From Clostridia bacterium (lineage in GTDB: Bacteria; Bacillota; Clostridia; Oscillospirales; CAG-272): a stretch of DNA of 64,000 nt. The stretch is taken from contig JAFTRA010000003.1 of the NCBI GenBank assembly GCA_017462485.1, positions 859-64,858 on the forward strand, written 5' to 3'. The notes beneath the pieces are model-generated. The model had not been told where the DNA came from and made no database searches. It saw only the letters and a program-made list of their open reading frames with translations. Below, one piece after another: positions 1 through 64,000 of the stretch (its first letter is position 1; each line of letters begins with the position of its first letter). Both the position numbers and the translations under genes were made by a program.

Positions 1-1
1 G

Positions 2-2227
2 ATTTTGTATTATGAATGTAATATTTGCGGTGATAAATTCAAGGATGAAAAAGGATATGAAGCTGTTTCTGACAGAGATATTCTATTAGGCAACACGGGG
101 CACAGTTTTACGCTCGACGGCGTGCTTTTCACTATGCCCGACGCGGATAGCGCAGGATTTTTAAAAATCAACTGTACCAAATGCGGAAAAACGCACTCGG
201 AGCTTGAAATTCCGCATTATTCCGACAATCCGTCCTTTTACGAAATCTCCGTTACACCCGCAACCTGCACGGATAAAGGCTCTAAAGCTTATGCTCTGAA
301 CTCTTATAAAATAAGGATTTTTTTAAGTGAGCTGATGCTTTCCGAGTCGCTCAAGGACTCTATATACAGCAATCTGTCAGCCTCCGGTGCGTTTGACACC
401 GCATTTGAGATTGAAATCGACTGCACGCCTCACTGCTATGAAATTTCCTATATCACAGCACCGACGCTTGATGCCGAGGGCGAGATTAAGGTTAACTGCA
501 TCGACTGCAAGCAGGAGTTTTTACCCGTAATACAAGGTGGAAACTACACCCCTGCCCTGTGCGACGATAGCATATACACCCTCGAATATGACACCTCAAG
601 CTGCGAGGCGGCAGGTGTTGTATCATACAGCGTTAACGAGTTTGCTTTAAGGCGGCTTATTATAGAAAATTACGGACTAAGCAACGTGTCCTACGTCTCT
701 GTCGGTAATAAAACGTTTTCATTTGACGGACAGATTCTCGGTCATAAATACTCTGCAGAGATTTCTCACCCTACGACTGCCGAAGCAGGCTCCGTTTGCG
801 TGCGTTGTGCTGAATGTGGAAAGGCGCTGACAGAAACAGCACTTGACGGCTTTGTAATCCCCGCAGCATCTAATGGCGAATATTTCACGTCGGTATTAAC
901 CGCAAGCTGCACAGAATCAGGTACGCTTACGTATTCCTATATTGCAGATAAGATTATAGACGGCTTTATCTCGACAACGGGTGTTACAAATAGCGAATAT
1001 ATAGCGCAAATACGCGCTTTGCTTACCGATATAGTTTACGAGGTTGATGCGCTTGGTCACGATTATTCGTCCGGCAAAGAGGTGCTTACAAAGCTACCGA
1101 CAACAACCGAAGAGGGCATAATAATCTTCCCGTGTGACAGGACGGGCTGTGAGCATCACAGAGAGCTTGCCGACGGAGTGAGCAATCTTAAAATACCGTC
1201 TCTTTCCAGCCAAAGCGCGCATTATACGGTGAAAGGAAACACAGCCACCTGCTCGAGCGCAGGTATCATTTCTCTCGCTATTGCTGATGGCTGGTACGAG
1301 AGTCAGCTCGCACCTTATATGAGCGAAGAAGAAATTTTGATATACGTAGGCACAGACGAGGTGACACCCGTTCTTCAGAATTTTGAAATACCGGGCACAG
1401 TCTTATCTCACTCGCTGCGTTACGCCATAACTCACGATACTATGACAGTGAGCTGCGGCTACGCTGATTGTACCGCAGTGTCGGTGGTGATTACACTACC
1501 GCAAAAAACGAGCTCTCTATATACCAAAAACGAGATTGCAAGCACCTGCTGCGAGCAAGGCTCATGCACCTACACTCTTTCCTATGCGTCAGCATGCGAG
1601 ATAGTTTCGGAATACAACGATAGCCTAAAAAACAGCTACCCGAATTCTCTTCCCGAAAACGTAGCTAAACGTCTAAACGAGAAATACAGCTACACGCTTC
1701 CCCTTGAGCTTAACAGCTCAAATCACCCCAAGGATATGATAGCGCTTGACTCCACGAAGGAAACTAAGTTTCCTGAATACAACTACACCTTAAACCAAAC
1801 GTCAAGTGGTATTGTATATAAGGTCTGTAACGGCTGCGGCGCTCCGTTGTACGTGTATTTTTCGTACAAGGACGGCGTGTGGGTAAAACGTAATTTTGAC
1901 GGCGGATTCTGCAGGCAGTATAATGTGGACGGTGTGATATACAACACACCCATAACGTATACATGGCACTACTCGGTTTACTACGTGGGCGCACCGTTTA
2001 TAATTCACCCGACGGAAATAAACACGCTGACAACAACGTACCGCGACGTTATCCTGGCAGACTGCGAGGAATACAACGGCAAAGTTGCCACAGAGGTGCT
2101 TGTTTACATAGACGGTGTTCTGCAAACCGAATCGAGCAACAGGTTGTCTATTAATGATGGCGGTGTAAGAATATATTTCGGCGAGATTTACAAAGGCGAC
2201 GTATATGTAAAAATAATTTATAAATAA
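2..2227 (+). CDS. Cys-rich repeat surface/secreted protein, 5'-truncated by the window edge
   Basis: Frame is open from the window start. Recurrent CxxCG, (P/A)TCT/ASCT and LGHxY motifs typical of large Clostridia surface proteins. Confidence 0.75.
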   Translation: MLYYECNICGDKFKDEKGYEAVSDRDILLGNTGHSFTLDGVLFTMPDADSAGFLKINCTKCGKTHSELEIPHYSDNPSFYEISVTPATCTDKGSKAYALNSYKIRIFLSELMLSESLKDSIYSNLSASGAFDTAFEIEIDCTPHCYEISYITAPTLDAEGEIKVNCIDCKQEFLPVIQGGNYTPALCDDSIYTLEYDTSSCEAAGVVSYSVNEFALRRLIIENYGLSNVSYVSVGNKTFSFDGQILGHKYSAEISHPTTAEAGSVCVRCAECGKALTETALDGFVIPAASNGEYFTSVLTASCTESGTLTYSYIADKIIDGFISTTGVTNSEYIAQIRALLTDIVYEVDALGHDYSSGKEVLTKLPTTTEEGIIIFPCDRTGCEHHRELADGVSNLKIPSLSSQSAHYTVKGNTATCSSAGIISLAIADGWYESQLAPYMSEEEILIYVGTDEVTPVLQNFEIPGTVLSHSLRYAITHDTMTVSCGYADCTAVSVVITLPQKTSSLYTKNEIASTCCEQGSCTYTLSYASACEIVSEYNDSLKNSYPNSLPENVAKRLNEKYSYTLPLELNSSNHPKDMIALDSTKETKFPEYNYTLNQTSSGIVYKVCNGCGAPLYVYFSYKDGVWVKRNFDGGFCRQYNVDGVIYNTPITYTWHYSVYYVGAPFIIHPTEINTLTTTYRDVILADCEEYNGKVATEVLVYIDGVLQTESSNRLSINDGGVRIYFGEIYKGDVYVKIIYK

Positions 2228-2267
2228 ACCAAAGCTTGCATATTAATCGCAAGCAAAAACAACATAA

Positions 2268-2709
2268 GGCTGTCGCATTTAGGCAGAACCAAATAAAAAA
2301 CGGCAGAAGCATTGTCATAAAACAGTGTTTCTGTCGTTTCTTTATGCAAATTTAAAGAAATCAAGGTTAAAAACCTATGGTTTTCTCCGTTTTTTATTGA
2401 AGTTTTTTATTTTATAATCAAGCCAATTTGCATCGAGGAGCTTGCTCATCAGTGCAAATGCGAAGATTGCTCTGCGCGCATTGCAACAGAGTTGCAATAC
2501 GGTACATCGTGCCAAGCGCAAAGAGTATCCTCGTTTCCTCGCTCAACGTACCTTTGTACGCATATCGCTCGTCAGTCAAGGATTTCTGCTCCAAATCCGT
2601 TCGCCCCGAGGGTCTGTTCTCATTGGCCGCAAGAGAATAAAACTATAATTCTGACTGTGTTTTTCGCATTTTTTCCTTGCTTTACTTGAATTCTTAATGA
2701 GACAGACCC
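2268..2709. mobile_element. MITE-like / IS-end remnant with imperfect terminal inverted repeats, no transposase
   Basis: Left end GGCTGTCGCATTTA; reverse complement of the right end GGGTCTGTCTCATTAA. The first ~130 bp recur almost identically at 51381-51512. Confidence 0.5.
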
Positions 2710-2832
2710 ATTATTTCTGCAAATTATTTGAGATTTAATTAAAAGTATATAATTACATTATTCTCTTGTGAAGGTTTTTATTTAAATCCTTAATGATAGA
2801 ATCCCTTCGTTTTGCTTTTTTCTTAATTAATA

Positions 2833-2967
2833 TTACGGATTAAGGTCAAGCTCCCAATTTCCGTCATTCTCATCGTAAGGATTTGTTGTAGTACCCGGTG
2901 AGGTTGTAATAACGTCTTTTAAAGCAACTTCTATTACTTCAATTTCCGGATTTTTATATTTTTTCAT
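2833..2967 (-). CDS. 44-aa peptide MKKYKNPEIEVIEVALKDVITTSPGTTTNPYDENDGNWELDLNP with RiPP-like YxxP leader
   Basis: GGAGG RBS directly after the stop of the 2300-aa gene (TAAGGAGGTAGTAAAGATG). 29/44 identical to the peptide at 35891-36025, with 7 synonymous codon differences. Confidence 0.88.
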   Translation of the reverse strand: MKKYKNPEIEVIEVALKDVITTSPGTTTNPYDENDGNWELDLNP

Positions 2968-2980
2968 CTTTACTACCTCC

Positions 2981-5900
2981 TTACTTTGTTACTTCAGCTC
3001 TGTACGCCTCTGCACTCTCGCAATATTTTGCGAAGCGCTCAACGAGGGTGACAAGACCGGGGTTGTTCTGCGTTTTTGCGAATTCATAATAGGAATTGAC
3101 GTGATAGCTTCCGGATAGAACTCCGTCTATATAGTAGGTGATAGTTCCGCACATTGCGTATGCGTAAGAATCAATATCTATATAGCTGCCGTTGCTGTCC
3201 GTTCCGGCGAGCGTATCGAGCTTCATATTACCAAGATAGAACTCATACGAAGCCGCCTCACCCGAAACGTAGAATCTCGTTGCGGGAGTTGCTCCGAGAA
3301 CAAGGGTTACACTCTCAAGTCCCGTCTTGGGAGCCGTCGAGCTTCCGTTGAATGCGGGAGCGTTGCTTGCGTCATAATTCTCTCCAATAATAGCATCTAT
3401 TTTTGCTATTGCTCCGGCATCTACCGTCTTAAAGTAGATGTACGCCGCTCTTACGTATGAAAGAACGTCCTTGACCAGCTGAATCTCGGTTTCGCTTTCG
3501 CTGTTATTTATTACCTTTTCGGCATACTTCGGAATGCTGAACGTGAACGTTCCCGTTGCCGTACCTGCCCCTACCGAAACGGTTGCGATAAGCTTGATTT
3601 CTTTTGCCGCCTCCGCTGCGGGAAGTGCTACTGTCATAAGATAATATTTCTTACCGTTTACAGTTGTAAGATTACTTGAAATTTCTTCGAGATTTGCATA
3701 CTCTTCACCGTTAAATGTAAACTTAAGTAGTATTTCTGCAGGAATATAAACGTTCATTACGAGGTCTCTGTCGAGCGTTATACTCATTTTTGGAGTGAAG
3801 TCTATGCTTGCGGCTGCCTTCTGGCGCAATCTGTAAATTGCGTTCTCTGCCGTCTCGTCAACCTTGACGAGAACAAGCTCTGTTCCGTCAGCAGTCTTGA
3901 AGATTTTCGTGGTATCAAGACTTTCAGCAGCAGTCTTTGAAATAACGAGCTGCATATAGTTTTCACCCTCTGATTTGCCGAAGAGAACCGACGAGCCGTT
4001 ATCCGCAACTGCCGTTAAGTTGAAGCTTGCGCTGCCCGTTATAATCTTGCAGCCCTCAACTGTGATATTTACTTTAGAGTTGGTTACGCAATATGCCTTT
4101 CCTGAAACAATACCTTTTGTGGTAGTATCGTTTGCGTTAAAGAGTGTAACTTTTTTGGTCGCATTTGAGATATCTACCGTGCAGGTATCTTTGATAATAA
4201 GGTTAAAGGTCATATCTCTTCCGGGTGTATTTTCGTTATAACCTTCGGGAGCATATCCTGAGTTGTCTTTAAAGTTGGTAAACAAGCTCGTAAGTGTCGC
4301 TCCTGATGCCAAAGAGATGTCTATTCTGTCAAGCGTCCAATTAAGCGCTTTGTGACATTCGCTTTTAGCGTAATTGTTGACACCCTCCATACCTACGTAG
4401 AATAAGCTATCATTAGAGAGAACTATGTCACCGTTTGTAACGTAATAAGTTGCAGTATGTCCAACGTCTTTACCTAAGCTACTAGCAGAATGGGTACCGC
4501 ATTTAGAATATGCCTTAAATATTGCTCCAGTTGTTTGAGTGAACGTATGACCTCCAAGGTCGATTATCATTTCACCCTGCATCAAGCAGAGGTTTCCGGT
4601 AACCGTCGCAGAAGAGGTATAATCTCCGCGCATGTAAACAACCGCTTTTGTTCCCGGGTCTTGACAATAGATTCTTGCTCCAACTTTATCCGCCGCGACT
4701 GCATTAGCAAAGTCATCGTTTCCGTAAACGCAGGTATAAACGCCGTTTGCATATTTAAACACTACAAACTTGTAAGCCGCATAAGTCGGACTAATGTTTC
4801 CGTAAGGTGTATAGAGCTGCTCGTAAGTGTACGTATTAGAGGAAATTGTTACCGTTACGGCACTCTTATTTGTAAAGGCTACCGACGAGCCGTTGTCCTC
4901 GTTGACGTCTGCCCAAATGAAGCTTTCATCATTTGCCGTTACCTCGAGTCCATCGACCGTGATATTTACTCTGGCGTTAAGATTATCCTCAGCTCTGTTA
5001 GCGTCGTTTGCATCAAAGAGCGTCAGTTCTTTCTTTGCGCCTGTGATATCAAGCGTGCAATTATCCTTTACCGTAAGATTGAAGATAATATCCTTTGTGC
5101 TCGTAAGGTTTGTGCATGTTCTGAATGCGGTAAATACGTTAGTGATATATTCGTCTTTATCCTGAACAGAAATATCAACTCCGTCAAGAGTCCAATATAC
5201 CTGCTTTGGATAGGGACCTGTATGATTATTATATCCCGAGCCCTCCGTTCCGATGTAGAACAAAGCGTTCGTAGTAAGAATTATATCACCGTTAATGATT
5301 TCGTAGTAACCCGGTAAATAGAATTCGCCGGGATTGCTTGTTGCGATGCCGTTATCATATTTAGCGTGCGCTCTGATAAGGGGCTCGCTGTTTTCCTGGG
5401 TAAGAACGTGACCGCCAAGGTCAATAATTATCGTACCTATATTGAAGCCGCAGTTACCGGAACCGTTTGCAGTACCACTTCCCGCATCCTTCGTCATATA
5501 AATCACGCACTTCTTACCGGCTACGGATTTAGTTGCGCTGCCGGCATCCGCAAGCGCATCGGCAAAAGCATTAAATCCCTTTCTAAAGGTATAAGTACCG
5601 TCTGCGTTAGCAACGTAGGTGAGGAATGCGTAGTCTTCATTACCCGAGGGTATATTTCCGTAAGGAGTATCCATACCGCCAAGCGTGTAGATTGCCTTGC
5701 CGTCTGCTTCCGACAGCTTTTTAAGTCCATATACGTAGTCATACTCACCTATAAAGGTAGCCGATGTATCCGGAGTAAAGGTGCTTGGAACGGTCAAGGT
5801 CATAAATTCCTCGCTGCTGTTCTTCGTATATACAACAGAGGATCCGTTGTCGGCAACCTTGTGCCACACGAACGAGGAATCAGCTTTAATTTCACACGCA

Positions 5901-8900
5901 CCCACCGTTACGTTCACTATAGAGTTAGTTGCGTAAACGCTATTGCTTATCATTCCCGAAATACTGGTATCGCAAGCATCAAAGAGCACGAAGCCCGAGG
6001 GAGCGTTGGTTATATCTATAACGCAATTGTCATCAAAGGTTACGTTAAGACCCATCTTGGCGTTTCTGGTTACAATAATGCTATGGTCCTTATAGCTTCC
6101 CATAAGCGACGTGAATTTTGCGCCCTCTGCCAATGAAATGTTTACATTATTAAAAATAAAGTCGCCCGTCTTATAGCTTGTATCGGTCGTGTTAACCTCA
6201 TACTGCTGACCCGCCTTGCCGCCTGAGGCTCCAATTTCATGGAAGAGTCCTGCTGTATTAAGAACTATGTTACCGTTCTCTACGATAACGGTGCTCTTAT
6301 TCCAATTCTTATCTCTCGCTTTTGCGTGTCCCGAGAAGAGTCCTACGTTCTCCTTAGCCTGATAAAGAGTTTTACCGTTAAGATCGAAGAGAATAGTTCC
6401 CGTAATATACGAAATGTTAGTGAAATTATCATCAAAATTAGCGTCAGCTCTGAAATATATTACCGCTTTTGCTTCGTGATCGCTTCCTTGAGTATTAAGT
6501 CTTGCAGTTTCAAGAACGTCAAATATAGAATTGCTTCCGTCAATACAACTATACGTATCGGTTGACTTGTCGTAAAGGAATACAACCATAGTGCTTGTCG
6601 CATATTTACTATCTATCGTACCGTATTCCGTTTCGAGAGTCGTTTCGGTTATATCAATATTTCTGACAGCAGACCAAGCATCAGAAGAATAGAGATAATA
6701 TACGCTTCCCTGCGTATCAAAGTATTTAAGTCCATCTGTGCCTGCTGCACCGGGTGCGCCGGAGCCGACCAGCCAAATTCTCTGCTGTCCGCTCTGCTTT
6801 ACGTTTGCTATTTCGGAAGTGAGCGCCGCAACGTATGCATCAAGCGCTGACTCTTCAAGAGTTCCGCTCGTTACGTCCGCCGTCGAATAAGCTCCGCTTA
6901 CGTAAAGCTCCTTTTCGCCAGCAGTTTTATCGGCAACTATTCCCGCAAGGCTTACGGATGAATTTGCAGATACGGAAGACAAGCTGTAACAGTTCTCTAC
7001 AAGGTAAGGATGCTCGATAGAATCGTTACCTACGTCGGAAAGCGAGCCCAAGAAGCCTGCGATACCTCCAAGGTACATATTCTCTCCACTGACGTCAAGC
7101 TCTGCGTCGCTGTAAGAGTTCTTAATATAAAGAGTACCGCTTACGCCAAGCTTATTGCCTAAAGCATCAACCGTATTCATATTGGGAGATACGGCGCCGA
7201 CAAGACCGCCTATATATCCGTTTTGTAAAGTATTGTTTTCTTTTAGCCCGATTTTTCCACTAAATCCACAGTATTCAACCGAGCTATTCAGACCCGCCGT
7301 GCCTACTATACCTCCGGCAAGAGTAAAATTCTCCGAAAGATATATTTCAGCAGCAGAGGTACAACTCTTTATCAGAGTCGCGTGAGCCATACCGCACACA
7401 GAGCCAACACGTCCCGCCATATACTCGTCATCAAATACGCTAGGCGCGGAATATTCGCCATCCGTCATAAGCGTTACTATTTTTACGCTATCCTTGATTT
7501 CGCAACCAAAGACAGTATTAAAGCCGTAAAATTCTGTATCGGTTACAGTTGGAGCTGCGGCACGACCTACTATACCGCCCGTAACACCTTTACCTATTAT
7601 CTGTACGTCATCAAGAATGACGTTCTTTATTGTTGCTCCGTATATTACACCAAACAGACCGTATCCCTCCGACCAATTGAATCTGCGCTCGGAGTTAGCC
7701 GTGGTAATAGTTCCGTTAGTTATCTTAAAATCGCGGCCGTCGTAAACGCCGCCAAAGGCAGCCATATTTTTCGAGCTGACGTAGTACGTACCGATTGAGG
7801 TCATATCCTTTCCGCCGAGGTCGATATTTGCTGTCTGCTCGAAATACACACCTGTGAATGAAGCGCTTCCCTCTGTGATATTCTTGCTTATCCAGTAAAG
7901 GTTTTCAGCGTTAGCTATCTTGTAAGGATTAGCTTCCGTTCCCTCTCCCTCGGGCTTTGTAGCGGTAGCACCGTCCCAAACGGGAGTCACACGCTTCTCA
8001 GAGTCCGAATTCAAGTTTAAGGTGAACTGATTTATGGTTTTGAAATATCTATCCTTAGTAGCGGAATACCACTCGACAGCAAGCTTTTCCCCACTCTCGT
8101 CGAAGTAGAACATAGCTATCATACTGCAGCCGCCAAGCTGAGCGTCAAAGCCCTGAGGATTTATAAGCATCTCTGTGACGGTATTGCTCGTCTCACCGTC
8201 GTTGTAATTTTCAACTTGATTTACAATGATTCTATCGTGCGCTATATGACCCGAAAGAACCATTTTTATGTTGGAATGCTTTGAAACTATTGATTCCCAA
8301 AGCTCATCACCGTTGTAAGTCGAGTTAGGAGTCGGGTCACCCGGGTCAAGCGTAGTTCCGTCTCCGTTCATATACCCGTGAACGTTTATTATAACCTTGT
8401 GGTTAGGGTGAGCAGCGATTACCTTGTTAGCCCAGGTAACGACATCGTCCTTTATTATCCAGTCAAGGTTAACGAAAAGATACTGTACCTCATTTTCGCC
8501 TACCGTCAAGGTCTGGAAGGTGTTAGCGTAGGAGCTTGAATATCCTGTAACAAGGTCGGTAACGTCGTTAACATCATCGTACTGCCCGTCACCGTATCTT
8601 CCGCCACCATTCTCTTCTGTGAACTGCGATGTGAAGTTTTCAAGCCTTCCAAAATAGGTATTGAAGCCCTCGAGTCTTTGGTTTGTTGTCAAATCCGGAT
8701 ATACGTCGTGATTTCCACGAATAAGAGCGTAAGGAAGCTCACCGTCAAGCTGCTTTATCGCGTCGTAAACAATATCCCAATGAGTGTATGTACCGTTTGC
8801 ATCGACAACATAATTTCCGCTAGAATCCTTTGAATATCTTCTTGAACGTCCGTTGTCGTTGGTTATATCACCGAGAGTTATCGCGAACTGTATGTTCTTG

Positions 8901-9883
8901 TCTGTTTTATTTTTAACTACCCACTCGTAAAGCCCAGGCAAATTGTTTGGATAGTAGTCGGTCGTTGTCTGGATATCGCCCATAACCGCAAAGGAATAAG
9001 CTGACGTAAAGCCGTAGGATGCTCTTATTGCTGCCATCTCAGCCTCGGTAAGCCAGGTCTTGCTGTAAATAAGGTCGTTTCCGTTTCCGCTCTCGTCCTT
9101 GATATCCTTGCCGATATCACTTGAGTCAATATCGTAGTAGCAAATAAGATTATCATTCACGGGAATGTTGTTCTCAAGCTTGAGCACGTCTTCAGCGGTC
9201 ATTCCCATACCAAGCGAACAGTCACCGCTTATTTCAGAGGCGCTTCTTACGTCGGAATAAACGGTTACGTCACCGATACCGCCCTTGAAATAATTCGGAT
9301 TCATATGCCCGTTATCACCGCCTAGCGCCATAGGCATCTCGAGTATGTCGGGAGTAATCTCGGGGTAATAATACTTTTCTTCTTTGAGCTCTCCGTTTAC
9401 GTAACAGGAAACCACACCGTTATCACCGTCATAAACCAAAGCAAGATGCGACCATTCGTCAGTGGGAATAGCCGCGTTCTCAAACGTTATATCGTAAACG
9501 TTTGAGATTGAATCGCTCCACACTATTCTTGGAACAGCGCCGGTAAGTATCTCATAGTTTAAGTAAGCCATTCCGTAAGAGGATGAAGTCCAGAAGTTTC
9601 CGTAAAGAGTTCCTACCTTTTCGCTCGCCACGGACTCGGGAATATACACCCATGCCTCAAGCGTTACAGGCATAACCGATAAATCATCGGCCATCTGATA
9701 GCTGTCCGTTGCGTACGGTGAGTCTTTACCGTTGTAGATATCCTCTTCAACAGCGCCTCCAATGGTAAGTCCGCCGTGCTCATCATCAGCCGCCAAGGCG
9801 GGTATTACCAGGATAGCGACAAGCAAGCAAATCACAGCCGTAACAACGGTTATTACTTTCCATTTTTTCAAATGTTTTTTCAT
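2981..9883 (-). CDS. Giant secreted modular protein: LamG-like + calcineurin-like metallophosphoesterase + GLUG-like + ~300-aa repeats + conserved C-terminal domain
   Basis: N-terminal signal peptide. LamG-like motifs (TLEAWVY, WSHLALVYD, YVNGE); phosphoesterase motifs (GDIQ, LGD, RGNHD, NVH, SGH); GEGTEANPYKI. Repeats start T(E/P)YG(T/N)I. C-terminus homologous to that of 27667..35877. Confidence 0.9.
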   Translation of the reverse strand: MKKHLKKWKVITVVTAVICLLVAILVIPALAADDEHGGLTIGGAVEEDIYNGKDSPYATDSYQMADDLSVMPVTLEAWVYIPESVASEKVGTLYGNFWTSSSYGMAYLNYEILTGAVPRIVWSDSISNVYDITFENAAIPTDEWSHLALVYDGDNGVVSCYVNGELKEEKYYYPEITPDILEMPMALGGDNGHMNPNYFKGGIGDVTVYSDVRSASEISGDCSLGMGMTAEDVLKLENNIPVNDNLICYYDIDSSDIGKDIKDESGNGNDLIYSKTWLTEAEMAAIRASYGFTSAYSFAVMGDIQTTTDYYPNNLPGLYEWVVKNKTDKNIQFAITLGDITNDNGRSRRYSKDSSGNYVVDANGTYTHWDIVYDAIKQLDGELPYALIRGNHDVYPDLTTNQRLEGFNTYFGRLENFTSQFTEENGGGRYGDGQYDDVNDVTDLVTGYSSSYANTFQTLTVGENEVQYLFVNLDWIIKDDVVTWANKVIAAHPNHKVIINVHGYMNGDGTTLDPGDPTPNSTYNGDELWESIVSKHSNIKMVLSGHIAHDRIIVNQVENYNDGETSNTVTEMLINPQGFDAQLGGCSMIAMFYFDESGEKLAVEWYSATKDRYFKTINQFTLNLNSDSEKRVTPVWDGATATKPEGEGTEANPYKIANAENLYWISKNITEGSASFTGVYFEQTANIDLGGKDMTSIGTYYVSSKNMAAFGGVYDGRDFKITNGTITTANSERRFNWSEGYGLFGVIYGATIKNVILDDVQIIGKGVTGGIVGRAAAPTVTDTEFYGFNTVFGCEIKDSVKIVTLMTDGEYSAPSVFDDEYMAGRVGSVCGMAHATLIKSCTSAAEIYLSENFTLAGGIVGTAGLNSSVEYCGFSGKIGLKENNTLQNGYIGGLVGAVSPNMNTVDALGNKLGVSGTLYIKNSYSDAELDVSGENMYLGGIAGFLGSLSDVGNDSIEHPYLVENCYSLSSVSANSSVSLAGIVADKTAGEKELYVSGAYSTADVTSGTLEESALDAYVAALTSEIANVKQSGQQRIWLVGSGAPGAAGTDGLKYFDTQGSVYYLYSSDAWSAVRNIDITETTLETEYGTIDSKYATSTMVVFLYDKSTDTYSCIDGSNSIFDVLETARLNTQGSDHEAKAVIYFRADANFDDNFTNISYITGTILFDLNGKTLYQAKENVGLFSGHAKARDKNWNKSTVIVENGNIVLNTAGLFHEIGASGGKAGQQYEVNTTDTSYKTGDFIFNNVNISLAEGAKFTSLMGSYKDHSIIVTRNAKMGLNVTFDDNCVIDITNAPSGFVLFDACDTSISGMISNSVYATNSIVNVTVGACEIKADSSFVWHKVADNGSSVVYTKNSSEEFMTLTVPSTFTPDTSATFIGEYDYVYGLKKLSEADGKAIYTLGGMDTPYGNIPSGNEDYAFLTYVANADGTYTFRKGFNAFADALADAGSATKSVAGKKCVIYMTKDAGSGTANGSGNCGFNIGTIIIDLGGHVLTQENSEPLIRAHAKYDNGIATSNPGEFYLPGYYEIINGDIILTTNALFYIGTEGSGYNNHTGPYPKQVYWTLDGVDISVQDKDEYITNVFTAFRTCTNLTSTKDIIFNLTVKDNCTLDITGAKKELTLFDANDANRAEDNLNARVNITVDGLEVTANDESFIWADVNEDNGSSVAFTNKSAVTVTISSNTYTYEQLYTPYGNISPTYAAYKFVVFKYANGVYTCVYGNDDFANAVAADKVGARIYCQDPGTKAVVYMRGDYTSSATVTGNLCLMQGEMIIDLGGHTFTQTTGAIFKAYSKCGTHSASSLGKDVGHTATYYVTNGDIVLSNDSLFYVGMEGVNNYAKSECHKALNWTLDRIDISLASGATLTSLFTNFKDNSGYAPEGYNENTPGRDMTFNLIIKDTCTVDISNATKKVTLFNANDTTTKGIVSGKAYCVTNSKVNITVEGCKIITGSASFNLTAVADNGSSVLFGKSEGENYMQLVISKTAAESLDTTKIFKTADGTELVLVKVDETAENAIYRLRQKAAASIDFTPKMSITLDRDLVMNVYIPAEILLKFTFNGEEYANLEEISSNLTTVNGKKYYLMTVALPAAEAAKEIKLIATVSVGAGTATGTFTFSIPKYAEKVINNSESETEIQLVKDVLSYVRAAYIYFKTVDAGAIAKIDAIIGENYDASNAPAFNGSSTAPKTGLESVTLVLGATPATRFYVSGEAASYEFYLGNMKLDTLAGTDSNGSYIDIDSYAYAMCGTITYYIDGVLSGSYHVNSYYEFAKTQNNPGLVTLVERFAKYCESAEAYRAEVTK

Positions 9884-10004
9884 ATGTATTTCTCTCCTTA
9901 CGTGTTTATATCCATTTTGCTTTGTATTTTTTCGTATATAACAAGTATAAATCTCACAAATTGCAAATTCTTACGAGTTTGTGACATAGGTCTTTCATTT
10001 TGTG

Positions 10005-10304
10005 ATAATATACAAAGTTCGCATCTGTCGGCTTGCCAGCAAGGGCGAACGACTATATTTCAAGGAATGTGCGAAAATCTCTGATTTTCGATGTGCTGCC
10101 GTAAGGCAACACTGTTAATTTCGCTTTGAGTGAAATTAACGGCACATGGATTATAATATACAAAGTTCGCATCTGTCAGCTTGCCAGCAAGGGCGAACGA
10201 CTATATTTCAAAGAATGTGCGAAAATCTCTGATTTTCGATGTGCTGCCGCAAGGCAACACTGTTAATTTCGGTTTAGGCGAAATTAACGGCACGTGAATA
10301 TAAT
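10005..10304. repeat. Two tandem copies of a 148-bp multi-hairpin repeat
   Basis: Units start ATAATATAC at 10005 and 10153. Same unit as the array at 13383-13830. Confidence 0.95.
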
Positions 10305-10334
10305 GCAGTACGTTATAAAAAAATTCAGGTCGAT

Positions 10335-11366
10335 TTATTCTAATTCATCAAGGAAATAAGGACGGGTCCAAGCCTTTTTGCCCGACTTGTCTCTGACCTC
10401 GAGTCTGAACCAGGGCGCACTGCGTCTGCACTGGTCCGGGTTACCGGCGTCGACAATAAAGTCGTTTATATCAAAGCTCACGTCTGTTAAGGGTGTATTT
10501 TCACTTCCGTTTTTGCTTCTCGCAAAGCGGATATCGGTAACGAGCTTCACAAAAACAACGTCGGACGCCTTAATATTCACCACACCGTCCTCTATGGAAA
10601 TCTCTTTGATTTCGGGTCCGTTCGAGGAATAGCAATCCCCTCTCTCTAGAGCTGAAATAATACTGTCATAATCAAGCTTGTCAGCCTTTATCATAGTCCA
10701 GCCACCGTAGGCGCTTGCGTTAAGGTTATGCGCATCATCTGCCGCTACCGCCACAACACGCTGTCCCCTATTCACAAGGTCATCAAGCGGCTGCGTCGTG
10801 TCCTCATATCCACCGCGTGCCGAGCTGGTGTTGTAAACCTCAACGCCCCAAAGTCCACTGAGGTCTATATAATCCGAATAGTTATGTAAGGACCAGACGG
10901 GATGATTGTAGCAAACCAAAAAGCCGTCGTTATTTGCTCTTTGTATCAGGTCGTTTATGCCCTCTCTCGAATGAAATTTTCTATATTTGTTATTTATCGT
11001 AGTCTCGGAGACGTACGCCTTTGAATGCTCAAGGAAAATGGACTTTCCGGTGCAAACACAGCACTCGGTCTTATCGTTTGTCTTAGCATACAGATTAAGG
11101 TGGAAAGACTTATTGTATTTAAATCCGCCGGGCCAGTTATCATTTATAGCAAGCTCGGTTGCGTTTATCGCAAGGAAATCCTCATCGGTCATATCGTTAT
11201 GCGGAACGAACACCTCGTGGTCGGTGTAAGCAAGCACCGAATAACCGTGGCTCTTGTATCCCTCTTTAGCTTCCTCGGGAGTAATTCCTCCGTCGGATAT
11301 GTTAGTATGAACGTGCAAATTCGCTTTGTAAGAATTGCCGTCCTCTCTCAAAAGATATTTTCTCAT
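10335..11366 (-). CDS. PHP-domain metallohydrolase
   Basis: Motifs NLHVHTNISDG, YTDHE, YNHP, EVYN, ADDAH. Confidence 0.88.
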   Translation of the reverse strand: MRKYLLREDGNSYKANLHVHTNISDGGITPEEAKEGYKSHGYSVLAYTDHEVFVPHNDMTDEDFLAINATELAINDNWPGGFKYNKSFHLNLYAKTNDKTECCVCTGKSIFLEHSKAYVSETTINNKYRKFHSREGINDLIQRANNDGFLVCYNHPVWSLHNYSDYIDLSGLWGVEVYNTSSARGGYEDTTQPLDDLVNRGQRVVAVAADDAHNLNASAYGGWTMIKADKLDYDSIISALERGDCYSSNGPEIKEISIEDGVVNIKASDVVFVKLVTDIRFARSKNGSENTPLTDVSFDINDFIVDAGNPDQCRRSAPWFRLEVRDKSGKKAWTRPYFLDELE

Positions 11367-11564
11367 AAAAACCTACCTCGGATTTCTACGCATTTTTGTG
11401 AGTAAATTATATAATTAGAGTTTTCCACGTTTGCAATTTGTGAAACTTTACCTACAATTAATTATAAGTCATATAGCGGATTTTGTCTTTACATTATTTT
11501 ATCATTTAGCATTTGTTTTTTTGCATTATCTTACTAAAAGCAAAATATCCTCTTTAGCAAGATA

Positions 11565-11620
11565 AATAAAAAGGTTAGCTTAAATACAAACCGCGGATTG
11601 TTTTAGCTAACCTTCTTTAT
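11565..11620. terminator. Intrinsic terminator-like hairpin after the GNAT gene
   Basis: AAGGTTAGCT...AGCTAACCTT stem flanked by A/T runs. Confidence 0.6.
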
Positions 11621-11657
11621 TACATTTTATCAGTTTTTAAAATCGGGGTACTCCCTC

Positions 11658-12419
11658 TCAATCAAACGCCAAACCAAAGTACTTTGGCAAAAAAAGCTTT
11701 TTTTCCCCTAAAGCAAGATACATTGCAAAAGGCTTCTCGTCACTCGGCGTTCTGAAGCGTCCATCAGCGCAGTCAAGCGAACGCAATATCATTGGCGCAA
11801 TTGAAGCATCACCAAGAAGCTCTATACCGAAAAGCGTGTTACCCTCACGTCTTGCCGCAAGAATAAAGTCCTTTCCGCTGTAAAGGTCTGACTGAGCTTC
11901 GAGAAATCTGAGGTTCTCGTTCTCCTGAATAACGCTTCCCTCAGGCAAAAGACCAAGGCGAAGCTCGGCATACTCCGAGGCTTTTATTCTACGCAGCTCT
12001 ACGTTTTTTTCAGATGGTAGAGAATAAAACTCATTAATACCGCCGAAAGCCCTGTATCCAAGCCTTTCATAAAAGGAGAAAAGCTCTTTATTTCCCGGAA
12101 CAAGAATAGCGCCTATATATCCAAGCTCCAAAAGCCGCTTATGCGCATATTGCATAAGAGCGGTGCAAATTCCTCTCCCACGATATGCCTTTGCGGTCGC
12201 AACGGCATACAAATACGCAACACGCTCCCCACGGTACGAGCAATCAAACCAATAAAGCGCAGCGGTAATTTTATCACCCTCTGCTGCATAAAGACAGCGT
12301 TCGGGCGAAAACGCTTCAGCGAAAAAGACGTCAAGAAATGCCTCACCGTCAAAAAATGCCTCGCGCCACAGTGCGCGGAGTGAGGGTATATCCAACGAAG
12401 TGGGTGAATTAATAGTCAT
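11658..12419 (-). CDS. GNAT family N-acetyltransferase
   Basis: Acetyl-CoA motif YAVATAKAYRGRG and FYERLGY. Overlaps the upstream gene by 11 nt. Confidence 0.88.
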   Translation of the reverse strand: MTINSPTSLDIPSLRALWREAFFDGEAFLDVFFAEAFSPERCLYAAEGDKITAALYWFDCSYRGERVAYLYAVATAKAYRGRGICTALMQYAHKRLLELGYIGAILVPGNKELFSFYERLGYRAFGGINEFYSLPSEKNVELRRIKASEYAELRLGLLPEGSVIQENENLRFLEAQSDLYSGKDFILAARREGNTLFGIELLGDASIAPMILRSLDCADGRFRTPSDEKPFAMYLALGEKKLFLPKYFGLAFD

Positions 12420-13344
12420 AACCTTCCTCCAAAAGACAAGCCCACCATTTCTTTACCATATGATGAGGATGATAGCTTAATTTAGCTTTTCTAAGCCCCT
12501 CAAGTCCCATATCTTCCTCACGGTCAAGGTAACGAACGCTTGGATATTTATCTCGTATATAACGGGCAAGCGCTTGATTTATTGCGGCATAGCTGCCTTG
12601 AACTTCGGATAACGCTTTTTCAAAATGCACGTCAAAGGTATCAAAAGACAGGCGGCTCGCGAAAGTAAATCCAAGCACCTCATCGCCCGAAATTAAAGCA
12701 AGCCCCTCCATACCGAGTCTCTTATAATCACGAAACGCCTTTTCAAGAGCTGCCCTTTCCATATGGTAATCAGCGTCGGGATTTTCTTTAAGACGAGAAG
12801 CGTACCAGTCGTTCGCGAACTCCCTCACCATTGAAATATTGCTTTCGCAAATCGGCTCCGCCTTGCAGCTTGGGAAGGCTTCTTTAAAACGGTTCAAATG
12901 GTTGCGCTTTGCCTGGTACCTCTTACCCACAAGGTCGGCAAGGTCGTTAATATCGTAAACGTAGTCAAACGAGCCCTCATCAGAGTGGAAGCGGAATTTT
13001 CCGGGATACATCTCTTCAATTTCTTCCCTAGCCTCCTCGGAAAGTCCTGTTATACGGCAAGAAATTCCTCTTGCTTTCGAGTCTGCGATAATAGAATCAA
13101 TAACTGCTCTTTTGTCACCGACTCCTATCGGATAGGGGTAAACGCTGCGCCTGTTAAACTGCGAAAAGAGCGCTATATGATTATGCACGACGGCAAAGCT
13201 CTGCCGCCCCCATAAATAAAGATTCGCAAAGGAAAATTCGCACCCTCTTAAGCTCTCGGCCGCAAGGTAGCTTTCGTAAAGCTCCTTATCCTCTATGCTT
13301 ATTGGAGCGAAATCTATCTTATTTATAAGCTTCGTTTCTGTCAT
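12409..13344 (-). CDS. DUF2156 / aminoacyl-phosphatidylglycerol-synthase-like C-terminal domain protein (soluble)
   Basis: Motifs FSFANLYLW, DYVY, KRNHLNRF, HFEKA, REEDMGLEGLRKAKLSY. Start moved to the ATG at 13344 (MTETK), which has an AAGGA RBS. Confidence 0.85.
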   Translation of the reverse strand: MTETKLINKIDFAPISIEDKELYESYLAAESLRGCEFSFANLYLWGRQSFAVVHNHIALFSQFNRRSVYPYPIGVGDKRAVIDSIIADSKARGISCRITGLSEEAREEIEEMYPGKFRFHSDEGSFDYVYDINDLADLVGKRYQAKRNHLNRFKEAFPSCKAEPICESNISMVREFANDWYASRLKENPDADYHMERAALEKAFRDYKRLGMEGLALISGDEVLGFTFASRLSFDTFDVHFEKALSEVQGSYAAINQALARYIRDKYPSVRYLDREEDMGLEGLRKAKLSYHPHHMVKKWWACLLEEGYDY

Positions 13345-13382
13345 AATTATGACCGTTCCTTTCCCGGATAGGCGCAAAAAAT

Positions 13383-13830
13383 ATAATATACGAAGTTCGC
13401 ATCTGTCGGCTTGCCAGCAAGGGCGAACGACTATATTTCAAGGAATGTGCGAAAATCTTTGATTTTCGACGTGCTGCCGCAAGGCAACACTGTTAATTTC
13501 GGTTTTATCGAAATTAACGGCACATAGATTATAATATACGAAGTTCGCATCTGTCGGCTTGCCAGCAAGGGCGAACGACTATATTTCAAGGAATGTGCGA
13601 AAATCTCTGATTTTCTACGTGCTGCCGCAAGGCAACACTGTTAATTTCGGTTTTATCGAAATTAACGGCACATAGATTATAATATACTAAGTTCGCATCT
13701 GTCGGCTTGCCAGCAAGGGCGAACGACTATATTTCAAGGAATGTGCGAAAATCTCTGATTTTCGATGTGCTGCCGCAAGGCAACACTGTTAATTTCGGTT
13801 TTATCGAAATTAACGGCACATAGATTATAA
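13383..13830. repeat. Three tandem copies of the 148-bp multi-hairpin repeat
   Basis: Units start at 13383, 13531 and 13679; near-identical. Confidence 0.95.
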
Positions 13831-13852
13831 CATTTACACCTTATTTTGTCAA
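13824..13852 (-). promoter_or_regulatory. Consensus sigma-A promoter reading into the repeat array and the DUF2156-GNAT operon
   Basis: TTGACA-17 bp-TATAAT with an extended TG on the minus strand. Confidence 0.75.
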
Positions 13853-13949
13853 CGGCATCAAATACCTATAAGAAATCTTCCCCAAAATGAAAGAAAAATA
13901 TGAGCGAGGACACAATCGGCGTTCTCGCTCGTTTTCAAAATATATCAAT

Positions 13950-14582
13950 TCATTTTTCGATGCCATTTGGCGCAAGGTCGAAAAGTCTGTTTTTATGCAA
14001 GAGAAGAACACCGCCAAGGAAAGCTCCCTGACCTACGACGTTCACACCCTCCGCAATCCAATTCATAGCGGCCTCGGCAAAATCCTTTGATGAAAGATAT
14101 CCCATACAAAGAGAGCATACAAAGGATAGGGAGAAAAGAACGATAAGCGCGGGCTTTTTAGTTTTCACAGAGAGTATCGAAAGCACCGTGTCCATAATTC
14201 CGAGTCCGAGAACCATAATCCCGACGAAAACGAACGTTCCGCGAAATACGGGCGGAGCCACAGCAAGAAACGCATTTTCAGACTTGTTCTTCAAAAGCAC
14301 ACTGAGTATCCCTATACCGCCAAGCAAAAATCCTATTGACTGAACAGGGAAAAACATAGCGTTAAGTGCCTCAAAATCGCACACGCCCGAGGCGTAAAGA
14401 AGCTTATACGTCGCTTTGAGCGCTCCCGCTATCGTTATGTTTACAACACCTGAGGAAAAGCAAGCAAATCCCCATTTTGACATTTTGTCATATAAGTCCA
14501 TCATCAGAATAAACGATGCTATGGCGAAGCAAATTACGGGAATATAATCAACCAACGCCATAGATACTGTAAAGTCTTTCAT
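13950..14582 (-). CDS. Hypothetical integral membrane protein (about 6 TM)
   Basis: Multiple hydrophobic segments; GGAG RBS before the ATG at 14582; last gene of the TetR-linked cluster. Confidence 0.8.
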   Translation of the reverse strand: MKDFTVSMALVDYIPVICFAIASFILMMDLYDKMSKWGFACFSSGVVNITIAGALKATYKLLYASGVCDFEALNAMFFPVQSIGFLLGGIGILSVLLKNKSENAFLAVAPPVFRGTFVFVGIMVLGLGIMDTVLSILSVKTKKPALIVLFSLSFVCSLCMGYLSSKDFAEAAMNWIAEGVNVVGQGAFLGGVLLLHKNRLFDLAPNGIEK

Positions 14583-14665
14583 ATTAATCTCCAAAGAGGC
14601 TCGTGTTCGACCTTAAATTAAGCGATTTCGCTTATCCTTTGAACAACGAGCCTCCGATAGTTTTA

Positions 14666-15466
14666 TTATTTCTTGTTAAGGTGGTAAATAGGAAGAAGAG
14701 GAATTATAATAGGAGTCTTGTTTGCGTAGGTATTATACTCCTCATTTTCACCGTAGCGAGCCATCTGACGCTTTTCAAGACGCTGCGCGCCGTTGAACAT
14801 TATGTAAACTATACATACGTACGCAAGAATAGCGGTTATCCACTGACCAAAGCCGCTATACGTGGTGATTCCACTCACGAAAACACCCGTCCAGAAGATA
14901 ATTTCTCCAAGGTAGTTGGGGCAGCGAACTATTTTGTAAAGTCCCTGTGTCGCAACCATATCGGGACGAAGCTTCTTCTGCGCCGACTTCTGATTATCGG
15001 CAACGGCTTCAAGAACAAGCCCAAGGATAGAAACGACGAATCCAATGATAGGAAGAACTATATCCTCCGAGCCGTTTGAATAGCGGAAGAGCATAGGAGA
15101 AACCTGGGCCGTGTAAAGAACCGCAACGGTTACCCAGATAGTGAAGAGCACGAAGAAGGGCATCTTTTTGCCGTCACCCGAAACCTCTTTAAAGGTTTTT
15201 TTATAGGTTGCGCTTTTGATTTCACGAACGAGAAGGAAGCCCGAAAGACGAATTCCGTAAGCAAGGAAGAGCGCCGCCTCAATAAGAAGAATCCAAATAG
15301 GAGTGCTTCCCGGATTTACGAGAGCCATAATAAGCACCGCTATACCGCCGCCCGCAACCGCGAAGCCATATCCAATAGAAAGGAAATAAACGAATTTATA
15401 GAATCCTACAGCGCAAAGAGCCGCGCATACTATCGCAAGAATTCCAATTAAAGACCAGGGCATCAT
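14666..15466 (-). CDS. DUF1295 / steroid-5-alpha-reductase-like membrane protein
   Basis: Motifs EAVADNQK, GLYKIVRCPNYLGE, YNTYANKTP. Confidence 0.85.
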   Translation of the reverse strand: MMPWSLIGILAIVCAALCAVGFYKFVYFLSIGYGFAVAGGGIAVLIMALVNPGSTPIWILLIEAALFLAYGIRLSGFLLVREIKSATYKKTFKEVSGDGKKMPFFVLFTIWVTVAVLYTAQVSPMLFRYSNGSEDIVLPIIGFVVSILGLVLEAVADNQKSAQKKLRPDMVATQGLYKIVRCPNYLGEIIFWTGVFVSGITTYSGFGQWITAILAYVCIVYIMFNGAQRLEKRQMARYGENEEYNTYANKTPIIIPLLPIYHLNKK

Positions 15467-15467
15467 A

Positions 15468-16319
15468 TCAGTTCTCCTCCTTAAAGCTTTCCTTTATGTA
15501 GTGCGCGAAGCTCATATCGCCGTAAACGGTATCTCCTACCATTTCCTCTGTCATAGTCCACTTGCCGAACTTGAGAACTCCGTCCTTGCCCGTCTTCTTC
15601 ACCTTGTTTACAAAGGCGAGAACGTCAAAGAGGAATGCGGGAGCGCGCTTGATAACGACAGGCTTGCCTGCCGCCTCAAAACAGAGAGTTGCAAGCTCCT
15701 CGTAAGAATAGGTTTCCTTTCCACCTACGTTGTAGGTCTTGTTCTCATCGTTCATATGCAGAACTATAAACTCTGCAAAGTCTTCGGTAGAAATAACGTT
15801 TGCGTGAATAGGCTTCTTTCCGAGAAGAGTAACCTCTCCCTTGAGTATCATGGGCTTGAACACCTTAATAATATCGTAGAAATAGCCTGTCGGACGGTGA
15901 ATAACGTAATTTATGCCGCTTTCTATAAGCTCCTTCTCAAACATAGCCTTTGCGTGAAGCATTGGAATGTGGGGCGCTTTATCTGCCTTTATAACCGAGA
16001 TGAACGTGAAATTCTTAACGCCCGCAGCCTTTGCCTCGTTAAGAAGATTAAGATTACCCTTGTAGTCTATCTCGTAAGGAGTAACGGTTGCCGAGCCCTT
16101 GGTGAGTCCAACGGTCGTGATAACCGTATCGCAGCCCTCGCAAATTCCCTTAAGAGTTTCTGCGTCGGTAACGTCTATTTTCTTGAATTCGTATTTTTTT
16201 GAGATTCCAATATCACGCTCGCATATATCCGCAGCAACAACTTCGTGCCCGTCATTTATAAGCTTTTTAAGTATATCAGCGCCAAGATTTCCAAACGCGC
16301 CTGCAAGTAAAACCTTCAT
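15468..16319 (-). CDS. Atypical SDR (NmrA-like) NAD(P)H-binding oxidoreductase
   Basis: GAFGNLG Rossmann motif, IDYKGNLNLL, RPTGYF. Confidence 0.88.
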   Translation of the reverse strand: MKVLLAGAFGNLGADILKKLINDGHEVVAADICERDIGISKKYEFKKIDVTDAETLKGICEGCDTVITTVGLTKGSATVTPYEIDYKGNLNLLNEAKAAGVKNFTFISVIKADKAPHIPMLHAKAMFEKELIESGINYVIHRPTGYFYDIIKVFKPMILKGEVTLLGKKPIHANVISTEDFAEFIVLHMNDENKTYNVGGKETYSYEELATLCFEAAGKPVVIKRAPAFLFDVLAFVNKVKKTGKDGVLKFGKWTMTEEMVGDTVYGDMSFAHYIKESFKEEN

Positions 16320-16334
16320 TTTGTAAACTCTCCT

Positions 16335-17264
16335 TTACTTTTTATTCTTTTCTTTCGACCTTTTGTCGTTAATTATCTGCATATGCTCGGGAGTGATGAG
16401 TTCAACTCCATTCTCTCTTGCCCAGGCAACGCAGCCCTTGAGAACGAGAGGAAGGAATACTCTTGGAACACCGAGCACCGTCATAAGCGCTTCGTCGGTA
16501 AACTTAATTTTATCGTCAACTCGATCTGCCGCATAACGAACCGATTCGATAGACGCCTTGCGCATTTGAAGAAGCTCCGCTCTCATTCTCGTCTTTCTAT
16601 GGAACCAGAAGTTCTTACTGTCACGGTATCCGTAGTCAACGGGAAGTCCCGGGAAATCCTTTGCTCTAACGCCGTTTATTATCGCGTCACTGTACTTTTT
16701 CTTCATGAGAATTTTATCCACTTTAAGAATAAAGTGCGCTCCGAACTTACTCGTTATACCGTTAAAGTCGTGATACGGTCCCTCGTAGCCGTTAAGCTCG
16801 CCCGGCATATCCTTATCAGCTCCGTCAAGCTCTCTTACCCAGGTACATTCAATAACCTCAATAGCGTCACTCATTACCATAGGACGTACGTCCTCGGGAT
16901 TTTCCTCCTCTATCATACTCTTTTCAAGCTTGAACTTGCACTTAGGCATCTTCTCGGAGGGCTTATCACCCGGCCAGGAAAGCTTTACCGCTTCCTTGAA
17001 CATCTTAGGGTCGTCGCTTATAAAGTTAAGCGCGCACTTACCCGTACGAAGAATGTTCTGTGCGGTGTTCGAAGAGTTGCGGCAGCACAAAAGCATAGCG
17101 TAATAATCCTTACCCGCTACGTAATAGGGCTGCACTAACGAATAAGGACCAAGGTTGGTCGTTCCGTCCTCACAGAGAGTGCTGATGAGAACTGTTGGCA
17201 TCGGGAAATAGAGCGACGTCTGATAGAAATTATCCACGATGCGAAGATTTTCAAAGCTGCTCAT
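16335..17264 (-). CDS. Flavin-reductase-like (DIM6/NTAB) protein with a C-terminal PCP_red-like domain
   Basis: PMPTVLISTL..DGTTNLGPYS, NTAQNILRTG, ALNF, IEC. C-terminus FTDEA...VPRVF...AREnGVELITPEHM resembles the BchB/ChlB C-terminal (PCP_red) domain. Confidence 0.72.
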   Translation of the reverse strand: MSSFENLRIVDNFYQTSLYFPMPTVLISTLCEDGTTNLGPYSLVQPYYVAGKDYYAMLLCCRNSSNTAQNILRTGKCALNFISDDPKMFKEAVKLSWPGDKPSEKMPKCKFKLEKSMIEEENPEDVRPMVMSDAIEVIECTWVRELDGADKDMPGELNGYEGPYHDFNGITSKFGAHFILKVDKILMKKKYSDAIINGVRAKDFPGLPVDYGYRDSKNFWFHRKTRMRAELLQMRKASIESVRYAADRVDDKIKFTDEALMTVLGVPRVFLPLVLKGCVAWARENGVELITPEHMQIINDKRSKEKNKK

Positions 17265-17286
17265 TTTTGATACTCCTTATATAATT

Positions 17287-17808
17287 TTATTTTATTATTT
17301 TTTCCAAAATCCAATATATTTCATCAAATTCGACGCCGTCATGCGTCCACGTTAAAATAGACTCTATTATAAATTCTGCGGCAAACGCAGAGTTTTCGGG
17401 GCAGCTTTTTTTGCATATTGGTAAAATAACCGCCGCAAGCTGACTCCTTAACTGACGGTGCCTCATAGTACCAACCGTGGCAAAAACCTTTGCGGCTTCG
17501 GGGTCGAGAAACAATGCGCTATGCTTCTTTGAAAACGAGGATATTACGTTATAAACCGATAGCAATAGCGCCTTCGGGTCATCAATCACAGATTCGCTTA
17601 TCTCATCAAGGCAGCTCTTCCATTCCTCTGCCATAAACGTAGCGATAAGCATATCCTTTGATGAAAAATAATTATAAACCGTACCGACGGCAAGGCCGCA
17701 TTCTCTGGCAACTGAGCGCATGGTGGTGTTAGCGTAGCCCCTTTCAGCTATCTGGCGTCTTGCCTCCGAAAGAAGCTGTTCTCTTACGTTTTCTATAATT
17801 TTAGGCAT
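17287..17808 (-). CDS. TetR/AcrR family regulator
   Basis: HTH GYANTTMRSVARECGLAVGTVYNYFSSK. Confidence 0.93.
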   Translation of the reverse strand: MPKIIENVREQLLSEARRQIAERGYANTTMRSVARECGLAVGTVYNYFSSKDMLIATFMAEEWKSCLDEISESVIDDPKALLLSVYNVISSFSKKHSALFLDPEAAKVFATVGTMRHRQLRSQLAAVILPICKKSCPENSAFAAEFIIESILTWTHDGVEFDEIYWILEKIIK

Positions 17809-17863
17809 ATCTATTCCTTTGTTTCTGTTTCATAAAAGTGAAATGCAAGAAGCAAGCGCTTTT

Positions 17864-17911
17864 ATGAACTTGTTCATTTAATATTATATACCTTTGTTAA
17901 AAGTTTGTCAA
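17864..17911 (-). promoter_or_regulatory. Consensus promoter with a palindromic operator, probably the TetR site
   Basis: TTGACA(17906-17911)-17 bp-TATAAT(17883-17888). Palindrome ATGAAC-TT-GTTCAT at 17864-17877 overlaps the predicted TSS. Confidence 0.7.
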
Positions 17912-18087
17912 TAGGTTAATCCAATATATTTTCGGCGGGGGGCGCTCAAATAAAAACCCATAAAATTAAATCTTCTAAAACGAAACCCGGGACTGCGCAC
18001 CGCAAGTCTCAAATGCAAAAAGCGAAAGACACGGAATTCTCCGCTCTTTCGCTCTATTTTTATATAATATGCTTATAATTGTAATTA

Positions 18088-18936
18088 TTAGTTTGCATTT
18101 TCGGGCGTTTTCGTTTGCAACTCATCGTGTTCAATCACGAGAGCGGACTCCGACGTTATGTCTTCAGCAGCTCTTGTTGGAAGTAATATTTTGTTGATTT
18201 TCGGGCAATATTTATAGCTTATCTCCGAGATGATATAAAGCAACACGGCACCAAGAGTACAAACGAGAAGATCAACGACAGTATCAATCGACCCTAAATC
18301 GAGATATCCCTCTATCTCATAAATCTGACCGTCACCGTAGTAGATAAGAGTTTTCTCTATATCCTCAATTATTACGGGCGTATTATGTCCCCCCGAGAGA
18401 ACGTACGAGCAAATTCTGTCAACGAACGTGTCCTCAAAATTATCACCGCTCATAAATACGTTGCCCGCATATTCGAACAGCTCCCAGCCGACAGCAACCG
18501 CAAGACTGAAGAAAAGTCCGAAAAGCAAGCAACCTCTAAAGCTCCTCTTATCACTTGCCTTACCGAAAAATTTCTCGGCAACACCATATCCGAGGCAAGC
18601 GAACAGCACACCCGAAAGGCAGTGCAGAATATCGTCAAAGAACGGTATAAGCATATAGAAATCGAAGCACGCTCCGAGTATTCCGCCAAATGCTAACGTG
18701 AGTGACGCGGCAACAAAAAGCGTTCCGAATCTGATATTCACCATATGCTCAACCCAATATATGAAGAATACAAAGCCTATAAAAACAAACGAAACGATCA
18801 AATTTCTCAAGGAAAAATCTATCATCCAATATATCCCCGAAAGTACGCAAAGAAGTGAAAAAACCGCCATAACAACCGAGGTTGCTCTGTCATTTAAAAT
18901 CCTCTCCTTGACGTGATTTCCATATCTTTTAAACAT
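18088..18936 (-). CDS. Membrane protein, DUF2238-like
   Basis: FDDILHCLSG, WELFEY and DTVVDL motifs. AGGAG RBS before the ATG at 18936. Confidence 0.75.
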   Translation of the reverse strand: MFKRYGNHVKERILNDRATSVVMAVFSLLCVLSGIYWMIDFSLRNLIVSFVFIGFVFFIYWVEHMVNIRFGTLFVAASLTLAFGGILGACFDFYMLIPFFDDILHCLSGVLFACLGYGVAEKFFGKASDKRSFRGCLLFGLFFSLAVAVGWELFEYAGNVFMSGDNFEDTFVDRICSYVLSGGHNTPVIIEDIEKTLIYYGDGQIYEIEGYLDLGSIDTVVDLLVCTLGAVLLYIISEISYKYCPKINKILLPTRAAEDITSESALVIEHDELQTKTPENAN

Positions 18937-19231
18937 ATCCAGCTCCTGTCTGTAATTAATACTGTATAATATATTAAGTCCTATAAATATATTATACCGC
19001 GCGTTTGTTTTTGAATCTATTATATTTTGTTTCTGAAGTGTTATTATAATACTGTATAGCTTTGCGATAAACACGTCATACAATTATTCCAAACCGCAAA
19101 GTAACTCCGATTATATCACTTTATTGAACAGCTGTCAATATTAATTTAAGCTTTTATAAAAAGTTTTTGTCAAAATAAAAAAGCCGACTCGAATTTTTTC
19201 AAATCGGCATTTATATACTGTGTTTTGTTAA

Positions 19232-20401
19232 TTATTTAGTTCCAAAAGCTTCTTTCATACGGTGAAGAGCCTCTAGAATATCTTCGTATTTCGATGCGTA
19301 GCAAATACGTATAAAGCCCTCTCCGTCGGGTCCGAAAGCGCTGCCGGGAGCGGTTACTACGTGCGTTCTTTCGAGTATGTATTCCGCTGCCTCGTCAGAC
19401 GTCATACCAAATGCGGTAATATTCGGGAAAACGTAAAACGCACCTTTTGGCATAAGACAAGAGAAGCCCTTTATACCGTTAAGCCCCTCAACTATTGTAC
19501 GACGGTTTCGGTCATAATATTCAACCATGTGGCGAACGTCAGCATCGCCCTCATAAACAGCTTTTACAGCTGCCATCTGCATAGGCTCGGGAATGCTCGC
19601 TATCATATTTTCGTGTAGCTTCGTAAGATTTGATATAATGGTTTCGTTGGCGCATATATATCCAACTCTGAAGCCTGTCATAGCAAAGGTTTTTGAGAAG
19701 CTGTTTATCGTAAGAACGTAATCATCAAGTCCCTCTATTGAGGCTAGGCTCTTTTGCTCGAAGCCGTCGTAAACAAGTCTCTCATACGGCTCGTCGGAAA
19801 TGATGAAAAGCTTGTATTTTTTAACAAGCTCCGCAATTTTCTTAAGGTCCTCAAAATCGAGAACACCGCCCGTAGGATTAGAAGGAGAATTTATTATTAT
19901 AAGCTTTGTCTTATCGGTAATAAGCGGCTCGATAACGTCAGCGGTCATTTTAAATTCATTGCTCTCATCAACCTTTGCGTAAACGACCTTTCCGTTTACC
20001 ATATCAATCTGCCCTTTGTAGTCAGGCCAGTTTGGGCCTTGAATAATTACCTCGTCACCCGGATTAACCAGAGTAACCATAGCCAGCATAAGAGCCTGCG
20101 TTGCTCCTGCCGTTACGATAAGATTTTTATCCGGATCGCACTTAATGCCGTTCTCCTTCAGAAGCTTATAGCTTATAGCGTCACGAAGCTCCTTAATTCC
20201 TGCATTAGGCGTATATTTGGTCTTGCCTGCTTTAAGCCCACACACCGCTGCATCGACTATGTAATCCGGCGTTGCGAATCCAGGCTCCCCGAGTGTCAGG
20301 TTTATCGTATCGGAATACTTTTTCGCAAGCTCAAACATTCGACGTACCCCTGACGCAAGCGCATTGTTTGCCGCATAGCTTAAAACGTTTCTGTTCTTCA
20401 T
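19232..20401 (-). CDS. PLP-dependent aminotransferase class I/II (aspartate-aminotransferase-like)
   Basis: GEPGF, NSPSNPTG, SDEPY, NSFSKTFAMTGFRVG. Confidence 0.93.
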   Translation of the reverse strand: MKNRNVLSYAANNALASGVRRMFELAKKYSDTINLTLGEPGFATPDYIVDAAVCGLKAGKTKYTPNAGIKELRDAISYKLLKENGIKCDPDKNLIVTAGATQALMLAMVTLVNPGDEVIIQGPNWPDYKGQIDMVNGKVVYAKVDESNEFKMTADVIEPLITDKTKLIIINSPSNPTGGVLDFEDLKKIAELVKKYKLFIISDEPYERLVYDGFEQKSLASIEGLDDYVLTINSFSKTFAMTGFRVGYICANETIISNLTKLHENMIASIPEPMQMAAVKAVYEGDADVRHMVEYYDRNRRTIVEGLNGIKGFSCLMPKGAFYVFPNITAFGMTSDEAAEYILERTHVVTAPGSAFGPDGEGFIRICYASKYEDILEALHRMKEAFGTK

Positions 20402-20404
20402 AGC

Positions 20405-20857
20405 TTACTCCGTATCTGGCAAAATTGCCGTAGTGAATTTATGCTCCATAAGCGACAGCATAGTAAGACTTTTTATAACTCCCTTTTGCTTCTTTAAGTG
20501 CAAAAGCTTATCTTCAAGCGTTTCCACTGTCGGCGCACAGATTTTTATTACGTAATCGTACTCTCCGGTGACTGCATAGCACTCGAGTATATCAACGTCA
20601 CTCTTTATATGCCTAAGCAACGCCTCGACTCCATCACCGTACTGCATAACAAGAAAAATAAACGCAACGACGGGCTTCCCTACTGCTTTTGCGTTGGTTG
20701 TTACGGTAAAAGAGCTTATAGTCTTGTTCTCTTTCATCTTGGCTATACGCTTATTCACCGCGGGAACCGACAAATTTACCGCCTTACCTATCTCTGTAGC
20801 GTTAGCGCCCGAGTTTTCAGCGAGAATTCTTAATATTTTTTTATCAATTATATCCAT
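20405..20857 (-). CDS. Lrp/AsnC family regulator
   Basis: N-terminal HTH and ECYAVTGEYDY. Confidence 0.92.
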   Translation of the reverse strand: MDIIDKKILRILAENSGANATEIGKAVNLSVPAVNKRIAKMKENKTISSFTVTTNAKAVGKPVVAFIFLVMQYGDGVEALLRHIKSDVDILECYAVTGEYDYVIKICAPTVETLEDKLLHLKKQKGVIKSLTMLSLMEHKFTTAILPDTE

Positions 20858-21036
20858 ACCGTACCACCAAAAATTTATTAAGTAAAGTATATACCACGAT
20901 TAAAATAATTACAACCTTTTTATAAAAATACGAGCAGTCTTTAATTTTAAACTCAAAATAATTTATTTTTGCTCCCCCTGTCGCAAAGAAAAAAAGACAG
21001 AGCTGAAAAACAACCCCATCTTTTTTGAAAATATAA

Positions 21037-21276
21037 TTACATTCCCAAAAGATATTCAGGCGATACGTTTAAAATCTTGCACAGCGCCAAAAGCTCGTAG
21101 TCTGCCACAAATCGAGTGCCTATCTCTATTCTGCTCACGCTATCTCTTTCTATAACTACGCCCTCTATCTGCAATTTTGCAGCAAGGTTTTCTTGAGATA
21201 GCTTAAGCTTACGCCTTGCTTCCCTTACTCTAGAGCCACAAATATTCTTACTTCCGTTAAAATCGTAAATCTTCAT
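21037..21276 (-). CDS. XRE family HTH regulator
   Basis: NICGSRVREAR..LSQENLA..RIEIGTRFV. Paralog of 44382..44621. GGAG RBS before the ATG at 21276. Confidence 0.88.
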   Translation of the reverse strand: MKIYDFNGSKNICGSRVREARRKLKLSQENLAAKLQIEGVVIERDSVSRIEIGTRFVADYELLALCKILNVSPEYLLGM

Positions 21277-21362
21277 AACTTCTCCGTTTTCACGAAACTT
21301 GGGCGAGCCCTGTCTTTCCACTTTTCTGTTTGCAACAAAAAAGCGGTTTCAAAAGAAACCGC

Positions 21363-21438
21363 TGGTGGAAAGTACAGGGCTCGAACCTGTGACCCTCTGC
21401 TTGTAAGGCAGATGCTCTCCCAACTGAGCTAACCTTCC
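21363..21438 (-). tRNA. tRNA-Val(TAC)
   Basis: GGAAGGTTAGCTCAG...CT TAC AA...GGTTCGAGCC...ACCA cloverleaf. Confidence 0.97.
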
Positions 21439-21453
21439 GTAAAGTACTTTGAT

Positions 21454-21563
21454 ATTATATCAAATGATTTTTGATTTGTCAATAGTTTTCAAAATCTTTT
21501 TTTGAGGAAAATAAAAAATATTATCGAAAAGGTATTGACAAACGATTTTTTTTGTGCTAGAAT
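21454..21563. promoter_or_regulatory. Divergent sigma-A promoters for the tRNA genes
   Basis: Minus strand: TTGACA(21477-21482)-17-TATAAT(21454-21459). Plus strand: TTGACA(21535-21540)-17-TAGAAT(21558-21563). Confidence 0.8.
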
Positions 21564-21583
21564 ATAGTCCGTTCGAATGAAAT

Positions 21584-21657
21584 AGCGGAATTGTGTAACG
21601 GTAGCACAGCAGACTCTGACTCTGTATGTTGGGGTTCGAATCCCTATTCCGCTGCCA
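21584..21657 (+). tRNA. tRNA-Gln(CTG)
   Basis: AGCGGAA/TTCCGCT acceptor stem, CT CTG AC anticodon loop, TTCGAAT, CCA. Confidence 0.95.
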
Positions 21658-21738
21658 ATTGATGAAAATGCAAATTTTCATCTCCCACCTTTATCACTCC
21701 TCGCTAATCGGCGGGGAGTGAAAATTTAAAAGAGTTTT

Positions 21739-21815
21739 GGCTTGGTAGCTCAGTTGGTTAGAGCGCTAGCCTGTCACGCTAGAGGTCGTGGGTTCGAGCC
21801 CCATCCGAGTCGCCA
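21739..21815 (+). tRNA. tRNA-Asp(GTC)
   Basis: GGCTTGGTAGCTCAG...CT GTC AC...GGTTCGAGCC...GCCA. Confidence 0.97.
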
Positions 21816-21843
21816 TCTTTTAATTATTTTCAATTTAATACCT

Positions 21844-21919
21844 GCGGATTTAGCTCATTTGGTAGAGCGCCACCTTGCCAAGGTGGAGGTGGCGGGTTCG
21901 AGCCCCGTAATCCGCTCCA
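21844..21919 (+). tRNA. tRNA-Gly(GCC)
   Basis: GCGGATTTAGCTCA...TT GCC AA...GGTTCGAGCC...TCCA. Confidence 0.97.
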
Positions 21920-22207
21920 TAGAAAAAGCACCCTCAAAGCAGGGTGCTTTTTCTATGGACGTTTTGGGGCTTCGCAAGGCTCAAAGAGCCGAGCGATAGA
22001 GCCCCCAAGTTCGCCCTGCAAACTTAGTAGAATAGCGGCTATGCCCGCTATTCCTGTAATCCGCTCTTGCACCCTCAAAGCAGGGTGCTTTTTCTATGGA
22101 CGTTTTGGGGCTTCGCAAGGCTCAAAGAGCCGAGCGATAGAGCCCCCAAGTTCGCTCTGCGAACTTAGTAGAATAGCGGCTATGTCCGCTATTCCTGTAA
22201 TCCGCTC
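21920..22207 (+). repeat. Two tandem ~140-bp tRNA-linked repeats, each ending in a copy of the tRNA-Gly 3' end
   Basis: Units 21928-22066 and 22069-22207. Both end CCTGTAATCCGCTC (tRNA has CCCGTAATCCGCTC) and contain a terminator plus several hairpins. Confidence 0.9.
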
Positions 22208-22283
22208 AAACTATCCTTTACTCCGTGAATGGAGTATTAATCAGACCAGCTTATGATGGTCTGCTTTTTCTTATATTTGATTC

Positions 22284-23081
22284 CTATTTCATTTTGTTTT
22301 GCTCGGTGGCAAAATATTCTTTCGGCGTGAGTCCGAACTCCTCGTGAAAGGCGCGGTAAAAGCTTCGCATAGAGCCGAAGCCACTCTCCATTGCGCATTC
22401 GATAACGCTCTTATTCTCCGAACGAAGCAGAAGAATTGCTTCCCTTAACCTAATCATAGTGAGATATTTCACAAAGGAAATTCCAAAGGTTTCCCTAAAG
22501 CTGCGCGAAAGATAGCTTGCGTTGTATCCAAACTCCCCCGCAACTGCTGACAGAGTTAAATCCTCTCTGAAATGCTCGCTTATGTATATAAGGATTTCGG
22601 GAGAAAAAAGATGCGATTGCTCGGAATTCTGCTCCGATTTCGTCATTCTGTCAAGTATAGCGCCGAGTATTAAGTAAATCAATCCTCGACGGGTAACCTC
22701 GTTACCGCCGGCTATCAGAGATTGCATAGCATCGGAAACGGTTTTGACTGTTTCGGGGTGATTGATAAACGGAGACTCGAAGTGCCTTGCTGTAAGCATA
22801 GGCAAAATTTCACCTAAGTAGTCCGTCGGAATAATGAGATACATCGCCTCGGCAGACTCGGATATCATTCGGTATCCGTGCGCATCGTAGCTTAGCGCAA
22901 CCGCAAATTCGTCGGCTCCAAGAACCTTTCTCTTATCGTTTATTATAATTTCGACCTTTCCCGACCGAATAAAATATATTTCAATCTGCGAATGAAAATG
23001 AATATACGTGCCGGGAGAATGGGATATTCCGTATATAAGCTCATTCTGAATTTCACGCTTTAAATTAAAATTTGCTTGCAT
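22284..23081 (-). CDS. AraC family regulator (cupin + HTH)
   Basis: HFHSQIE and AMESGFGSMRSFYRAF. Start could be 23081 (ATG with RBS) or 23108. Confidence 0.92.
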   Translation of the reverse strand: MQANFNLKREIQNELIYGISHSPGTYIHFHSQIEIYFIRSGKVEIIINDKRKVLGADEFAVALSYDAHGYRMISESAEAMYLIIPTDYLGEILPMLTARHFESPFINHPETVKTVSDAMQSLIAGGNEVTRRGLIYLILGAILDRMTKSEQNSEQSHLFSPEILIYISEHFREDLTLSAVAGEFGYNASYLSRSFRETFGISFVKYLTMIRLREAILLLRSENKSVIECAMESGFGSMRSFYRAFHEEFGLTPKEYFATEQNKMK

Positions 23082-23217
23082 TTCAACACCTTCGTAAAAA
23101 AACGACACTATTTATACTGTTTTTGGCAAGAATTTGACAGATTTTATGTTATAATGATATTATAGATAAGATAAAATGTCAAGTATATTTTTAATTATTT
23201 TTATGGAGGATTTAAAA

Positions 23218-24906
23218 ATGGCGAGAAAATGGTGGAAAGAAGCCGTTGTTTATGAAATTTACTGCAAGAGCTTTTGCGACTCCAACGGTGACGGTATAGG
23301 TGATTTGCGCGGCGTTATGTCAAAGCTTCACGTTCTCGCTGACCTTGGCGTCAACTGCATATGGTTTACCCCTATATACGCCTCTCCGCAGATAGACAAT
23401 GGTTACGACGTTTCCGATTACAGAAGCATTGACCCCGCCTATGGCACGATTGACGATTTTAAAGAGCTTCTCGATATGGCTCACGGAATGGGCATACGAG
23501 TTATTATGGATATGGTTTTAAATCATTCGTCAGACGAGCACGAATGGTTCAAGGAATCGAGAAAATCAAAGGATAACCCCTACCGAAACTACTACATATG
23601 GCAGCCGCCAAAGCCCGACGGCTCCGAGCCTAACAACTGGGGCAGTTATTTCCGTGAGGGAAACGGCTCGGCTTGGGAATTCGACGAGACGACGGGTGAA
23701 TACTACTTGCATCAGTATTCAATTAAAATGCCCGATCTCAACTGGGAATACGAGCCGCTGCGAAAAGAAATATACGATATGCTGAATTGGTGGATAGACC
23801 TCGGCGTTGACGGATTCAGACTCGACGTTTTTACAAGATTAAAAAAGCCCGCAGGCTTCCCCGACACCAACAAAACACCCGACCCCGTGCTTGACAGAAA
23901 CGGCTTTATTGCCGACGGCTCAATGTGTACGAACGTCGAGGGCATACACGAAATAATTCACGAGTTATACAATGAGGTCTTCGGTCCCCGCGACTGCATG
24001 ACGGTCGGAGAAGGTGCAGGTGTTACTCACGAAAACGCACTCGGTTACGTTTCCCGAGGCCGCGAAGAGCTTGATATGGTTTATCACTTCCAGCTCTCTC
24101 ACAGAAGAAAATACTCCATATCCGCCGACCATTTCAGAACGGTGCAGAAAAACTGGTCAGAGGTTATTGAGCGCGGTGGCTGGAGCGTGCAATACCTCTC
24201 GAATCACGACTCCGCAAGGCAAGTATCCTGCTACGGCTGCGACAGTGAGGAGCACAGAGCAAGCTCCGCAAAGCTTCTTGCGACTCTTATCCATACCACA
24301 CCGGGTACGCCATTCATTTATCAAGGTGAGGAAATCGGTATGGTAAACGTAAAATACGATACTATCGAGGATTACAATTGCTGCTACACGCTCGGCGACT
24401 ACAATTCCATGATAGCCTCTGGAGTATCCCCAAAGGAAGCGATAGATACGCTTGCTCCGAGAAGCCGTGACAATGCGCGCACTCCTTATCAGTGGAATTC
24501 CGAAGAGAACGCAGGATTTACCACGGGTAAGCCCTGGATAAAGGTAAACCCGAAATATACCGAGATCAACCTCGAAAAAGACCTCGCCACAAACGACTCA
24601 ATATTCGCCTTTTACCGCGAGCTTACGAAAATGCGCCGTGAAAATCCCGCAATTATTGACGGTAAGTTAGAGTTTCTCTGCGAAGAAAGTCCCGACGTAA
24701 TTGCATATCTTCGTGAGTGCGAGGAGCAAACGCTGCTCATTATTGCCAACTATTCGAAAAATACGGTGAAATTTAATTCTCCCGAAAAGGTAGCCCTCGG
24801 TAAATGGCAAAGAATACTTACCAATAAAAACAATACACTTCCCTCTCTTGAGAAAACGAGATCTCTTCTTCCCTTTGAAGTGGAGATTTACGAGCTTAAA
24901 AAATAA
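23218..24906 (+). CDS. GH13 alpha-glucosidase / oligo-1,6-glucosidase
   Basis: WWKEAVVYEIY, DSNGDGIGD, DGFRLD, VGE, NHD, YQGEEIG, RDNARTP. GGAGG RBS before the ATG at 23218. Confidence 0.93.
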   Translation: MARKWWKEAVVYEIYCKSFCDSNGDGIGDLRGVMSKLHVLADLGVNCIWFTPIYASPQIDNGYDVSDYRSIDPAYGTIDDFKELLDMAHGMGIRVIMDMVLNHSSDEHEWFKESRKSKDNPYRNYYIWQPPKPDGSEPNNWGSYFREGNGSAWEFDETTGEYYLHQYSIKMPDLNWEYEPLRKEIYDMLNWWIDLGVDGFRLDVFTRLKKPAGFPDTNKTPDPVLDRNGFIADGSMCTNVEGIHEIIHELYNEVFGPRDCMTVGEGAGVTHENALGYVSRGREELDMVYHFQLSHRRKYSISADHFRTVQKNWSEVIERGGWSVQYLSNHDSARQVSCYGCDSEEHRASSAKLLATLIHTTPGTPFIYQGEEIGMVNVKYDTIEDYNCCYTLGDYNSMIASGVSPKEAIDTLAPRSRDNARTPYQWNSEENAGFTTGKPWIKVNPKYTEINLEKDLATNDSIFAFYRELTKMRRENPAIIDGKLEFLCEESPDVIAYLRECEEQTLLIIANYSKNTVKFNSPEKVALGKWQRILTNKNNTLPSLEKTRSLLPFEVEIYELKK

Positions 24907-24929
24907 AAGCATGGAGGACGTGTTAAATT

Positions 24930-26336
24930 ATGTCGATTTTTCAAAGAGCTAAAGCAATACCCAAAGAGGAATTGCTTTTCTCAAGAAAAGCTTTTATAAA
25001 GCTTATGATTCCGCTCATCATTCAGCAGGTGCTGAACGTCACCGTCGGAACGGTTGACTCCATGATGGTTTCTTATGCGGGTGAGGCTGCGGTTTCGGGC
25101 GTTTCGCTCGTCAACTCGCTCGACACTCTGCTTATAATATTCTTTACCGCTCTCGTTACCGGCGGCTCGGTCGTAATTACGCATACGCTTGGCAGAGGTG
25201 ACGCAGAAGGCATTAAGGAATCCGCAAAGCAGCTCTTATACATAGCAACGGCAGGCTCAACGCTCTTGACCGTGACTATCCTTATATTCAGAGGTCCGCT
25301 CCTTTATCTTCTTTTCGGAGAGGTTGAGGACGACGTTATGGCAAGCGCCTCTATTTACTTCTTTTTCGTTGCCCTATCCTTCCCTCTTTTAGCAATCACC
25401 TCGAGCGTTGACGCTATGCTTCGCGCCTCGGGAAACACGTTAACCTCGCTTCTTGTTTCTCTCGCTATCAATATCATAAACGTATGCGGAAACGCAGTGC
25501 TGATAATGGGATTTAATATGGGTGCCGCAGGTGCCGCAATATCAACTACGTTTTCACGTCTTGTCGGAACGGTAATTTTGCTCATTATCGCGCATAACAA
25601 AAAAAGTCCCGTTCACGTAGAAAAGCTTCTTCACTATAAACCCGATTTCAAGATAATAAAGAAAATTCTCTACATAGGCGTTCCAAACGGAATTGAAAGC
25701 TCAATGTTCCAGTTCGGAAGACTCCTCACACAAACTCTTATTTCCACTATGGGAACTGCCGTAATAGCTGCAAACGCCGTTGCTCTTACCGTATGCAACT
25801 TCCAATATATAATAGGTACGGCTTGCTCGTCGGCAATGGTAACCACCGTAGGACGCTGTATAGGCGCGGGGAAAGAGGACCAGGCGAAATACTACTCGCG
25901 CTCAATTCTCGCATTTAACTACGTTATGCTGTGGTCGATTATCCTCGTTACTATGGCTGTTTTGAGCCCCATCGTTTCGGTTTATAACCTTTCGGGATTC
26001 TCCTCGGAGCTTGCGAAGGAGCTTGTTATTTACCATTCAATTTGTGCCGCTCTTATATGGCCTATCGGCTTTATGCTTCCCTCTTCGTTCAGAGCGGCGG
26101 GAGACGTGCGCTTCTCGCTCGTTATTTCTATGATTTCAATGTGGACTCTCCGTGTTGCCGGAGCTTACGTTCTGGCGCTTGACGTTGTATCCGTGCTCGG
26201 ACTTTTCTCGTTCCCCGGCTTGGGAATGGGCATTATGGGAGTCTGGATAGCTATGACTGTTGACTGGGTGTTCCGCGCGGCATTCTTCCTATTCAGATAC
26301 CTCAGCGGAGGCTGGCTCCGCGCCAATAGAATATAG
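24930..26336 (+). CDS. MATE family efflux transporter
   Basis: About 12 TM segments; VDSMMVS, LRASGNT, GAAGAAIST, FRAAGD. Confidence 0.92.
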   Translation: MSIFQRAKAIPKEELLFSRKAFIKLMIPLIIQQVLNVTVGTVDSMMVSYAGEAAVSGVSLVNSLDTLLIIFFTALVTGGSVVITHTLGRGDAEGIKESAKQLLYIATAGSTLLTVTILIFRGPLLYLLFGEVEDDVMASASIYFFFVALSFPLLAITSSVDAMLRASGNTLTSLLVSLAINIINVCGNAVLIMGFNMGAAGAAISTTFSRLVGTVILLIIAHNKKSPVHVEKLLHYKPDFKIIKKILYIGVPNGIESSMFQFGRLLTQTLISTMGTAVIAANAVALTVCNFQYIIGTACSSAMVTTVGRCIGAGKEDQAKYYSRSILAFNYVMLWSIILVTMAVLSPIVSVYNLSGFSSELAKELVIYHSICAALIWPIGFMLPSSFRAAGDVRFSLVISMISMWTLRVAGAYVLALDVVSVLGLFSFPGLGMGIMGVWIAMTVDWVFRAAFFLFRYLSGGWLRANRI

Positions 26337-26583
26337 CTCAAGAAACAACCGTGAGCGATAACATCAATACCATTCACCTATGCAACAAATACAGAAGAGA
26401 AAAAACACCGATGCAGGCAAAATCAGCGCAGATAAGCAAATAAAGCTTTACATAATTAGCCCTATACAGAGTGAAAGCAATATAAAATGACTCCTTACAG
26501 GCTAAAAAATACAACCCTTACCGAGAAAGAAATAAAAACGAGGAATTTCATAGATTCCTCGTTTTTTTATGGAAAAATTTAAA

Positions 26584-27483
26584 TTATTTGATCTTTTTTC
26601 GATATTCGCTCGGAGACGTAGAAAACGTGTTGTTGAAAATTCTGTTAAAGCCCGATATTTCACTGTAACCAACCTCAAGTGCTATTTGGGCTACGGTCAT
26701 TTCGGTATTTTGCAAAAGATACTCCGCCCAAGACATTCTGGTTTTATTTATGTAATTTTTGGGAGAAAGACCTGTGTGCTTTACAAAAAGCCGTCTGAGC
26801 GTAGAAACACTGATTTTGCATAAATCCGCAAGCGATTCCTCTTTAAGCATATCCGAGTTTGAAAGATGCGCATTTATCATATCTACCGCAGGAAGTATCC
26901 TTCTGTATTTATCCCTTTTCGGATCTACCGACTTGCTTAAAATACCGTTAGTCCTCATATACCTGGCACACGATATAATAAATCTTCCTATGGAAAAAGC
27001 AAGTGATATGTCTGTAAATTCATCGTTCGTATCTCCCTGCATGATAATTTCCTTTACAAAAGCAGTAAGCTCCGGATTTTCCATGGGCGAGAAAACTCCG
27101 CTGAAGGGTATATCTATATTCGCAGCCGATATGGCCTTATCCGGATCTAACATTCCCGCAAGCTGCATAAGCCTCACGGGATCGAAAAATACCTGCTTCC
27201 ATCTCGCCGGTGCGCTGCTGTACGATCGAGCATAATGGGGAACGTAACGGCAGATAAAGACTATATCTCCTTTCTCGAAGTTATAAAGCCTATCATCGAT
27301 CTGCATATTTCCTCTGCCCTCAATGCACACGCCAAGCTCATACATATCATGGTAATGAAGAAAAGTAATCGGTTTTTGTGGGGTATAAGGCTTCGCGTCG
27401 GACACCCAATACGGCTCTTCGTGCGACTCTCTTATATTTCTATACCGAATAGGAAGACGCTTCTTTTGAATTGTGTATTCCAT
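26584..27483 (-). CDS. AraC family regulator, divergent from the giant protein gene
   Basis: HYHDMYELG cupin; IALEVGYSEISGFNRIF HTH. Confidence 0.92.
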   Translation of the reverse strand: MEYTIQKKRLPIRYRNIRESHEEPYWVSDAKPYTPQKPITFLHYHDMYELGVCIEGRGNMQIDDRLYNFEKGDIVFICRYVPHYARSYSSAPARWKQVFFDPVRLMQLAGMLDPDKAISAANIDIPFSGVFSPMENPELTAFVKEIIMQGDTNDEFTDISLAFSIGRFIISCARYMRTNGILSKSVDPKRDKYRRILPAVDMINAHLSNSDMLKEESLADLCKISVSTLRRLFVKHTGLSPKNYINKTRMSWAEYLLQNTEMTVAQIALEVGYSEISGFNRIFNNTFSTSPSEYRKKIK

Positions 27484-27666
27484 AATATCACCTCACCTAC
27501 TGGTAATTATATACCTACCTTTCCGAAAAATCAAGACTTTTTGAGCGAATTGTCCAAATTGTGACCGATTTTCAGTTGATTTAATTACCGCCGTACGATA
27601 GTATTTAGATATAGAAAAATATTATTTTTATTTTAAACAAAATATATTACACAAAGGAGAAAACGT

Positions 27667-30600
27667 ATGAAAAAGAAGCTAACGAAAATATCTCTCTTGC
27701 TCATCGCTGTTTTGTTGATCGTGTTATCAGCTACCGCAGTGCTGGTTTCCGCAGAGGATTCCATTGAGCTCAAGGGCGATATGGAAGCCATCACTGCAGC
27801 GTTTGACGAAAAATATCTTGTTCAAAGCACCGTAAGGGGCGAGGACAAGTACGTCGGCGACTATCAGTACACTATGTACTATGACAAAGAGAAGGGACCG
27901 ATAACAGTAGATTATAACGGTACACCGATAATAATTTACACGGTCAACCATCCGAAAATCGAAAGAGTTGGAACAGACGAGGACGTTGAAATCATTCAGT
28001 CGATGCTGAATAACGGCTACGTCGTCGTTGTTCTCGACTATCTGGAGAGCGATAAAGCGGTAAGCCCCGCAATAGATTACTCCACTCAGCTTTTCAGAGC
28101 TAACCTTGTTTACGGTTGGGGTGAGATTTTCACGAATAAAACGCTTTTCCCTGAAGGAAATTATCGCGAAAACTTCCTGGTTCCCTCGGGATGCAACGTT
28201 CTTCTTAATCAGGTGTTCTGGGAAACCGACAAGCACTCGGTTAACGGAACGTTTAACAAGATAGTTGAAAACTGGAACTCGGACTTCCGCGCGACCAAAG
28301 GTAATAACCTCGTCAGATGGATGCACACCGATGGCACGAGAAAAGCCGTGCAAAACGATTTTGACGGAAACGAACCTCTTTGGTACAACGCAAACGGTAA
28401 GGTTGACGCAAACGGCGAATATACTTACATAAAGTTCACCAAAGCCGAGGTTGTAACCGATTGCATAAATCCCGACGGCACTCCGCTCAATATGGATCTT
28501 CATATGCATATCGTTTATCATACGAATCCGGAAAATCCCGTTCCTGTTATGGCTCTCGCCAACTCATCCGGATATCTTACCACGTGCATGACGAATGAGG
28601 ATGATCTCCGTCCTCACAGTAACGGATTCCTCTACGCCGGATACTCAACAGCGGTATACGATCATCTTTGGGAGCCTATGGGCGAGAACACGTCCTGGGG
28701 TTATTACGACGGAGCGAAGGGCGTAAGCAAGGACCATATGAATTACTCGCTTAATATCTATAACGACAAACTCGTTAATACCGCCGCTATGCGTTTTCTC
28801 CGTTATACCTCGCTTTCGGGAGGCGATACCTATAATTTCAATACAGAAAAAATAGGTGTTTACGGAAATTCCAAGGGCGGTTGGTTTAACTTCCTTGGCG
28901 AAGCGATAATCCAGACACCTCTCGTTAAAAACACAGACGCATACACAAGTATAGATGAGCTTGAGGATGCGATATCCTTTGAGCTTGAGAAGCTTCCCGC
29001 CGACCGTATGTATGACGGTCATCACGGAGAAACACGTTACAGCGTAGGCGCAGAAGCTGTAAGCGGTGACGGAGTTACCTTTGCAGCAGGAGAAAAGCAG
29101 CCTTGGCTTACGTATAATGGCAAGGAAATAATCTCGGGATGCCAGGTAACGATACCCGAAAACGGTGGCTCAGAGGAAGATATAACCGAGGGCCATATGC
29201 CTATATTCGTAACGAGCAATCTCGCAGACTATCTGGACGCTCATTACGGAGTTACCCTCAGAATATACAACGTATGCCGCGAGTTAAATCTACCTCTTCT
29301 TCATTTTGAGCTTCCTATAGGACATACGCTCCCAAGCGGTCAGGATATTAATCATAACGTTGATTCCTACGACGCTTTGATGAAATTTGTAAACTATTAT
29401 TTGAAAAACGCGCCCATTAACGTTGCTTACGTCACCCCGATGAACAATGCGGGAAAAGTAAGAGTGACGGACAAAATAACCGTAGCCTTTACAGGCCAGG
29501 CAGAGCTTGAGGACGTTCAGAAAATAACCGTTACGGCAGGTGAAGATACAGTTTCCGGAAGCTGGGAGAAGTCGTTCGGCGGAGTCGTATGGACGTTCAC
29601 TCCCGACGCGCTCTCCGGTAATACCAAATACACATTGACCGTACCGGCAGGCTTCTCGGGAACCAATAATCAACCTACTAAAACCGTTTATGAAGCCTCG
29701 TTTATCACCGAATTCGACGTTGCCGCAGAACCTACTTCCGTATCCGAAAACGTTTACACGTTCACTGCTCCGTCGTTCACCTCCGGTAACAGCTTTGTAT
29801 TCCGCTTCAACGTTACTAACGATGCGGCGAACGTTGCCGAGCTTTATGAAAACGATGCGAACGGAGATCTGCTCGGAAGCGTTAACCTTCGCGGTGCTGG
29901 AAGCTATGAAATTGATATAACCGATTACGTTGCGGCTAACTCCGGAAAGGACATAACTCTCCTTCTTAAAGGAAAGAACTCGGCAGGTAGTGTTCCGCTT
30001 GATAATGACACGCTTACCGGTGAGACGCTCAGCGAAGATATATCGGTAAACACAACCAACTCAACAGTAATTACGGCATCCTCGATAAACGGTGTTACAG
30101 CGCTTGAAGCTAAGGTCACTAAGCCATATAATTATAACTACTCGAAATACTACAACAATCCTACGAGGATACTCAAATACAACAACGTTACACAAAACTT
30201 GTTCTCCAAGGACGACCTCGGTAGGCTCTATACCTTCTCAATAGACGTATACGACACTGTTGACAGAGTATTCCAGATAAGACTCCGTAATATGACGGAT
30301 GAGACAAATCACGAAACTATAGACTACGACTGGGTATTCCGCACGTATAAGACAACCGCAAATCAGTGGTCTACTTATACGTTCACCTACAGAGTTTACG
30401 AATCCGATTACGGTATTATTTCTCAAAACAAGAACCAGTACCTTGAACTTTTCGTAGCCCCCGACGGTGATTTGGCTTCCTCCATCTATTTCAAAAATCT
30501 CGTGATTTCCGAAGTTATCACCGACATAGACGTTTCTGGAGCTGCAATAGCGGAGAAGCAGACCCTCGGTGGAGCTTATACTCCCGCTGTATCAGCTTCC

Positions 30601-33600
30601 CCCTTTGCTATCTACAACGGCGAGACTCTCATAGATGAATATGACAGCTTTACGGCGGCTCTTGCGGCTTACACCTCTGGCTACTCATTAAAGCTTCAAT
30701 CGGATTACACGTTTACCGACTCTGACGTAAGCGACCAGCTTAAGAGCTTCACAGAGTTTAATTTTGACCTCGGCTCGTACACTCTTACGTTAGATAACAC
30801 TAAAAATTCTCCTCTTTGGATTAAAGCAACGAACAAAAACAAGCTGCAACTCAATCTCTCGGGCGGCGTTATTCTCGTTGGAGATACACCTATCATTTCA
30901 TATGAGTCTTCCATCTCGGCAGGCTCGGGCAAGAGCGTAGAATTAAATCTTGACGGTGTTAAGATAGGTCTTGCCGATAATTCGGGCGCTATCAACATTC
31001 TTTCGGGCGTGACGCTTCCCGCAGGACTCAAGCTTGACGCGCACGTATCTCTCACAAACTGCGAGCTTGACCTTCCCGACGACAGAAGGGCGCGCGACGC
31101 CGCAACTATTCTTCCTACCTCTTCCACGGCGGGACTTGATTTAAGCTACACGGTTAAGGGCGGAAGCATATATCTCACCTCGGAGAGATGGATAAGCATT
31201 CTTAATAACGTTTCCGACGCCGAGTTCCTTGCGGACACGAACGGAAATTACACAAAGCTTCTTCTTCCCTCCTCTTACACCTACGAATTGAAGTGCTCCT
31301 GCTTCACCGACAGGGGCTACGCATCCTACTCCAAACAGAGCGAGGAGAGCAATATTACCACCTACAACCTCACCATTCCCGAAAACTCAACCAAATACGG
31401 CATTATACCCGAAAGCATTGCAAGCGATTCAAGCTACGTCTTCATTCTCTTCAAGGACGGAAGCTACGTTTCGGCTCATAAGAACCTTAAGTCCGTTACT
31501 CAAGCTGCGGAAAAGCTTATGGCGAGCGCCGGCGAGGATGAGGTTGCAGAAATACTGTTGACGCAAAATCACAAGGCAACCAATTCGGGCGCAAGCGACG
31601 TAGCTTACGGAACCGCGCGCGGAACTATCGTATTTGACCTTGACGGACACACACTCACCAGAGGCGGTAACGCTTTGGCAGCAGGAGAAATAAATTCCTC
31701 AACTACAACCTATTATAAAACCTCTATCGTTTTCAAAAACGGAAGAATTGAAACCGCAAAGGGTCTTATGTTCGTTACACACTACCGTTTCTCGACAAGT
31801 GGCGTAAAGACCTACGATTTCACCTTTGATAACGTCACCTTTGGTTATGCGGAGGGCGCTACGTCTCTTAACAACGCATTCTGGAACGTATGGAGCAACA
31901 GCCACTTTGCAACAATCTCCAAAACGAATATAACTCTTCGAAACTGCACGTTTGACTTTAAAACAAACTCTCCCACAAGTGTTTCGGCTACAACTCTCTT
32001 CAAATTTAACGAAAAAGGCGAGCGAGCTGACATAAACCTTGTTATCGAAGGCGGTGAGATACTCGGAAACGGCGCAAACATAACGTTTGCAAACCCCGAT
32101 GCGTACGATACGCTCACTCTTGCTCCTAACGAAAATGGTGAGTATATCAAATTCATCCCGTCAAGTGACAGCGCAACCGCTCCTAACCTCGATAACTTCA
32201 GCTTTGCTGACGGAAAGAAGAGAAGCTTTGCGCTTGAAGGCGGCGAATACGTTATGAAGGAAGAAACTGTTTACGGCGAGATTCCCGCGGAATACCCCGC
32301 AAGCACTCACCCCTTCGTAATACTCGTTTACAACAGTGAGACCGGAAAATATGAATTCAACCAACTCACTGTTACGGTAAACAACGAAAGCAAGACCATT
32401 ATTCCTGCATACGATACGTGGAAGGCAGTCACTACGGATATACAGTATTATGCAAACGATCCCTCGTCGGACGTTGTTCTTCTCGTAAGAGAAGATTACA
32501 CAAACACGAATGATGGTTGCGCTGACGGTACGTCGTTCCACTCCGTAGGCGGTAAGCTCACGGTTGACCTTGGCGGACATACCTTCACACGAGGAGGAAA
32601 AACCGTATTCAGCTTTGCTGCGTTTAACACAAGTTTTAACGACGCGAGCGGTCAGATAATCATCAAAAACGGTAAGCTTTTAAGTGACGGTGGCGCCATC
32701 TTCGTTGGACACAAAAACGCAAAATTGACTGAAGGCTCAACAAAAACCTGGAACATAACCTTAGAGGACGTTACCTTAGGCTTTGCTGACGGAGCGACAA
32801 AGGGCGACTATATGTTCTGGGTAGAGTGGTCCTCCTCAACCCAGAACAACACTACTGTACAATTCAACGTAACGCTTAACAACTGCACGCTTGATCTTAA
32901 AACGAACAACCCCGGCAGCACACCGACTCTGTTCCATTTAAAGAAAACCTCCGCTTCGGTGTATACCCACGACTTCGAAATCAAGGGCGGTACTATAATC
33001 AGCGATAATCTTGCCGGAATTAAGCTTTTCAACAAAGAATCAAGTGACACAATCACCTACACAAAGAATTCCAACGGTGAATACGTAAAGCTTATCTCTA
33101 CGACCACCGAGAAGGATGCATCTCACTATAACGGCTCACTTTCCACCGATGAAGGCGACAAATACTTTGTTGAAGTATCCGACGACGGCGTAAACTCGGT
33201 TTACGAGCTTAAGAGCCTTGCGACCGACTACGGAACAGCTTCCAACACAGCAAAATATCTTTCCGAGCTTGATTATCCCTTCTTCATCTTCCAAGGCGGC
33301 GAATTCGTTACGGCGGCTGAAAGTTGGGCAAAGGCGATGAGCGAAGCCGTTAAGCTCGTTGACGAGGAATCCGAAAGCGAGCTTTCGGTGGAAATAGTTA
33401 TGCGTCGCGATTATGACGTATACAAGGCGGTAGACGCCGCTAACGGCAGAGTTACCTTCAATAAGGCGCGCGGAAAAGTAATCTTCGACCTCTGTGGATA
33501 TACTATCACTACGGTTGACGGATACCTTATCGACGTATATATCAACAATTCCGCCTCCTCAGTGCTCGGTTTCAAATCACACCTTACCGTAAGGAACGGA

Positions 33601-35877
33601 ACAATCCTTAACCTTAGAAAGAAGCTCTGCTCTATAGCGTTCGGTCACGAGGGCGAGTCACCCGACGGACAGAAAAAGAACCTCTCGTTCACCTTCGAGA
33701 ACGTTACCTTTAAGGCAACCGAATACTCGGTAATAAGAGATTGGGGACACTCGTATAAAACCGGACTTAAGCTTGATTTCGTATTTGACGGATGCACCTA
33801 CGATTTCAGTGATTCTGTCAAGGGTCTTACTATGCTTTACTTCGAATCCAATCAAACCTCCGTTAACACAGATGCGGAATTTATCGGCGGCAAGATAATA
33901 GCATCGAACGCTAATAATTATACCGTGGTTAATTACGGCGCGGACGACAGCATAAGATTTACCAAAGATTCCGACGGAAATCATATTACCATAGTTCAGC
34001 CCACAAAAAACACAGCTCCCACGTTCACTCTCAAAAACGAAAAGGGAAAGGATATAACTATCACAACGCTTGGTACGGAAGGATATTACACCGTATATGT
34101 ATTCAAAGATCCTGTTGAAACGGCTTACGGAGACATTCCTTTTGACTATTCAAACGAGGAAACCTATCCCTTTGTTGTATTCGGAGAAGACGGTAGCTTC
34201 ATCGGTGCTTATGCGACACTTCTCGGCACAGGCGCTATGGATGCCGCAAAGACGTATCTTACGAAAAACGTATGGAACGGCACGTCATACGGAGCTTCGG
34301 AGAAATCCGCAGTAATTCTTATGAGAAGAAATTACACAATGCAATCGTCTGACACCTACTCCGATTACTCCTATATTGAGGGCTCTGTAACGCTAGATCT
34401 TGGAATGCTCACTCTGACGTCAAGAAGCGATGACTATATGTTCAGCGCCAAGGCAAAATCATGCCCCACCGATGTTTCGGGCGATAGCTTCGAGCTCTTC
34501 CCCAGTGTATTTACTGTAAAGAACGGCAATCTCGTATCGGTTGATAAATCTATTCTCTCCCTCGGAACCGATGGCGCGGACGCCGATATCTCCGGAAAGA
34601 ACATGTTCTGGCAGTTTGAAAACGTGACCTTCTCTAACACGGGAACTGCGCAAAATCCAATAATTGATTGCTACCACAGCTCCACTTCTGCCGTAGTTCC
34701 GATCAACGTGAGCTTCGACGATTGCGTATTTGATTTAAGCAATATCACACAAACTACGAGACAGGTATTTAATATATACACGGGCACGGACGTTCAGCTT
34801 AATATAACCGTTTCCGGCGGCGAAATTATAGCTCCCGAAGATATAACTCTTCTTGACGTTTTATATTATAGCAGCTCGACGGGTTCCGATATTGAATTTA
34901 CACAGAATGAAAACGGATTTATAAAGATAATCACAGATTCGGTTTATTCAAATTCGGAGGAACTAAACACTTCTCTCGGAAACGCAAGCTTCGTCAAGAC
35001 CTCATCATCTGATGGAACTAACGTTTATTCACTTGTTCCTACATCGCTCACGAAATTCACGCCAAAAATGAGTATAACCTTAGATAGAAATCTCGTGATG
35101 AACGTGTATATTCCTGCGGAAGCGCTAGTTAAGTTTACATTCAACGGTCAAAACTATGAAAATCTTGATGAAATTGCAAAGAACAAAACAACCATTGACG
35201 GCAACGAATATTACCTTATGAAAGCAGAGCTTCCTGCTGCAGAGGCCGCGTCAACGGTTAAGCTTATAGCTACCGTTTCAGCCGGCGGTATCAGCGCAAA
35301 CGCAACCTTCTCATTCAGCATTCCAAAGTACGCTGAAAAGGTAATCGCAGGCTCGAACGAAACCGAAATCAAGCTTGTAAAGGACGTTCTTCTCTACGTC
35401 AAATCCGCATACGTCTATTTTGGAACTAATGACCCCGAAGCAATCGCAAAAATCAACACGCTCCTCGGTGATTATACGGCAAAGCCCATAGTAGAGGGTA
35501 GCTCGGAGAAGCCCACGGCAGCTCTTGCCTCGGTTGCCTTCGTTCTTAAAGGAACTCCGTCCATGAGATTCTATCTCGCGGATGGCAGAGATGCCAGTGA
35601 ATACAAGTTCTATATTGACACGAAAGAGGTCAAAACGAAAGTATCCGACGACGGAACATACGTTGATATAGACGTATATGCTTACGCGCTTTGCGAAACG
35701 GTCACTTACACCGTAGGCGAGGAGTCCGGCAGCTTCCATATAAACGCATATTATTCCTACGTAAGCGGTGCGGAATACACCGAAGCTGACAAGACAGAGC
35801 TCATATCACTCACCGAGTGCTTCTGGAATTATCTCCAGAGCGCAAGAGCTTACAGAAGCTCGGTAACCGAAGGATAA
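27667..35877 (+). CDS. Giant secreted modular protein: alpha/beta-hydrolase-like head + Ig-like (Big_5) + ~300-aa repeats + conserved C-terminal domain
   Basis: Signal peptide; nucleophile elbow IGVYGNSKGG; VTP...ITVAF...WTFTP..L...TKYTLTV Ig-like motif. Repeats start TxYGxxx. FTPKMSITLDR C-terminal domain shared with 2981..9883. Confidence 0.9.
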   Translation: MKKKLTKISLLLIAVLLIVLSATAVLVSAEDSIELKGDMEAITAAFDEKYLVQSTVRGEDKYVGDYQYTMYYDKEKGPITVDYNGTPIIIYTVNHPKIERVGTDEDVEIIQSMLNNGYVVVVLDYLESDKAVSPAIDYSTQLFRANLVYGWGEIFTNKTLFPEGNYRENFLVPSGCNVLLNQVFWETDKHSVNGTFNKIVENWNSDFRATKGNNLVRWMHTDGTRKAVQNDFDGNEPLWYNANGKVDANGEYTYIKFTKAEVVTDCINPDGTPLNMDLHMHIVYHTNPENPVPVMALANSSGYLTTCMTNEDDLRPHSNGFLYAGYSTAVYDHLWEPMGENTSWGYYDGAKGVSKDHMNYSLNIYNDKLVNTAAMRFLRYTSLSGGDTYNFNTEKIGVYGNSKGGWFNFLGEAIIQTPLVKNTDAYTSIDELEDAISFELEKLPADRMYDGHHGETRYSVGAEAVSGDGVTFAAGEKQPWLTYNGKEIISGCQVTIPENGGSEEDITEGHMPIFVTSNLADYLDAHYGVTLRIYNVCRELNLPLLHFELPIGHTLPSGQDINHNVDSYDALMKFVNYYLKNAPINVAYVTPMNNAGKVRVTDKITVAFTGQAELEDVQKITVTAGEDTVSGSWEKSFGGVVWTFTPDALSGNTKYTLTVPAGFSGTNNQPTKTVYEASFITEFDVAAEPTSVSENVYTFTAPSFTSGNSFVFRFNVTNDAANVAELYENDANGDLLGSVNLRGAGSYEIDITDYVAANSGKDITLLLKGKNSAGSVPLDNDTLTGETLSEDISVNTTNSTVITASSINGVTALEAKVTKPYNYNYSKYYNNPTRILKYNNVTQNLFSKDDLGRLYTFSIDVYDTVDRVFQIRLRNMTDETNHETIDYDWVFRTYKTTANQWSTYTFTYRVYESDYGIISQNKNQYLELFVAPDGDLASSIYFKNLVISEVITDIDVSGAAIAEKQTLGGAYTPAVSASPFAIYNGETLIDEYDSFTAALAAYTSGYSLKLQSDYTFTDSDVSDQLKSFTEFNFDLGSYTLTLDNTKNSPLWIKATNKNKLQLNLSGGVILVGDTPIISYESSISAGSGKSVELNLDGVKIGLADNSGAINILSGVTLPAGLKLDAHVSLTNCELDLPDDRRARDAATILPTSSTAGLDLSYTVKGGSIYLTSERWISILNNVSDAEFLADTNGNYTKLLLPSSYTYELKCSCFTDRGYASYSKQSEESNITTYNLTIPENSTKYGIIPESIASDSSYVFILFKDGSYVSAHKNLKSVTQAAEKLMASAGEDEVAEILLTQNHKATNSGASDVAYGTARGTIVFDLDGHTLTRGGNALAAGEINSSTTTYYKTSIVFKNGRIETAKGLMFVTHYRFSTSGVKTYDFTFDNVTFGYAEGATSLNNAFWNVWSNSHFATISKTNITLRNCTFDFKTNSPTSVSATTLFKFNEKGERADINLVIEGGEILGNGANITFANPDAYDTLTLAPNENGEYIKFIPSSDSATAPNLDNFSFADGKKRSFALEGGEYVMKEETVYGEIPAEYPASTHPFVILVYNSETGKYEFNQLTVTVNNESKTIIPAYDTWKAVTTDIQYYANDPSSDVVLLVREDYTNTNDGCADGTSFHSVGGKLTVDLGGHTFTRGGKTVFSFAAFNTSFNDASGQIIIKNGKLLSDGGAIFVGHKNAKLTEGSTKTWNITLEDVTLGFADGATKGDYMFWVEWSSSTQNNTTVQFNVTLNNCTLDLKTNNPGSTPTLFHLKKTSASVYTHDFEIKGGTIISDNLAGIKLFNKESSDTITYTKNSNGEYVKLISTTTEKDASHYNGSLSTDEGDKYFVEVSDDGVNSVYELKSLATDYGTASNTAKYLSELDYPFFIFQGGEFVTAAESWAKAMSEAVKLVDEESESELSVEIVMRRDYDVYKAVDAANGRVTFNKARGKVIFDLCGYTITTVDGYLIDVYINNSASSVLGFKSHLTVRNGTILNLRKKLCSIAFGHEGESPDGQKKNLSFTFENVTFKATEYSVIRDWGHSYKTGLKLDFVFDGCTYDFSDSVKGLTMLYFESNQTSVNTDAEFIGGKIIASNANNYTVVNYGADDSIRFTKDSDGNHITIVQPTKNTAPTFTLKNEKGKDITITTLGTEGYYTVYVFKDPVETAYGDIPFDYSNEETYPFVVFGEDGSFIGAYATLLGTGAMDAAKTYLTKNVWNGTSYGASEKSAVILMRRNYTMQSSDTYSDYSYIEGSVTLDLGMLTLTSRSDDYMFSAKAKSCPTDVSGDSFELFPSVFTVKNGNLVSVDKSILSLGTDGADADISGKNMFWQFENVTFSNTGTAQNPIIDCYHSSTSAVVPINVSFDDCVFDLSNITQTTRQVFNIYTGTDVQLNITVSGGEIIAPEDITLLDVLYYSSSTGSDIEFTQNENGFIKIITDSVYSNSEELNTSLGNASFVKTSSSDGTNVYSLVPTSLTKFTPKMSITLDRNLVMNVYIPAEALVKFTFNGQNYENLDEIAKNKTTIDGNEYYLMKAELPAAEAASTVKLIATVSAGGISANATFSFSIPKYAEKVIAGSNETEIKLVKDVLLYVKSAYVYFGTNDPEAIAKINTLLGDYTAKPIVEGSSEKPTAALASVAFVLKGTPSMRFYLADGRDASEYKFYIDTKEVKTKVSDDGTYVDIDVYAYALCETVTYTVGEESGSFHINAYYSYVSGAEYTEADKTELISLTECFWNYLQSARAYRSSVTEG

Positions 35878-35890
35878 GGAGGTAGTAAAA

Positions 35891-36025
35891 ATGAAAAAGT
35901 ATATAAACCCCGAATTTGAAGTAATCGAAGTTGCTGCAAAAGACATTATTACAACCTCACCGGGTACTGAAACCTCAACGCAGGATAACAACGACGGCAT
36001 TTGGGATCTTGAATTTGATCTTTAA
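35891..36025 (+). CDS. 44-aa peptide MKKYINPEFEVIEVAAKDIITTSPGTETSTQDNNDGIWDLEFDL with RiPP-like YxxP leader
   Basis: TAAGGAGGTAGTAAAAATG junction with the giant gene. Homolog of 2833..2967. Confidence 0.88.
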   Translation: MKKYINPEFEVIEVAAKDIITTSPGTETSTQDNNDGIWDLEFDL

Positions 36026-36078
36026 ATTGCGTTAAATCCAAGCGACATAACGAAAGCTGCTTCATTTGAGTACGTACT

Positions 36079-36206
36079 AAAAAGACAGAGGCACCATTCA
36101 ATTCAGTGCCTCTGTCAAAAAACGATTTTCAAGAAAGATTAAGCAGCCTTTTTAGAAAAGAAGAGATGGAGAAACCGATTAATTTCGATTTCTCCATTTT
36201 TGTTTT
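36079..36206. terminator. Pair of intrinsic terminators between convergent genes
   Basis: GACAGAGGCAC/GTGCCTCTGTC with a minus-strand U-tail, and ATGGAGAAA/TTTCTCCAT with a plus-strand T-run. Confidence 0.7.
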
Positions 36207-36321
36207 TATATATGCTCGCCTTTGCGAACGTCACTTAAGTGCTTTTTCTTTATTAACTTTAATTACAGCGTTATCAACTTTAGTTACAACGTAGCAAAGC
36301 GTATATTCAGCGGCGCTATCA

Positions 36322-37104
36322 TTAGCCGTTTTTAATTATGGGATAGAGCTGGATAGTGTTTCCACCGTCAACAACAAGCTCTGCTCCCGTGGTATTTCTT
36401 GCGTGAGCCGCAAAGTAAAATACTGCATCAGCGATATCCTCCCCTACAGCTACGTCACCGATAGGGGTGAATCTTGAGGGAACGTTATTATAAAACTCGG
36501 GGTTCTTTTCCCAGCGGTCAGTCTTTATCATTCCCGGGAGAACTGCATTTACTCTGATATTGTATTTACCGAAGTCGAGCGCCATAGCTCTCATCATACC
36601 AAGCTGGCCACCCTTTGAAGCGACGTATGCAATTCTGTCGGGGATAGCTCTGTACGCAGTGTTGGAATTGACGAACACTATGTTTCCTCCGCCATTCTTC
36701 ATCATACGTCTTGCTGCGTGCTCGGACAAGCAGTAATTCCATACCACGTTGGTATTGATAACTCTCATAAAATCTGTAAGAGGATTTTTAAACGCCTCTA
36801 TTCCGAGTCCCTGGTCTGCGGCGTTAAGAACAAGAGTCTCAACGAATATTCCGAGCTTATCAAGCTCCGAAAACATATTTTCTACAGACTCCTCGTCAAC
36901 CGTTTTTTCATCAAGTAAAGAATCTATCGCAAAGCCGATTACCTCGGAATTTGCAAACTTTTCTTTATATTTCGCCTCCGCTTCCTTTACTTTTTCAATG
37001 CTTCTGCCGGTGAATACAACTCTGTATCCCTCCTCAAGAAATCTTTCAACTATTGCTACGCCCGTATTTATACAAGCGCCTGTTATAAGTGCTGTTTTCA
37101 TCAT
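36322..37104 (-). CDS. Classical SDR oxidoreductase
   Basis: TGACINTG, LNAA, YVASK, NAVLPG, VDGG. Confidence 0.92.
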   Translation of the reverse strand: MMKTALITGACINTGVAIVERFLEEGYRVVFTGRSIEKVKEAEAKYKEKFANSEVIGFAIDSLLDEKTVDEESVENMFSELDKLGIFVETLVLNAADQGLGIEAFKNPLTDFMRVINTNVVWNYCLSEHAARRMMKNGGGNIVFVNSNTAYRAIPDRIAYVASKGGQLGMMRAMALDFGKYNIRVNAVLPGMIKTDRWEKNPEFYNNVPSRFTPIGDVAVGEDIADAVFYFAAHARNTTGAELVVDGGNTIQLYPIIKNG

Positions 37105-37167
37105 TTTCGCCTTTCATCTAAACTTTTAATAGCTCGTAGGTTTGTAAAGCAAGTTCCTTTCCGAGAA

Positions 37168-38328
37168 TCAGAAATAGAATTCAGTCTTTGCAGGTCTTAT
37201 ATCCGTAAGAGCTCCGGTGTAGTGCCTGAGCGTGTGAGGTTGGTAGGGGTGCTTTAAGCACTCCTCCTCGTTAATTTCGATACCAAGACCGGGCTTGTCG
37301 GGAATATCAATATAACCGTCCTTGTAATTAAGACTCTCGTTCGTAACGTCCTTACGCCACTCAACGTCGGAATACATAATTTCAAGAATTTCAAAGTTCG
37401 GACAGGTTGCCGCAAGCTGAAGCGTTGCGGCATTCGCAACGGGACCGGAAGGGTTATGGGGAGCGAACGGAATATATCTGCTCTCCGCCTCTGCGGCAAT
37501 CTTTTTAAGCTCCATAATACCTCCTGCGTGAGAGATATCGGGCTGAATATAGTCGGCTGCCATCTTATCAAAGATAAGGCGGTAGTCCCAACGCGTGTAA
37601 AGTCTTTCACCTGCCGATATGGCTACGGGAGACTTATCTCTTACCGCCTTAAGAGCGTCAATGTTATCCGGAGGAACGGGCTCCTCGAAGAACATAGGCT
37701 TGAACTGCTCAAGCTCTTTAGCGATTTTAATACCGGTAGGAATATTGAAGCGTCCGTGACCTTCGATAAGCAGGTCAACTCCGTCGCCAACCGCTTCTCT
37801 TACAGCCGAAACGCAGCGAAGCGCTTTATCAAGGTCGGCATTTGAGATATTGAGATAGCTCTTTCCGAATGGGTCCCACTTCATAGCAGTAACTCCGCGC
37901 TCCTTTGCTATTCTCGCCTTTTCGCCAAACTCCTCGGGCTCCTTTGCACCTGCAAACCAACCGTTTACGTAAATTCTTACCTTTTCGTTCACCTTACCGC
38001 CGAGAAGCTGATAAACAGGAACACTAAGGCTCTTACCGAGAATATCCCAAAGCGCCATTTCAACCGCAGAAAGAGCGGACATAAGCACAGCTCCGCCTCT
38101 CCAATATGCGTCCCTGTAAATTGAGTGCCAATGCTTCTCAATATCGAGGGGATTCTTCCCCACAAGGTATTCCTTGATATGCTCGACAGCTCCTATGAGC
38201 GCCTTTTCTTTATATTCAAGAGTTGCTTCTCCGACGCCGTCTATTCCCTCGTCGGTATAAACCTTGACGAACACCCAGTTCGTTCTGAAGCAATCAGTTG
38301 CAAAGGTTTTAATATCGGTTACTTTCAT
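37168..38328 (-). CDS. dgoD: Galactonate dehydratase (mandelate racemase/enolase superfamily)
   Basis: YWRGGAVLMSALSAVEMALWDI, EGHGR, FEEP, GERLY, QPDISHAGG, APHNP. Substrate inferred from the family. Confidence 0.8.
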   Translation of the reverse strand: MKVTDIKTFATDCFRTNWVFVKVYTDEGIDGVGEATLEYKEKALIGAVEHIKEYLVGKNPLDIEKHWHSIYRDAYWRGGAVLMSALSAVEMALWDILGKSLSVPVYQLLGGKVNEKVRIYVNGWFAGAKEPEEFGEKARIAKERGVTAMKWDPFGKSYLNISNADLDKALRCVSAVREAVGDGVDLLIEGHGRFNIPTGIKIAKELEQFKPMFFEEPVPPDNIDALKAVRDKSPVAISAGERLYTRWDYRLIFDKMAADYIQPDISHAGGIMELKKIAAEAESRYIPFAPHNPSGPVANAATLQLAATCPNFEILEIMYSDVEWRKDVTNESLNYKDGYIDIPDKPGLGIEINEEECLKHPYQPHTLRHYTGALTDIRPAKTEFYF

Positions 38329-38481
38329 TTTCTTTTTTCTCTTTCGTATTGACATTATAGTAATTTTATTTTATAATATTTTTTGTAAGAAACCTATAAA
38401 ATTCTTACTCTATTTATTAGAAATCTTACTATAACAAGGAGCGCCGATATCGAGAGAGTGAAAGCTCTCGTCGGCTTTGAT

Positions 38482-39303
38482 ATGAAAATAATTTTAGGAA
38501 AGGTAATAGCTATCGGTATATACAACTCAGCTCTTGCGGTAAAAAACCGAAGTATTACAAAAAATCGAAGAACTACTATGTTTGAAATTGAGCTGCCTAT
38601 AGAAAGGGGAGGAATATCCTATATAGATTCGGAGTCGGCTGAAATTTCGGATAATATGATAATTTGCGCAAAGCCCGGTCAGATACGGCACACAAAGCTT
38701 CCCTTCAAGTGCTATTACATACACGTAATTATTGACGGTGAGCTATCCGATGCTTTAAACGAGCTTCCAAACTTTATAAAAACCAATAATTATCAAAAAT
38801 ATCACAAAATCTTCGAGAATCTTTGCAAATATTATGACACGAAGCTCGAGACCGACGAAATAATGCTTCAAAGCTTGATTTTGGAGCTTATTTATATGCT
38901 TATAAGAGACTCGGAAAAGCTCTCGCTGTTGTGCGGTGAGAGAAGAGGCTCGGATGGAAAGGTTATAAATGACGCAATAAAATACATCAAGAAAAATCTG
39001 ACCTCGGAGCTATCGCTTAATACCGTTGCGGCGCATTACGGCTTCAGTCCGATTTATTTTCACAGTCTCTTTAAATCCGCCACGGGAAAAACGCTCCGTG
39101 ACTACGTAGAATCCGAGAGAATAAAGAAAGCTGCTAATATGATAATTTCCACCGACTTTACCCTAACCAAAATAGCATACGAATGCGGCTTTTCCTCTCA
39201 ATCCTATTTCAGCTACGCTTTCAAGCGAAGAATGCGGCTTACCCCAAGAGAATACGCAAGGTCGGTATTTGAAAGATATGAGGCAGAGCCTGACGGTAAG
39301 TAA
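38482..39303 (+). CDS. AraC family regulator
   Basis: IAYECGFSSQSYFSYAFK HTH. Consensus TTGACA-17-TATAAT at 38349-38377. Confidence 0.9.
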   Translation: MKIILGKVIAIGIYNSALAVKNRSITKNRRTTMFEIELPIERGGISYIDSESAEISDNMIICAKPGQIRHTKLPFKCYYIHVIIDGELSDALNELPNFIKTNNYQKYHKIFENLCKYYDTKLETDEIMLQSLILELIYMLIRDSEKLSLLCGERRGSDGKVINDAIKYIKKNLTSELSLNTVAAHYGFSPIYFHSLFKSATGKTLRDYVESERIKKAANMIISTDFTLTKIAYECGFSSQSYFSYAFKRRMRLTPREYARSVFERYEAEPDGK

Positions 39304-39372
39304 CGCTTTTTTCTTGACACGGCAAATTAAAGGTGATAGAATAAATTGTATATATAAATATGTAGACAAAAA

Positions 39373-39604
39373 ATGAAACTGACTAATGAACAAATAGCAT
39401 CTGTAAAAGCTCGCGGCTTTTTAAGAAACAGAGGAACGGATAACTTTTCGGGAAGAATCGTTGCCCCCGGGACCGTCTTCACGGCAAAGAATTTTGCCGA
39501 TTTATCCACCCTCGCCGAAAAATTCGGCTCGGTAAGCTTATTGCCACTAGCCGCCTTTGTATAGAAATTCCGGGGATTCCCTTTAAAAAGATTGAGATAA
39601 ACTG
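39373..39604 (+). pseudogene. Frameshifted, truncated N-terminus of a nitrite/sulfite-reductase-like (AsrC-type) Fe-S protein
   Basis: VKARGFL..NFSGRIVAPG..AEKFGS, then continuing in another frame as GKLIATSRLCIEIPGIPF before a stop. Confidence 0.65.
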
Positions 39605-39814
39605 ATGTCACAGGCGGTAGCTGTCCCGGAAGAAGTACGATATAAGCTGTGCGATATGGGATATTACAACGACGCTATGAAGGGTTACTTAATAGCGGGT
39701 ATGCGTCGAATGGGATTCTCAGAGATCGAGATACGAAAAGCTGTCCTCGGAATGATGTCGGCACACGACGAACTGACTGCTGAGGAAGCGGAGAAGGTAT
39801 ATACGGAGGGGTGA
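39605..39814 (+). CDS. Small hypothetical protein or fragment, phage/ICE-like
   Basis: 69-aa ORF (NDAMKGYLIAGM...DELTAEEAEKVY) with a GGAGG RBS coupling it to the next ORF. Confidence 0.5.
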   Translation: MSQAVAVPEEVRYKLCDMGYYNDAMKGYLIAGMRRMGFSEIEIRKAVLGMMSAHDELTAEEAEKVYTEG

Positions 39815-39815
39815 T

Positions 39816-39966
39816 ATGAAGAAATTTTTAATATTGATAATGATTCTTATAGGAATGATGCTGTTCGGCTGCGGTGAGGAAGCAGAGAACACGGAAAACG
39901 TAGAAGACGTAGTAGAACCCACCCCCCGCGCCTGTCGTAGAGAAATTCACGGTAACGTTCGACTCA
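39816..39966 (+). pseudogene. Lipoprotein N-terminal fragment
   Basis: Lipobox LFGC. Apparent frameshift in a C6 run at 39922-39927, continuing PVVEKFTVTFDS. Confidence 0.5.
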
Positions 39967-40596
39967 TTCAACTACAGCGACCTTGCCCTGACAGGTGACC
40001 ACATAAACCCTATGGTAAATACCGGAGCTATCGCCCTTTGCACACTTATTGAGGGAGAAACCTTTGACGTAAAATTTTCAAGGCTTCTCGCCCTTACGAG
40101 AAAGCTCGCGGAGAACGACGGAATAGAGCTTGATGAGGCAGTATATTTATCCGAAAAGATGACGGGAAACAAAAACCGAGCTCTTGCGTATCTTCTTAAG
40201 GCTTACGGTATGATAAGCTGCGATGCAGAGGACGTAGTTGACCTTTACTTCCGCGCCTGCTCGATAAGCGTTGACTCTCTCGACCTTGCGAAAATTGCTC
40301 TGATTTTCGCAAACGGCGGCAAAAACAAAAAGGGCGAGCAGGTATTCCCAAAAGAATACTCGAAATATATCAACGCAATTCTCACGATATGCGGTATGTA
40401 CGACGGCTCGGGAGAATTTGCGCTGAACGTTGGAATTCCCGCAAAGAGCGGAGTCAGCGGCGGAATTATGGCGGTTGTTCCGGGTAAATTCGGCATAGGA
40501 GTTTATTCGCCCGCACTTAATGCCAAGGGTAACAGCTGCGCCGGAATCAAGGCGCTTGAGCGCTTAAGCAACGAACTTAAGCTAAGCATTTTTTAG
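39958..40596 (+). pseudogene. glsA: Glutaminase A, C-terminal ~2/3 only
   Basis: NPMVNTGAI, VYLSE, CGMYDGSGEFA, PAKSGVSGG, GNS present. The N-terminal part with the catalytic S-x-x-K is absent. Confidence 0.85.
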
Positions 40597-40638
40597 TAGC
40601 GTATATACTTAAATCACAGCTCCGAAAGAAGATAAATT

Positions 40639-41328
40639 ATGTACCTTTACGAAACACACCTGCACACGTATCCCGTAAGCAAATGCGCCGTAGCAAGCGT
40701 AAGAGAAAGCGTTGAGTTTTACAAAAAACTCGGATATACGGGAATATTCATCACCAATCATTTTCTTGACGGCAATATCAATCTCGACCCTTCTCTTTCT
40801 TACGAAGAGAAAATAAACTTTTATTTTTCCGACTATGAAGAAGCCGTCAGGGTTGGAGAAGAACTTGGTATCTCGGTATTTTTAGGTCACGAGCTATCAG
40901 TTGGCGGAACTGATTTTTTAGTTTACGGACTAGATAAGGCGTGGTTTCTCGCACATCCCGAAATTATGGATATGAAAAAAAGCGAGGAGCTTACTTTTAT
41001 GGCAAGCCACGGTGCGCTTATTATACAGGCGCATCCGTTCAGAGAAGCACGGTACATAGACCATATAAGACTTTTTCCGAGGCGCGTTCACGGAGTTGAA
41101 ACCTTCAATGCGTGCAGAACCGATTTCGAAAACGCAAGAGCTAAGGAATACGCAAAGAGTTATTCTCTTATCTCATTTGCGGGCACGGACAATCATTTCG
41201 GTGCCAAAAGCGGAAGGCTCGGCGGTATGAAATCAAAATCTCCGATTCTTGACGAAGAGGATTTCGTTCGCCGTGTAAAGCTTGGGGAAATGACCCCGTT
41301 CAAAAGAACTCTTAAGCAAGACTCTTAA
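40639..41328 (+). CDS. PHP-domain phosphoesterase
   Basis: ETHLHT, ITNH, QAHPFR, GTDNH. Confidence 0.88.
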   Translation: MYLYETHLHTYPVSKCAVASVRESVEFYKKLGYTGIFITNHFLDGNINLDPSLSYEEKINFYFSDYEEAVRVGEELGISVFLGHELSVGGTDFLVYGLDKAWFLAHPEIMDMKKSEELTFMASHGALIIQAHPFREARYIDHIRLFPRRVHGVETFNACRTDFENARAKEYAKSYSLISFAGTDNHFGAKSGRLGGMKSKSPILDEEDFVRRVKLGEMTPFKRTLKQDS

Positions 41329-41355
41329 AAAGAAAACGCAGAAAGGATAATAGAA

Positions 41356-41715
41356 ATGAAAGACTTGTTTGATGCGTCGGAAATAAAGGAATCGGCAAAA
41401 AAGCGTACTCTTCTCTTCATTTCGGTAGGCTCTCTTATACTTAATCTTCTGGTATTTGCTCTTGCTATACCCGAGACCCGTGTGATTTCTCTCGTGCTTG
41501 CCGGAGCATTTCTCATCTATATCCCGATAGGACTTTTCGAAAAGGAAAGCAACCTCGTTACCTATCTCACAAGAGCTCTTGAAATCACAGTCTCGCTTTC
41601 CCTTACGATTGCGTATATAATTCTCTTTAAAAAATATTTTCTTCTGTTTCTTCCCGTAATCGAAATAGCAACGCCTATTCTGCTTTATTTTCTCGTTTTT
41701 AAAAGACGTAAATAA
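41356..41715 (+). CDS. Small membrane protein
   Basis: AAAGGA RBS; about four hydrophobic segments. Confidence 0.7.
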   Translation: MKDLFDASEIKESAKKRTLLFISVGSLILNLLVFALAIPETRVISLVLAGAFLIYIPIGLFEKESNLVTYLTRALEITVSLSLTIAYIILFKKYFLLFLPVIEIATPILLYFLVFKRRK

Positions 41716-41805
41716 CGGGGCTTAAAACTATTCAACTCGGAATAAAGAAAGCACTTGCGGTAAATTAAACTCGCAAGTGCTTCTTGTTTTTATATCACTT
41801 ATTCT

Positions 41806-42783
41806 TTATCTCTGATTATTTATCACTGACGACTCCCTAAGCTTCAGCTCGGCTTCTATAACGATATTTTTTCTGCAGGGTTTTGAAAAAATTCTGTTTA
41901 TAATCATATCAACGGCAGAATCCGCACATTCACTGTGCATCACGTTAATAGAAGATAGAGACGGAACCATATATTTTGACTCCGCATTGTTGTCATAACC
42001 AACGACGGCAACGTCATCCGGAACTCTTAATCCGAAATCCTTAAGGCATCTTATAGCTCCGATAGCCACGTTGTCGTATCCGCATATCACGGCTCTGGGA
42101 ACGTTTCCCGACTCCACAAGGCACTTCATTGCATCGTATCCACCCTCTTCAAATCGAGCCTCGCCGACCGAAATATATCTTTCCTCAAATCCGCCGTATA
42201 TTTTACTCATTACTTCCTTGAAGGCGTAAAACTTTCTTTCGGTTTTCTTTTCGGAAACAAAGCCAACGCTCTGAACACCGTTTTCCTTAAAATGCTTAAC
42301 GGCATCTACAAGTGCATTTTCCGTATCAATCTCTACGTGATGCATTCCTTCGGGGCAATCCCCCACTCCGCAAATAACAACGCAAGGAACAACATGATCT
42401 TCATCATTCGACTCGTACTTACCTATAACTATAATGCCATCAACGTCAGTATATTTTGAATAGTAGTCGTAAAGCTTATTGTTTTCACCGGGTAAAAATC
42501 CAGCAGCCGCAACCGTCATTGAGCAGCCTCTTTTCTCAAGAGCCTTTTGAATTTCAGCAAGCAAGGGACCGTAACTGCGGCTCTGGAATTCAGGCACGAC
42601 TACACCGATAACGAGTCCTGGATATTTTACGTTATAAAATTTTTTGAAAGCGCCGTGCTCCTTTGCTATAGAAAAAATCCGATTTCGCGTTTCCTCGTTT
42701 ACCTCATGGCTTCCCGAAAAAGCCTTTGACGCAGTAGATACGGACACGTTTGCAAGCTTTGCGAGCTTTGAAAGAGTTATCAT
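41806..42783 (-). CDS. LacI family regulator
   Basis: TLSKLAKLANVSVSTASKA HTH; VPDDVAVVGYDN. Confidence 0.93.
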   Translation of the reverse strand: MITLSKLAKLANVSVSTASKAFSGSHEVNEETRNRIFSIAKEHGAFKKFYNVKYPGLVIGVVVPEFQSRSYGPLLAEIQKALEKRGCSMTVAAAGFLPGENNKLYDYYSKYTDVDGIIVIGKYESNDEDHVVPCVVICGVGDCPEGMHHVEIDTENALVDAVKHFKENGVQSVGFVSEKKTERKFYAFKEVMSKIYGGFEERYISVGEARFEEGGYDAMKCLVESGNVPRAVICGYDNVAIGAIRCLKDFGLRVPDDVAVVGYDNNAESKYMVPSLSSINVMHSECADSAVDMIINRIFSKPCRKNIVIEAELKLRESSVINNQR

Positions 42784-42978
42784 TTCGCTTCACCTCGAAC
42801 AATTGTCATCTAAATATTATCACACGCGTGCGTGAAAAACAAGTCCTTTTGCCGTTTTTGTCCGTCGAAAAACAATTTCGAAAATTTTTCGATAACCGTA
42901 AGATTGATATTTTTAAAAACCGTGCTAAAATGGATTTAGATTAAAAGGTATCTTCAAAAAACGCAAAGGACATATATT

Positions 42979-44268
42979 ATGAACGAAATCTTATCTAAAA
43001 CCACAGAAAACGATATTTACAAAAAAAGCCGACTGTTTTACATAATTGAAGCAGCGGTAGAGTATTTTCTCGCGACCTTCGTTGCAGGTGCGTATCTTGC
43101 AAAAATGACAAGTGCTATAGGAATGTCTGACGGACTTACCGGTATAATTACCTCGTTTGTTTCGCTCGGATTCGGATTCCAGATATTTGCGCTTTTCCTT
43201 GCGGGGAAAAAGCCGATAAAGCCGTTTATCATCGTGATGAACCTCATAACTCAGCTCTTCTTCACCTTCCTTTACGTCATTCCGATTATAGATATCAGCG
43301 CAACTGTTAAGACTGTCATTTTCATTATCCTGTTTCTTTCCGGCGAGATAATCAAAAACATTATCTACTCCCCGAAGTTCGCTTGGGAGATGGGCATAGT
43401 TGACGACCACAAGAGAGGCTCTTTTACTGCGACAAAGGAAATGGTTTCTCTTCTTTCAGGCATAGTAATTTCGGTTACTATGGGAAATTTTATCGACAGA
43501 CTTGAGGCGGCAGGCAACCAAAGAGGCGCATTTATTCTCGGTGGAATAACGATGTTTGCTCTCACCGCTATACATACGACTCTCCTGATTCTCATAAAAG
43601 AAAAGCCCGAAAAGGTGGAAAACGAGCCAATCGGTCTTCTGATAAAGAATTCGGTAACCGACAAAAAGCTTCTCGTGCTCATTCCCCTCTTTGTCTTCTG
43701 GAATATAGCGACCTACGCCACCACCCCCTTCTACGGAACCTATCAGCTAAACGACCTCGGTATGAATATGACGACGGTCACCGTGATTGCATCTCTCGGT
43801 GCTATCGTAAGAGCCTGCGTTTCCAGACCTATGGGAAGACTCGCGGATAAGCGCTCATTTGTAACCTCGCTGAATCTTTGCTTCATTATATCCCTGTTTG
43901 CGTTTGTTGCCAATATCTTTGCGGGAGTTGCTTTCTATACCGTTCACATGATATTATACTCAATATCTATGGCGGGAATCAACAGCGGTATAGTCAACCT
44001 CGTTTATGATTTCGTTCCGAGAAGCAGACGTACGAGTGCTCTCGCGGTTAAAAACACCGTGGTAGGCTTTGCCGGATTCTTTACCACTCTTGCGGCAAGT
44101 CCTCTTGTTGAGTATATTCAGAAAAGCGGAAACAAATTTCTATTCTTTGAGCACATATACGCACAACAGATTCTCTCTGCATTCTCCGTTATTATGATAA
44201 TAATTTGCATAGTATATCTTAATCTGGTAGTTAAGCCCGCAAAACCCACGCTTGATTATGAAGAATAG
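42979..44268 (+). CDS. MFS transporter
   Basis: About 12 TM segments; GRLADK motif. Confidence 0.88.
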   Translation: MNEILSKTTENDIYKKSRLFYIIEAAVEYFLATFVAGAYLAKMTSAIGMSDGLTGIITSFVSLGFGFQIFALFLAGKKPIKPFIIVMNLITQLFFTFLYVIPIIDISATVKTVIFIILFLSGEIIKNIIYSPKFAWEMGIVDDHKRGSFTATKEMVSLLSGIVISVTMGNFIDRLEAAGNQRGAFILGGITMFALTAIHTTLLILIKEKPEKVENEPIGLLIKNSVTDKKLLVLIPLFVFWNIATYATTPFYGTYQLNDLGMNMTTVTVIASLGAIVRACVSRPMGRLADKRSFVTSLNLCFIISLFAFVANIFAGVAFYTVHMILYSISMAGINSGIVNLVYDFVPRSRRTSALAVKNTVVGFAGFFTTLAASPLVEYIQKSGNKFLFFEHIYAQQILSAFSVIMIIICIVYLNLVVKPAKPTLDYEE

Positions 44269-44381
44269 TAAAAACTCATAAAACAAAAAAAGACGGACGT
44301 AGCATTTTTATCTTGCTATGTCCGTCTTTTTTTGCTCTAAATCTTAAAAATATTAATTACAAAATCAATTATTATTCCAAA

Positions 44382-44621
44382 TTAAACCAGCTCGTCAATA
44401 CTAACGCTGAAAATCTCTGAAAAGGCTTTAAGCTCAATGTCGGTAACAAATCTTTTACCGCACTCAATTCTCTGAATCGCATTTTTATCAACGTCAATAC
44501 CGATAAGCTGCATTTTATCGGCTAGCGCTCTCTGCGAGAGCTTTGACGGATAGGTTAAACGAAGCTCGCGAATCTTTTCACCGCAAAGATTGTTTCTGCC
44601 ATCGTTCTTGTTTTTGAACAT
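44382..44621 (-). CDS. XRE family HTH regulator
   Basis: NLCGEKIRELR..LSQRALA..RIECGKRFV. Confidence 0.9.
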   Translation of the reverse strand: MFKNKNDGRNNLCGEKIRELRLTYPSKLSQRALADKMQLIGIDVDKNAIQRIECGKRFVTDIELKAFSEIFSVSIDELV

Positions 44622-44634
44622 AATTTTACCTCTT

Positions 44635-44705
44635 TTGACATTCAGTGATTGACAAATTTATTATATTGTGTTATAATGGCATTGTTGACACGCAGTGAAT
44701 GTCAA
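44635..44705. promoter_or_regulatory. Promoter flanked by repeated operator-like sites between the XRE and AbrB genes
   Basis: TTGACA(44649-44654)-17-TATAAT(44672-44677). TTGACAnnCAGTGA direct repeat at 44635 and 44685; TTGACATTCA/TGAATGTCAA inverted repeat. Confidence 0.7.
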
Positions 44706-44740
44706 TATTCTTTTTTAACTCAGAAAGTAAGGTATAAAAT

Positions 44741-44911
44741 ATGAATATAGGAATTATTAAAGAAATAGACAGTATGGGAAGAATCGTGATTCCAAAGGAT
44801 TACAGAGAGCGCTTACTTCTCGACAAGAACGTTGAGGTTATTCTGACGAAGGACGGGATTTTGATTCGCAATCCAAAATACGAGCTGGTAGAAAAAGAGG
44901 ATAATCTTTGA
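44741..44911 (+). CDS. AbrB/MazE/SpoVT family DNA-binding protein (56 aa, not in the ORF track)
   Basis: MNIGIIKEIDSMGRIVIPKDYRERL carries the AbrB signature D..GRIVIPK..R. Confidence 0.88.
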   Translation: MNIGIIKEIDSMGRIVIPKDYRERLLLDKNVEVILTKDGILIRNPKYELVEKEDNL

Positions 44912-45059
44912 TTTTACTACAAAAAAAGCACTTGTGGCAATTTTTAGTCGCAAGTGCTTTCTTTATTCTTCTGTCCGTGCCTGTCTGAAAGCGAAAATTC
45001 AGACTTTGGACTGTATTTATTATTCGGCTAACGGCAACTCGAATACGATTCGGTTGCTA

Positions 45060-46148
45060 TCAGGCATTCATAAGCTTCAGCTTTTTTATAATTTTATCCG
45101 CTATTCGCTTCATTCCGAGGTCACCGGGGTGGGTTACCCAGGTTTCCTTTACCTCACAAAGCTTCCCCTCTTTTACGTTGTAATAGTACTTCTGGTTATG
45201 CGCCTCTGTTTCTTTTGAGCGGCAGGAATTTATGTATATTCTTTCGATTCCCCACCTCTCGCAAAGTTTTTCAATATGAGCGTCAGCAGCGGCCTTTTTG
45301 TACCAGCCGTAAATCCATATAATTCTGGCTCTCGGGCAGGCTGTTTTTATTCTCTCGATAAAGATATCGGCGCTCGTTTTGAAAAACTCAGTCTTTGCGT
45401 CGGTATTGACGTTATCTCCAAGCTGAATAAAGATGAGATCAAGATCGTTGGTAAGCTTCGACTCCGCAGAGCTCTGCTTGCCGTCAAGCGAGGCAGACTC
45501 GTAATACCACTTATCAAAGGTCTCCATATTCTCGGAATGCTCGAAGTTGGAGCCCCAAAGCTTATCAAATTCGCAGCACGGGTTATACTCTTTTATATGA
45601 GACGTCACGTAATGGAAGTAATCCTTATCGGGTGCGGAGGAACACATTCCGTAAGCGCCCATGCCGAAAACGAGAGAATTCCCTATGAAAAGCGCCTTTT
45701 TCGGAACTCTCGGTATCTCGACTCTTTCACCGTTAATATCGGTTACGTAGGATATGGGACTGCCGTCTTTGTCTATGCCCGTATTATCAATAGAATCACA
45801 ATCAATATCGCACACGTCCGACGTCATATCGAAAATAGTAAGCTCATCAAAGCTTAACACGCCCCCTGCCGTCTCAAGAACTGCGGCGAACTCGACAGCT
45901 CCCCGATATACAGCATAGCTTATCGGGTCAAAGCTGTATTCATAGCTCTTTCTGAAAACGTTCTCTTTATAAATTTCGGTCGTATTCCCGTCCTTGTCAA
46001 AAGAAAGAAGCGTAAATGAAACTTCATTTTCTTCGTAAAGCTTAAGTTCAACCGTAACCGTATCGGCAATTGACGTAAATCTTTCCGTTTCAAATTTTGC
46101 GCCTGTTTTTACGTTCTGTTTTTTAAGTATTATCCTGTTTTCAGCCAT
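45060..46148 (-). CDS. SGNH/GDSL hydrolase with an extra N-terminal domain
   Basis: FIGNSL, QLGDN, THPGDLGM. Confidence 0.85.
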   Translation of the reverse strand: MAENRIILKKQNVKTGAKFETERFTSIADTVTVELKLYEENEVSFTLLSFDKDGNTTEIYKENVFRKSYEYSFDPISYAVYRGAVEFAAVLETAGGVLSFDELTIFDMTSDVCDIDCDSIDNTGIDKDGSPISYVTDINGERVEIPRVPKKALFIGNSLVFGMGAYGMCSSAPDKDYFHYVTSHIKEYNPCCEFDKLWGSNFEHSENMETFDKWYYESASLDGKQSSAESKLTNDLDLIFIQLGDNVNTDAKTEFFKTSADIFIERIKTACPRARIIWIYGWYKKAAADAHIEKLCERWGIERIYINSCRSKETEAHNQKYYYNVKEGKLCEVKETWVTHPGDLGMKRIADKIIKKLKLMNA

Positions 46149-46454
46149 AATTACACCTAATATGTAAATAATTATTCACTTAAATAGACTTTTATCGTTT
46201 TGGTCTTTTAAATCAAGACGGGTTTCTCTCTCGGCAAAAGGATATAAAAGTTTAGTAAGTGTTCTTATATTCATATTTTACCACAACTCCCAGAAGAATG
46301 CAATATATTTCACCCGAATTTTAAAGTTTTAATTCTCTCACACAAAATATTGACTATTTTGCCGTTATCTGCTATAATACTTTTTAAATAAAGACTTCAC
46401 GCTACAATTTTGATTGTATCAAAATTTCGTTTTACAGCACAAAAGGAGAGAGCT

Positions 46455-47345
46455 ATGGAAAAAAACAATCTTAAGGGCTGGCTGTATCTTTTGCCGGCGG
46501 CATTGTTCCTCGGTGTATTTATGATATATCCTTTGATTGACGTATTCGTATATTCCTTTGAGGAGGGGTATAATTCCGCATCGCAAACCTTCTTCGGCGT
46601 AGGATTATACAACTACTCTTACGTTCTCCACGACCCATATTTTCTTCAAGCGCTGAAAAACACGTTTATACTCGTTATAATCACCGTTCCTCTCTCCACT
46701 CTTATAGCGCTCGGTATATCCGTGGGGCTCGCTTCGATAGAGAAGCTTCGTCACCTTTTCCAGACTATATTCTTTCTCCCCTACGTAACGAATACGCTTG
46801 CGGTAGGTCTTGTCTTTATGATACTATTTGCGAAAACCGAGTACACCGACGGACTTGTCAATATCATACTCGGCATCTTCGGAATGGAGCCGATAGACTT
46901 TATTGAGGGCTCGTATGCCGCTAAAATGTTCGTGCTTTGCTTCTACACGGTATGGATAGTTCTCCCCTTTAAAATACTTATTCTAACAAGCGCTCTCGCC
47001 TCGGTAAAGCAGGATTACTACAATGCGGCTATGATTGATGGCACTCCCAGATGGCGAGTATTCCTCAAAATAACGCTTCCCATGATTTCGCCTATGCTAT
47101 TCTATCTTGTTATAACCGGATTTATCGGAGCATTTAAGGCGTATAGTGATGCTGTCGCAATATTCGGCACGGAGCTTAACGTTGCCGAAATGAACACGAT
47201 AGTGGGATATATTTACGATATGCTCTACGGAGACGGAGGCGGTTATCCCTCTTATGCGTCCGCAGCGGCAATTATACTCTTCGTTATAGTGCTGACGATA
47301 ACGTCGATAAACCTACTCGTGAGCAAGAAGCACGTTCATTACTGA
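46455..47345 (+). CDS. Carbohydrate (CUT1) ABC transporter permease
   Basis: EAA-like YYNAAMIDG loop; AAGGAG RBS; TTGACT-17-TATAAT promoter at 46350-46378. Confidence 0.92.
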   Translation: MEKNNLKGWLYLLPAALFLGVFMIYPLIDVFVYSFEEGYNSASQTFFGVGLYNYSYVLHDPYFLQALKNTFILVIITVPLSTLIALGISVGLASIEKLRHLFQTIFFLPYVTNTLAVGLVFMILFAKTEYTDGLVNIILGIFGMEPIDFIEGSYAAKMFVLCFYTVWIVLPFKILILTSALASVKQDYYNAAMIDGTPRWRVFLKITLPMISPMLFYLVITGFIGAFKAYSDAVAIFGTELNVAEMNTIVGYIYDMLYGDGGGYPSYASAAAIILFVIVLTITSINLLVSKKHVHY

Positions 47346-47359
47346 TAAGGAGGAGCAAA

Positions 47360-48229
47360 ATGGAAAACAGTTTGCAAAGCAAGCATAAAAACACCAAAAT
47401 CCGCAAAAAGACAATAAAAGCTCTTACCTACACCGCTCTCGGTATCTGGGCGCTGATCGTGCTTTTCCCGTTCTATTGGATGATACTCACGTCTATCAAG
47501 AGCTATGGCTCGTACAATGCGGAGAGCACCCCTGCTTTCGTACCTACCGACCCGACCTTCGATAACTATATCACGGCGTTTACTAGCGTCCCTCTCCTTG
47601 ATTATTTTATAAACACCCTGATTTTCACGCTCGCTACGACGGCTCTTATGCTCGTGGTTACGGTTCTTGCGGCATTCGCATTTGCGAGAATCAATTTTAA
47701 GGGTAAAAACATCGCGTTCACCATATTTCTCTCTCTTATGATGATACCGTCGGAGCTCGTCGTTATAACGAACTTCGTCACGATAACCAATATGGATATG
47801 CGTAACACGTTTATGGGACTTATTCTTCCGTCGGTTACGTCGGTGTTCTACATTTATCTTCTTAAAGAAAACTTTGCCTCGATACCCGACGAGCTTTACT
47901 ACGCCGCAAAGGTTGACGGCACCTCGGATATCAAGTATCTTCTTAAAGTAATGGTGCCTATGTGCAAGCCCACGATAATCACCGTTACTATTCTTAAAAT
48001 AATCGAGTGCTGGAACTCTTACGTATGGCCAAGGCTCATTACCGACGATGAGGCGTACTACCTCGTCTCAAACGGAATTCAAGCGATACGCGAGGGCGGC
48101 TTCGGCCGTGAAAATATTCCCGCTATGATGGCGGCTGTCACGGTAATATCCATACCGCTCATAATACTATTCCTCGTTTTCAGAAAGAAAATTATGGAAG
48201 GCGTTGCGAGAGGAGGTACAAAGGGATGA
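47360..48229 (+). CDS. Carbohydrate (CUT1) ABC transporter permease
   Basis: IPDELYYAAKVDG, WNSYVWP. Confidence 0.92.
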   Translation: MENSLQSKHKNTKIRKKTIKALTYTALGIWALIVLFPFYWMILTSIKSYGSYNAESTPAFVPTDPTFDNYITAFTSVPLLDYFINTLIFTLATTALMLVVTVLAAFAFARINFKGKNIAFTIFLSLMMIPSELVVITNFVTITNMDMRNTFMGLILPSVTSVFYIYLLKENFASIPDELYYAAKVDGTSDIKYLLKVMVPMCKPTIITVTILKIIECWNSYVWPRLITDDEAYYLVSNGIQAIREGGFGRENIPAMMAAVTVISIPLIILFLVFRKKIMEGVARGGTKG

Positions 48230-49833
48230 ATAACAGAATCGTTTCACTCTGCCTTATCTTCACGATTCTCATCGGTGTCTTATCTCTTTCTGCCTGCCAC
48301 GGCAGCAACAAGAAAAAGGAATTCGAGCTTCCGGACCAGTTTGATACCGAAACGCCAATTGAAATCAGTTTCTGGGCAAAAAATGACACGAATATCGACC
48401 AAGTAGCTGTGTATAATAAAGCCATAGAGGACTTTGAGCGCGCGTATCCGAACGTTACCGTAAATCTCGAGCTTTATACCGATTACGGCAGAATATATAA
48501 CGACGTTATTACCAATATCGCTACGGGTACGACACCTAACGTCTGCATCACGTATCCAGACCATATAGCGACCTACATGACGGGCGAGAACACTGTCGTT
48601 CCGCTTGACTCTCTTATGAAGGATAAGAAATACGGTCTTGGCGGCAGTGAGGTCAACTTTGACTCGGTTAAGGAAAACGAAATCATACCGAAATTTTTGG
48701 ACGAATGCTTCATTGGCGGAAATTACTACGCTCTTCCATATCTTCGCTCAACCGAGGCGTGCTATATAAACAAGACCTACGTCGAAGCTCTTGGATATAC
48801 CGTTCCCGAGGTTTTGACCTGGGACTTCATATGGGAGGTTTCAGAAGCGGCTATGGCTAAAAACCCCGACGGAACCTACAAGGTAAACGGTCAGAAAACG
48901 ATGATTCCGTTCATCTACAAATCGACGGACAATATGATGATACAGATGCTCGAGCAGCAGGACGCTGATTATTCAACTCTCTCGGGCGACGTTCTGATTT
49001 TTAACGACGATACGGCAGAAATTCTCAAAACTGTTGCCTCTCACGCTAAAACAAGAGCCTTCTCTACCTTTAAAATTTCAAGCTATCCCGCGAACTTCCT
49101 TAATGCAGGTCAATGTATTTTCGCTATCGACTCAACGGCGGGTGCAACTTGGATGGGAAGCGACGCTCCTCTGGTGGATATTCCAGAAAGCCAGATGGTA
49201 AAATTTGAAACCGTAGTAAAAGCCATTCCCCAATACGATACAGAGAATCCCAAAATGATATCACAGGGACCGTCAATGTGTATCTTCAACAAGGAAAATT
49301 CGCAAGAAGTGCTTGCATCGTGGCTTTTTATGCAGTTTATGCTGACGAATGACGTTCAGATAGCATATTCGCAGACCGAGGGATATCTTCCGGTTACCAC
49401 CAAGGCGCAAAACAGCGCTGAATACAAGGACTACCTCGCAAAAAGCGGAGAGGATAACGACCTTCATTACAAGATAAAGATAGATGCGACAAAGCTTCTT
49501 CTCGACAACATAGATAATACCTTCGTCACTCCCGTTTTTAACGGCTCGGCTTCCTTAAGGAACGCGGCGGGGCAAATGATAGAAGAGGTCGCAAAGGCTG
49601 TGCGCAGAAACAAAACAGTTGACGATACCTTTATAAAAAATCTCTACTCGGAAATGACCTCGCTATATAAGCTTAACGAAATAAGAAACGATGCGTCATC
49701 AATAATCAAGCTCGGAAAAATGCCTGCCGGCTCTATCGTACTTATCGTTTCGCTTGCGGTTATATGGACATCAATAGGAGTATATCTCGTCTATACGCTC
49801 ATAAAAAAGAATAAAATAGAGCGAAAATCTTGA
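48226..49833 (+). CDS. ABC solute-binding lipoprotein with an extra C-terminal TM helix
   Basis: Lipobox LSAC, YPDH, TEGYLP; hydrophobic C-terminal segment followed by KKNK. Confidence 0.88.
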   Translation: MNNRIVSLCLIFTILIGVLSLSACHGSNKKKEFELPDQFDTETPIEISFWAKNDTNIDQVAVYNKAIEDFERAYPNVTVNLELYTDYGRIYNDVITNIATGTTPNVCITYPDHIATYMTGENTVVPLDSLMKDKKYGLGGSEVNFDSVKENEIIPKFLDECFIGGNYYALPYLRSTEACYINKTYVEALGYTVPEVLTWDFIWEVSEAAMAKNPDGTYKVNGQKTMIPFIYKSTDNMMIQMLEQQDADYSTLSGDVLIFNDDTAEILKTVASHAKTRAFSTFKISSYPANFLNAGQCIFAIDSTAGATWMGSDAPLVDIPESQMVKFETVVKAIPQYDTENPKMISQGPSMCIFNKENSQEVLASWLFMQFMLTNDVQIAYSQTEGYLPVTTKAQNSAEYKDYLAKSGEDNDLHYKIKIDATKLLLDNIDNTFVTPVFNGSASLRNAAGQMIEEVAKAVRRNKTVDDTFIKNLYSEMTSLYKLNEIRNDASSIIKLGKMPAGSIVLIVSLAVIWTSIGVYLVYTLIKKNKIERKS

Positions 49834-49919
49834 CATTTATAAAAAAACGTATATAATAATATTAACCCTTTTTTATTAACAATTTAATAAACAAATTTAA
49901 AGCAAAGGAAAAAAACAAA

Positions 49920-51326
49920 ATGAAAAAAATCTTAAGCATTCTTTTGGTTTTGGTTCTCACTCTTTCTTTCGCTCTCGTTTCCTGCGACTTTACACGCGAT
50001 AACGACGATGACAACAATGAAAATGAGAACAACGAGAACAATCAGAACAACACTGTCGAAGAAAAGGTGATGACCTACGCTGAATACGCCGCCGCAGCAC
50101 TCGAAACCGAGGTCGTTGTTGAGGTTTACGTTCAGGCTACTCAGGGCTGGTGGTCTAAGGACGGCCAGGGTCTTATCACCGTATATGCGGCTGACAAGGA
50201 CGGCGCTTATTTCATTTATGAAATGAAGTGCTCCGAGGCTGACGCCGCTAAGCTTACTCCCGGTACCAAGATTAAGGTTAAGGGATACAAAGCAGCATGG
50301 TCCGGCGAGGTTGAGATTATAGACGCTTCGTTCGAGTTTGTTACCGGAGCTGATACCTACGTTAGCACTCCTCTCGACGCAACTTCGCTTCTTGGCGCAG
50401 ACGAGCTCATCAATCATCAGAACAAGCTTGTAAGCTTCAAACCCTTGACGGTTGTTGCTTCCAACAAAAAGGATGACACTACAAACTACGCTTTCCTCTA
50501 CAACTGGGACGGATCCGGCTCACAGGGTAACGATATTTACTTCAACGTTTCCGACGGAAAGAACACCTATACGTTCTGCGTTGAATCATATCTCACCGGT
50601 AAGGACACCGACGTTTATAAGGCTGTTGAAGCGCTTCAAATTGGTGATGTTATAACAGTTGAAGGCTTCCTTTATTGGTACAACGGTGCGCAGCCCCACG
50701 TAACCAAGGTAAACAAGGTTATGACCTATGCTGAATACACCGCTGCGGAAATTGACAGTGAGGTTAATCTTTTCGTATACGTGCAGGCTAACCAATCCTG
50801 GTGGGATAACAAAATCACACTTTACGCTGCCGACGAAGACGGCGCATACTTCATCTACGAGCTTCCCTGCTCCGAGGCTGACGCTGCAAAGCTCACCCCC
50901 GGCACGAAGATTTTCGTTTCCGGATACAAGGCCGAGTGGTCGGGCGAGGTTGAAATAGTTGACGCAACCTTCAAGTTTGCGGGTGAAGATACATACGTTG
51001 CAACTCCCGTTGACCTTACCGACAAGCTTGCATCGAACGACCTTATCAATTATCAGAATCAGCTCGCAAGCTTTAACGGTCTTACTATCAAGAGCATTTC
51101 TTACAAGAACAACGAGCCCGGCTACGGCAACGATATATACGTAACCGTTACCAAGGACGGTGTTGACTATGATTTCTGCGTTGAGGCTTACCTCACCGCT
51201 CCCGGCACCGACGTTTACGATATTTTCGCTGATCTTCAGGCAGGCGACGTTATCGACGTTGAAGGCTTTGTTTACTGGTACAACGGTATCAATACTCACA
51301 TCACCAAAGTAGTAGCCAACGGCTAA
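49920..51326 (+). CDS. Lipoprotein with an internally duplicated ~200-aa module (OB-fold-like)
   Basis: Lipobox LVSC, N/E-rich linker, then two copies of KVMTYAEY...GF(L/V)YWYNG. Confidence 0.85.
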   Translation: MKKILSILLVLVLTLSFALVSCDFTRDNDDDNNENENNENNQNNTVEEKVMTYAEYAAAALETEVVVEVYVQATQGWWSKDGQGLITVYAADKDGAYFIYEMKCSEADAAKLTPGTKIKVKGYKAAWSGEVEIIDASFEFVTGADTYVSTPLDATSLLGADELINHQNKLVSFKPLTVVASNKKDDTTNYAFLYNWDGSGSQGNDIYFNVSDGKNTYTFCVESYLTGKDTDVYKAVEALQIGDVITVEGFLYWYNGAQPHVTKVNKVMTYAEYTAAEIDSEVNLFVYVQANQSWWDNKITLYAADEDGAYFIYELPCSEADAAKLTPGTKIFVSGYKAEWSGEVEIVDATFKFAGEDTYVATPVDLTDKLASNDLINYQNQLASFNGLTIKSISYKNNEPGYGNDIYVTVTKDGVDYDFCVEAYLTAPGTDVYDIFADLQAGDVIDVEGFVYWYNGINTHITKVVANG

Positions 51327-51380
51327 ACAATTTTATTATAAACAAACGGTTGGCGTCATTCAAGCGTAATCGTGAGTGAA

Positions 51381-51512
51381 GGGACTGTCGCATTTAGGCA
51401 GAACCAAACAAAAAACGGCAGAAGCATTGTCATAAAACAGTGTTTCTGCCGTTTCTTTATGCGAATTTAAAGAAATCAAGGTTGAAAATCTATGGTTTTC
51501 TGCCTTTTTATT
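51381..51512 (+). repeat. Second copy of the ~130-bp IS-end-like element
   Basis: GGGACTGTCGCATTTAGGCAGAACC..., nearly identical to 2268-2398. Confidence 0.85.
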
Positions 51513-51565
51513 ATTTACTTTTGCTATGAAACCTTTGTTAGATAAAATTAAATAACGTACATCAA

Positions 51566-51763
51566 TAGCGTGATACTCTTAACGGAGTATCACGCTAACT
51601 AAGTTTGCCCTTCGGGCAAGTTAAGTTATCTTCGATAGTGAAGTTCACTTCGTGAGTGAAGTTTCGCCTAACGGCGAAGTGATGGGCAAACTTAACTTCA
51701 CTTGTGCGTAGCACAAACTTCACTGCATAGCAACTTCACTTTCGCAATAGCGAAAACTTCACT
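51566..51763. repeat. REP-like cluster of short hairpins linked by AGTGAAGTT/AACTTCACT
   Basis: Two AGTGAAGTT then four AACTTCACT copies, separated by small stem-loops. Confidence 0.7.
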
Positions 51764-51875
51764 AACAGAAAAAGAGAGAACGTTTCGGCTACGAACCGAT
51801 TTACGAATGCCTCTCTTTTTTTTCTTTGTATAAAACGTTATTTTTTAACTTTTATTTACATTTCTTTGTTTTTAT

Positions 51876-53192
51876 TCAAGTATAGTCCCCAAGGAAGTCT
51901 CTGTTTATCTCGAACAGCTCGTCACACATATTCTTAATCTCATCAAGTGAGCAGACTGCCGAGGCAAGCGGGTCCATATATGCGGCTCTGTAAACAAGCT
52001 CGCGGCTTTTTTTCATAGCTGCCTCAACAACCAGGCTCTCCAGTCTTGCCGTTGTATTGACAAGGATAGCTATATGCTCGGGAAGATTTCCGGCTATCGT
52101 CGTTCTGAAGCCCATTCTGTCAGCAACCACCGGCACTTCAACGCAGGCATCGTCGGGAACATTCGGGATAGAGCCGTGATTTATCACGTTTCCGTTGAAA
52201 ACGAATGGCTTTCCGTCGCCTATGCGTGCATTAAAAATGTCTGCCGCGTACTCTATGCTCTTCTCCTTTGAGAAGGGCTTATTTAACCACGCCTCGTACT
52301 GCTTCATAGTATCCTTCGCTCTGTCACGACGAAGATTCAAGGAAAATGCGTGCTCTCCCGGATTCCAGTTCGTACCGTGAGTGCAATACTTTTCAATGAG
52401 GTCGGGACGCTTTCTGAACCACTGGTTATACTCGGAGTTATGACCTGAGGACTCGGTAACGTAGTATCCGAGCTTTAAGAACATTTCGTTTCTAACCTGC
52501 TCCTTGTTGAGAATCTCCTCGTTTGACGTAATCAATTCACGGAGCCTCGGATAAAGGCTCTCGCCACGGTGCTCCAGCCTTGTGTAAAACGCCTGGTGAT
52601 TGACACCCATACAGGTGTAGTCTATCTCGTCCTTCGGTACGTCAAGCCATTCAGCAAGCATTTTGATAGTTCCCTGCACGCTATGGCAAAGACCGGTTAC
52701 CTCAACGTTTGAATACTTCTGCATAGCTCCGCAGAGCATTGACATAGGATTAGTATAGTTGAGGAATACCGCCTTAGGACAATATTTTTTAATGTCCTCG
52801 CATATTTCAAGCATAAGAGGAATATTTCGAAGAGCTCTGAAAATACCCGAAACGCTTCTCGTATCTCCGACGTTTACATCGACTCCGTACTTTTTGGGAA
52901 TGGTTATGTCGTACTGCCATACGTCTATATCTCCGTTGAATACTGTGCAAAGCACACCGTCTGCATCAAGAAGAGCCTCACGTCTGTTCTGCGTAGCGAC
53001 GATTTTGCAACCCGGGCAGTCCATTTCCTTAATGATTTTTTCCACGACCTTCGTGATACCGCGAAGATTGGTTTCGTTAGTATCCATAAGTCTGAACTCT
53101 GTTTCACGGAATGCGGGAAACGTGAGCAAATCACGCACGCAGCTACTCGTGAACTGTAGGCTTCCTGCGCCTATAAAAGCTATTTTTTTCAT
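51876..53192 (-). CDS. melA: GH4 alpha-galactosidase/alpha-glucosidase
   Basis: IGAGS, LNYTNPM, GLCHSVQ, GVNHQ, TESSGHNSEY. Confidence 0.85.
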   Translation of the reverse strand: MKKIAFIGAGSLQFTSSCVRDLLTFPAFRETEFRLMDTNETNLRGITKVVEKIIKEMDCPGCKIVATQNRREALLDADGVLCTVFNGDIDVWQYDITIPKKYGVDVNVGDTRSVSGIFRALRNIPLMLEICEDIKKYCPKAVFLNYTNPMSMLCGAMQKYSNVEVTGLCHSVQGTIKMLAEWLDVPKDEIDYTCMGVNHQAFYTRLEHRGESLYPRLRELITSNEEILNKEQVRNEMFLKLGYYVTESSGHNSEYNQWFRKRPDLIEKYCTHGTNWNPGEHAFSLNLRRDRAKDTMKQYEAWLNKPFSKEKSIEYAADIFNARIGDGKPFVFNGNVINHGSIPNVPDDACVEVPVVADRMGFRTTIAGNLPEHIAILVNTTARLESLVVEAAMKKSRELVYRAAYMDPLASAVCSLDEIKNMCDELFEINRDFLGDYT

Positions 53193-53423
53193 ATCAAGTT
53201 CCTTTCTGCCGCCCTAGGCAAGCTCGTAAATCGTTAATGAATTTTTTATGCGCCAATCCAAACCGAACAGATTTGTATCTGACGCTTTCATTATAAAGCA
53301 AGGGGCTGAAAAGGTAAATAGAAATTTTTCTTATAAATATGGACAAAAATGCTGTCGTATGATACAATATAATCAAGCATAAGTTTTAAAATCATCTAAA
53401 ACTAAAACAAGGCGGTTGTTATT

Positions 53424-54233
53424 ATGGCTCATATATACGACGGAAGCCGTGACTCTACGAATTTCGTTTCCGAAAGCTTCCTTGACGTGAACAGCGTTGG
53501 CACGCAAATTATGCCAAAGGGCTCGGTAACTATTCGAAGGCAAGGCAGAGTTGACTATCATATTTTTCTCGTTCTTGACGGCAAATACACGGTATCGTTC
53601 GGCGGTGAGGAGCATATACTCACGGCGGGCGGTCTTGCGCTCTATTATCCTGGCGAGGCGCAAAGATACGAGGCTCTTGTAACCAGCAAGTCCTTCTGGC
53701 TTCACTTTTCAGGCGAAGCGCTTGAGGGAATCCTGAAGTCCGAAAAGCTTCCCTCGGGTATATACAAGGCTTCGGAAAAGGTTACCACGGAAGCCTTCAA
53801 GCTTTTAAGCCTTTTCGGTACCGGCAATAAAAGATATTCGAGAGCTGCGCTGCTAAAGCTGATTTATACTCTCTCCGACTGCGTCGGCGATAAAAAGAGC
53901 GGAATCCCGCCCGAAATTTTCTCTGCTGTTGCATACGTCAATTCAAATTACGACAAGGAGATAAGCCTTGACGCTCTTGCGAAAATTTCCGGCTACTCAA
54001 AGAGTAGATTTTCTCACCTCTTCTCAGAGTCAATGTCCACGTCTCCCCTGAAGTATCAGAACGGGCTGCGCTTAAAAAATGCCGCTGAAATGCTTCTTTC
54101 CTCGACGGCACCTGTTGGCGAAATTGCATCTCTCGTAGGCTTTTCCGACCAGCTTTATTTCACAAGACTCTTCACTCGCGAGTTTGGTATATCTCCGACC
54201 GAGTACAGAAAACGGCCGAATGATGAAAACTAA
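53424..54233 (+). CDS. AraC family regulator, divergent from the GH4 gene
   Basis: VGFSDQLYFTRLF HTH. Confidence 0.92.
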   Translation: MAHIYDGSRDSTNFVSESFLDVNSVGTQIMPKGSVTIRRQGRVDYHIFLVLDGKYTVSFGGEEHILTAGGLALYYPGEAQRYEALVTSKSFWLHFSGEALEGILKSEKLPSGIYKASEKVTTEAFKLLSLFGTGNKRYSRAALLKLIYTLSDCVGDKKSGIPPEIFSAVAYVNSNYDKEISLDALAKISGYSKSRFSHLFSESMSTSPLKYQNGLRLKNAAEMLLSSTAPVGEIASLVGFSDQLYFTRLFTREFGISPTEYRKRPNDEN

Positions 54234-54316
54234 ATAAAAAACAAAGCTCCGATGCGACAATAAATCCATCGGAGCTTCAACTATTATTATAAAACGCCTG
54301 TTTTGAAAACTAATAT

Positions 54317-56419
54317 TTACAAAATCTCGCCATACGTCATATCGCCATAGGTGGGAACAGGCCAATATTCACGTGCGGTTATCTCTTCGAGAGTGTCTAT
54401 GTAATAACGCAGCTTATCCATAGCGGCGCTAACGTTCTTGCAGTAGAAGAATGCTGCTTCCTCGGTGGACTCCATCTTCGTGGCAACGCTCTCGCAATCG
54501 GCAAGAGCACGGTGAGCCTCGTAAACAGACGAGAGATTTGATACGAGCTTCTCTATATGAGCACGCTCGTTCGAAACGTTCGCGCTTGGAACAAGAGTCA
54601 GTATACTGTTCACAGAAGAGGAAAGGTCACCTATATATTTGTTTACAGCGGGAATATAGTCACGCATAGCCATCTCAAGCATAGTCTTTGCTTCTATATT
54701 CTTTATCTTTCTGTAATTCGCGAAATAGATTTCACGGCGTGAGCGAAGCTCTACTCTGCTCATAACGCCAAACTTCTCAAAGAGCTCCACGTTTTTATCG
54801 TCATCAAAATGCGCATACGCCTCGGGCGAGGTCTTGAAGTTTGAAAGACCGCGTCTTTCTGCTTCTCTCTCCCATTCCTTTGAATAGGAATTTCCGGAGA
54901 AAAGAATTCTGCTATGAGAAGCGAGAGTATCTCTTATAAGCTTATCAAGAGTCTTATCAAAGTCCTTCGCGCCCTCGAGAACGTCGGCAAAGTCAGAGAA
55001 GGATTTTGCTACCGCAGTATTAAGAACGGTATTCGCAAATGCTATATTCTGCGACGAGCCTATCATTCTGAACTCAAACTTATTACCCGTAAACGCAAAT
55101 GGCGAGGTTCTGTTTCTATCGGTATTATCTCGTCTTATAGCCGGAACGGTCTTGCTTCCAAAGGACATATATCTCTTATCGGGATTATGGAATTCCGAGC
55201 CGTTTATGATGGAATTTACGAGCGATTCAAGCTCATCTCCAAGGAACATTGAAATAATCGCAGGGGGCGCCTCGTGACCGCCGAGACGGCAATCGTTACC
55301 CGCCGTTGCGGCAGAGATTCGAAGCAGGTCCTGATAATCGTCCACCGCCTTAATAACAGCAGCGAGCATAAGAAGGAACAATTTATTATCTCTCGGAGTT
55401 TTTCCCGGCTTCAAGAGGTTTTTACCCGTATCTGTACCAAGCGACCAGTTGTTATGCTTACCTGAGCCGTTAATACCCTCAAACGGTTTTTCCGCAAGAA
55501 GACACGCCATTCCGTACTTCGGAGCGAGTCTCTTCATACATTCCATCATAAGTAAATTATGGTCGGTTGCTATATTCGTGGTATGGTAAACGGGCGCGAG
55601 CTCGTGCTGCGCGGGAGCCGTTTCATTATGCTTTGTCTTTGCGGATATGCCGAGCTTCCAAAGCTCGACGTCGAGCTCGTGCATATATTCGCTGACTCTC
55701 GTGGGGAGAGTACCGAAGTAATGGTCGTCAAGCTCCTGGCCCTTAACAGCGGGTGCGCCGAAGAGCGTTCTTCCGCAGTAGAAGAGGTCTCTGCGAGCCT
55801 TGAAGTCCTCCTCTTTAATGAGGAAATATTCCTGCTCCGCTCCAACCGTTGCGGTAACTCTTCTCGCCTCGGTGTCACCGAAGAGCTTAACTATGCGAAG
55901 TCCCTCACAGCTTATAGCGTCCATCGAACGAAGCAAGGGCGTTTTAGTATCAAGCGCCTCACCCGTGTAAGAACAGAATGCCGTGGGAATATAAAGCGAG
56001 CCGTCCTTGACAAAGGCGTAGGAAGCAGGGTCCCAAGCGGTATATCCGCGCGCCTCAAAGGTAGCTCTGAGTCCACCCGAGGGGAAGCTTGAAGCATCGG
56101 GCTCGCCCTTGATAAGAACCTTGCCCGAAAATTCCATAATTGCCTTACCGTGCTCCGTTGGAGTGAGGAAAGCGTCGTGCTTCTCTGCAGTGACACCCGT
56201 GAGTGGCTGGAACCAATGAGTAAAATGAGTCGCGCCTTGCTCGATAGCCCAATCCTTCATAGCCGACGCAACAGTGTCCGCAATACTAGGGTCTATTTCT
56301 TTTCCCGCCTCAATAGTCGAAAGCAACGAAAGATAAACCTCCTCCGGAAGTCTCTCTCTCATAACCTCTTCATTAAAGACACGGGAGCCAAAAATTTTTG
56401 GCACGTTTAACTTTTCCAT
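54317..56419 (-). CDS. glnA: Glutamine synthetase type III
   Basis: HWFQPLTG.TAEKHD, GEPDASSFPSGG, HNETAPAQHE, DRNRTSPFAFTGNKFEFR. Confidence 0.95.
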   Translation of the reverse strand: MEKLNVPKIFGSRVFNEEVMRERLPEEVYLSLLSTIEAGKEIDPSIADTVASAMKDWAIEQGATHFTHWFQPLTGVTAEKHDAFLTPTEHGKAIMEFSGKVLIKGEPDASSFPSGGLRATFEARGYTAWDPASYAFVKDGSLYIPTAFCSYTGEALDTKTPLLRSMDAISCEGLRIVKLFGDTEARRVTATVGAEQEYFLIKEEDFKARRDLFYCGRTLFGAPAVKGQELDDHYFGTLPTRVSEYMHELDVELWKLGISAKTKHNETAPAQHELAPVYHTTNIATDHNLLMMECMKRLAPKYGMACLLAEKPFEGINGSGKHNNWSLGTDTGKNLLKPGKTPRDNKLFLLMLAAVIKAVDDYQDLLRISAATAGNDCRLGGHEAPPAIISMFLGDELESLVNSIINGSEFHNPDKRYMSFGSKTVPAIRRDNTDRNRTSPFAFTGNKFEFRMIGSSQNIAFANTVLNTAVAKSFSDFADVLEGAKDFDKTLDKLIRDTLASHSRILFSGNSYSKEWEREAERRGLSNFKTSPEAYAHFDDDKNVELFEKFGVMSRVELRSRREIYFANYRKIKNIEAKTMLEMAMRDYIPAVNKYIGDLSSSVNSILTLVPSANVSNERAHIEKLVSNLSSVYEAHRALADCESVATKMESTEEAAFFYCKNVSAAMDKLRYYIDTLEEITAREYWPVPTYGDMTYGEIL

Positions 56420-56704
56420 AAGCTCCTACCTCTCTTAAAATTGAGATTTATATTTTAATATAGTATACATTATATAAAGTTTATTGTCAAGTTGTAAATT
56501 CACCAAAATACGCGAGTACAAAGACAGAAAAAGCGTTGAATTTGCTCTATATATCAAAACGAACTCAAAATATGCGAAGGCTCACCGCATAAAAGTTCCT
56601 ATCTCTATACTTGACTTTTCTCCCACGTAGGTGTATAATATTCCAGTACGCCTCTTAAAGAAAGAATTCTCAAAGAGATAAAAACAGTTTACAAAGGATA
56701 TTAA

Positions 56705-57700
56705 ATGTACTATATAACACTCGACCTTGAATGGAACCAAGCGTATCTTCAAAAGGCGCTTGCCGTTCAGCGCCAGCTCTCCTCGAGACTTCGCGGAGAG
56801 GTTATCCAGATAGGAGCGGTAAAGCTGAACGAAAATATGCAGCCCTGCGGCTCTTATCAGGTAATTGTTAAACCCAAATACTTCAAGAAGCTGCACAGGC
56901 ACGTCAGCGAGCTTACGGGAATAACCCAAGACCAGATGGACCTCGGAACTCCCCTGCCCGAAGCTGCCGCAAGCTTCAAGAAATGGTGCGGCAGCGACTT
57001 CGTATTTCTCACCTGGGGCCCCGACGATATCCCTATGCTTAAGGAAAATTTCCACGTTCACTCAATTGATTCAAAGTGGCTTGAGCGTGTTTACGATTTG
57101 CAGATAATTTTCAACAGGCAGACCGACGGGGCGAACAAGCAGCGCTCGCTTGAGTACGCTATGGAATTTTTTGAAATTCCGCAAAGGCTACCGGCTCACG
57201 ATGCCTTAAACGACGCTTATTTCACCGCTCTCGTTGCAGCAAAGCTTGATGTGAAGCAAGGAATCGCTCTTTACGACTCGGTAAGAGGCGAGCACCTCGA
57301 GTCATCTGTTATAGGCGATGCAGATGCGGGTGACGACGGCTACGTTACGATAGGAGAAATGCTCGAGGATAAAATAGTGGCTTCCCCGATATGCCCCCTG
57401 TGCAAGAGAGAGCTAAAATCTCTTGGCAAGCCGCTTCACACCAAAGGTCAGAAATACACCTTTATATATAATTGCGAAAAAGACGGTGATATGATACTCA
57501 CCCTAAAGCTCCACCGCAATTTTAACGACACCTGGAGAGCTAAACGAACCTTAGATAAGGCGACCGAGGAAAAGCTCCTCGCATACAAGACAGGCCTTGA
57601 GAAGAGCAATATCCGAAGAAAAGGGCCGAAGCGCAACTCTCGCGGCGGAAGAAAAAAGAAGCCCACCGAAGCAGTAACCCAGACGGCAGTTGAGAGCTGA
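56705..57700 (+). CDS. DEDDh 3'-5' exonuclease (KapD-like) with a C-terminal Cys cluster
   Basis: LDLEWNQ, EVIQIGAVK, LTGIT, HDALNDA; CPLC...C. Confidence 0.88.
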   Translation: MYYITLDLEWNQAYLQKALAVQRQLSSRLRGEVIQIGAVKLNENMQPCGSYQVIVKPKYFKKLHRHVSELTGITQDQMDLGTPLPEAAASFKKWCGSDFVFLTWGPDDIPMLKENFHVHSIDSKWLERVYDLQIIFNRQTDGANKQRSLEYAMEFFEIPQRLPAHDALNDAYFTALVAAKLDVKQGIALYDSVRGEHLESSVIGDADAGDDGYVTIGEMLEDKIVASPICPLCKRELKSLGKPLHTKGQKYTFIYNCEKDGDMILTLKLHRNFNDTWRAKRTLDKATEEKLLAYKTGLEKSNIRRKGPKRNSRGGRKKKPTEAVTQTAVES

Positions 57701-57710
57701 TTTTAAATAC

Positions 57711-57822
57711 GCCGAGCGAAAGTAAGGCACATCACTATTTGCGAAAAGCAAATAATATTGCTGACAGGCAGAGCTTGTCTATATCGCTCTCGGCAAAGCC
57801 CGGCATATCGCTATTCGCAGAA
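57711..57822. repeat. Degenerate REP-like hairpin cluster
   Basis: A(C/T)AT(C/T)(A/G)CT linker repeated four times between short stem-loops. Confidence 0.5.
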
Positions 57823-57833
57823 AACAAGACTAT

Positions 57834-57868
57834 AAAAAAATCCCGCGCTGACTAGGCGCGGGATTTTC
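57834..57868. terminator. Bidirectional intrinsic terminator
   Basis: AAAAAAATCCCGCGC...GCGCGGGATTTT. Confidence 0.8.
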
Positions 57869-57879
57869 ATGCGACTTTA

Positions 57880-58017
57880 TCAACCGAGGGTAAGACCACC
57901 CGGCATTGGAATCATCGGGGAGTCCGTTTCGTCACTTCCCTCATCTGCACCGCTGGTGCGTATGATGTCCAGGTTGTTGATTTTTATAAGGTCGCATATC
58001 GGAGCTTCATATTTCAT
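57880..58017 (-). CDS. 45-aa peptide MKYEAPICDLIKINNLDIIRTSGADEGSDETDSPMIPMPGGLTLG, same YxxP...DIIxTS leader family
   Basis: Strong AAAGGAGG RBS, own promoter upstream, terminator downstream, leader motif shared with the two 44-aa peptides. Confidence 0.82.
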   Translation of the reverse strand: MKYEAPICDLIKINNLDIIRTSGADEGSDETDSPMIPMPGGLTLG

Positions 58018-58064
58018 TGAAAACCTCCTTTAGCAATAGTTATTGACTATATGACTGCATAGTA

Positions 58065-58093
58065 ATTGTAGCATACTTTCACAAAAAAAGCAA
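58065..58093 (-). promoter_or_regulatory. Sigma-A-type promoter for the 45-aa peptide
   Basis: TTGCTT-17-TACAAT with an extended TG. Confidence 0.55.
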
Positions 58094-58306
58094 TAGCAAA
58101 ATGCAAAATTTTGGATTTTTTTTAAAATTCACGTTTTCTTCATATTTTTTTGCTCGAAACACCGTTTCATTTATTGCAAATACTGCGAAAAAAGGCAGAG
58201 GTACTACTTTAAATAGCGCCTCTGCCAAAAATATTAAATTTCAGGAGAAAATCAAGCTTGAAATCCGTGATTTTCTCTTTTTTATACCTACTGCCCGAGG
58301 TCAGCC

Positions 58307-61252
58307 TTAATCTGCCTGATCTCCGTACAATGCCTTAAGCTCTATGGCAATCTTGGGAACCTGAAGATCGACGTTGTGCTGTTTTTGAATAACCATATCC
58401 TCAAATCCCTCGCGCTTAACGATAACATTGGTATCAATACTGTTTATCATGCTAAAGTTGTTTCCCTCGCCCGAGCTTGCATATATATCCGAATACAGCG
58501 CCGTATCGTAGATAAGCGTTATCGTTTCGGTTATTCTGTACGGATATTTTACAGTACTTGCCGAAATATTATTCGGATCGTAGTTCTTAATAAAGATGGT
58601 GTTTATAAGCTCATTGTAAACATACGTATTCTGCAGCGCTCCGCTTCTGAAGTTCTCAATCTTGAAGTTATAGGGTATGCCGCACTCATATCCGAAATTC
58701 CAAAGCCATGCTGCTCCGGGCTGGTCCTCCTCGGTGCTTGGCTTGCTGGCAATCCAACCACCGTTGCTGGTCGAGAAGCCGGCGTCATAAATTTCCACTC
58801 TGGAATTAAGGTTTTCGGGATCAAATTCGGTACCGCCGCTGGGTCTGTTCGTCTTATAGTCCACAACTGCCGCCGCATAGCAATTCTTCAGATATACGTC
58901 TCCGCGGAAGGGCGCGCCGTAGTCTCCTCTTGAATAAATGAAGCTTGCTCCCGTAATCATCGTAACGTTTTCAGCGTAAAGATATCCGCCTCCAACGACG
59001 TTAAACGAGTGACCGATAATGGTATCTATAAGAGTTGCATTCCAGAAGCCTCTGTGCGCGTCGAAACGGTTGATCTCGCAGTTATAGAAGTTCATATTCT
59101 TCGAGCCGTTACTGGACATAATACCCCAGTGCTTCTGATCGCCAAGACCGTAGTCCTCGTATCTCGTGCCGGTTACGTCCTTGAACGTTTCGGTGTTTAT
59201 ACGGGTTACCTCAAGCGAGTCTGCGCCTTGACGCTGAACTACGTCCTTCAAGGTAACGTTAGAGCTATACTCTATAATAAGGTCGTAAGAACCCATAGCT
59301 ACGGGGTTGGGAACCTCGCCTCCGGTAGAAGCTGTTGCGGCCTTATCCTCGTAGTAGGTGGTATGACCGGTAAGAATCGAATCCTTTGCGAGAACGTTAT
59401 GCGAATCGTAAATATAGAAGAATCCGTAGTAGGGATAGCTTTCTCTTCTCGAGCCATAACCGGGATGGAGAGTAGAGTTAAGCGTAGAATTCTGATCGTA
59501 AGCGGGATCCATCGAATCACCAAGCGTGGGCTCTTCAATCATTCTATGCACGATATTGGATATAGTAACCTCACTGCGCTTGATTACGAATCCGCGCTTA
59601 TACTGCTGATATCTACCCATATAATTCGTAGCCGCGGTGGTTACGCAGCACTTATTTTCGAACGTGCCGTTGGTTACCGTGATGGGTTTATCGTCAACTC
59701 TGCATATCTGTATTTTAGTAATCTTATCGAAGTCGTATGCTACGGGAGTATCCTCGGCAACCGTTCCGTCTACGTCGACTATGAAGATATCCTGTCTGTC
59801 TTGACCCTTATCCTCGTTAGCTCCCCAACGCTTAAAGTCCTTATGCTCGTCATTATAAATTCTTACAAGGCTCTTTGCCTCAAGATATGGCGCAAGCCAC
59901 TCAAACTTAGTCGTACCAAATGGAATGGTTACGTCCTTAAATCTATCGTCCTCATCAGCGTTATCTATTATAACGTCGTCGTAATCTCTCTTAATGTGGA
60001 AAATTCCGATATTTCTTATCGTTTCACCGAGAGAGTTCTTTGCGGTGTGGATACCCTTATCGTCAATCGTAAAGGTAGCGCCGTTAAAGTCGGTATCGGT
60101 CTGAACGGGGATAACGTAGGTCAAGCCCTCGGCGCTTATTATGTAGTTCGCGCCTGCCTCACCCATGACCTTCTGACCGCCCTTGTTTGCGTGAGAGTGA
60201 GCGTTGTAGATAGCCTTATAGTCGCACTTATCGTCACTTCCGTTTGCTCCGAAGTCCTCGTACTTAACTATACTTACGAAGTCCTCGTACGTAAAGCTTT
60301 TAGCAATCGAGACGTTTCCTTTTTTGGTAAGAATAGCGCTGTTCATAAATTTCTGAAATGCAGTGTTAAAGGAATTTGCGTAAGCGCACTCAATAACAAG
60401 GTCGCCGTCCTCAACATATACGTAGAATCCGGGATCCTCTTCGTAAGCGAGATAATTGCCGTTAGCATCGGTCTTTCTCTCACACTTACGGATTACTATA
60501 CAATGCTCATATGAATCCTTGTCCTTGATATTACCTGTATTAAGCCAATATCCCGATCTCTCGTAAAGGTTGTTTCTGAAATTAACTATGTTCGAATAGG
60601 TGAATGCGGTATCAAGGTCGGTAACAATAGTAAAATCCTTAATATCAACCGAGTCAATCTTGACGGATTCAACCATATAGCTTGTAAGCTGCTCCTTGAA
60701 AATCTCTTCAGGCTGAACTGCAAGCTGCTCCAAGGACTTCGTCTTATCGGTGATACCGAGAGTGTACTTGGTGAACCACTCGAACTTTTCCTTAGTCAAT
60801 TTCGGAGTACCGCCGGCAACAACAAGTCTTTCTCCCGCAACCTTGTAGGTATAACCCTTTTCGCCAAGGTACTTATCGAAAACGTATGCGTCGTCTCCTC
60901 TATGCTGCGCATTAGCGCCTATAATCAATTCTCTGTCAGTAACCAAGGAAGGATCTTCGTCACTTATAGCGTCATTGACCTCTATACCGAGCTTTCGCAA
61001 GGTCTTAACGAAGCTTTCAGCCGCCTTCTTTCCTTCTCCCTCTGAAGCAGCCGTGTAAACGACGTTGAACGTAGCCTTACCCTCGTAAATGAGAACGTAG
61101 CCCTCGAGATCTCCGTAAGGATTTTCATCCTCCCCATTGTTAAGGAAAGGAATATCAATAGGCAAATTCTCTAAAAACGAGCACGAAGCGAGAGTGAACG
61201 CAAGGCAAACCATCATCGCAACGAGTAAAGCTCTGATTAGATTTTTCTTCAT
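58307..61252 (-). CDS. Large lipoprotein with a beta-helix (pectate-lyase-3-like) carbohydrate-active region
   Basis: Lipobox LASC; YEDFGANG..D.KAI..AH beta-helix cap; NRFDAHRG. GGAGG RBS before the ATG at 61252. Confidence 0.78.
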   Translation of the reverse strand: MKKNLIRALLVAMMVCLAFTLASCSFLENLPIDIPFLNNGEDENPYGDLEGYVLIYEGKATFNVVYTAASEGEGKKAAESFVKTLRKLGIEVNDAISDEDPSLVTDRELIIGANAQHRGDDAYVFDKYLGEKGYTYKVAGERLVVAGGTPKLTKEKFEWFTKYTLGITDKTKSLEQLAVQPEEIFKEQLTSYMVESVKIDSVDIKDFTIVTDLDTAFTYSNIVNFRNNLYERSGYWLNTGNIKDKDSYEHCIVIRKCERKTDANGNYLAYEEDPGFYVYVEDGDLVIECAYANSFNTAFQKFMNSAILTKKGNVSIAKSFTYEDFVSIVKYEDFGANGSDDKCDYKAIYNAHSHANKGGQKVMGEAGANYIISAEGLTYVIPVQTDTDFNGATFTIDDKGIHTAKNSLGETIRNIGIFHIKRDYDDVIIDNADEDDRFKDVTIPFGTTKFEWLAPYLEAKSLVRIYNDEHKDFKRWGANEDKGQDRQDIFIVDVDGTVAEDTPVAYDFDKITKIQICRVDDKPITVTNGTFENKCCVTTAATNYMGRYQQYKRGFVIKRSEVTISNIVHRMIEEPTLGDSMDPAYDQNSTLNSTLHPGYGSRRESYPYYGFFYIYDSHNVLAKDSILTGHTTYYEDKAATASTGGEVPNPVAMGSYDLIIEYSSNVTLKDVVQRQGADSLEVTRINTETFKDVTGTRYEDYGLGDQKHWGIMSSNGSKNMNFYNCEINRFDAHRGFWNATLIDTIIGHSFNVVGGGYLYAENVTMITGASFIYSRGDYGAPFRGDVYLKNCYAAAVVDYKTNRPSGGTEFDPENLNSRVEIYDAGFSTSNGGWIASKPSTEEDQPGAAWLWNFGYECGIPYNFKIENFRSGALQNTYVYNELINTIFIKNYDPNNISASTVKYPYRITETITLIYDTALYSDIYASSGEGNNFSMINSIDTNVIVKREGFEDMVIQKQHNVDLQVPKIAIELKALYGDQAD

Positions 61253-61489
61253 ATTTTCCTCCATTTTTTTGAGCGTGGCTCATATTTATACGCATACATT
61301 ATACCAAACCCAAAAATGCCAGTCAAGTAAGTATTTGTAAATTTGGTAATACTTACAAAATATTTTATATATTATTGTGGTAATTCACCAAATGTGATTT
61401 TTCTAATAAAGAACAAGAGCCCCTCGGCATAGTTATCGCCATAAGAGCTCTTGCTTGATTTATTAAAATAGGTGCTGACCGCCTTAATT

Positions 61490-62353
61490 TCAGCAGAACG
61501 ATTGCTTCTTACCGATACGCGAAGCTATGGAAAGCGCAATAACAGTAAGGACGCAAAGCGCAGTGACAACAGCAAGCAAAATCCAATTAACCTCCGAAAG
61601 ATACGCAAAGGTAAATTCTCCGCTTTCCGCATCCTGAAGATGAGGAGCTATAAGAAGCGTATCAAAAGCAACACCGAAGATAGCAACAGCACCGGCAATA
61701 TGCGGCAAAAGCTCGCACGCCCCACGGCTTTCCTTGCTTTCGTCTCTCACAGGAAGAAATCTTGTGGGTGTGTTTTTGGAGAAATCTATAACAGAGCCAA
61801 TCCAAGCTCCGACAAGCACGCTCACTATCGTTTCGGGAAGCATATAGGTAGCATTATATCCGATAGAATATACGAGAGCCGCCTCGGTAGGAATAGAGAG
61901 TCCCGCCCATACGGTAGCGCCCGCAACCGTGTGACATAAATACCTCAAAATGCACACGAAGGCCATACCCGTGGCAATTTCAGCGCCCTGATTCTTAGAA
62001 GCTGAAAGCTTTAATTTCGTAAGCTTGTTTCTGAATATTCCGCCAAGGCCTACCACCGTAAACGCAACGATATAGTCAAGCATAATAACCGCAATTACCG
62101 ATTGCCAACCCGTAACGTAAGAAAGATTGTTAAGTCCGAGGAGCTGCTGTATTACAGCATAAACCAAGCCTGCCGAAAGTCCCGTACCGACTCCGTGCCT
62201 ATATCCGACTATCACGAGTGGCAGCATTGATGCGAGCGTAACCGAGCCACCGTACGGCATTTCGATAAGCTTGAGCAAGCTTAATACTGTTGCGAAAGCC
62301 ACCATAAGCGAGCTTTCTACGATTTTTTTCGTGAGATTTCTTGTTTTTTCCAT
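61490..62353 (-). CDS. thiT: Energy-coupled thiamine transporter S-component
   Basis: MPYGGSVT..SMLP, LDY, YS..YNATYMLPE; TPP riboswitch upstream. Confidence 0.92.
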   Translation of the reverse strand: MEKTRNLTKKIVESSLMVAFATVLSLLKLIEMPYGGSVTLASMLPLVIVGYRHGVGTGLSAGLVYAVIQQLLGLNNLSYVTGWQSVIAVIMLDYIVAFTVVGLGGIFRNKLTKLKLSASKNQGAEIATGMAFVCILRYLCHTVAGATVWAGLSIPTEAALVYSIGYNATYMLPETIVSVLVGAWIGSVIDFSKNTPTRFLPVRDESKESRGACELLPHIAGAVAIFGVAFDTLLIAPHLQDAESGEFTFAYLSEVNWILLAVVTALCVLTVIALSIASRIGKKQSFC

Positions 62354-62406
62354 TTTTATACCATCCTTTCAGCTAAAGCGCCCGTCTCACAAAAAGCGCT
62401 ATTGAA

Positions 62407-62441
62407 TAAAAATTGCCGCACAGACTACATCCGTGCGGCAA
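62407..62441 (-). terminator. Leader terminator (riboswitch expression platform)
   Basis: TTGCCGCACGG...CTGTGCGGCAA followed by TTTTT on the minus strand. Confidence 0.75.
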
Positions 62442-62529
62442 AATTAAGCTGAAAATGAAATTTCAAATCCATTATCCGTATCAATAAAAAACTAAACACA
62501 CCGAAAGCGTACCGTTTTCAATTGACGCT

Positions 62530-62615
62530 TGCTATCTTCCTACGACGGCATTATCCGTATCAGGTTAAAGGGTTCGCGCATCAGCGCATCTCAGCAAAAA
62601 GCACCCCTGATATAT
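62530..62615 (-). ncRNA. TPP riboswitch
   Basis: GGGGTGC...GCTGAGA...ACCC...ACCTGAT..GGATAATGCC.GCGTAGG-type consensus. Promoter TTGACA-17-TAAAAT at 62631-62659. Confidence 0.95.
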
Positions 62616-62738
62616 TCTGTTGGCTACGCTATTTTAGCATACTTTTCCTGCTTTGTCAATAGCGATTTAGAAAAATAAGCCGATACCCCCGTTTACAAAA
62701 ACAAGTCAATACCACGTAGTCTCTTTCGAAGAGCTTCA

Positions 62739-63449
62739 TCAAAACTCCTCGAAAATCAAAAGCGCACCGTTTTCCACGGAAATCTCGCAATCCCCGGAAT
62801 CCGTGTAAGAATTTGAGACACCAAGCGAAGACGATGGAGAGAGCATAACTTTCTCTGCCTCATATTTAAGCCCGCGTATAGAAACCCCCTCGGCAACGCC
62901 GCCAAAGGCAAAGACCGAAACAGTTTTCCCTCTCTCGCCAAAGAGCTTAATTTTCTCGTTTTTTATGGCAAAAACCCTGCCGTTATTATTATATAAAAAA
63001 GCTTGTTTTCCGTCTTGCTTTGCTTCTAAAAGTAAACAATAGTTAGCATAAGTATGGTCTTCTCTTCCACCTACACCACCAAAAACATGAAATTCATCGC
63101 ACCCCCTCGAAGCTCCGAGACGGTAAGCTATAAGCATATCAGTCTCATCCTTCATCACCGAGTATTTCAAAATTTCAACGTCTCTAAGAAGCACCGATAA
63201 TTCATCGGTTTCACCTCTTATATCCGTCATTGTTTCACTACTGTGAGCTGTAGCGGATTTGTAAGTCTCCCCCGCCTGCCTTACGAGTGACTCTGAAAGC
63301 GAGTCAAAATCTCCGAGCAAAACGTCGGGCTTTATCCCGAATTTCAAAAGATAAGCAAATCCGCCGTCTGCCGCAATAACGAAGTCGTCTTTTAATATTT
63401 TAGGCTTCGAGAAAAGCTCTCCCGCCCCAAAAATGCAGCACCGTTTCAT
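62739..63449 (-). CDS. thiN: Thiamine diphosphokinase
   Basis: IAADGG, GDFDS, KDETD, GGREDH, GLKY, GVSN. Confidence 0.93.
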   Translation of the reverse strand: MKRCCIFGAGELFSKPKILKDDFVIAADGGFAYLLKFGIKPDVLLGDFDSLSESLVRQAGETYKSATAHSSETMTDIRGETDELSVLLRDVEILKYSVMKDETDMLIAYRLGASRGCDEFHVFGGVGGREDHTYANYCLLLEAKQDGKQAFLYNNNGRVFAIKNEKIKLFGERGKTVSVFAFGGVAEGVSIRGLKYEAEKVMLSPSSSLGVSNSYTDSGDCEISVENGALLIFEEF

Positions 63450-64000
63450 AATTTTTCCGACAAGTCGAGCATTTCGTCAACCGCGCGCATTACACCAAGC
63501 TTACCGTATTCGTAGGTAAGTCCGCCCTGCATATAAGCGGTATAAGGCTCGCAAAGAGGACCGTCGCAGCTAAGCTCGTTAGTAGCTCCCGTAATAAAGG
63601 TTCCAGCTGCCATAATTTCGGGGTGTGGATACCCCGGCATCTCTCCGGGCTCGGGAATGCAATAGGCTTCAACGGGAGAGCCCATCTGAATACCCTTGCA
63701 GAATTTTATAAGCTTTTCAGGCGAATAGAGATTCATAGTCTGCACGATATCTGTGCGCTTCTCGTCATATTTTGGGTCAACGTCAGCAAAGCCGACAAGC
63801 TCAAGAAGTCTTGCGGCAAACGCCATGGATTTAAGCGTTGAAGCAACGCAGGAGGGCGCCATAAAGAATCCTTTATAGAATGATGCAAGCTGATTGAAGT
63901 TTGCTCCGAGGTCCTTTCCTACGCATGGAGCGGTAAGTCTTTCGGCAATATCTTCTATGACGTCACGGCGTCCGACGCAATATCCTCCGCTCACCGCAAA
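63446..64000 (-). CDS. Methionine-gamma-lyase-family (YnbB/aluminium-resistance-like) PLP protein, 5'-truncated
   Basis: GGYCVG, RLTAP, RTDIVQ, MPGY...IMAAGTF..G...ELSCDGP, QGGLTYE. Confidence 0.88.
   Translation of the reverse strand, partial: FAVSGGYCVGRRDVIEDIAERLTAPCVGKDLGANFNQLASFYKGFFMAPSCVASTLKSMAFAARLLELVGFADVDPKYDEKRTDIVQTMNLYSPEKLIKFCKGIQMGSPVEAYCIPEPGEMPGYPHPEIMAAGTFITGATNELSCDGPLCEPYTAYMQGGLTYEYGKLGVMRAVDEMLDLSEKL

What the first reader, a model, noticed from the sequence alone, without database searches (positions are those of the whole stretch)
35056..36025. Giant secreted protein plus adjacent 44-aa YxxP-leader peptide: a repeated two-gene module (second copy at 2833-3800)
Seen in sequence: both giant genes (27667-35877 and 2981-9883) end in a homologous ~270-aa domain (FTPKMSITLDR.LVMNVYIP...FSIPKYAEKVI...LVKDVL.YV..AY.YF...YAYA.C.T.TY...Y..SA.AYR). 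Both are followed by the same 13-nt junction, TAA-GGAGGTAGTAAA(A/G)-ATG, and an unannotated 44-aa ORF. The peptides are 29/44 identical with 7 synonymous third-position changes, consistent with selection on the protein. They have a conserved N-half (MKKYxNPExEVIEVAxKD(I/V)ITTS) and an acidic C-half with DxNDGxW(D/E)L. Established: YxxP is the leader motif bound by RRE/PqqD-like domains in lasso and related RiPP precursors. Inference: the C-terminal domain and the peptide travel as one cassette attached to different enzyme heads. The peptide may be a processed partner that anchors, sorts or chaperones the giant protein, since no LPxTG, SLH, dockerin or TM anchor is visible. No maturation enzymes lie in this window, so any processing would be in trans.
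Basis: partly seen in the sequence, partly recalled or inferred. Interest (0 to 1): 0.85.

Follow-up and report, generated by a model that had tools for sequence, protein, structure and literature searches.

The report
Docking peptide paired with giant exoenzymes
Each giant secreted enzyme gene here is followed by a tiny conserved gene for a leader-bearing peptide that is predicted to dock onto the enzyme's tail domain, a repeated module in uncultured gut Clostridia that ties a newly described peptide-processing system to surface enzymes.

Summary
Two giant secreted proteins (27667-35877 +, 2981-9883 -) end in a homologous 275-aa domain. Each is followed after 13 nt by a 44-aa ORF.

The ORF is a real gene:
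- 134 unnamed homologue clusters exist.
- Across 69 copies pS is 0.71 against pN 0.20, in this frame only.

The pairing is near-constant. In 10 gut MAGs, 62 of 65 informative peptide copies lie 2-67 nt (one at 228 nt) downstream of an ORF ending in that domain.

The peptide has two parts.
- **Leader (residues 1-23).** It is a YxxP leader of the type described in 2026 for LPP peptides (PMC13381572). The genome has one discrete PqqD/RRE plus an archaeal-type signal-peptidase-like operon, and an unlinked kinase-like gene and NTP_transf_5 gene. Leader and RRE-peptidase co-occur in 34 of 37 peptide-positive genomes, against 42 of 214 peptide-negative ones.
- **Core (residues 22-41).** It is predicted to dock on the conserved face of the C-terminal domain, with ipSAE 0.80 against a best control of 0.00.

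Not shown: processing, modification, binding and the biological role. My best guess for the role is tethering or sorting of glycan-degrading exoenzymes. It is not a lasso peptide. I rate it a new variant of a known kind, of high interest.

The parts
27667..35877 (+). Giant secreted protein A, 2736 aa. It has an N-terminal signal-peptide-like segment, weak esterase (BD-FAE) and Big_5 hits, and repeated about 350-aa modules.
35050..35874 (+). C-terminal 275-aa domain of A. No Pfam family covers it. Layout: beta-sandwich, helices, second beta-sandwich, long C-terminal helix.
   Evidence: AF2 pLDDT 94.7, pTM 0.89. Family of 3191 representatives at E<=1e-3. No convincing known fold.
35878..35890 (+). 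13-nt junction holding the Shine-Dalgarno GGAGG. The peptide is in a different frame from the giant gene.
   Evidence: The same junction lies in copy B. Similar GGAGG-bearing gaps are seen in MAG loci.
35891..35959 (+). Peptide A residues 1-23: YxxP leader ending in D-I-I-T-T-S. This is the proposed RRE handle and cleavage or modification site.
   Evidence: Invariant Y4, P7, D18, T22 and S23. A leader-only match is found in 37 of 251 genomes of the order. pN is 0.056 for residues 18-28.
35960..36025 (+). Peptide A residues 24-44 plus stop: conserved acidic core with the D-G-x-W motif, predicted to dock on the C-terminal domain.
   Evidence: Invariant G25, T26, T28, D35, G36 and W38. The predicted interface covers peptide residues 22-41.
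2981..9883 (-). Giant secreted protein B, 2300 aa, with Laminin_G_3 and Metallophos heads.
2984..3808 (-). C-terminal domain of B, 54% identical to that of A.
2833..2967 (-). Peptide B, 44 aa, 13 nt after the stop codon of B.
57880..58017 (-). Third leader-type small ORF, 45 aa. It has the same leader pattern but a different acidic core. It lies 290 nt downstream of a 985-aa secreted protein.
58307..61264 (-). 985-aa secreted protein upstream of the third leader peptide. No Pfam family.
26584..27483 (-). AraC-family regulator, divergent from giant A.
   Evidence: Pfam HTH_18 79.6 bits, AraC_binding 38.9 bits

Best explanation
The 44-aa ORFs are real small proteins with two functional halves.

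Residues 1-23 form a YxxP leader. The genome's single discrete RRE (a PqqD-family protein) would bind it and present it to the adjacent cytoplasmic, archaeal-type signal-peptidase-I-like enzyme. That is LPP-type processing. A P-loop kinase-like protein and an NTP_transf_5 enzyme, both encoded elsewhere in the genome, may add Ser phosphorylation or further modification.

The remaining, conserved acidic core then binds the conserved face of the two-beta-sandwich C-terminal domain of the secreted enzyme encoded just upstream. The model shows beta-strand addition to the domain's first strand, with the Trp-bearing tail packed among conserved tyrosines.

Because this domain ends hundreds of exoenzymes with different heads and no other anchor, I propose that the peptide is an adaptor. 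It would tether or sort these enzymes at the cell envelope.

Shown: the gene is real, the cassette is real, and the machinery is present and co-occurs with the leader. Predicted: binding. Inferred: processing, modification, export and the tethering role.
For: **Real gene.** 134 homologue clusters. Eleven invariant positions among 36 sequences. pS 0.71 against pN 0.20 in this frame only.

**Cassette.**
- Four full copies in this genome.
- Of 74 peptide hits in 72 MAG loci, 62 lie directly downstream of an ORF ending in the domain, 9 are at a contig edge and 3 are not adjacent.
- About 124 of the 150 best domain matches are at the extreme C-terminus (hand count).
- Heads are diverse. Of 120 listed proteins, 28 carry Metallophos and 23 carry PF03629, which one source names sialate O-acetylesterase (hand count).

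**Leader and machinery.**
- RRE P0124 scores 61 bits on PF05402. It overlaps the start of SpI-like P0125, which has invariant S27, H65 and D82.
- 34 of 37 leader-positive genomes have both, against 42 of 214 leader-negative genomes with the peptidase (hand tally).
- In 5 genomes the leader lies within about 2.5 kb of the RRE. The neighbours there are a kinase-like gene, NTP_transf_5, an ABC exporter and sometimes a radical-SAM gene.
- 5 of 5 MAGs with full modules have one orthologous RRE-SpI operon.
- The LPP mechanism was shown experimentally in Paenibacillus (PMC13381572, sections 6-8, 11 and 12 read).

**Binding.**
- ipSAE in three runs was 0.84, 0.01 and 0.80, median 0.80, with a best control of 0.00. 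That mark was reached by 58 of 80 solved complexes and 2 of 110 mismatched pairs.
- The runs agree in at least 20% of their contacts, and the partner's pLDDT is at least 32.
- The interface uses peptide residues 22-41 and leaves the leader free.
- 12 of 29 domain positions conserved at 90% or more lie in the 36-residue interface, against 3.8 expected (p 4.6e-5).
Against: - One of the three complex runs scored 0.01, and the peptide's own pLDDT is low at 32-53.
- Mutual-information covariation between peptide and domain columns did not pick out interface columns.
- Paralogous domains without an adjacent peptide keep 8 of 12 conserved interface residues, against 11 of 17 conserved non-interface residues. 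Much interface conservation may therefore be structural.
- The leader differs from the published LPP motif beyond YxxP and the final Ser.
- The kinase-like gene, the NTP-transferase and any exporter are unlinked in this genome.
- The peptidase scores 37 bits on TIGR02228, below its cut-off of 51.85.
- 42 genomes have the peptidase without a detected leader, and 3 have a leader without the peptidase.
- A Sec-exported giant and a cytoplasmically processed peptide would have to meet outside the cell. No exporter has been assigned.
- There is no expression or mass-spectrometry evidence.
Confidence: 0.55

Rival explanations
1. The peptide is a free LPP-type RiPP, such as a signal, antimicrobial or matrix component. 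It is merely co-transcribed with exoenzyme genes and does not bind the C-terminal domain.
For: The leader family occurs with many unrelated cores across the order. LPP-like clusters with an exporter exist in relatives. Covariation and paralogue tests gave no independent support for binding.
Against: The core is the most conserved part (pN 0.056-0.15), although there are up to 23 copies per genome. That is unlike the hypervariable cores usual for multi-copy RiPP precursors, a generalisation recalled from knowledge and from no call. The adjacency to one specific domain is near-invariant (62 of 65 informative copies). The complex prediction passes its controls.
Confidence: 0.2
2. The peptide acts as a trans chaperone or cap, processed or not. 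It completes or shields the edge strand of the C-terminal domain to aid folding or prevent aggregation, and it has no tethering role.
For: The predicted contacts are beta-strand addition to the domain's first strand, residues 4-12. Translational coupling would give a matched supply.
Against: This does not explain why the peptide needs a conserved RRE-type leader and a dedicated peptidase. It also does not explain how a cytoplasmic peptide would meet a Sec-exported domain. Peptide-less paralogues of the domain exist.
Confidence: 0.17
3. A polymorphic toxin and immunity pair: the C-terminal domain is a toxin and the small ORF is its immunity protein.
For: The layout resembles WapA- or CdiA-type loci as recalled: a large secreted protein whose C-terminal domain is bound by the product of the next small gene.
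Against: Here the C-terminus is the conserved part and the heads vary, which is the reverse of polymorphic toxins. The domain is two beta-sandwiches with helices and shows no enzyme-like match. The small ORF carries an RRE-type leader.
Confidence: 0.02
4. A lasso peptide precursor.
For: The peptide has a YxxP leader and a Gly at position 25 followed by Asp/Glu seven to eight residues later. The best PDB sequence matches of the RRE are the lasso B1 proteins TbiB1 and TfuB1, at E 0.02-0.04.
Against: There is no Transglut_core3 match in a 98% complete genome. The only Asn_synthase match is a 22-bit hit to model positions 15-66 of 354. The RRE's partner is a serine signal-peptidase-like enzyme.
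Confidence: 0.02
5. A spurious ORF or purely regulatory sequence.
For: It is unannotated in the sources. No names are attached and no RNA run is listed.
Against: pS far exceeds pN in this frame only. A Shine-Dalgarno sequence sits at a fixed distance. There are 134 homologue clusters.
Confidence: 0.01

Closest known systems
LPP (linear polyphosphorylated peptide) system of Paenibacillus alginolyticus: LppA, LppB (RRE), LppS (SpI-like), LppK and LppN (PMC13381572)
   Same: [quoted passage not shown] The precursor leader has YxxP and a conserved Ser about 19-20 residues after the Tyr. A kinase-like P-loop protein, NTP_transf_5 and an ABC exporter lie beside the pair in relatives. Polysaccharide genes are nearby.
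   Different: - Precursors are not in the cluster. They are scattered, 7 in this genome and up to 23 in a MAG.
- Each precursor of the full type is coupled to the 3' end of a giant exoenzyme gene.
- The core is conserved rather than variable and is predicted to bind that enzyme's C-terminal domain.
- The leader motif differs after YxxP.
- In this genome the four enzyme genes are unlinked.
- The lineage is uncultured gut Clostridia, which the paper's main text does not mention (0 hits for 'Clostridi', 'Oscillospir' and 'secreted'). Its supplements could not be seen.
Lasso peptide B1 (RRE) and leader recognition (TbiB1 5v1u, TfuB1 6jx3)
   Same: It uses a YxxP leader bound by a small PqqD-fold protein. 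These are the best PDB sequence matches of P0124, though weak at E 0.02-0.04.
   Different: No B2 cysteine peptidase or cyclase was found. The peptidase partner is of the serine SpI type.
Cohesin-dockerin and other C-terminal sorting modules such as SLH and LPXTG/sortase (functional analogy only, recalled)
   Same: One conserved C-terminal module follows many different secreted enzyme heads. A short acidic partner segment carries an Asp/Asn/Gly-rich motif.
   Different: There is no sequence or fold match. The partner is a separate ribosomal peptide with a RiPP-type leader, not a domain of a scaffold.
SipW with TasA/TapA of Bacillus subtilis (mentioned in PMC13381572)
   Same: [quoted passage not shown]
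   Different: SipW acts on Sec signal peptides without an RRE. Here the substrate leader has no hydrophobic core and an RRE is the neighbour.

Membership tests
LPP-type RiPP system (PMC13381572) | SpI-like (archaeal-type signal peptidase I) leader peptidase with catalytic Ser/His/Asp | tested here: met
   P0125 matches TIGR02228 at 37.3 bits, below the cut-off of 51.85. S27, H65 and D82 are invariant in a 16-sequence alignment. They correspond in order to the LppS S29/H68/D93 reported in the paper.
LPP-type RiPP system (PMC13381572) | Discrete RRE (PqqD family) encoded beside the peptidase | tested here: met
   P0124 scores 61.1 bits on PF05402. Its stop overlaps the start of P0125. The same pair is found in 5 of 5 MAGs.
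LPP-type RiPP system (PMC13381572) | Precursor leader motif YxxPxVLxHQxIxFETxxS | tested here: inconclusive
   YxxP and the terminal Ser are present and invariant. The residues between differ and the spacing is one residue longer (by eye).
LPP-type RiPP system (PMC13381572) | HprK-like kinase | tested here: inconclusive
   The 237-aa P-loop protein at C43:13067-13780 is 30-42% identical to the proteins beside RRE-SpI in 5 other genomes. Those give only weak NCBIfam hits to ScmC (2e-6) and HprK_rel_A (0.005). It has no Pfam family.
LPP-type RiPP system (PMC13381572) | NTP_transf_5 nucleotidyltransferase | tested here: met
   PF14907 scores 144.5 bits at C18:128631-129338, unlinked and inside a polysaccharide-type gene group.
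LPP-type RiPP system (PMC13381572) | Genes and precursor clustered in one locus with an MsbA-like exporter | tested here: not met
   In this genome the RRE-SpI pair (C14), kinase-like gene (C43), NTP-transferase (C18) and precursors (C37, C47, C26, C40, C15) are on different contigs. Clustering is seen in relatives.
LPP-type RiPP system (PMC13381572) | Polyphosphorylated Ser in the core; leader cleaved by the SpI-like enzyme with the RRE | not testable with these tools
   This needs mass spectrometry and a cleavage assay.
Lasso peptides | Asn-synthetase-like macrolactam cyclase | tested here: not met
   PF00733 gives only 22.3 bits over model positions 15-66 of 354, in a 339-aa frame. The genome is 98% complete.
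Lasso peptides | Transglutaminase-like leader peptidase (B or B2) | tested here: not met
   PF13471 has no match in the genome.
Polymorphic toxin and immunity modules | Variable C-terminal toxin domain behind a conserved delivery region | tested here: not met
   The C-terminal domain is the conserved element and the heads vary.
Known cell-wall anchors (SLH, dockerin, LPXTG, cell-wall-binding repeats) | Pfam family match in the giant proteins | tested here: not met
   No such family reaches E <= 0.01 in P0003 or P0004.

The most novel reading that the evidence does not exclude
The leaderless, phospho- or glycopolymer-modified core is exported and fixed to the cell envelope. There it serves as a docking peg. 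Each giant glycan-degrading exoenzyme carries a cognate receptor domain at its C-terminus and brings its own peg gene. This would be a previously unknown, RiPP-derived surface-display system in Gram-positive gut bacteria, analogous to cohesin-dockerin. It would also be the first biological role for LPP-type peptides.
Probability: 0.25. Interest if true: 0.9.

Novelty: new variant of a known kind. Interest (0 to 1): 0.8.

Why it matters
LPP-type peptides were described only in 2026, and that paper states that their biological roles remain unknown.

Here the same kind of leader and processing pair is tied to a concrete partner. That partner is an uncharacterised C-terminal domain family with 3191 representatives. 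It ends giant secreted enzymes whose heads include sialate O-acetylesterase-type, metallophosphatase and glycoside-hydrolase families, in uncultured herbivore-gut Clostridia.

If the peptide docks these enzymes, three things would follow:
- It would explain how such bacteria hold huge exoenzymes without known anchors.
- It would give a testable function to a new RiPP class.
- It would supply a small peptide and domain pair of possible use as a tagging tool.

It also shows that RiPP-style precursors can be scattered in dozens of copies away from their enzymes. Cluster-based genome mining would be expected to miss such precursors.

Tried and rejected
**Fold of the C-terminal domain.** Foldseek against the PDB gave only TM about 0.2 to tandem Ig-like proteins such as IsdB/IsdH, myomesin and Fc. 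VIA-align wide gave a best Z of 7.0 (VirB9 C-terminal domain, CBM56, CsgC), which the tool itself rates as background level. No fold assignment was made. The ESM Atlas returned only 'hypothetical protein' clusters.

**Covariation.** I computed normalised mutual information between 9 variable peptide positions and 247 variable domain columns over 45 pairs. Interface columns were 1-3 of each top 15, close to the 1.5 expected. Shared descent dominates the signal, so the test is uninformative.

**Peptide-less paralogues.** The A3-like domains on C2, C21 and C26, and the internal one on C40, keep 8, 8, 4 and 8 of 12 conserved interface residues. They keep 11, 11, 9 and 10 of 17 conserved non-interface residues. 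There is no selective loss, so this gives no support.

**Expression.** No RNA holder was listed for window 34500-36300. Twenty DNA holders from 10 studies of animal gut or faeces and other metagenomes were listed.

**Fused forms.** A search of longer proteins with the peptide profile gave 6 hits among 8000 scored candidates. Of the 3 fetched, 2 are run-on gene calls. One, P0372, is an LRR_5 protein with the core in frame at its C-terminus. It comes from a single contig and is too thin to build on.

**Narrow domain profile.** The profile of the four copies in this genome (A2) found the domain in only 1 of 251 genomes of the order sample, namely this genome. The broader profile A3 detected weak relatives upstream of leader peptides in 4 of 29 loci.

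**Other.**
- The terminator scan found a 13-bp hairpin at 36084-36116, called for the minus strand only. No terminator was found after peptide B.
- Literature searches found no paper other than PMC13381572 on RRE plus SpI-like systems, and none linking such peptides to giant secreted proteins. This holds only for the library searched.

Full report
**1. Observation**

- giant A at 27667-35877 (+), 2736 aa
- giant B at 2981-9883 (-), 2300 aa
- two 44-aa ORFs at 35891-36025 (+) and 2833-2967 (-)

Both stop codons are followed by 13 nt containing GGAGG and then ATG. The two junctions differ in one base. The peptide is in another frame than the giant gene.

The giants align over about 1300 aa at 29% identity. 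Their last roughly 275 aa are 54% identical. The peptides are 29/43 identical.

Pfam finds only Big_5 and a weak esterase hit in A, and Laminin_G_3 plus Metallophos in B. Nothing is found in the C-terminal domain or the peptides, and no known wall anchor is found.

**2. The small ORF is a gene**

A search of 5.8 billion proteins found 134 clusters of 42-65 aa, all unnamed and without Pfam. In 36 aligned members, Y4, P7, D18, T22, S23, G25, T26, T28, D35, G36 and W38 are invariant.

Over 69 copies (2346 pairs), mean pS is 0.71 and pN 0.20 in the annotated frame. The two other frames give pS 0.22/0.16 and pN 0.32/0.34.

Constraint is strongest at residues 18-28 (pN 0.056), then 29-40 (0.15). Residues 9-17 are loose (0.38).

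**3. The cassette**

The genome is 2.23 Mb in 49 contigs and 98% complete. It holds four full copies of domain plus peptide: two in the window, one on C47 and one on C26.

It also holds three further small ORFs with the same leader but other acidic cores:
- window 57880-58017
- C40, 12 nt after a 1904-aa protein
- C15, ahead of a 439-aa secreted protein

A scan of species-representative genomes gave 72 loci in 10 MAGs from goat colon, sheep rectum and other gut samples. Copy numbers were 23, 17, 10, 10, 4, 2, 2, 2, 1 and 1 per MAG (hand count).

Of 74 peptide hits in those loci:
- 62 lie downstream of an ORF that ends in the domain, on the same strand. Gaps are 2-67 nt with a mode of 13; one fragment sits at 228 nt.
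- 9 sit at a contig or locus edge and say nothing.
- 3 are not so placed. One has no domain nearby. Two lie upstream of a protein with an internal copy.

The domain family has 3191 representatives at E <= 1e-3 and 380 at <= 1e-30 among 1.84 billion. In about 124 of the best 150 the match ends within six residues of the protein's end (hand count).

Heads vary. Of the 120 proteins listed:
- 28 carry PF00149
- 23 carry PF03629, which one source names sialate O-acetylesterase
- 11 carry PF00754
- 5 carry the PF21307/PF14498/PF22124 set, which one source names a glycoside hydrolase N-terminal domain
- 4 carry PF13088
- 3 carry PF03009
- 33 carry none

These are hand counts. Family names other than those shown or given by sources are recalled.

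**4. The leader and its machinery**

The genome has no Transglut_core3 match and only a 52-residue Asn_synthase fragment match. A lasso pathway is therefore not found.

PF05402 finds a stand-alone 103-aa PqqD protein on C14. Its gene overlaps the start of a 154-aa protein related to archaeal-type signal peptidase I. S27, H65 and D82 are invariant among 16 homologues.

This is the pair that defines the LPP family of Popov et al. (PMC13381572; I read sections 6-8, 11 and 12 and ran one term search). In that system:
- LppB (the RRE) binds a YxxP leader.
- LppB presents it to the SpI-like LppS, which cuts after T-1.
- A HprK-like kinase polyphosphorylates Ser3 of the core.
- NTP_transf_5 and an exporter complete the cluster.
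- The biological role is stated to be unknown.

In a sample of 251 genomes of the same order, counts were:

| Query | Genomes with a hit |
|---|---|
| Peptide profile (mostly positions 1-23 only) | 37 |
| Peptidase | 76 |
| RRE | 82 |

By my tally, 34 of the 37 leader-positive genomes have both enzymes. The three exceptions are 100, 87 and 85% complete. Among the 214 leader-negative genomes, 42 have the peptidase. Related genomes are not independent, so I give no test. The positives do fall in 13 families.

In five genomes a leader ORF lies within about 2.5 kb of the RRE. The neighbours there are:
- a 238-257-aa protein with weak ScmC/HprK-related hits
- NTP_transf_5
- an ABC exporter
- in two genomes, a radical-SAM/SPASM maturase
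- large secreted proteins

This genome has homologues of the 238-257-aa protein and of NTP_transf_5:
- The first is on C43, 30-42% identical, with a P-loop. It lies beside a Wzz/ParA-type protein and an LRR_5 surface protein.
- The second is on C18, at 144.5 bits, in a group of ORFs that, by eye only and with no family search, look like sugar-nucleotide and polysaccharide-export genes.

All 5 MAGs tested that carry full modules have exactly one orthologous peptidase, 54-64% identical. The RRE gene is next to it in all 5. Of the 3 loci whose ORFs I listed, 2 begin or end in an ORF that by eye resembles the enolase-like neighbour in this genome. DUF6514 is nearby in 3 of 5.

In the wider sample, 11 of 17 recognisable leader ORFs lie 30 nt or less downstream of a long same-strand ORF (hand count).

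**5. The C-terminal domain and the predicted complex**

With a 45-sequence alignment, AlphaFold2 gives pLDDT 94.7 and pTM 0.89. The layout is a beta-sandwich (6-89), helices (91-139), a second sandwich (159-229) and a long helix (248-273). No solved structure matches convincingly.

The complex tool, given domain and peptide alignments, scored 0.84, 0.01 and 0.80 (median 0.80) against 0.00 for the best of three controls. That mark was reached by 58 of 80 solved complexes and 2 of 110 mismatched pairs. The runs agree in at least 20% of contacts, and the peptide's pLDDT is 32-53. The tool notes that its counts hold only roughly with user alignments, and that a pass supports binding but does not show it.

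The interface uses peptide residues 22-41. On the domain it uses residues 4-12, 18, 20, 49, 81-89, 94, 97-98, 103, 106, 109-110, 210-212, 265, 268-269 and 272-273. The leader is left free.

Twelve of the 29 domain positions conserved at 90% or more lie in these 36 residues, against 3.8 expected (p 4.6e-5). Column entropy is 1.18 bits in the interface against 1.88 outside it.

Two further tests gave nothing:
- Covariation is swamped by shared descent.
- Peptide-less paralogues keep interface residues as well as other conserved residues. Part of that conservation may therefore be structural.

**6. Reading**

The peptide is bipartite. Its N-half is an RRE handle with a strictly conserved D-[IV]-I-T-T-S junction. 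Its C-half is a conserved acidic ligand.

I take it as an LPP-like precursor made from many scattered genes and served by one RRE-peptidase operon. Its core is predicted to bind the tail domain of the enzyme encoded just upstream.

Three observations make tethering or sorting my preferred role, but this is inference:
- The tail domain ends many exoenzymes that lack any known anchor.
- Polysaccharide-type genes lie close to the kinase-like and NTP-transferase genes here.
- The paper reports LPP clusters inside capsule loci.

Open problems are the exporter, the cut site, the modification, and where the peptide and the Sec-exported protein meet.

**7. Novelty and verdict**

The processing pair and leader type are known since 2026. 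The rest I found in no paper of the library searched (supplements not seen):
- scattered multi-copy precursors
- their fixed coupling to one uncharacterised C-terminal domain of giant exoenzymes
- the conserved core
- the predicted docking

I rate it a new variant of a known kind, interest 0.8. The bolder reading, a RiPP-derived surface-docking system, I put at about 0.25.

Noticed in passing
window 57880-58017 (-) and 58307-61264 (-): A third leader-type small ORF (45 aa) has the same YxxP and D-I-I-x-T-S pattern but a different acidic core. It lies 290 nt downstream of a 985-aa secreted protein with no Pfam family and no A3-type domain detected.
   Followed up: partly
L052 (G000:C40) 1580-7294 (+) and 7306-7419 (+): A 1904-aa LVIVD-repeat protein has an internal copy of the domain (E 7e-21). 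It is followed 12 nt after its stop by a 37-aa leader-type ORF with another core ending in D-D-W-L-E-I.
   Followed up: partly
L053 (G000:C15) 3106-3261 (-) and 1753-3072 (-): A 51-aa leader-type ORF lies upstream of a 439-aa secreted protein rather than downstream.
   Followed up: no
G000 contigs C2:20814-25679, C26:102447-107255 and 107761-111933, C21:3146-5701: Large secreted proteins carry a divergent copy of the C-terminal domain but have no adjacent leader peptide. They may use peptides made elsewhere, or none.
   Followed up: partly
P0372 (metagenome protein, 401 aa): An LRR_5 protein with a signal peptide ends in frame with the peptide's second half, from the variable strand through the core. 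It lacks the Met-Lys-Lys-Tyr start and YxxP. It is seen on one contig only. It may be a natural fusion or an assembly or frameshift artefact.
   Followed up: partly
L104, L114, L115, L123, L125 (MAG loci): In these proteins the domain is followed by a further 412-417 residues before the stop and the peptide gene. Two of them, L123 and L125, show a second partial domain match.
   Followed up: no
L098-L105, L112, L119, L121, L127 (MAGs RGIG2037 and JAZONS): A sub-family of the peptide appears to start 61-67 nt further upstream, at an ATG just after the Shine-Dalgarno sequence. This adds about 20 residues before the YxxP leader, and the usual Met is replaced by Val, Ala or Thr.
   Followed up: no
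L002/L034 (G000:C14) and L140-L142: A DUF6514 gene lies on the opposite strand just beyond the RRE-peptidase operon here and in 3 of 5 MAGs. By eye, an enolase-like ORF lies just upstream in this genome and in 2 of the 3 MAG loci whose ORFs were listed.
   Followed up: partly
L003 (G000:C17) about 13373-14782 (-): A 469-aa protein has a weak N-terminal PqqD match (23.9 bits). By eye it resembles a radical-SAM peptide maturase of the SCIFF type. I did not locate its peptide.
   Followed up: no
window 36084-36116: A 13-bp GC-rich hairpin lies between peptide A and the convergent gene 36322-37104 (-). It is called as a terminator for the minus strand only, and may serve both directions.
   Followed up: no
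window 26584-27483 (-): An AraC-family regulator (HTH_18 plus AraC_binding) is divergent from giant A. Similar-looking ORFs, judged by eye, lie upstream of the C47 and C40 giants but not of giant B or the C26 copy.
   Followed up: partly
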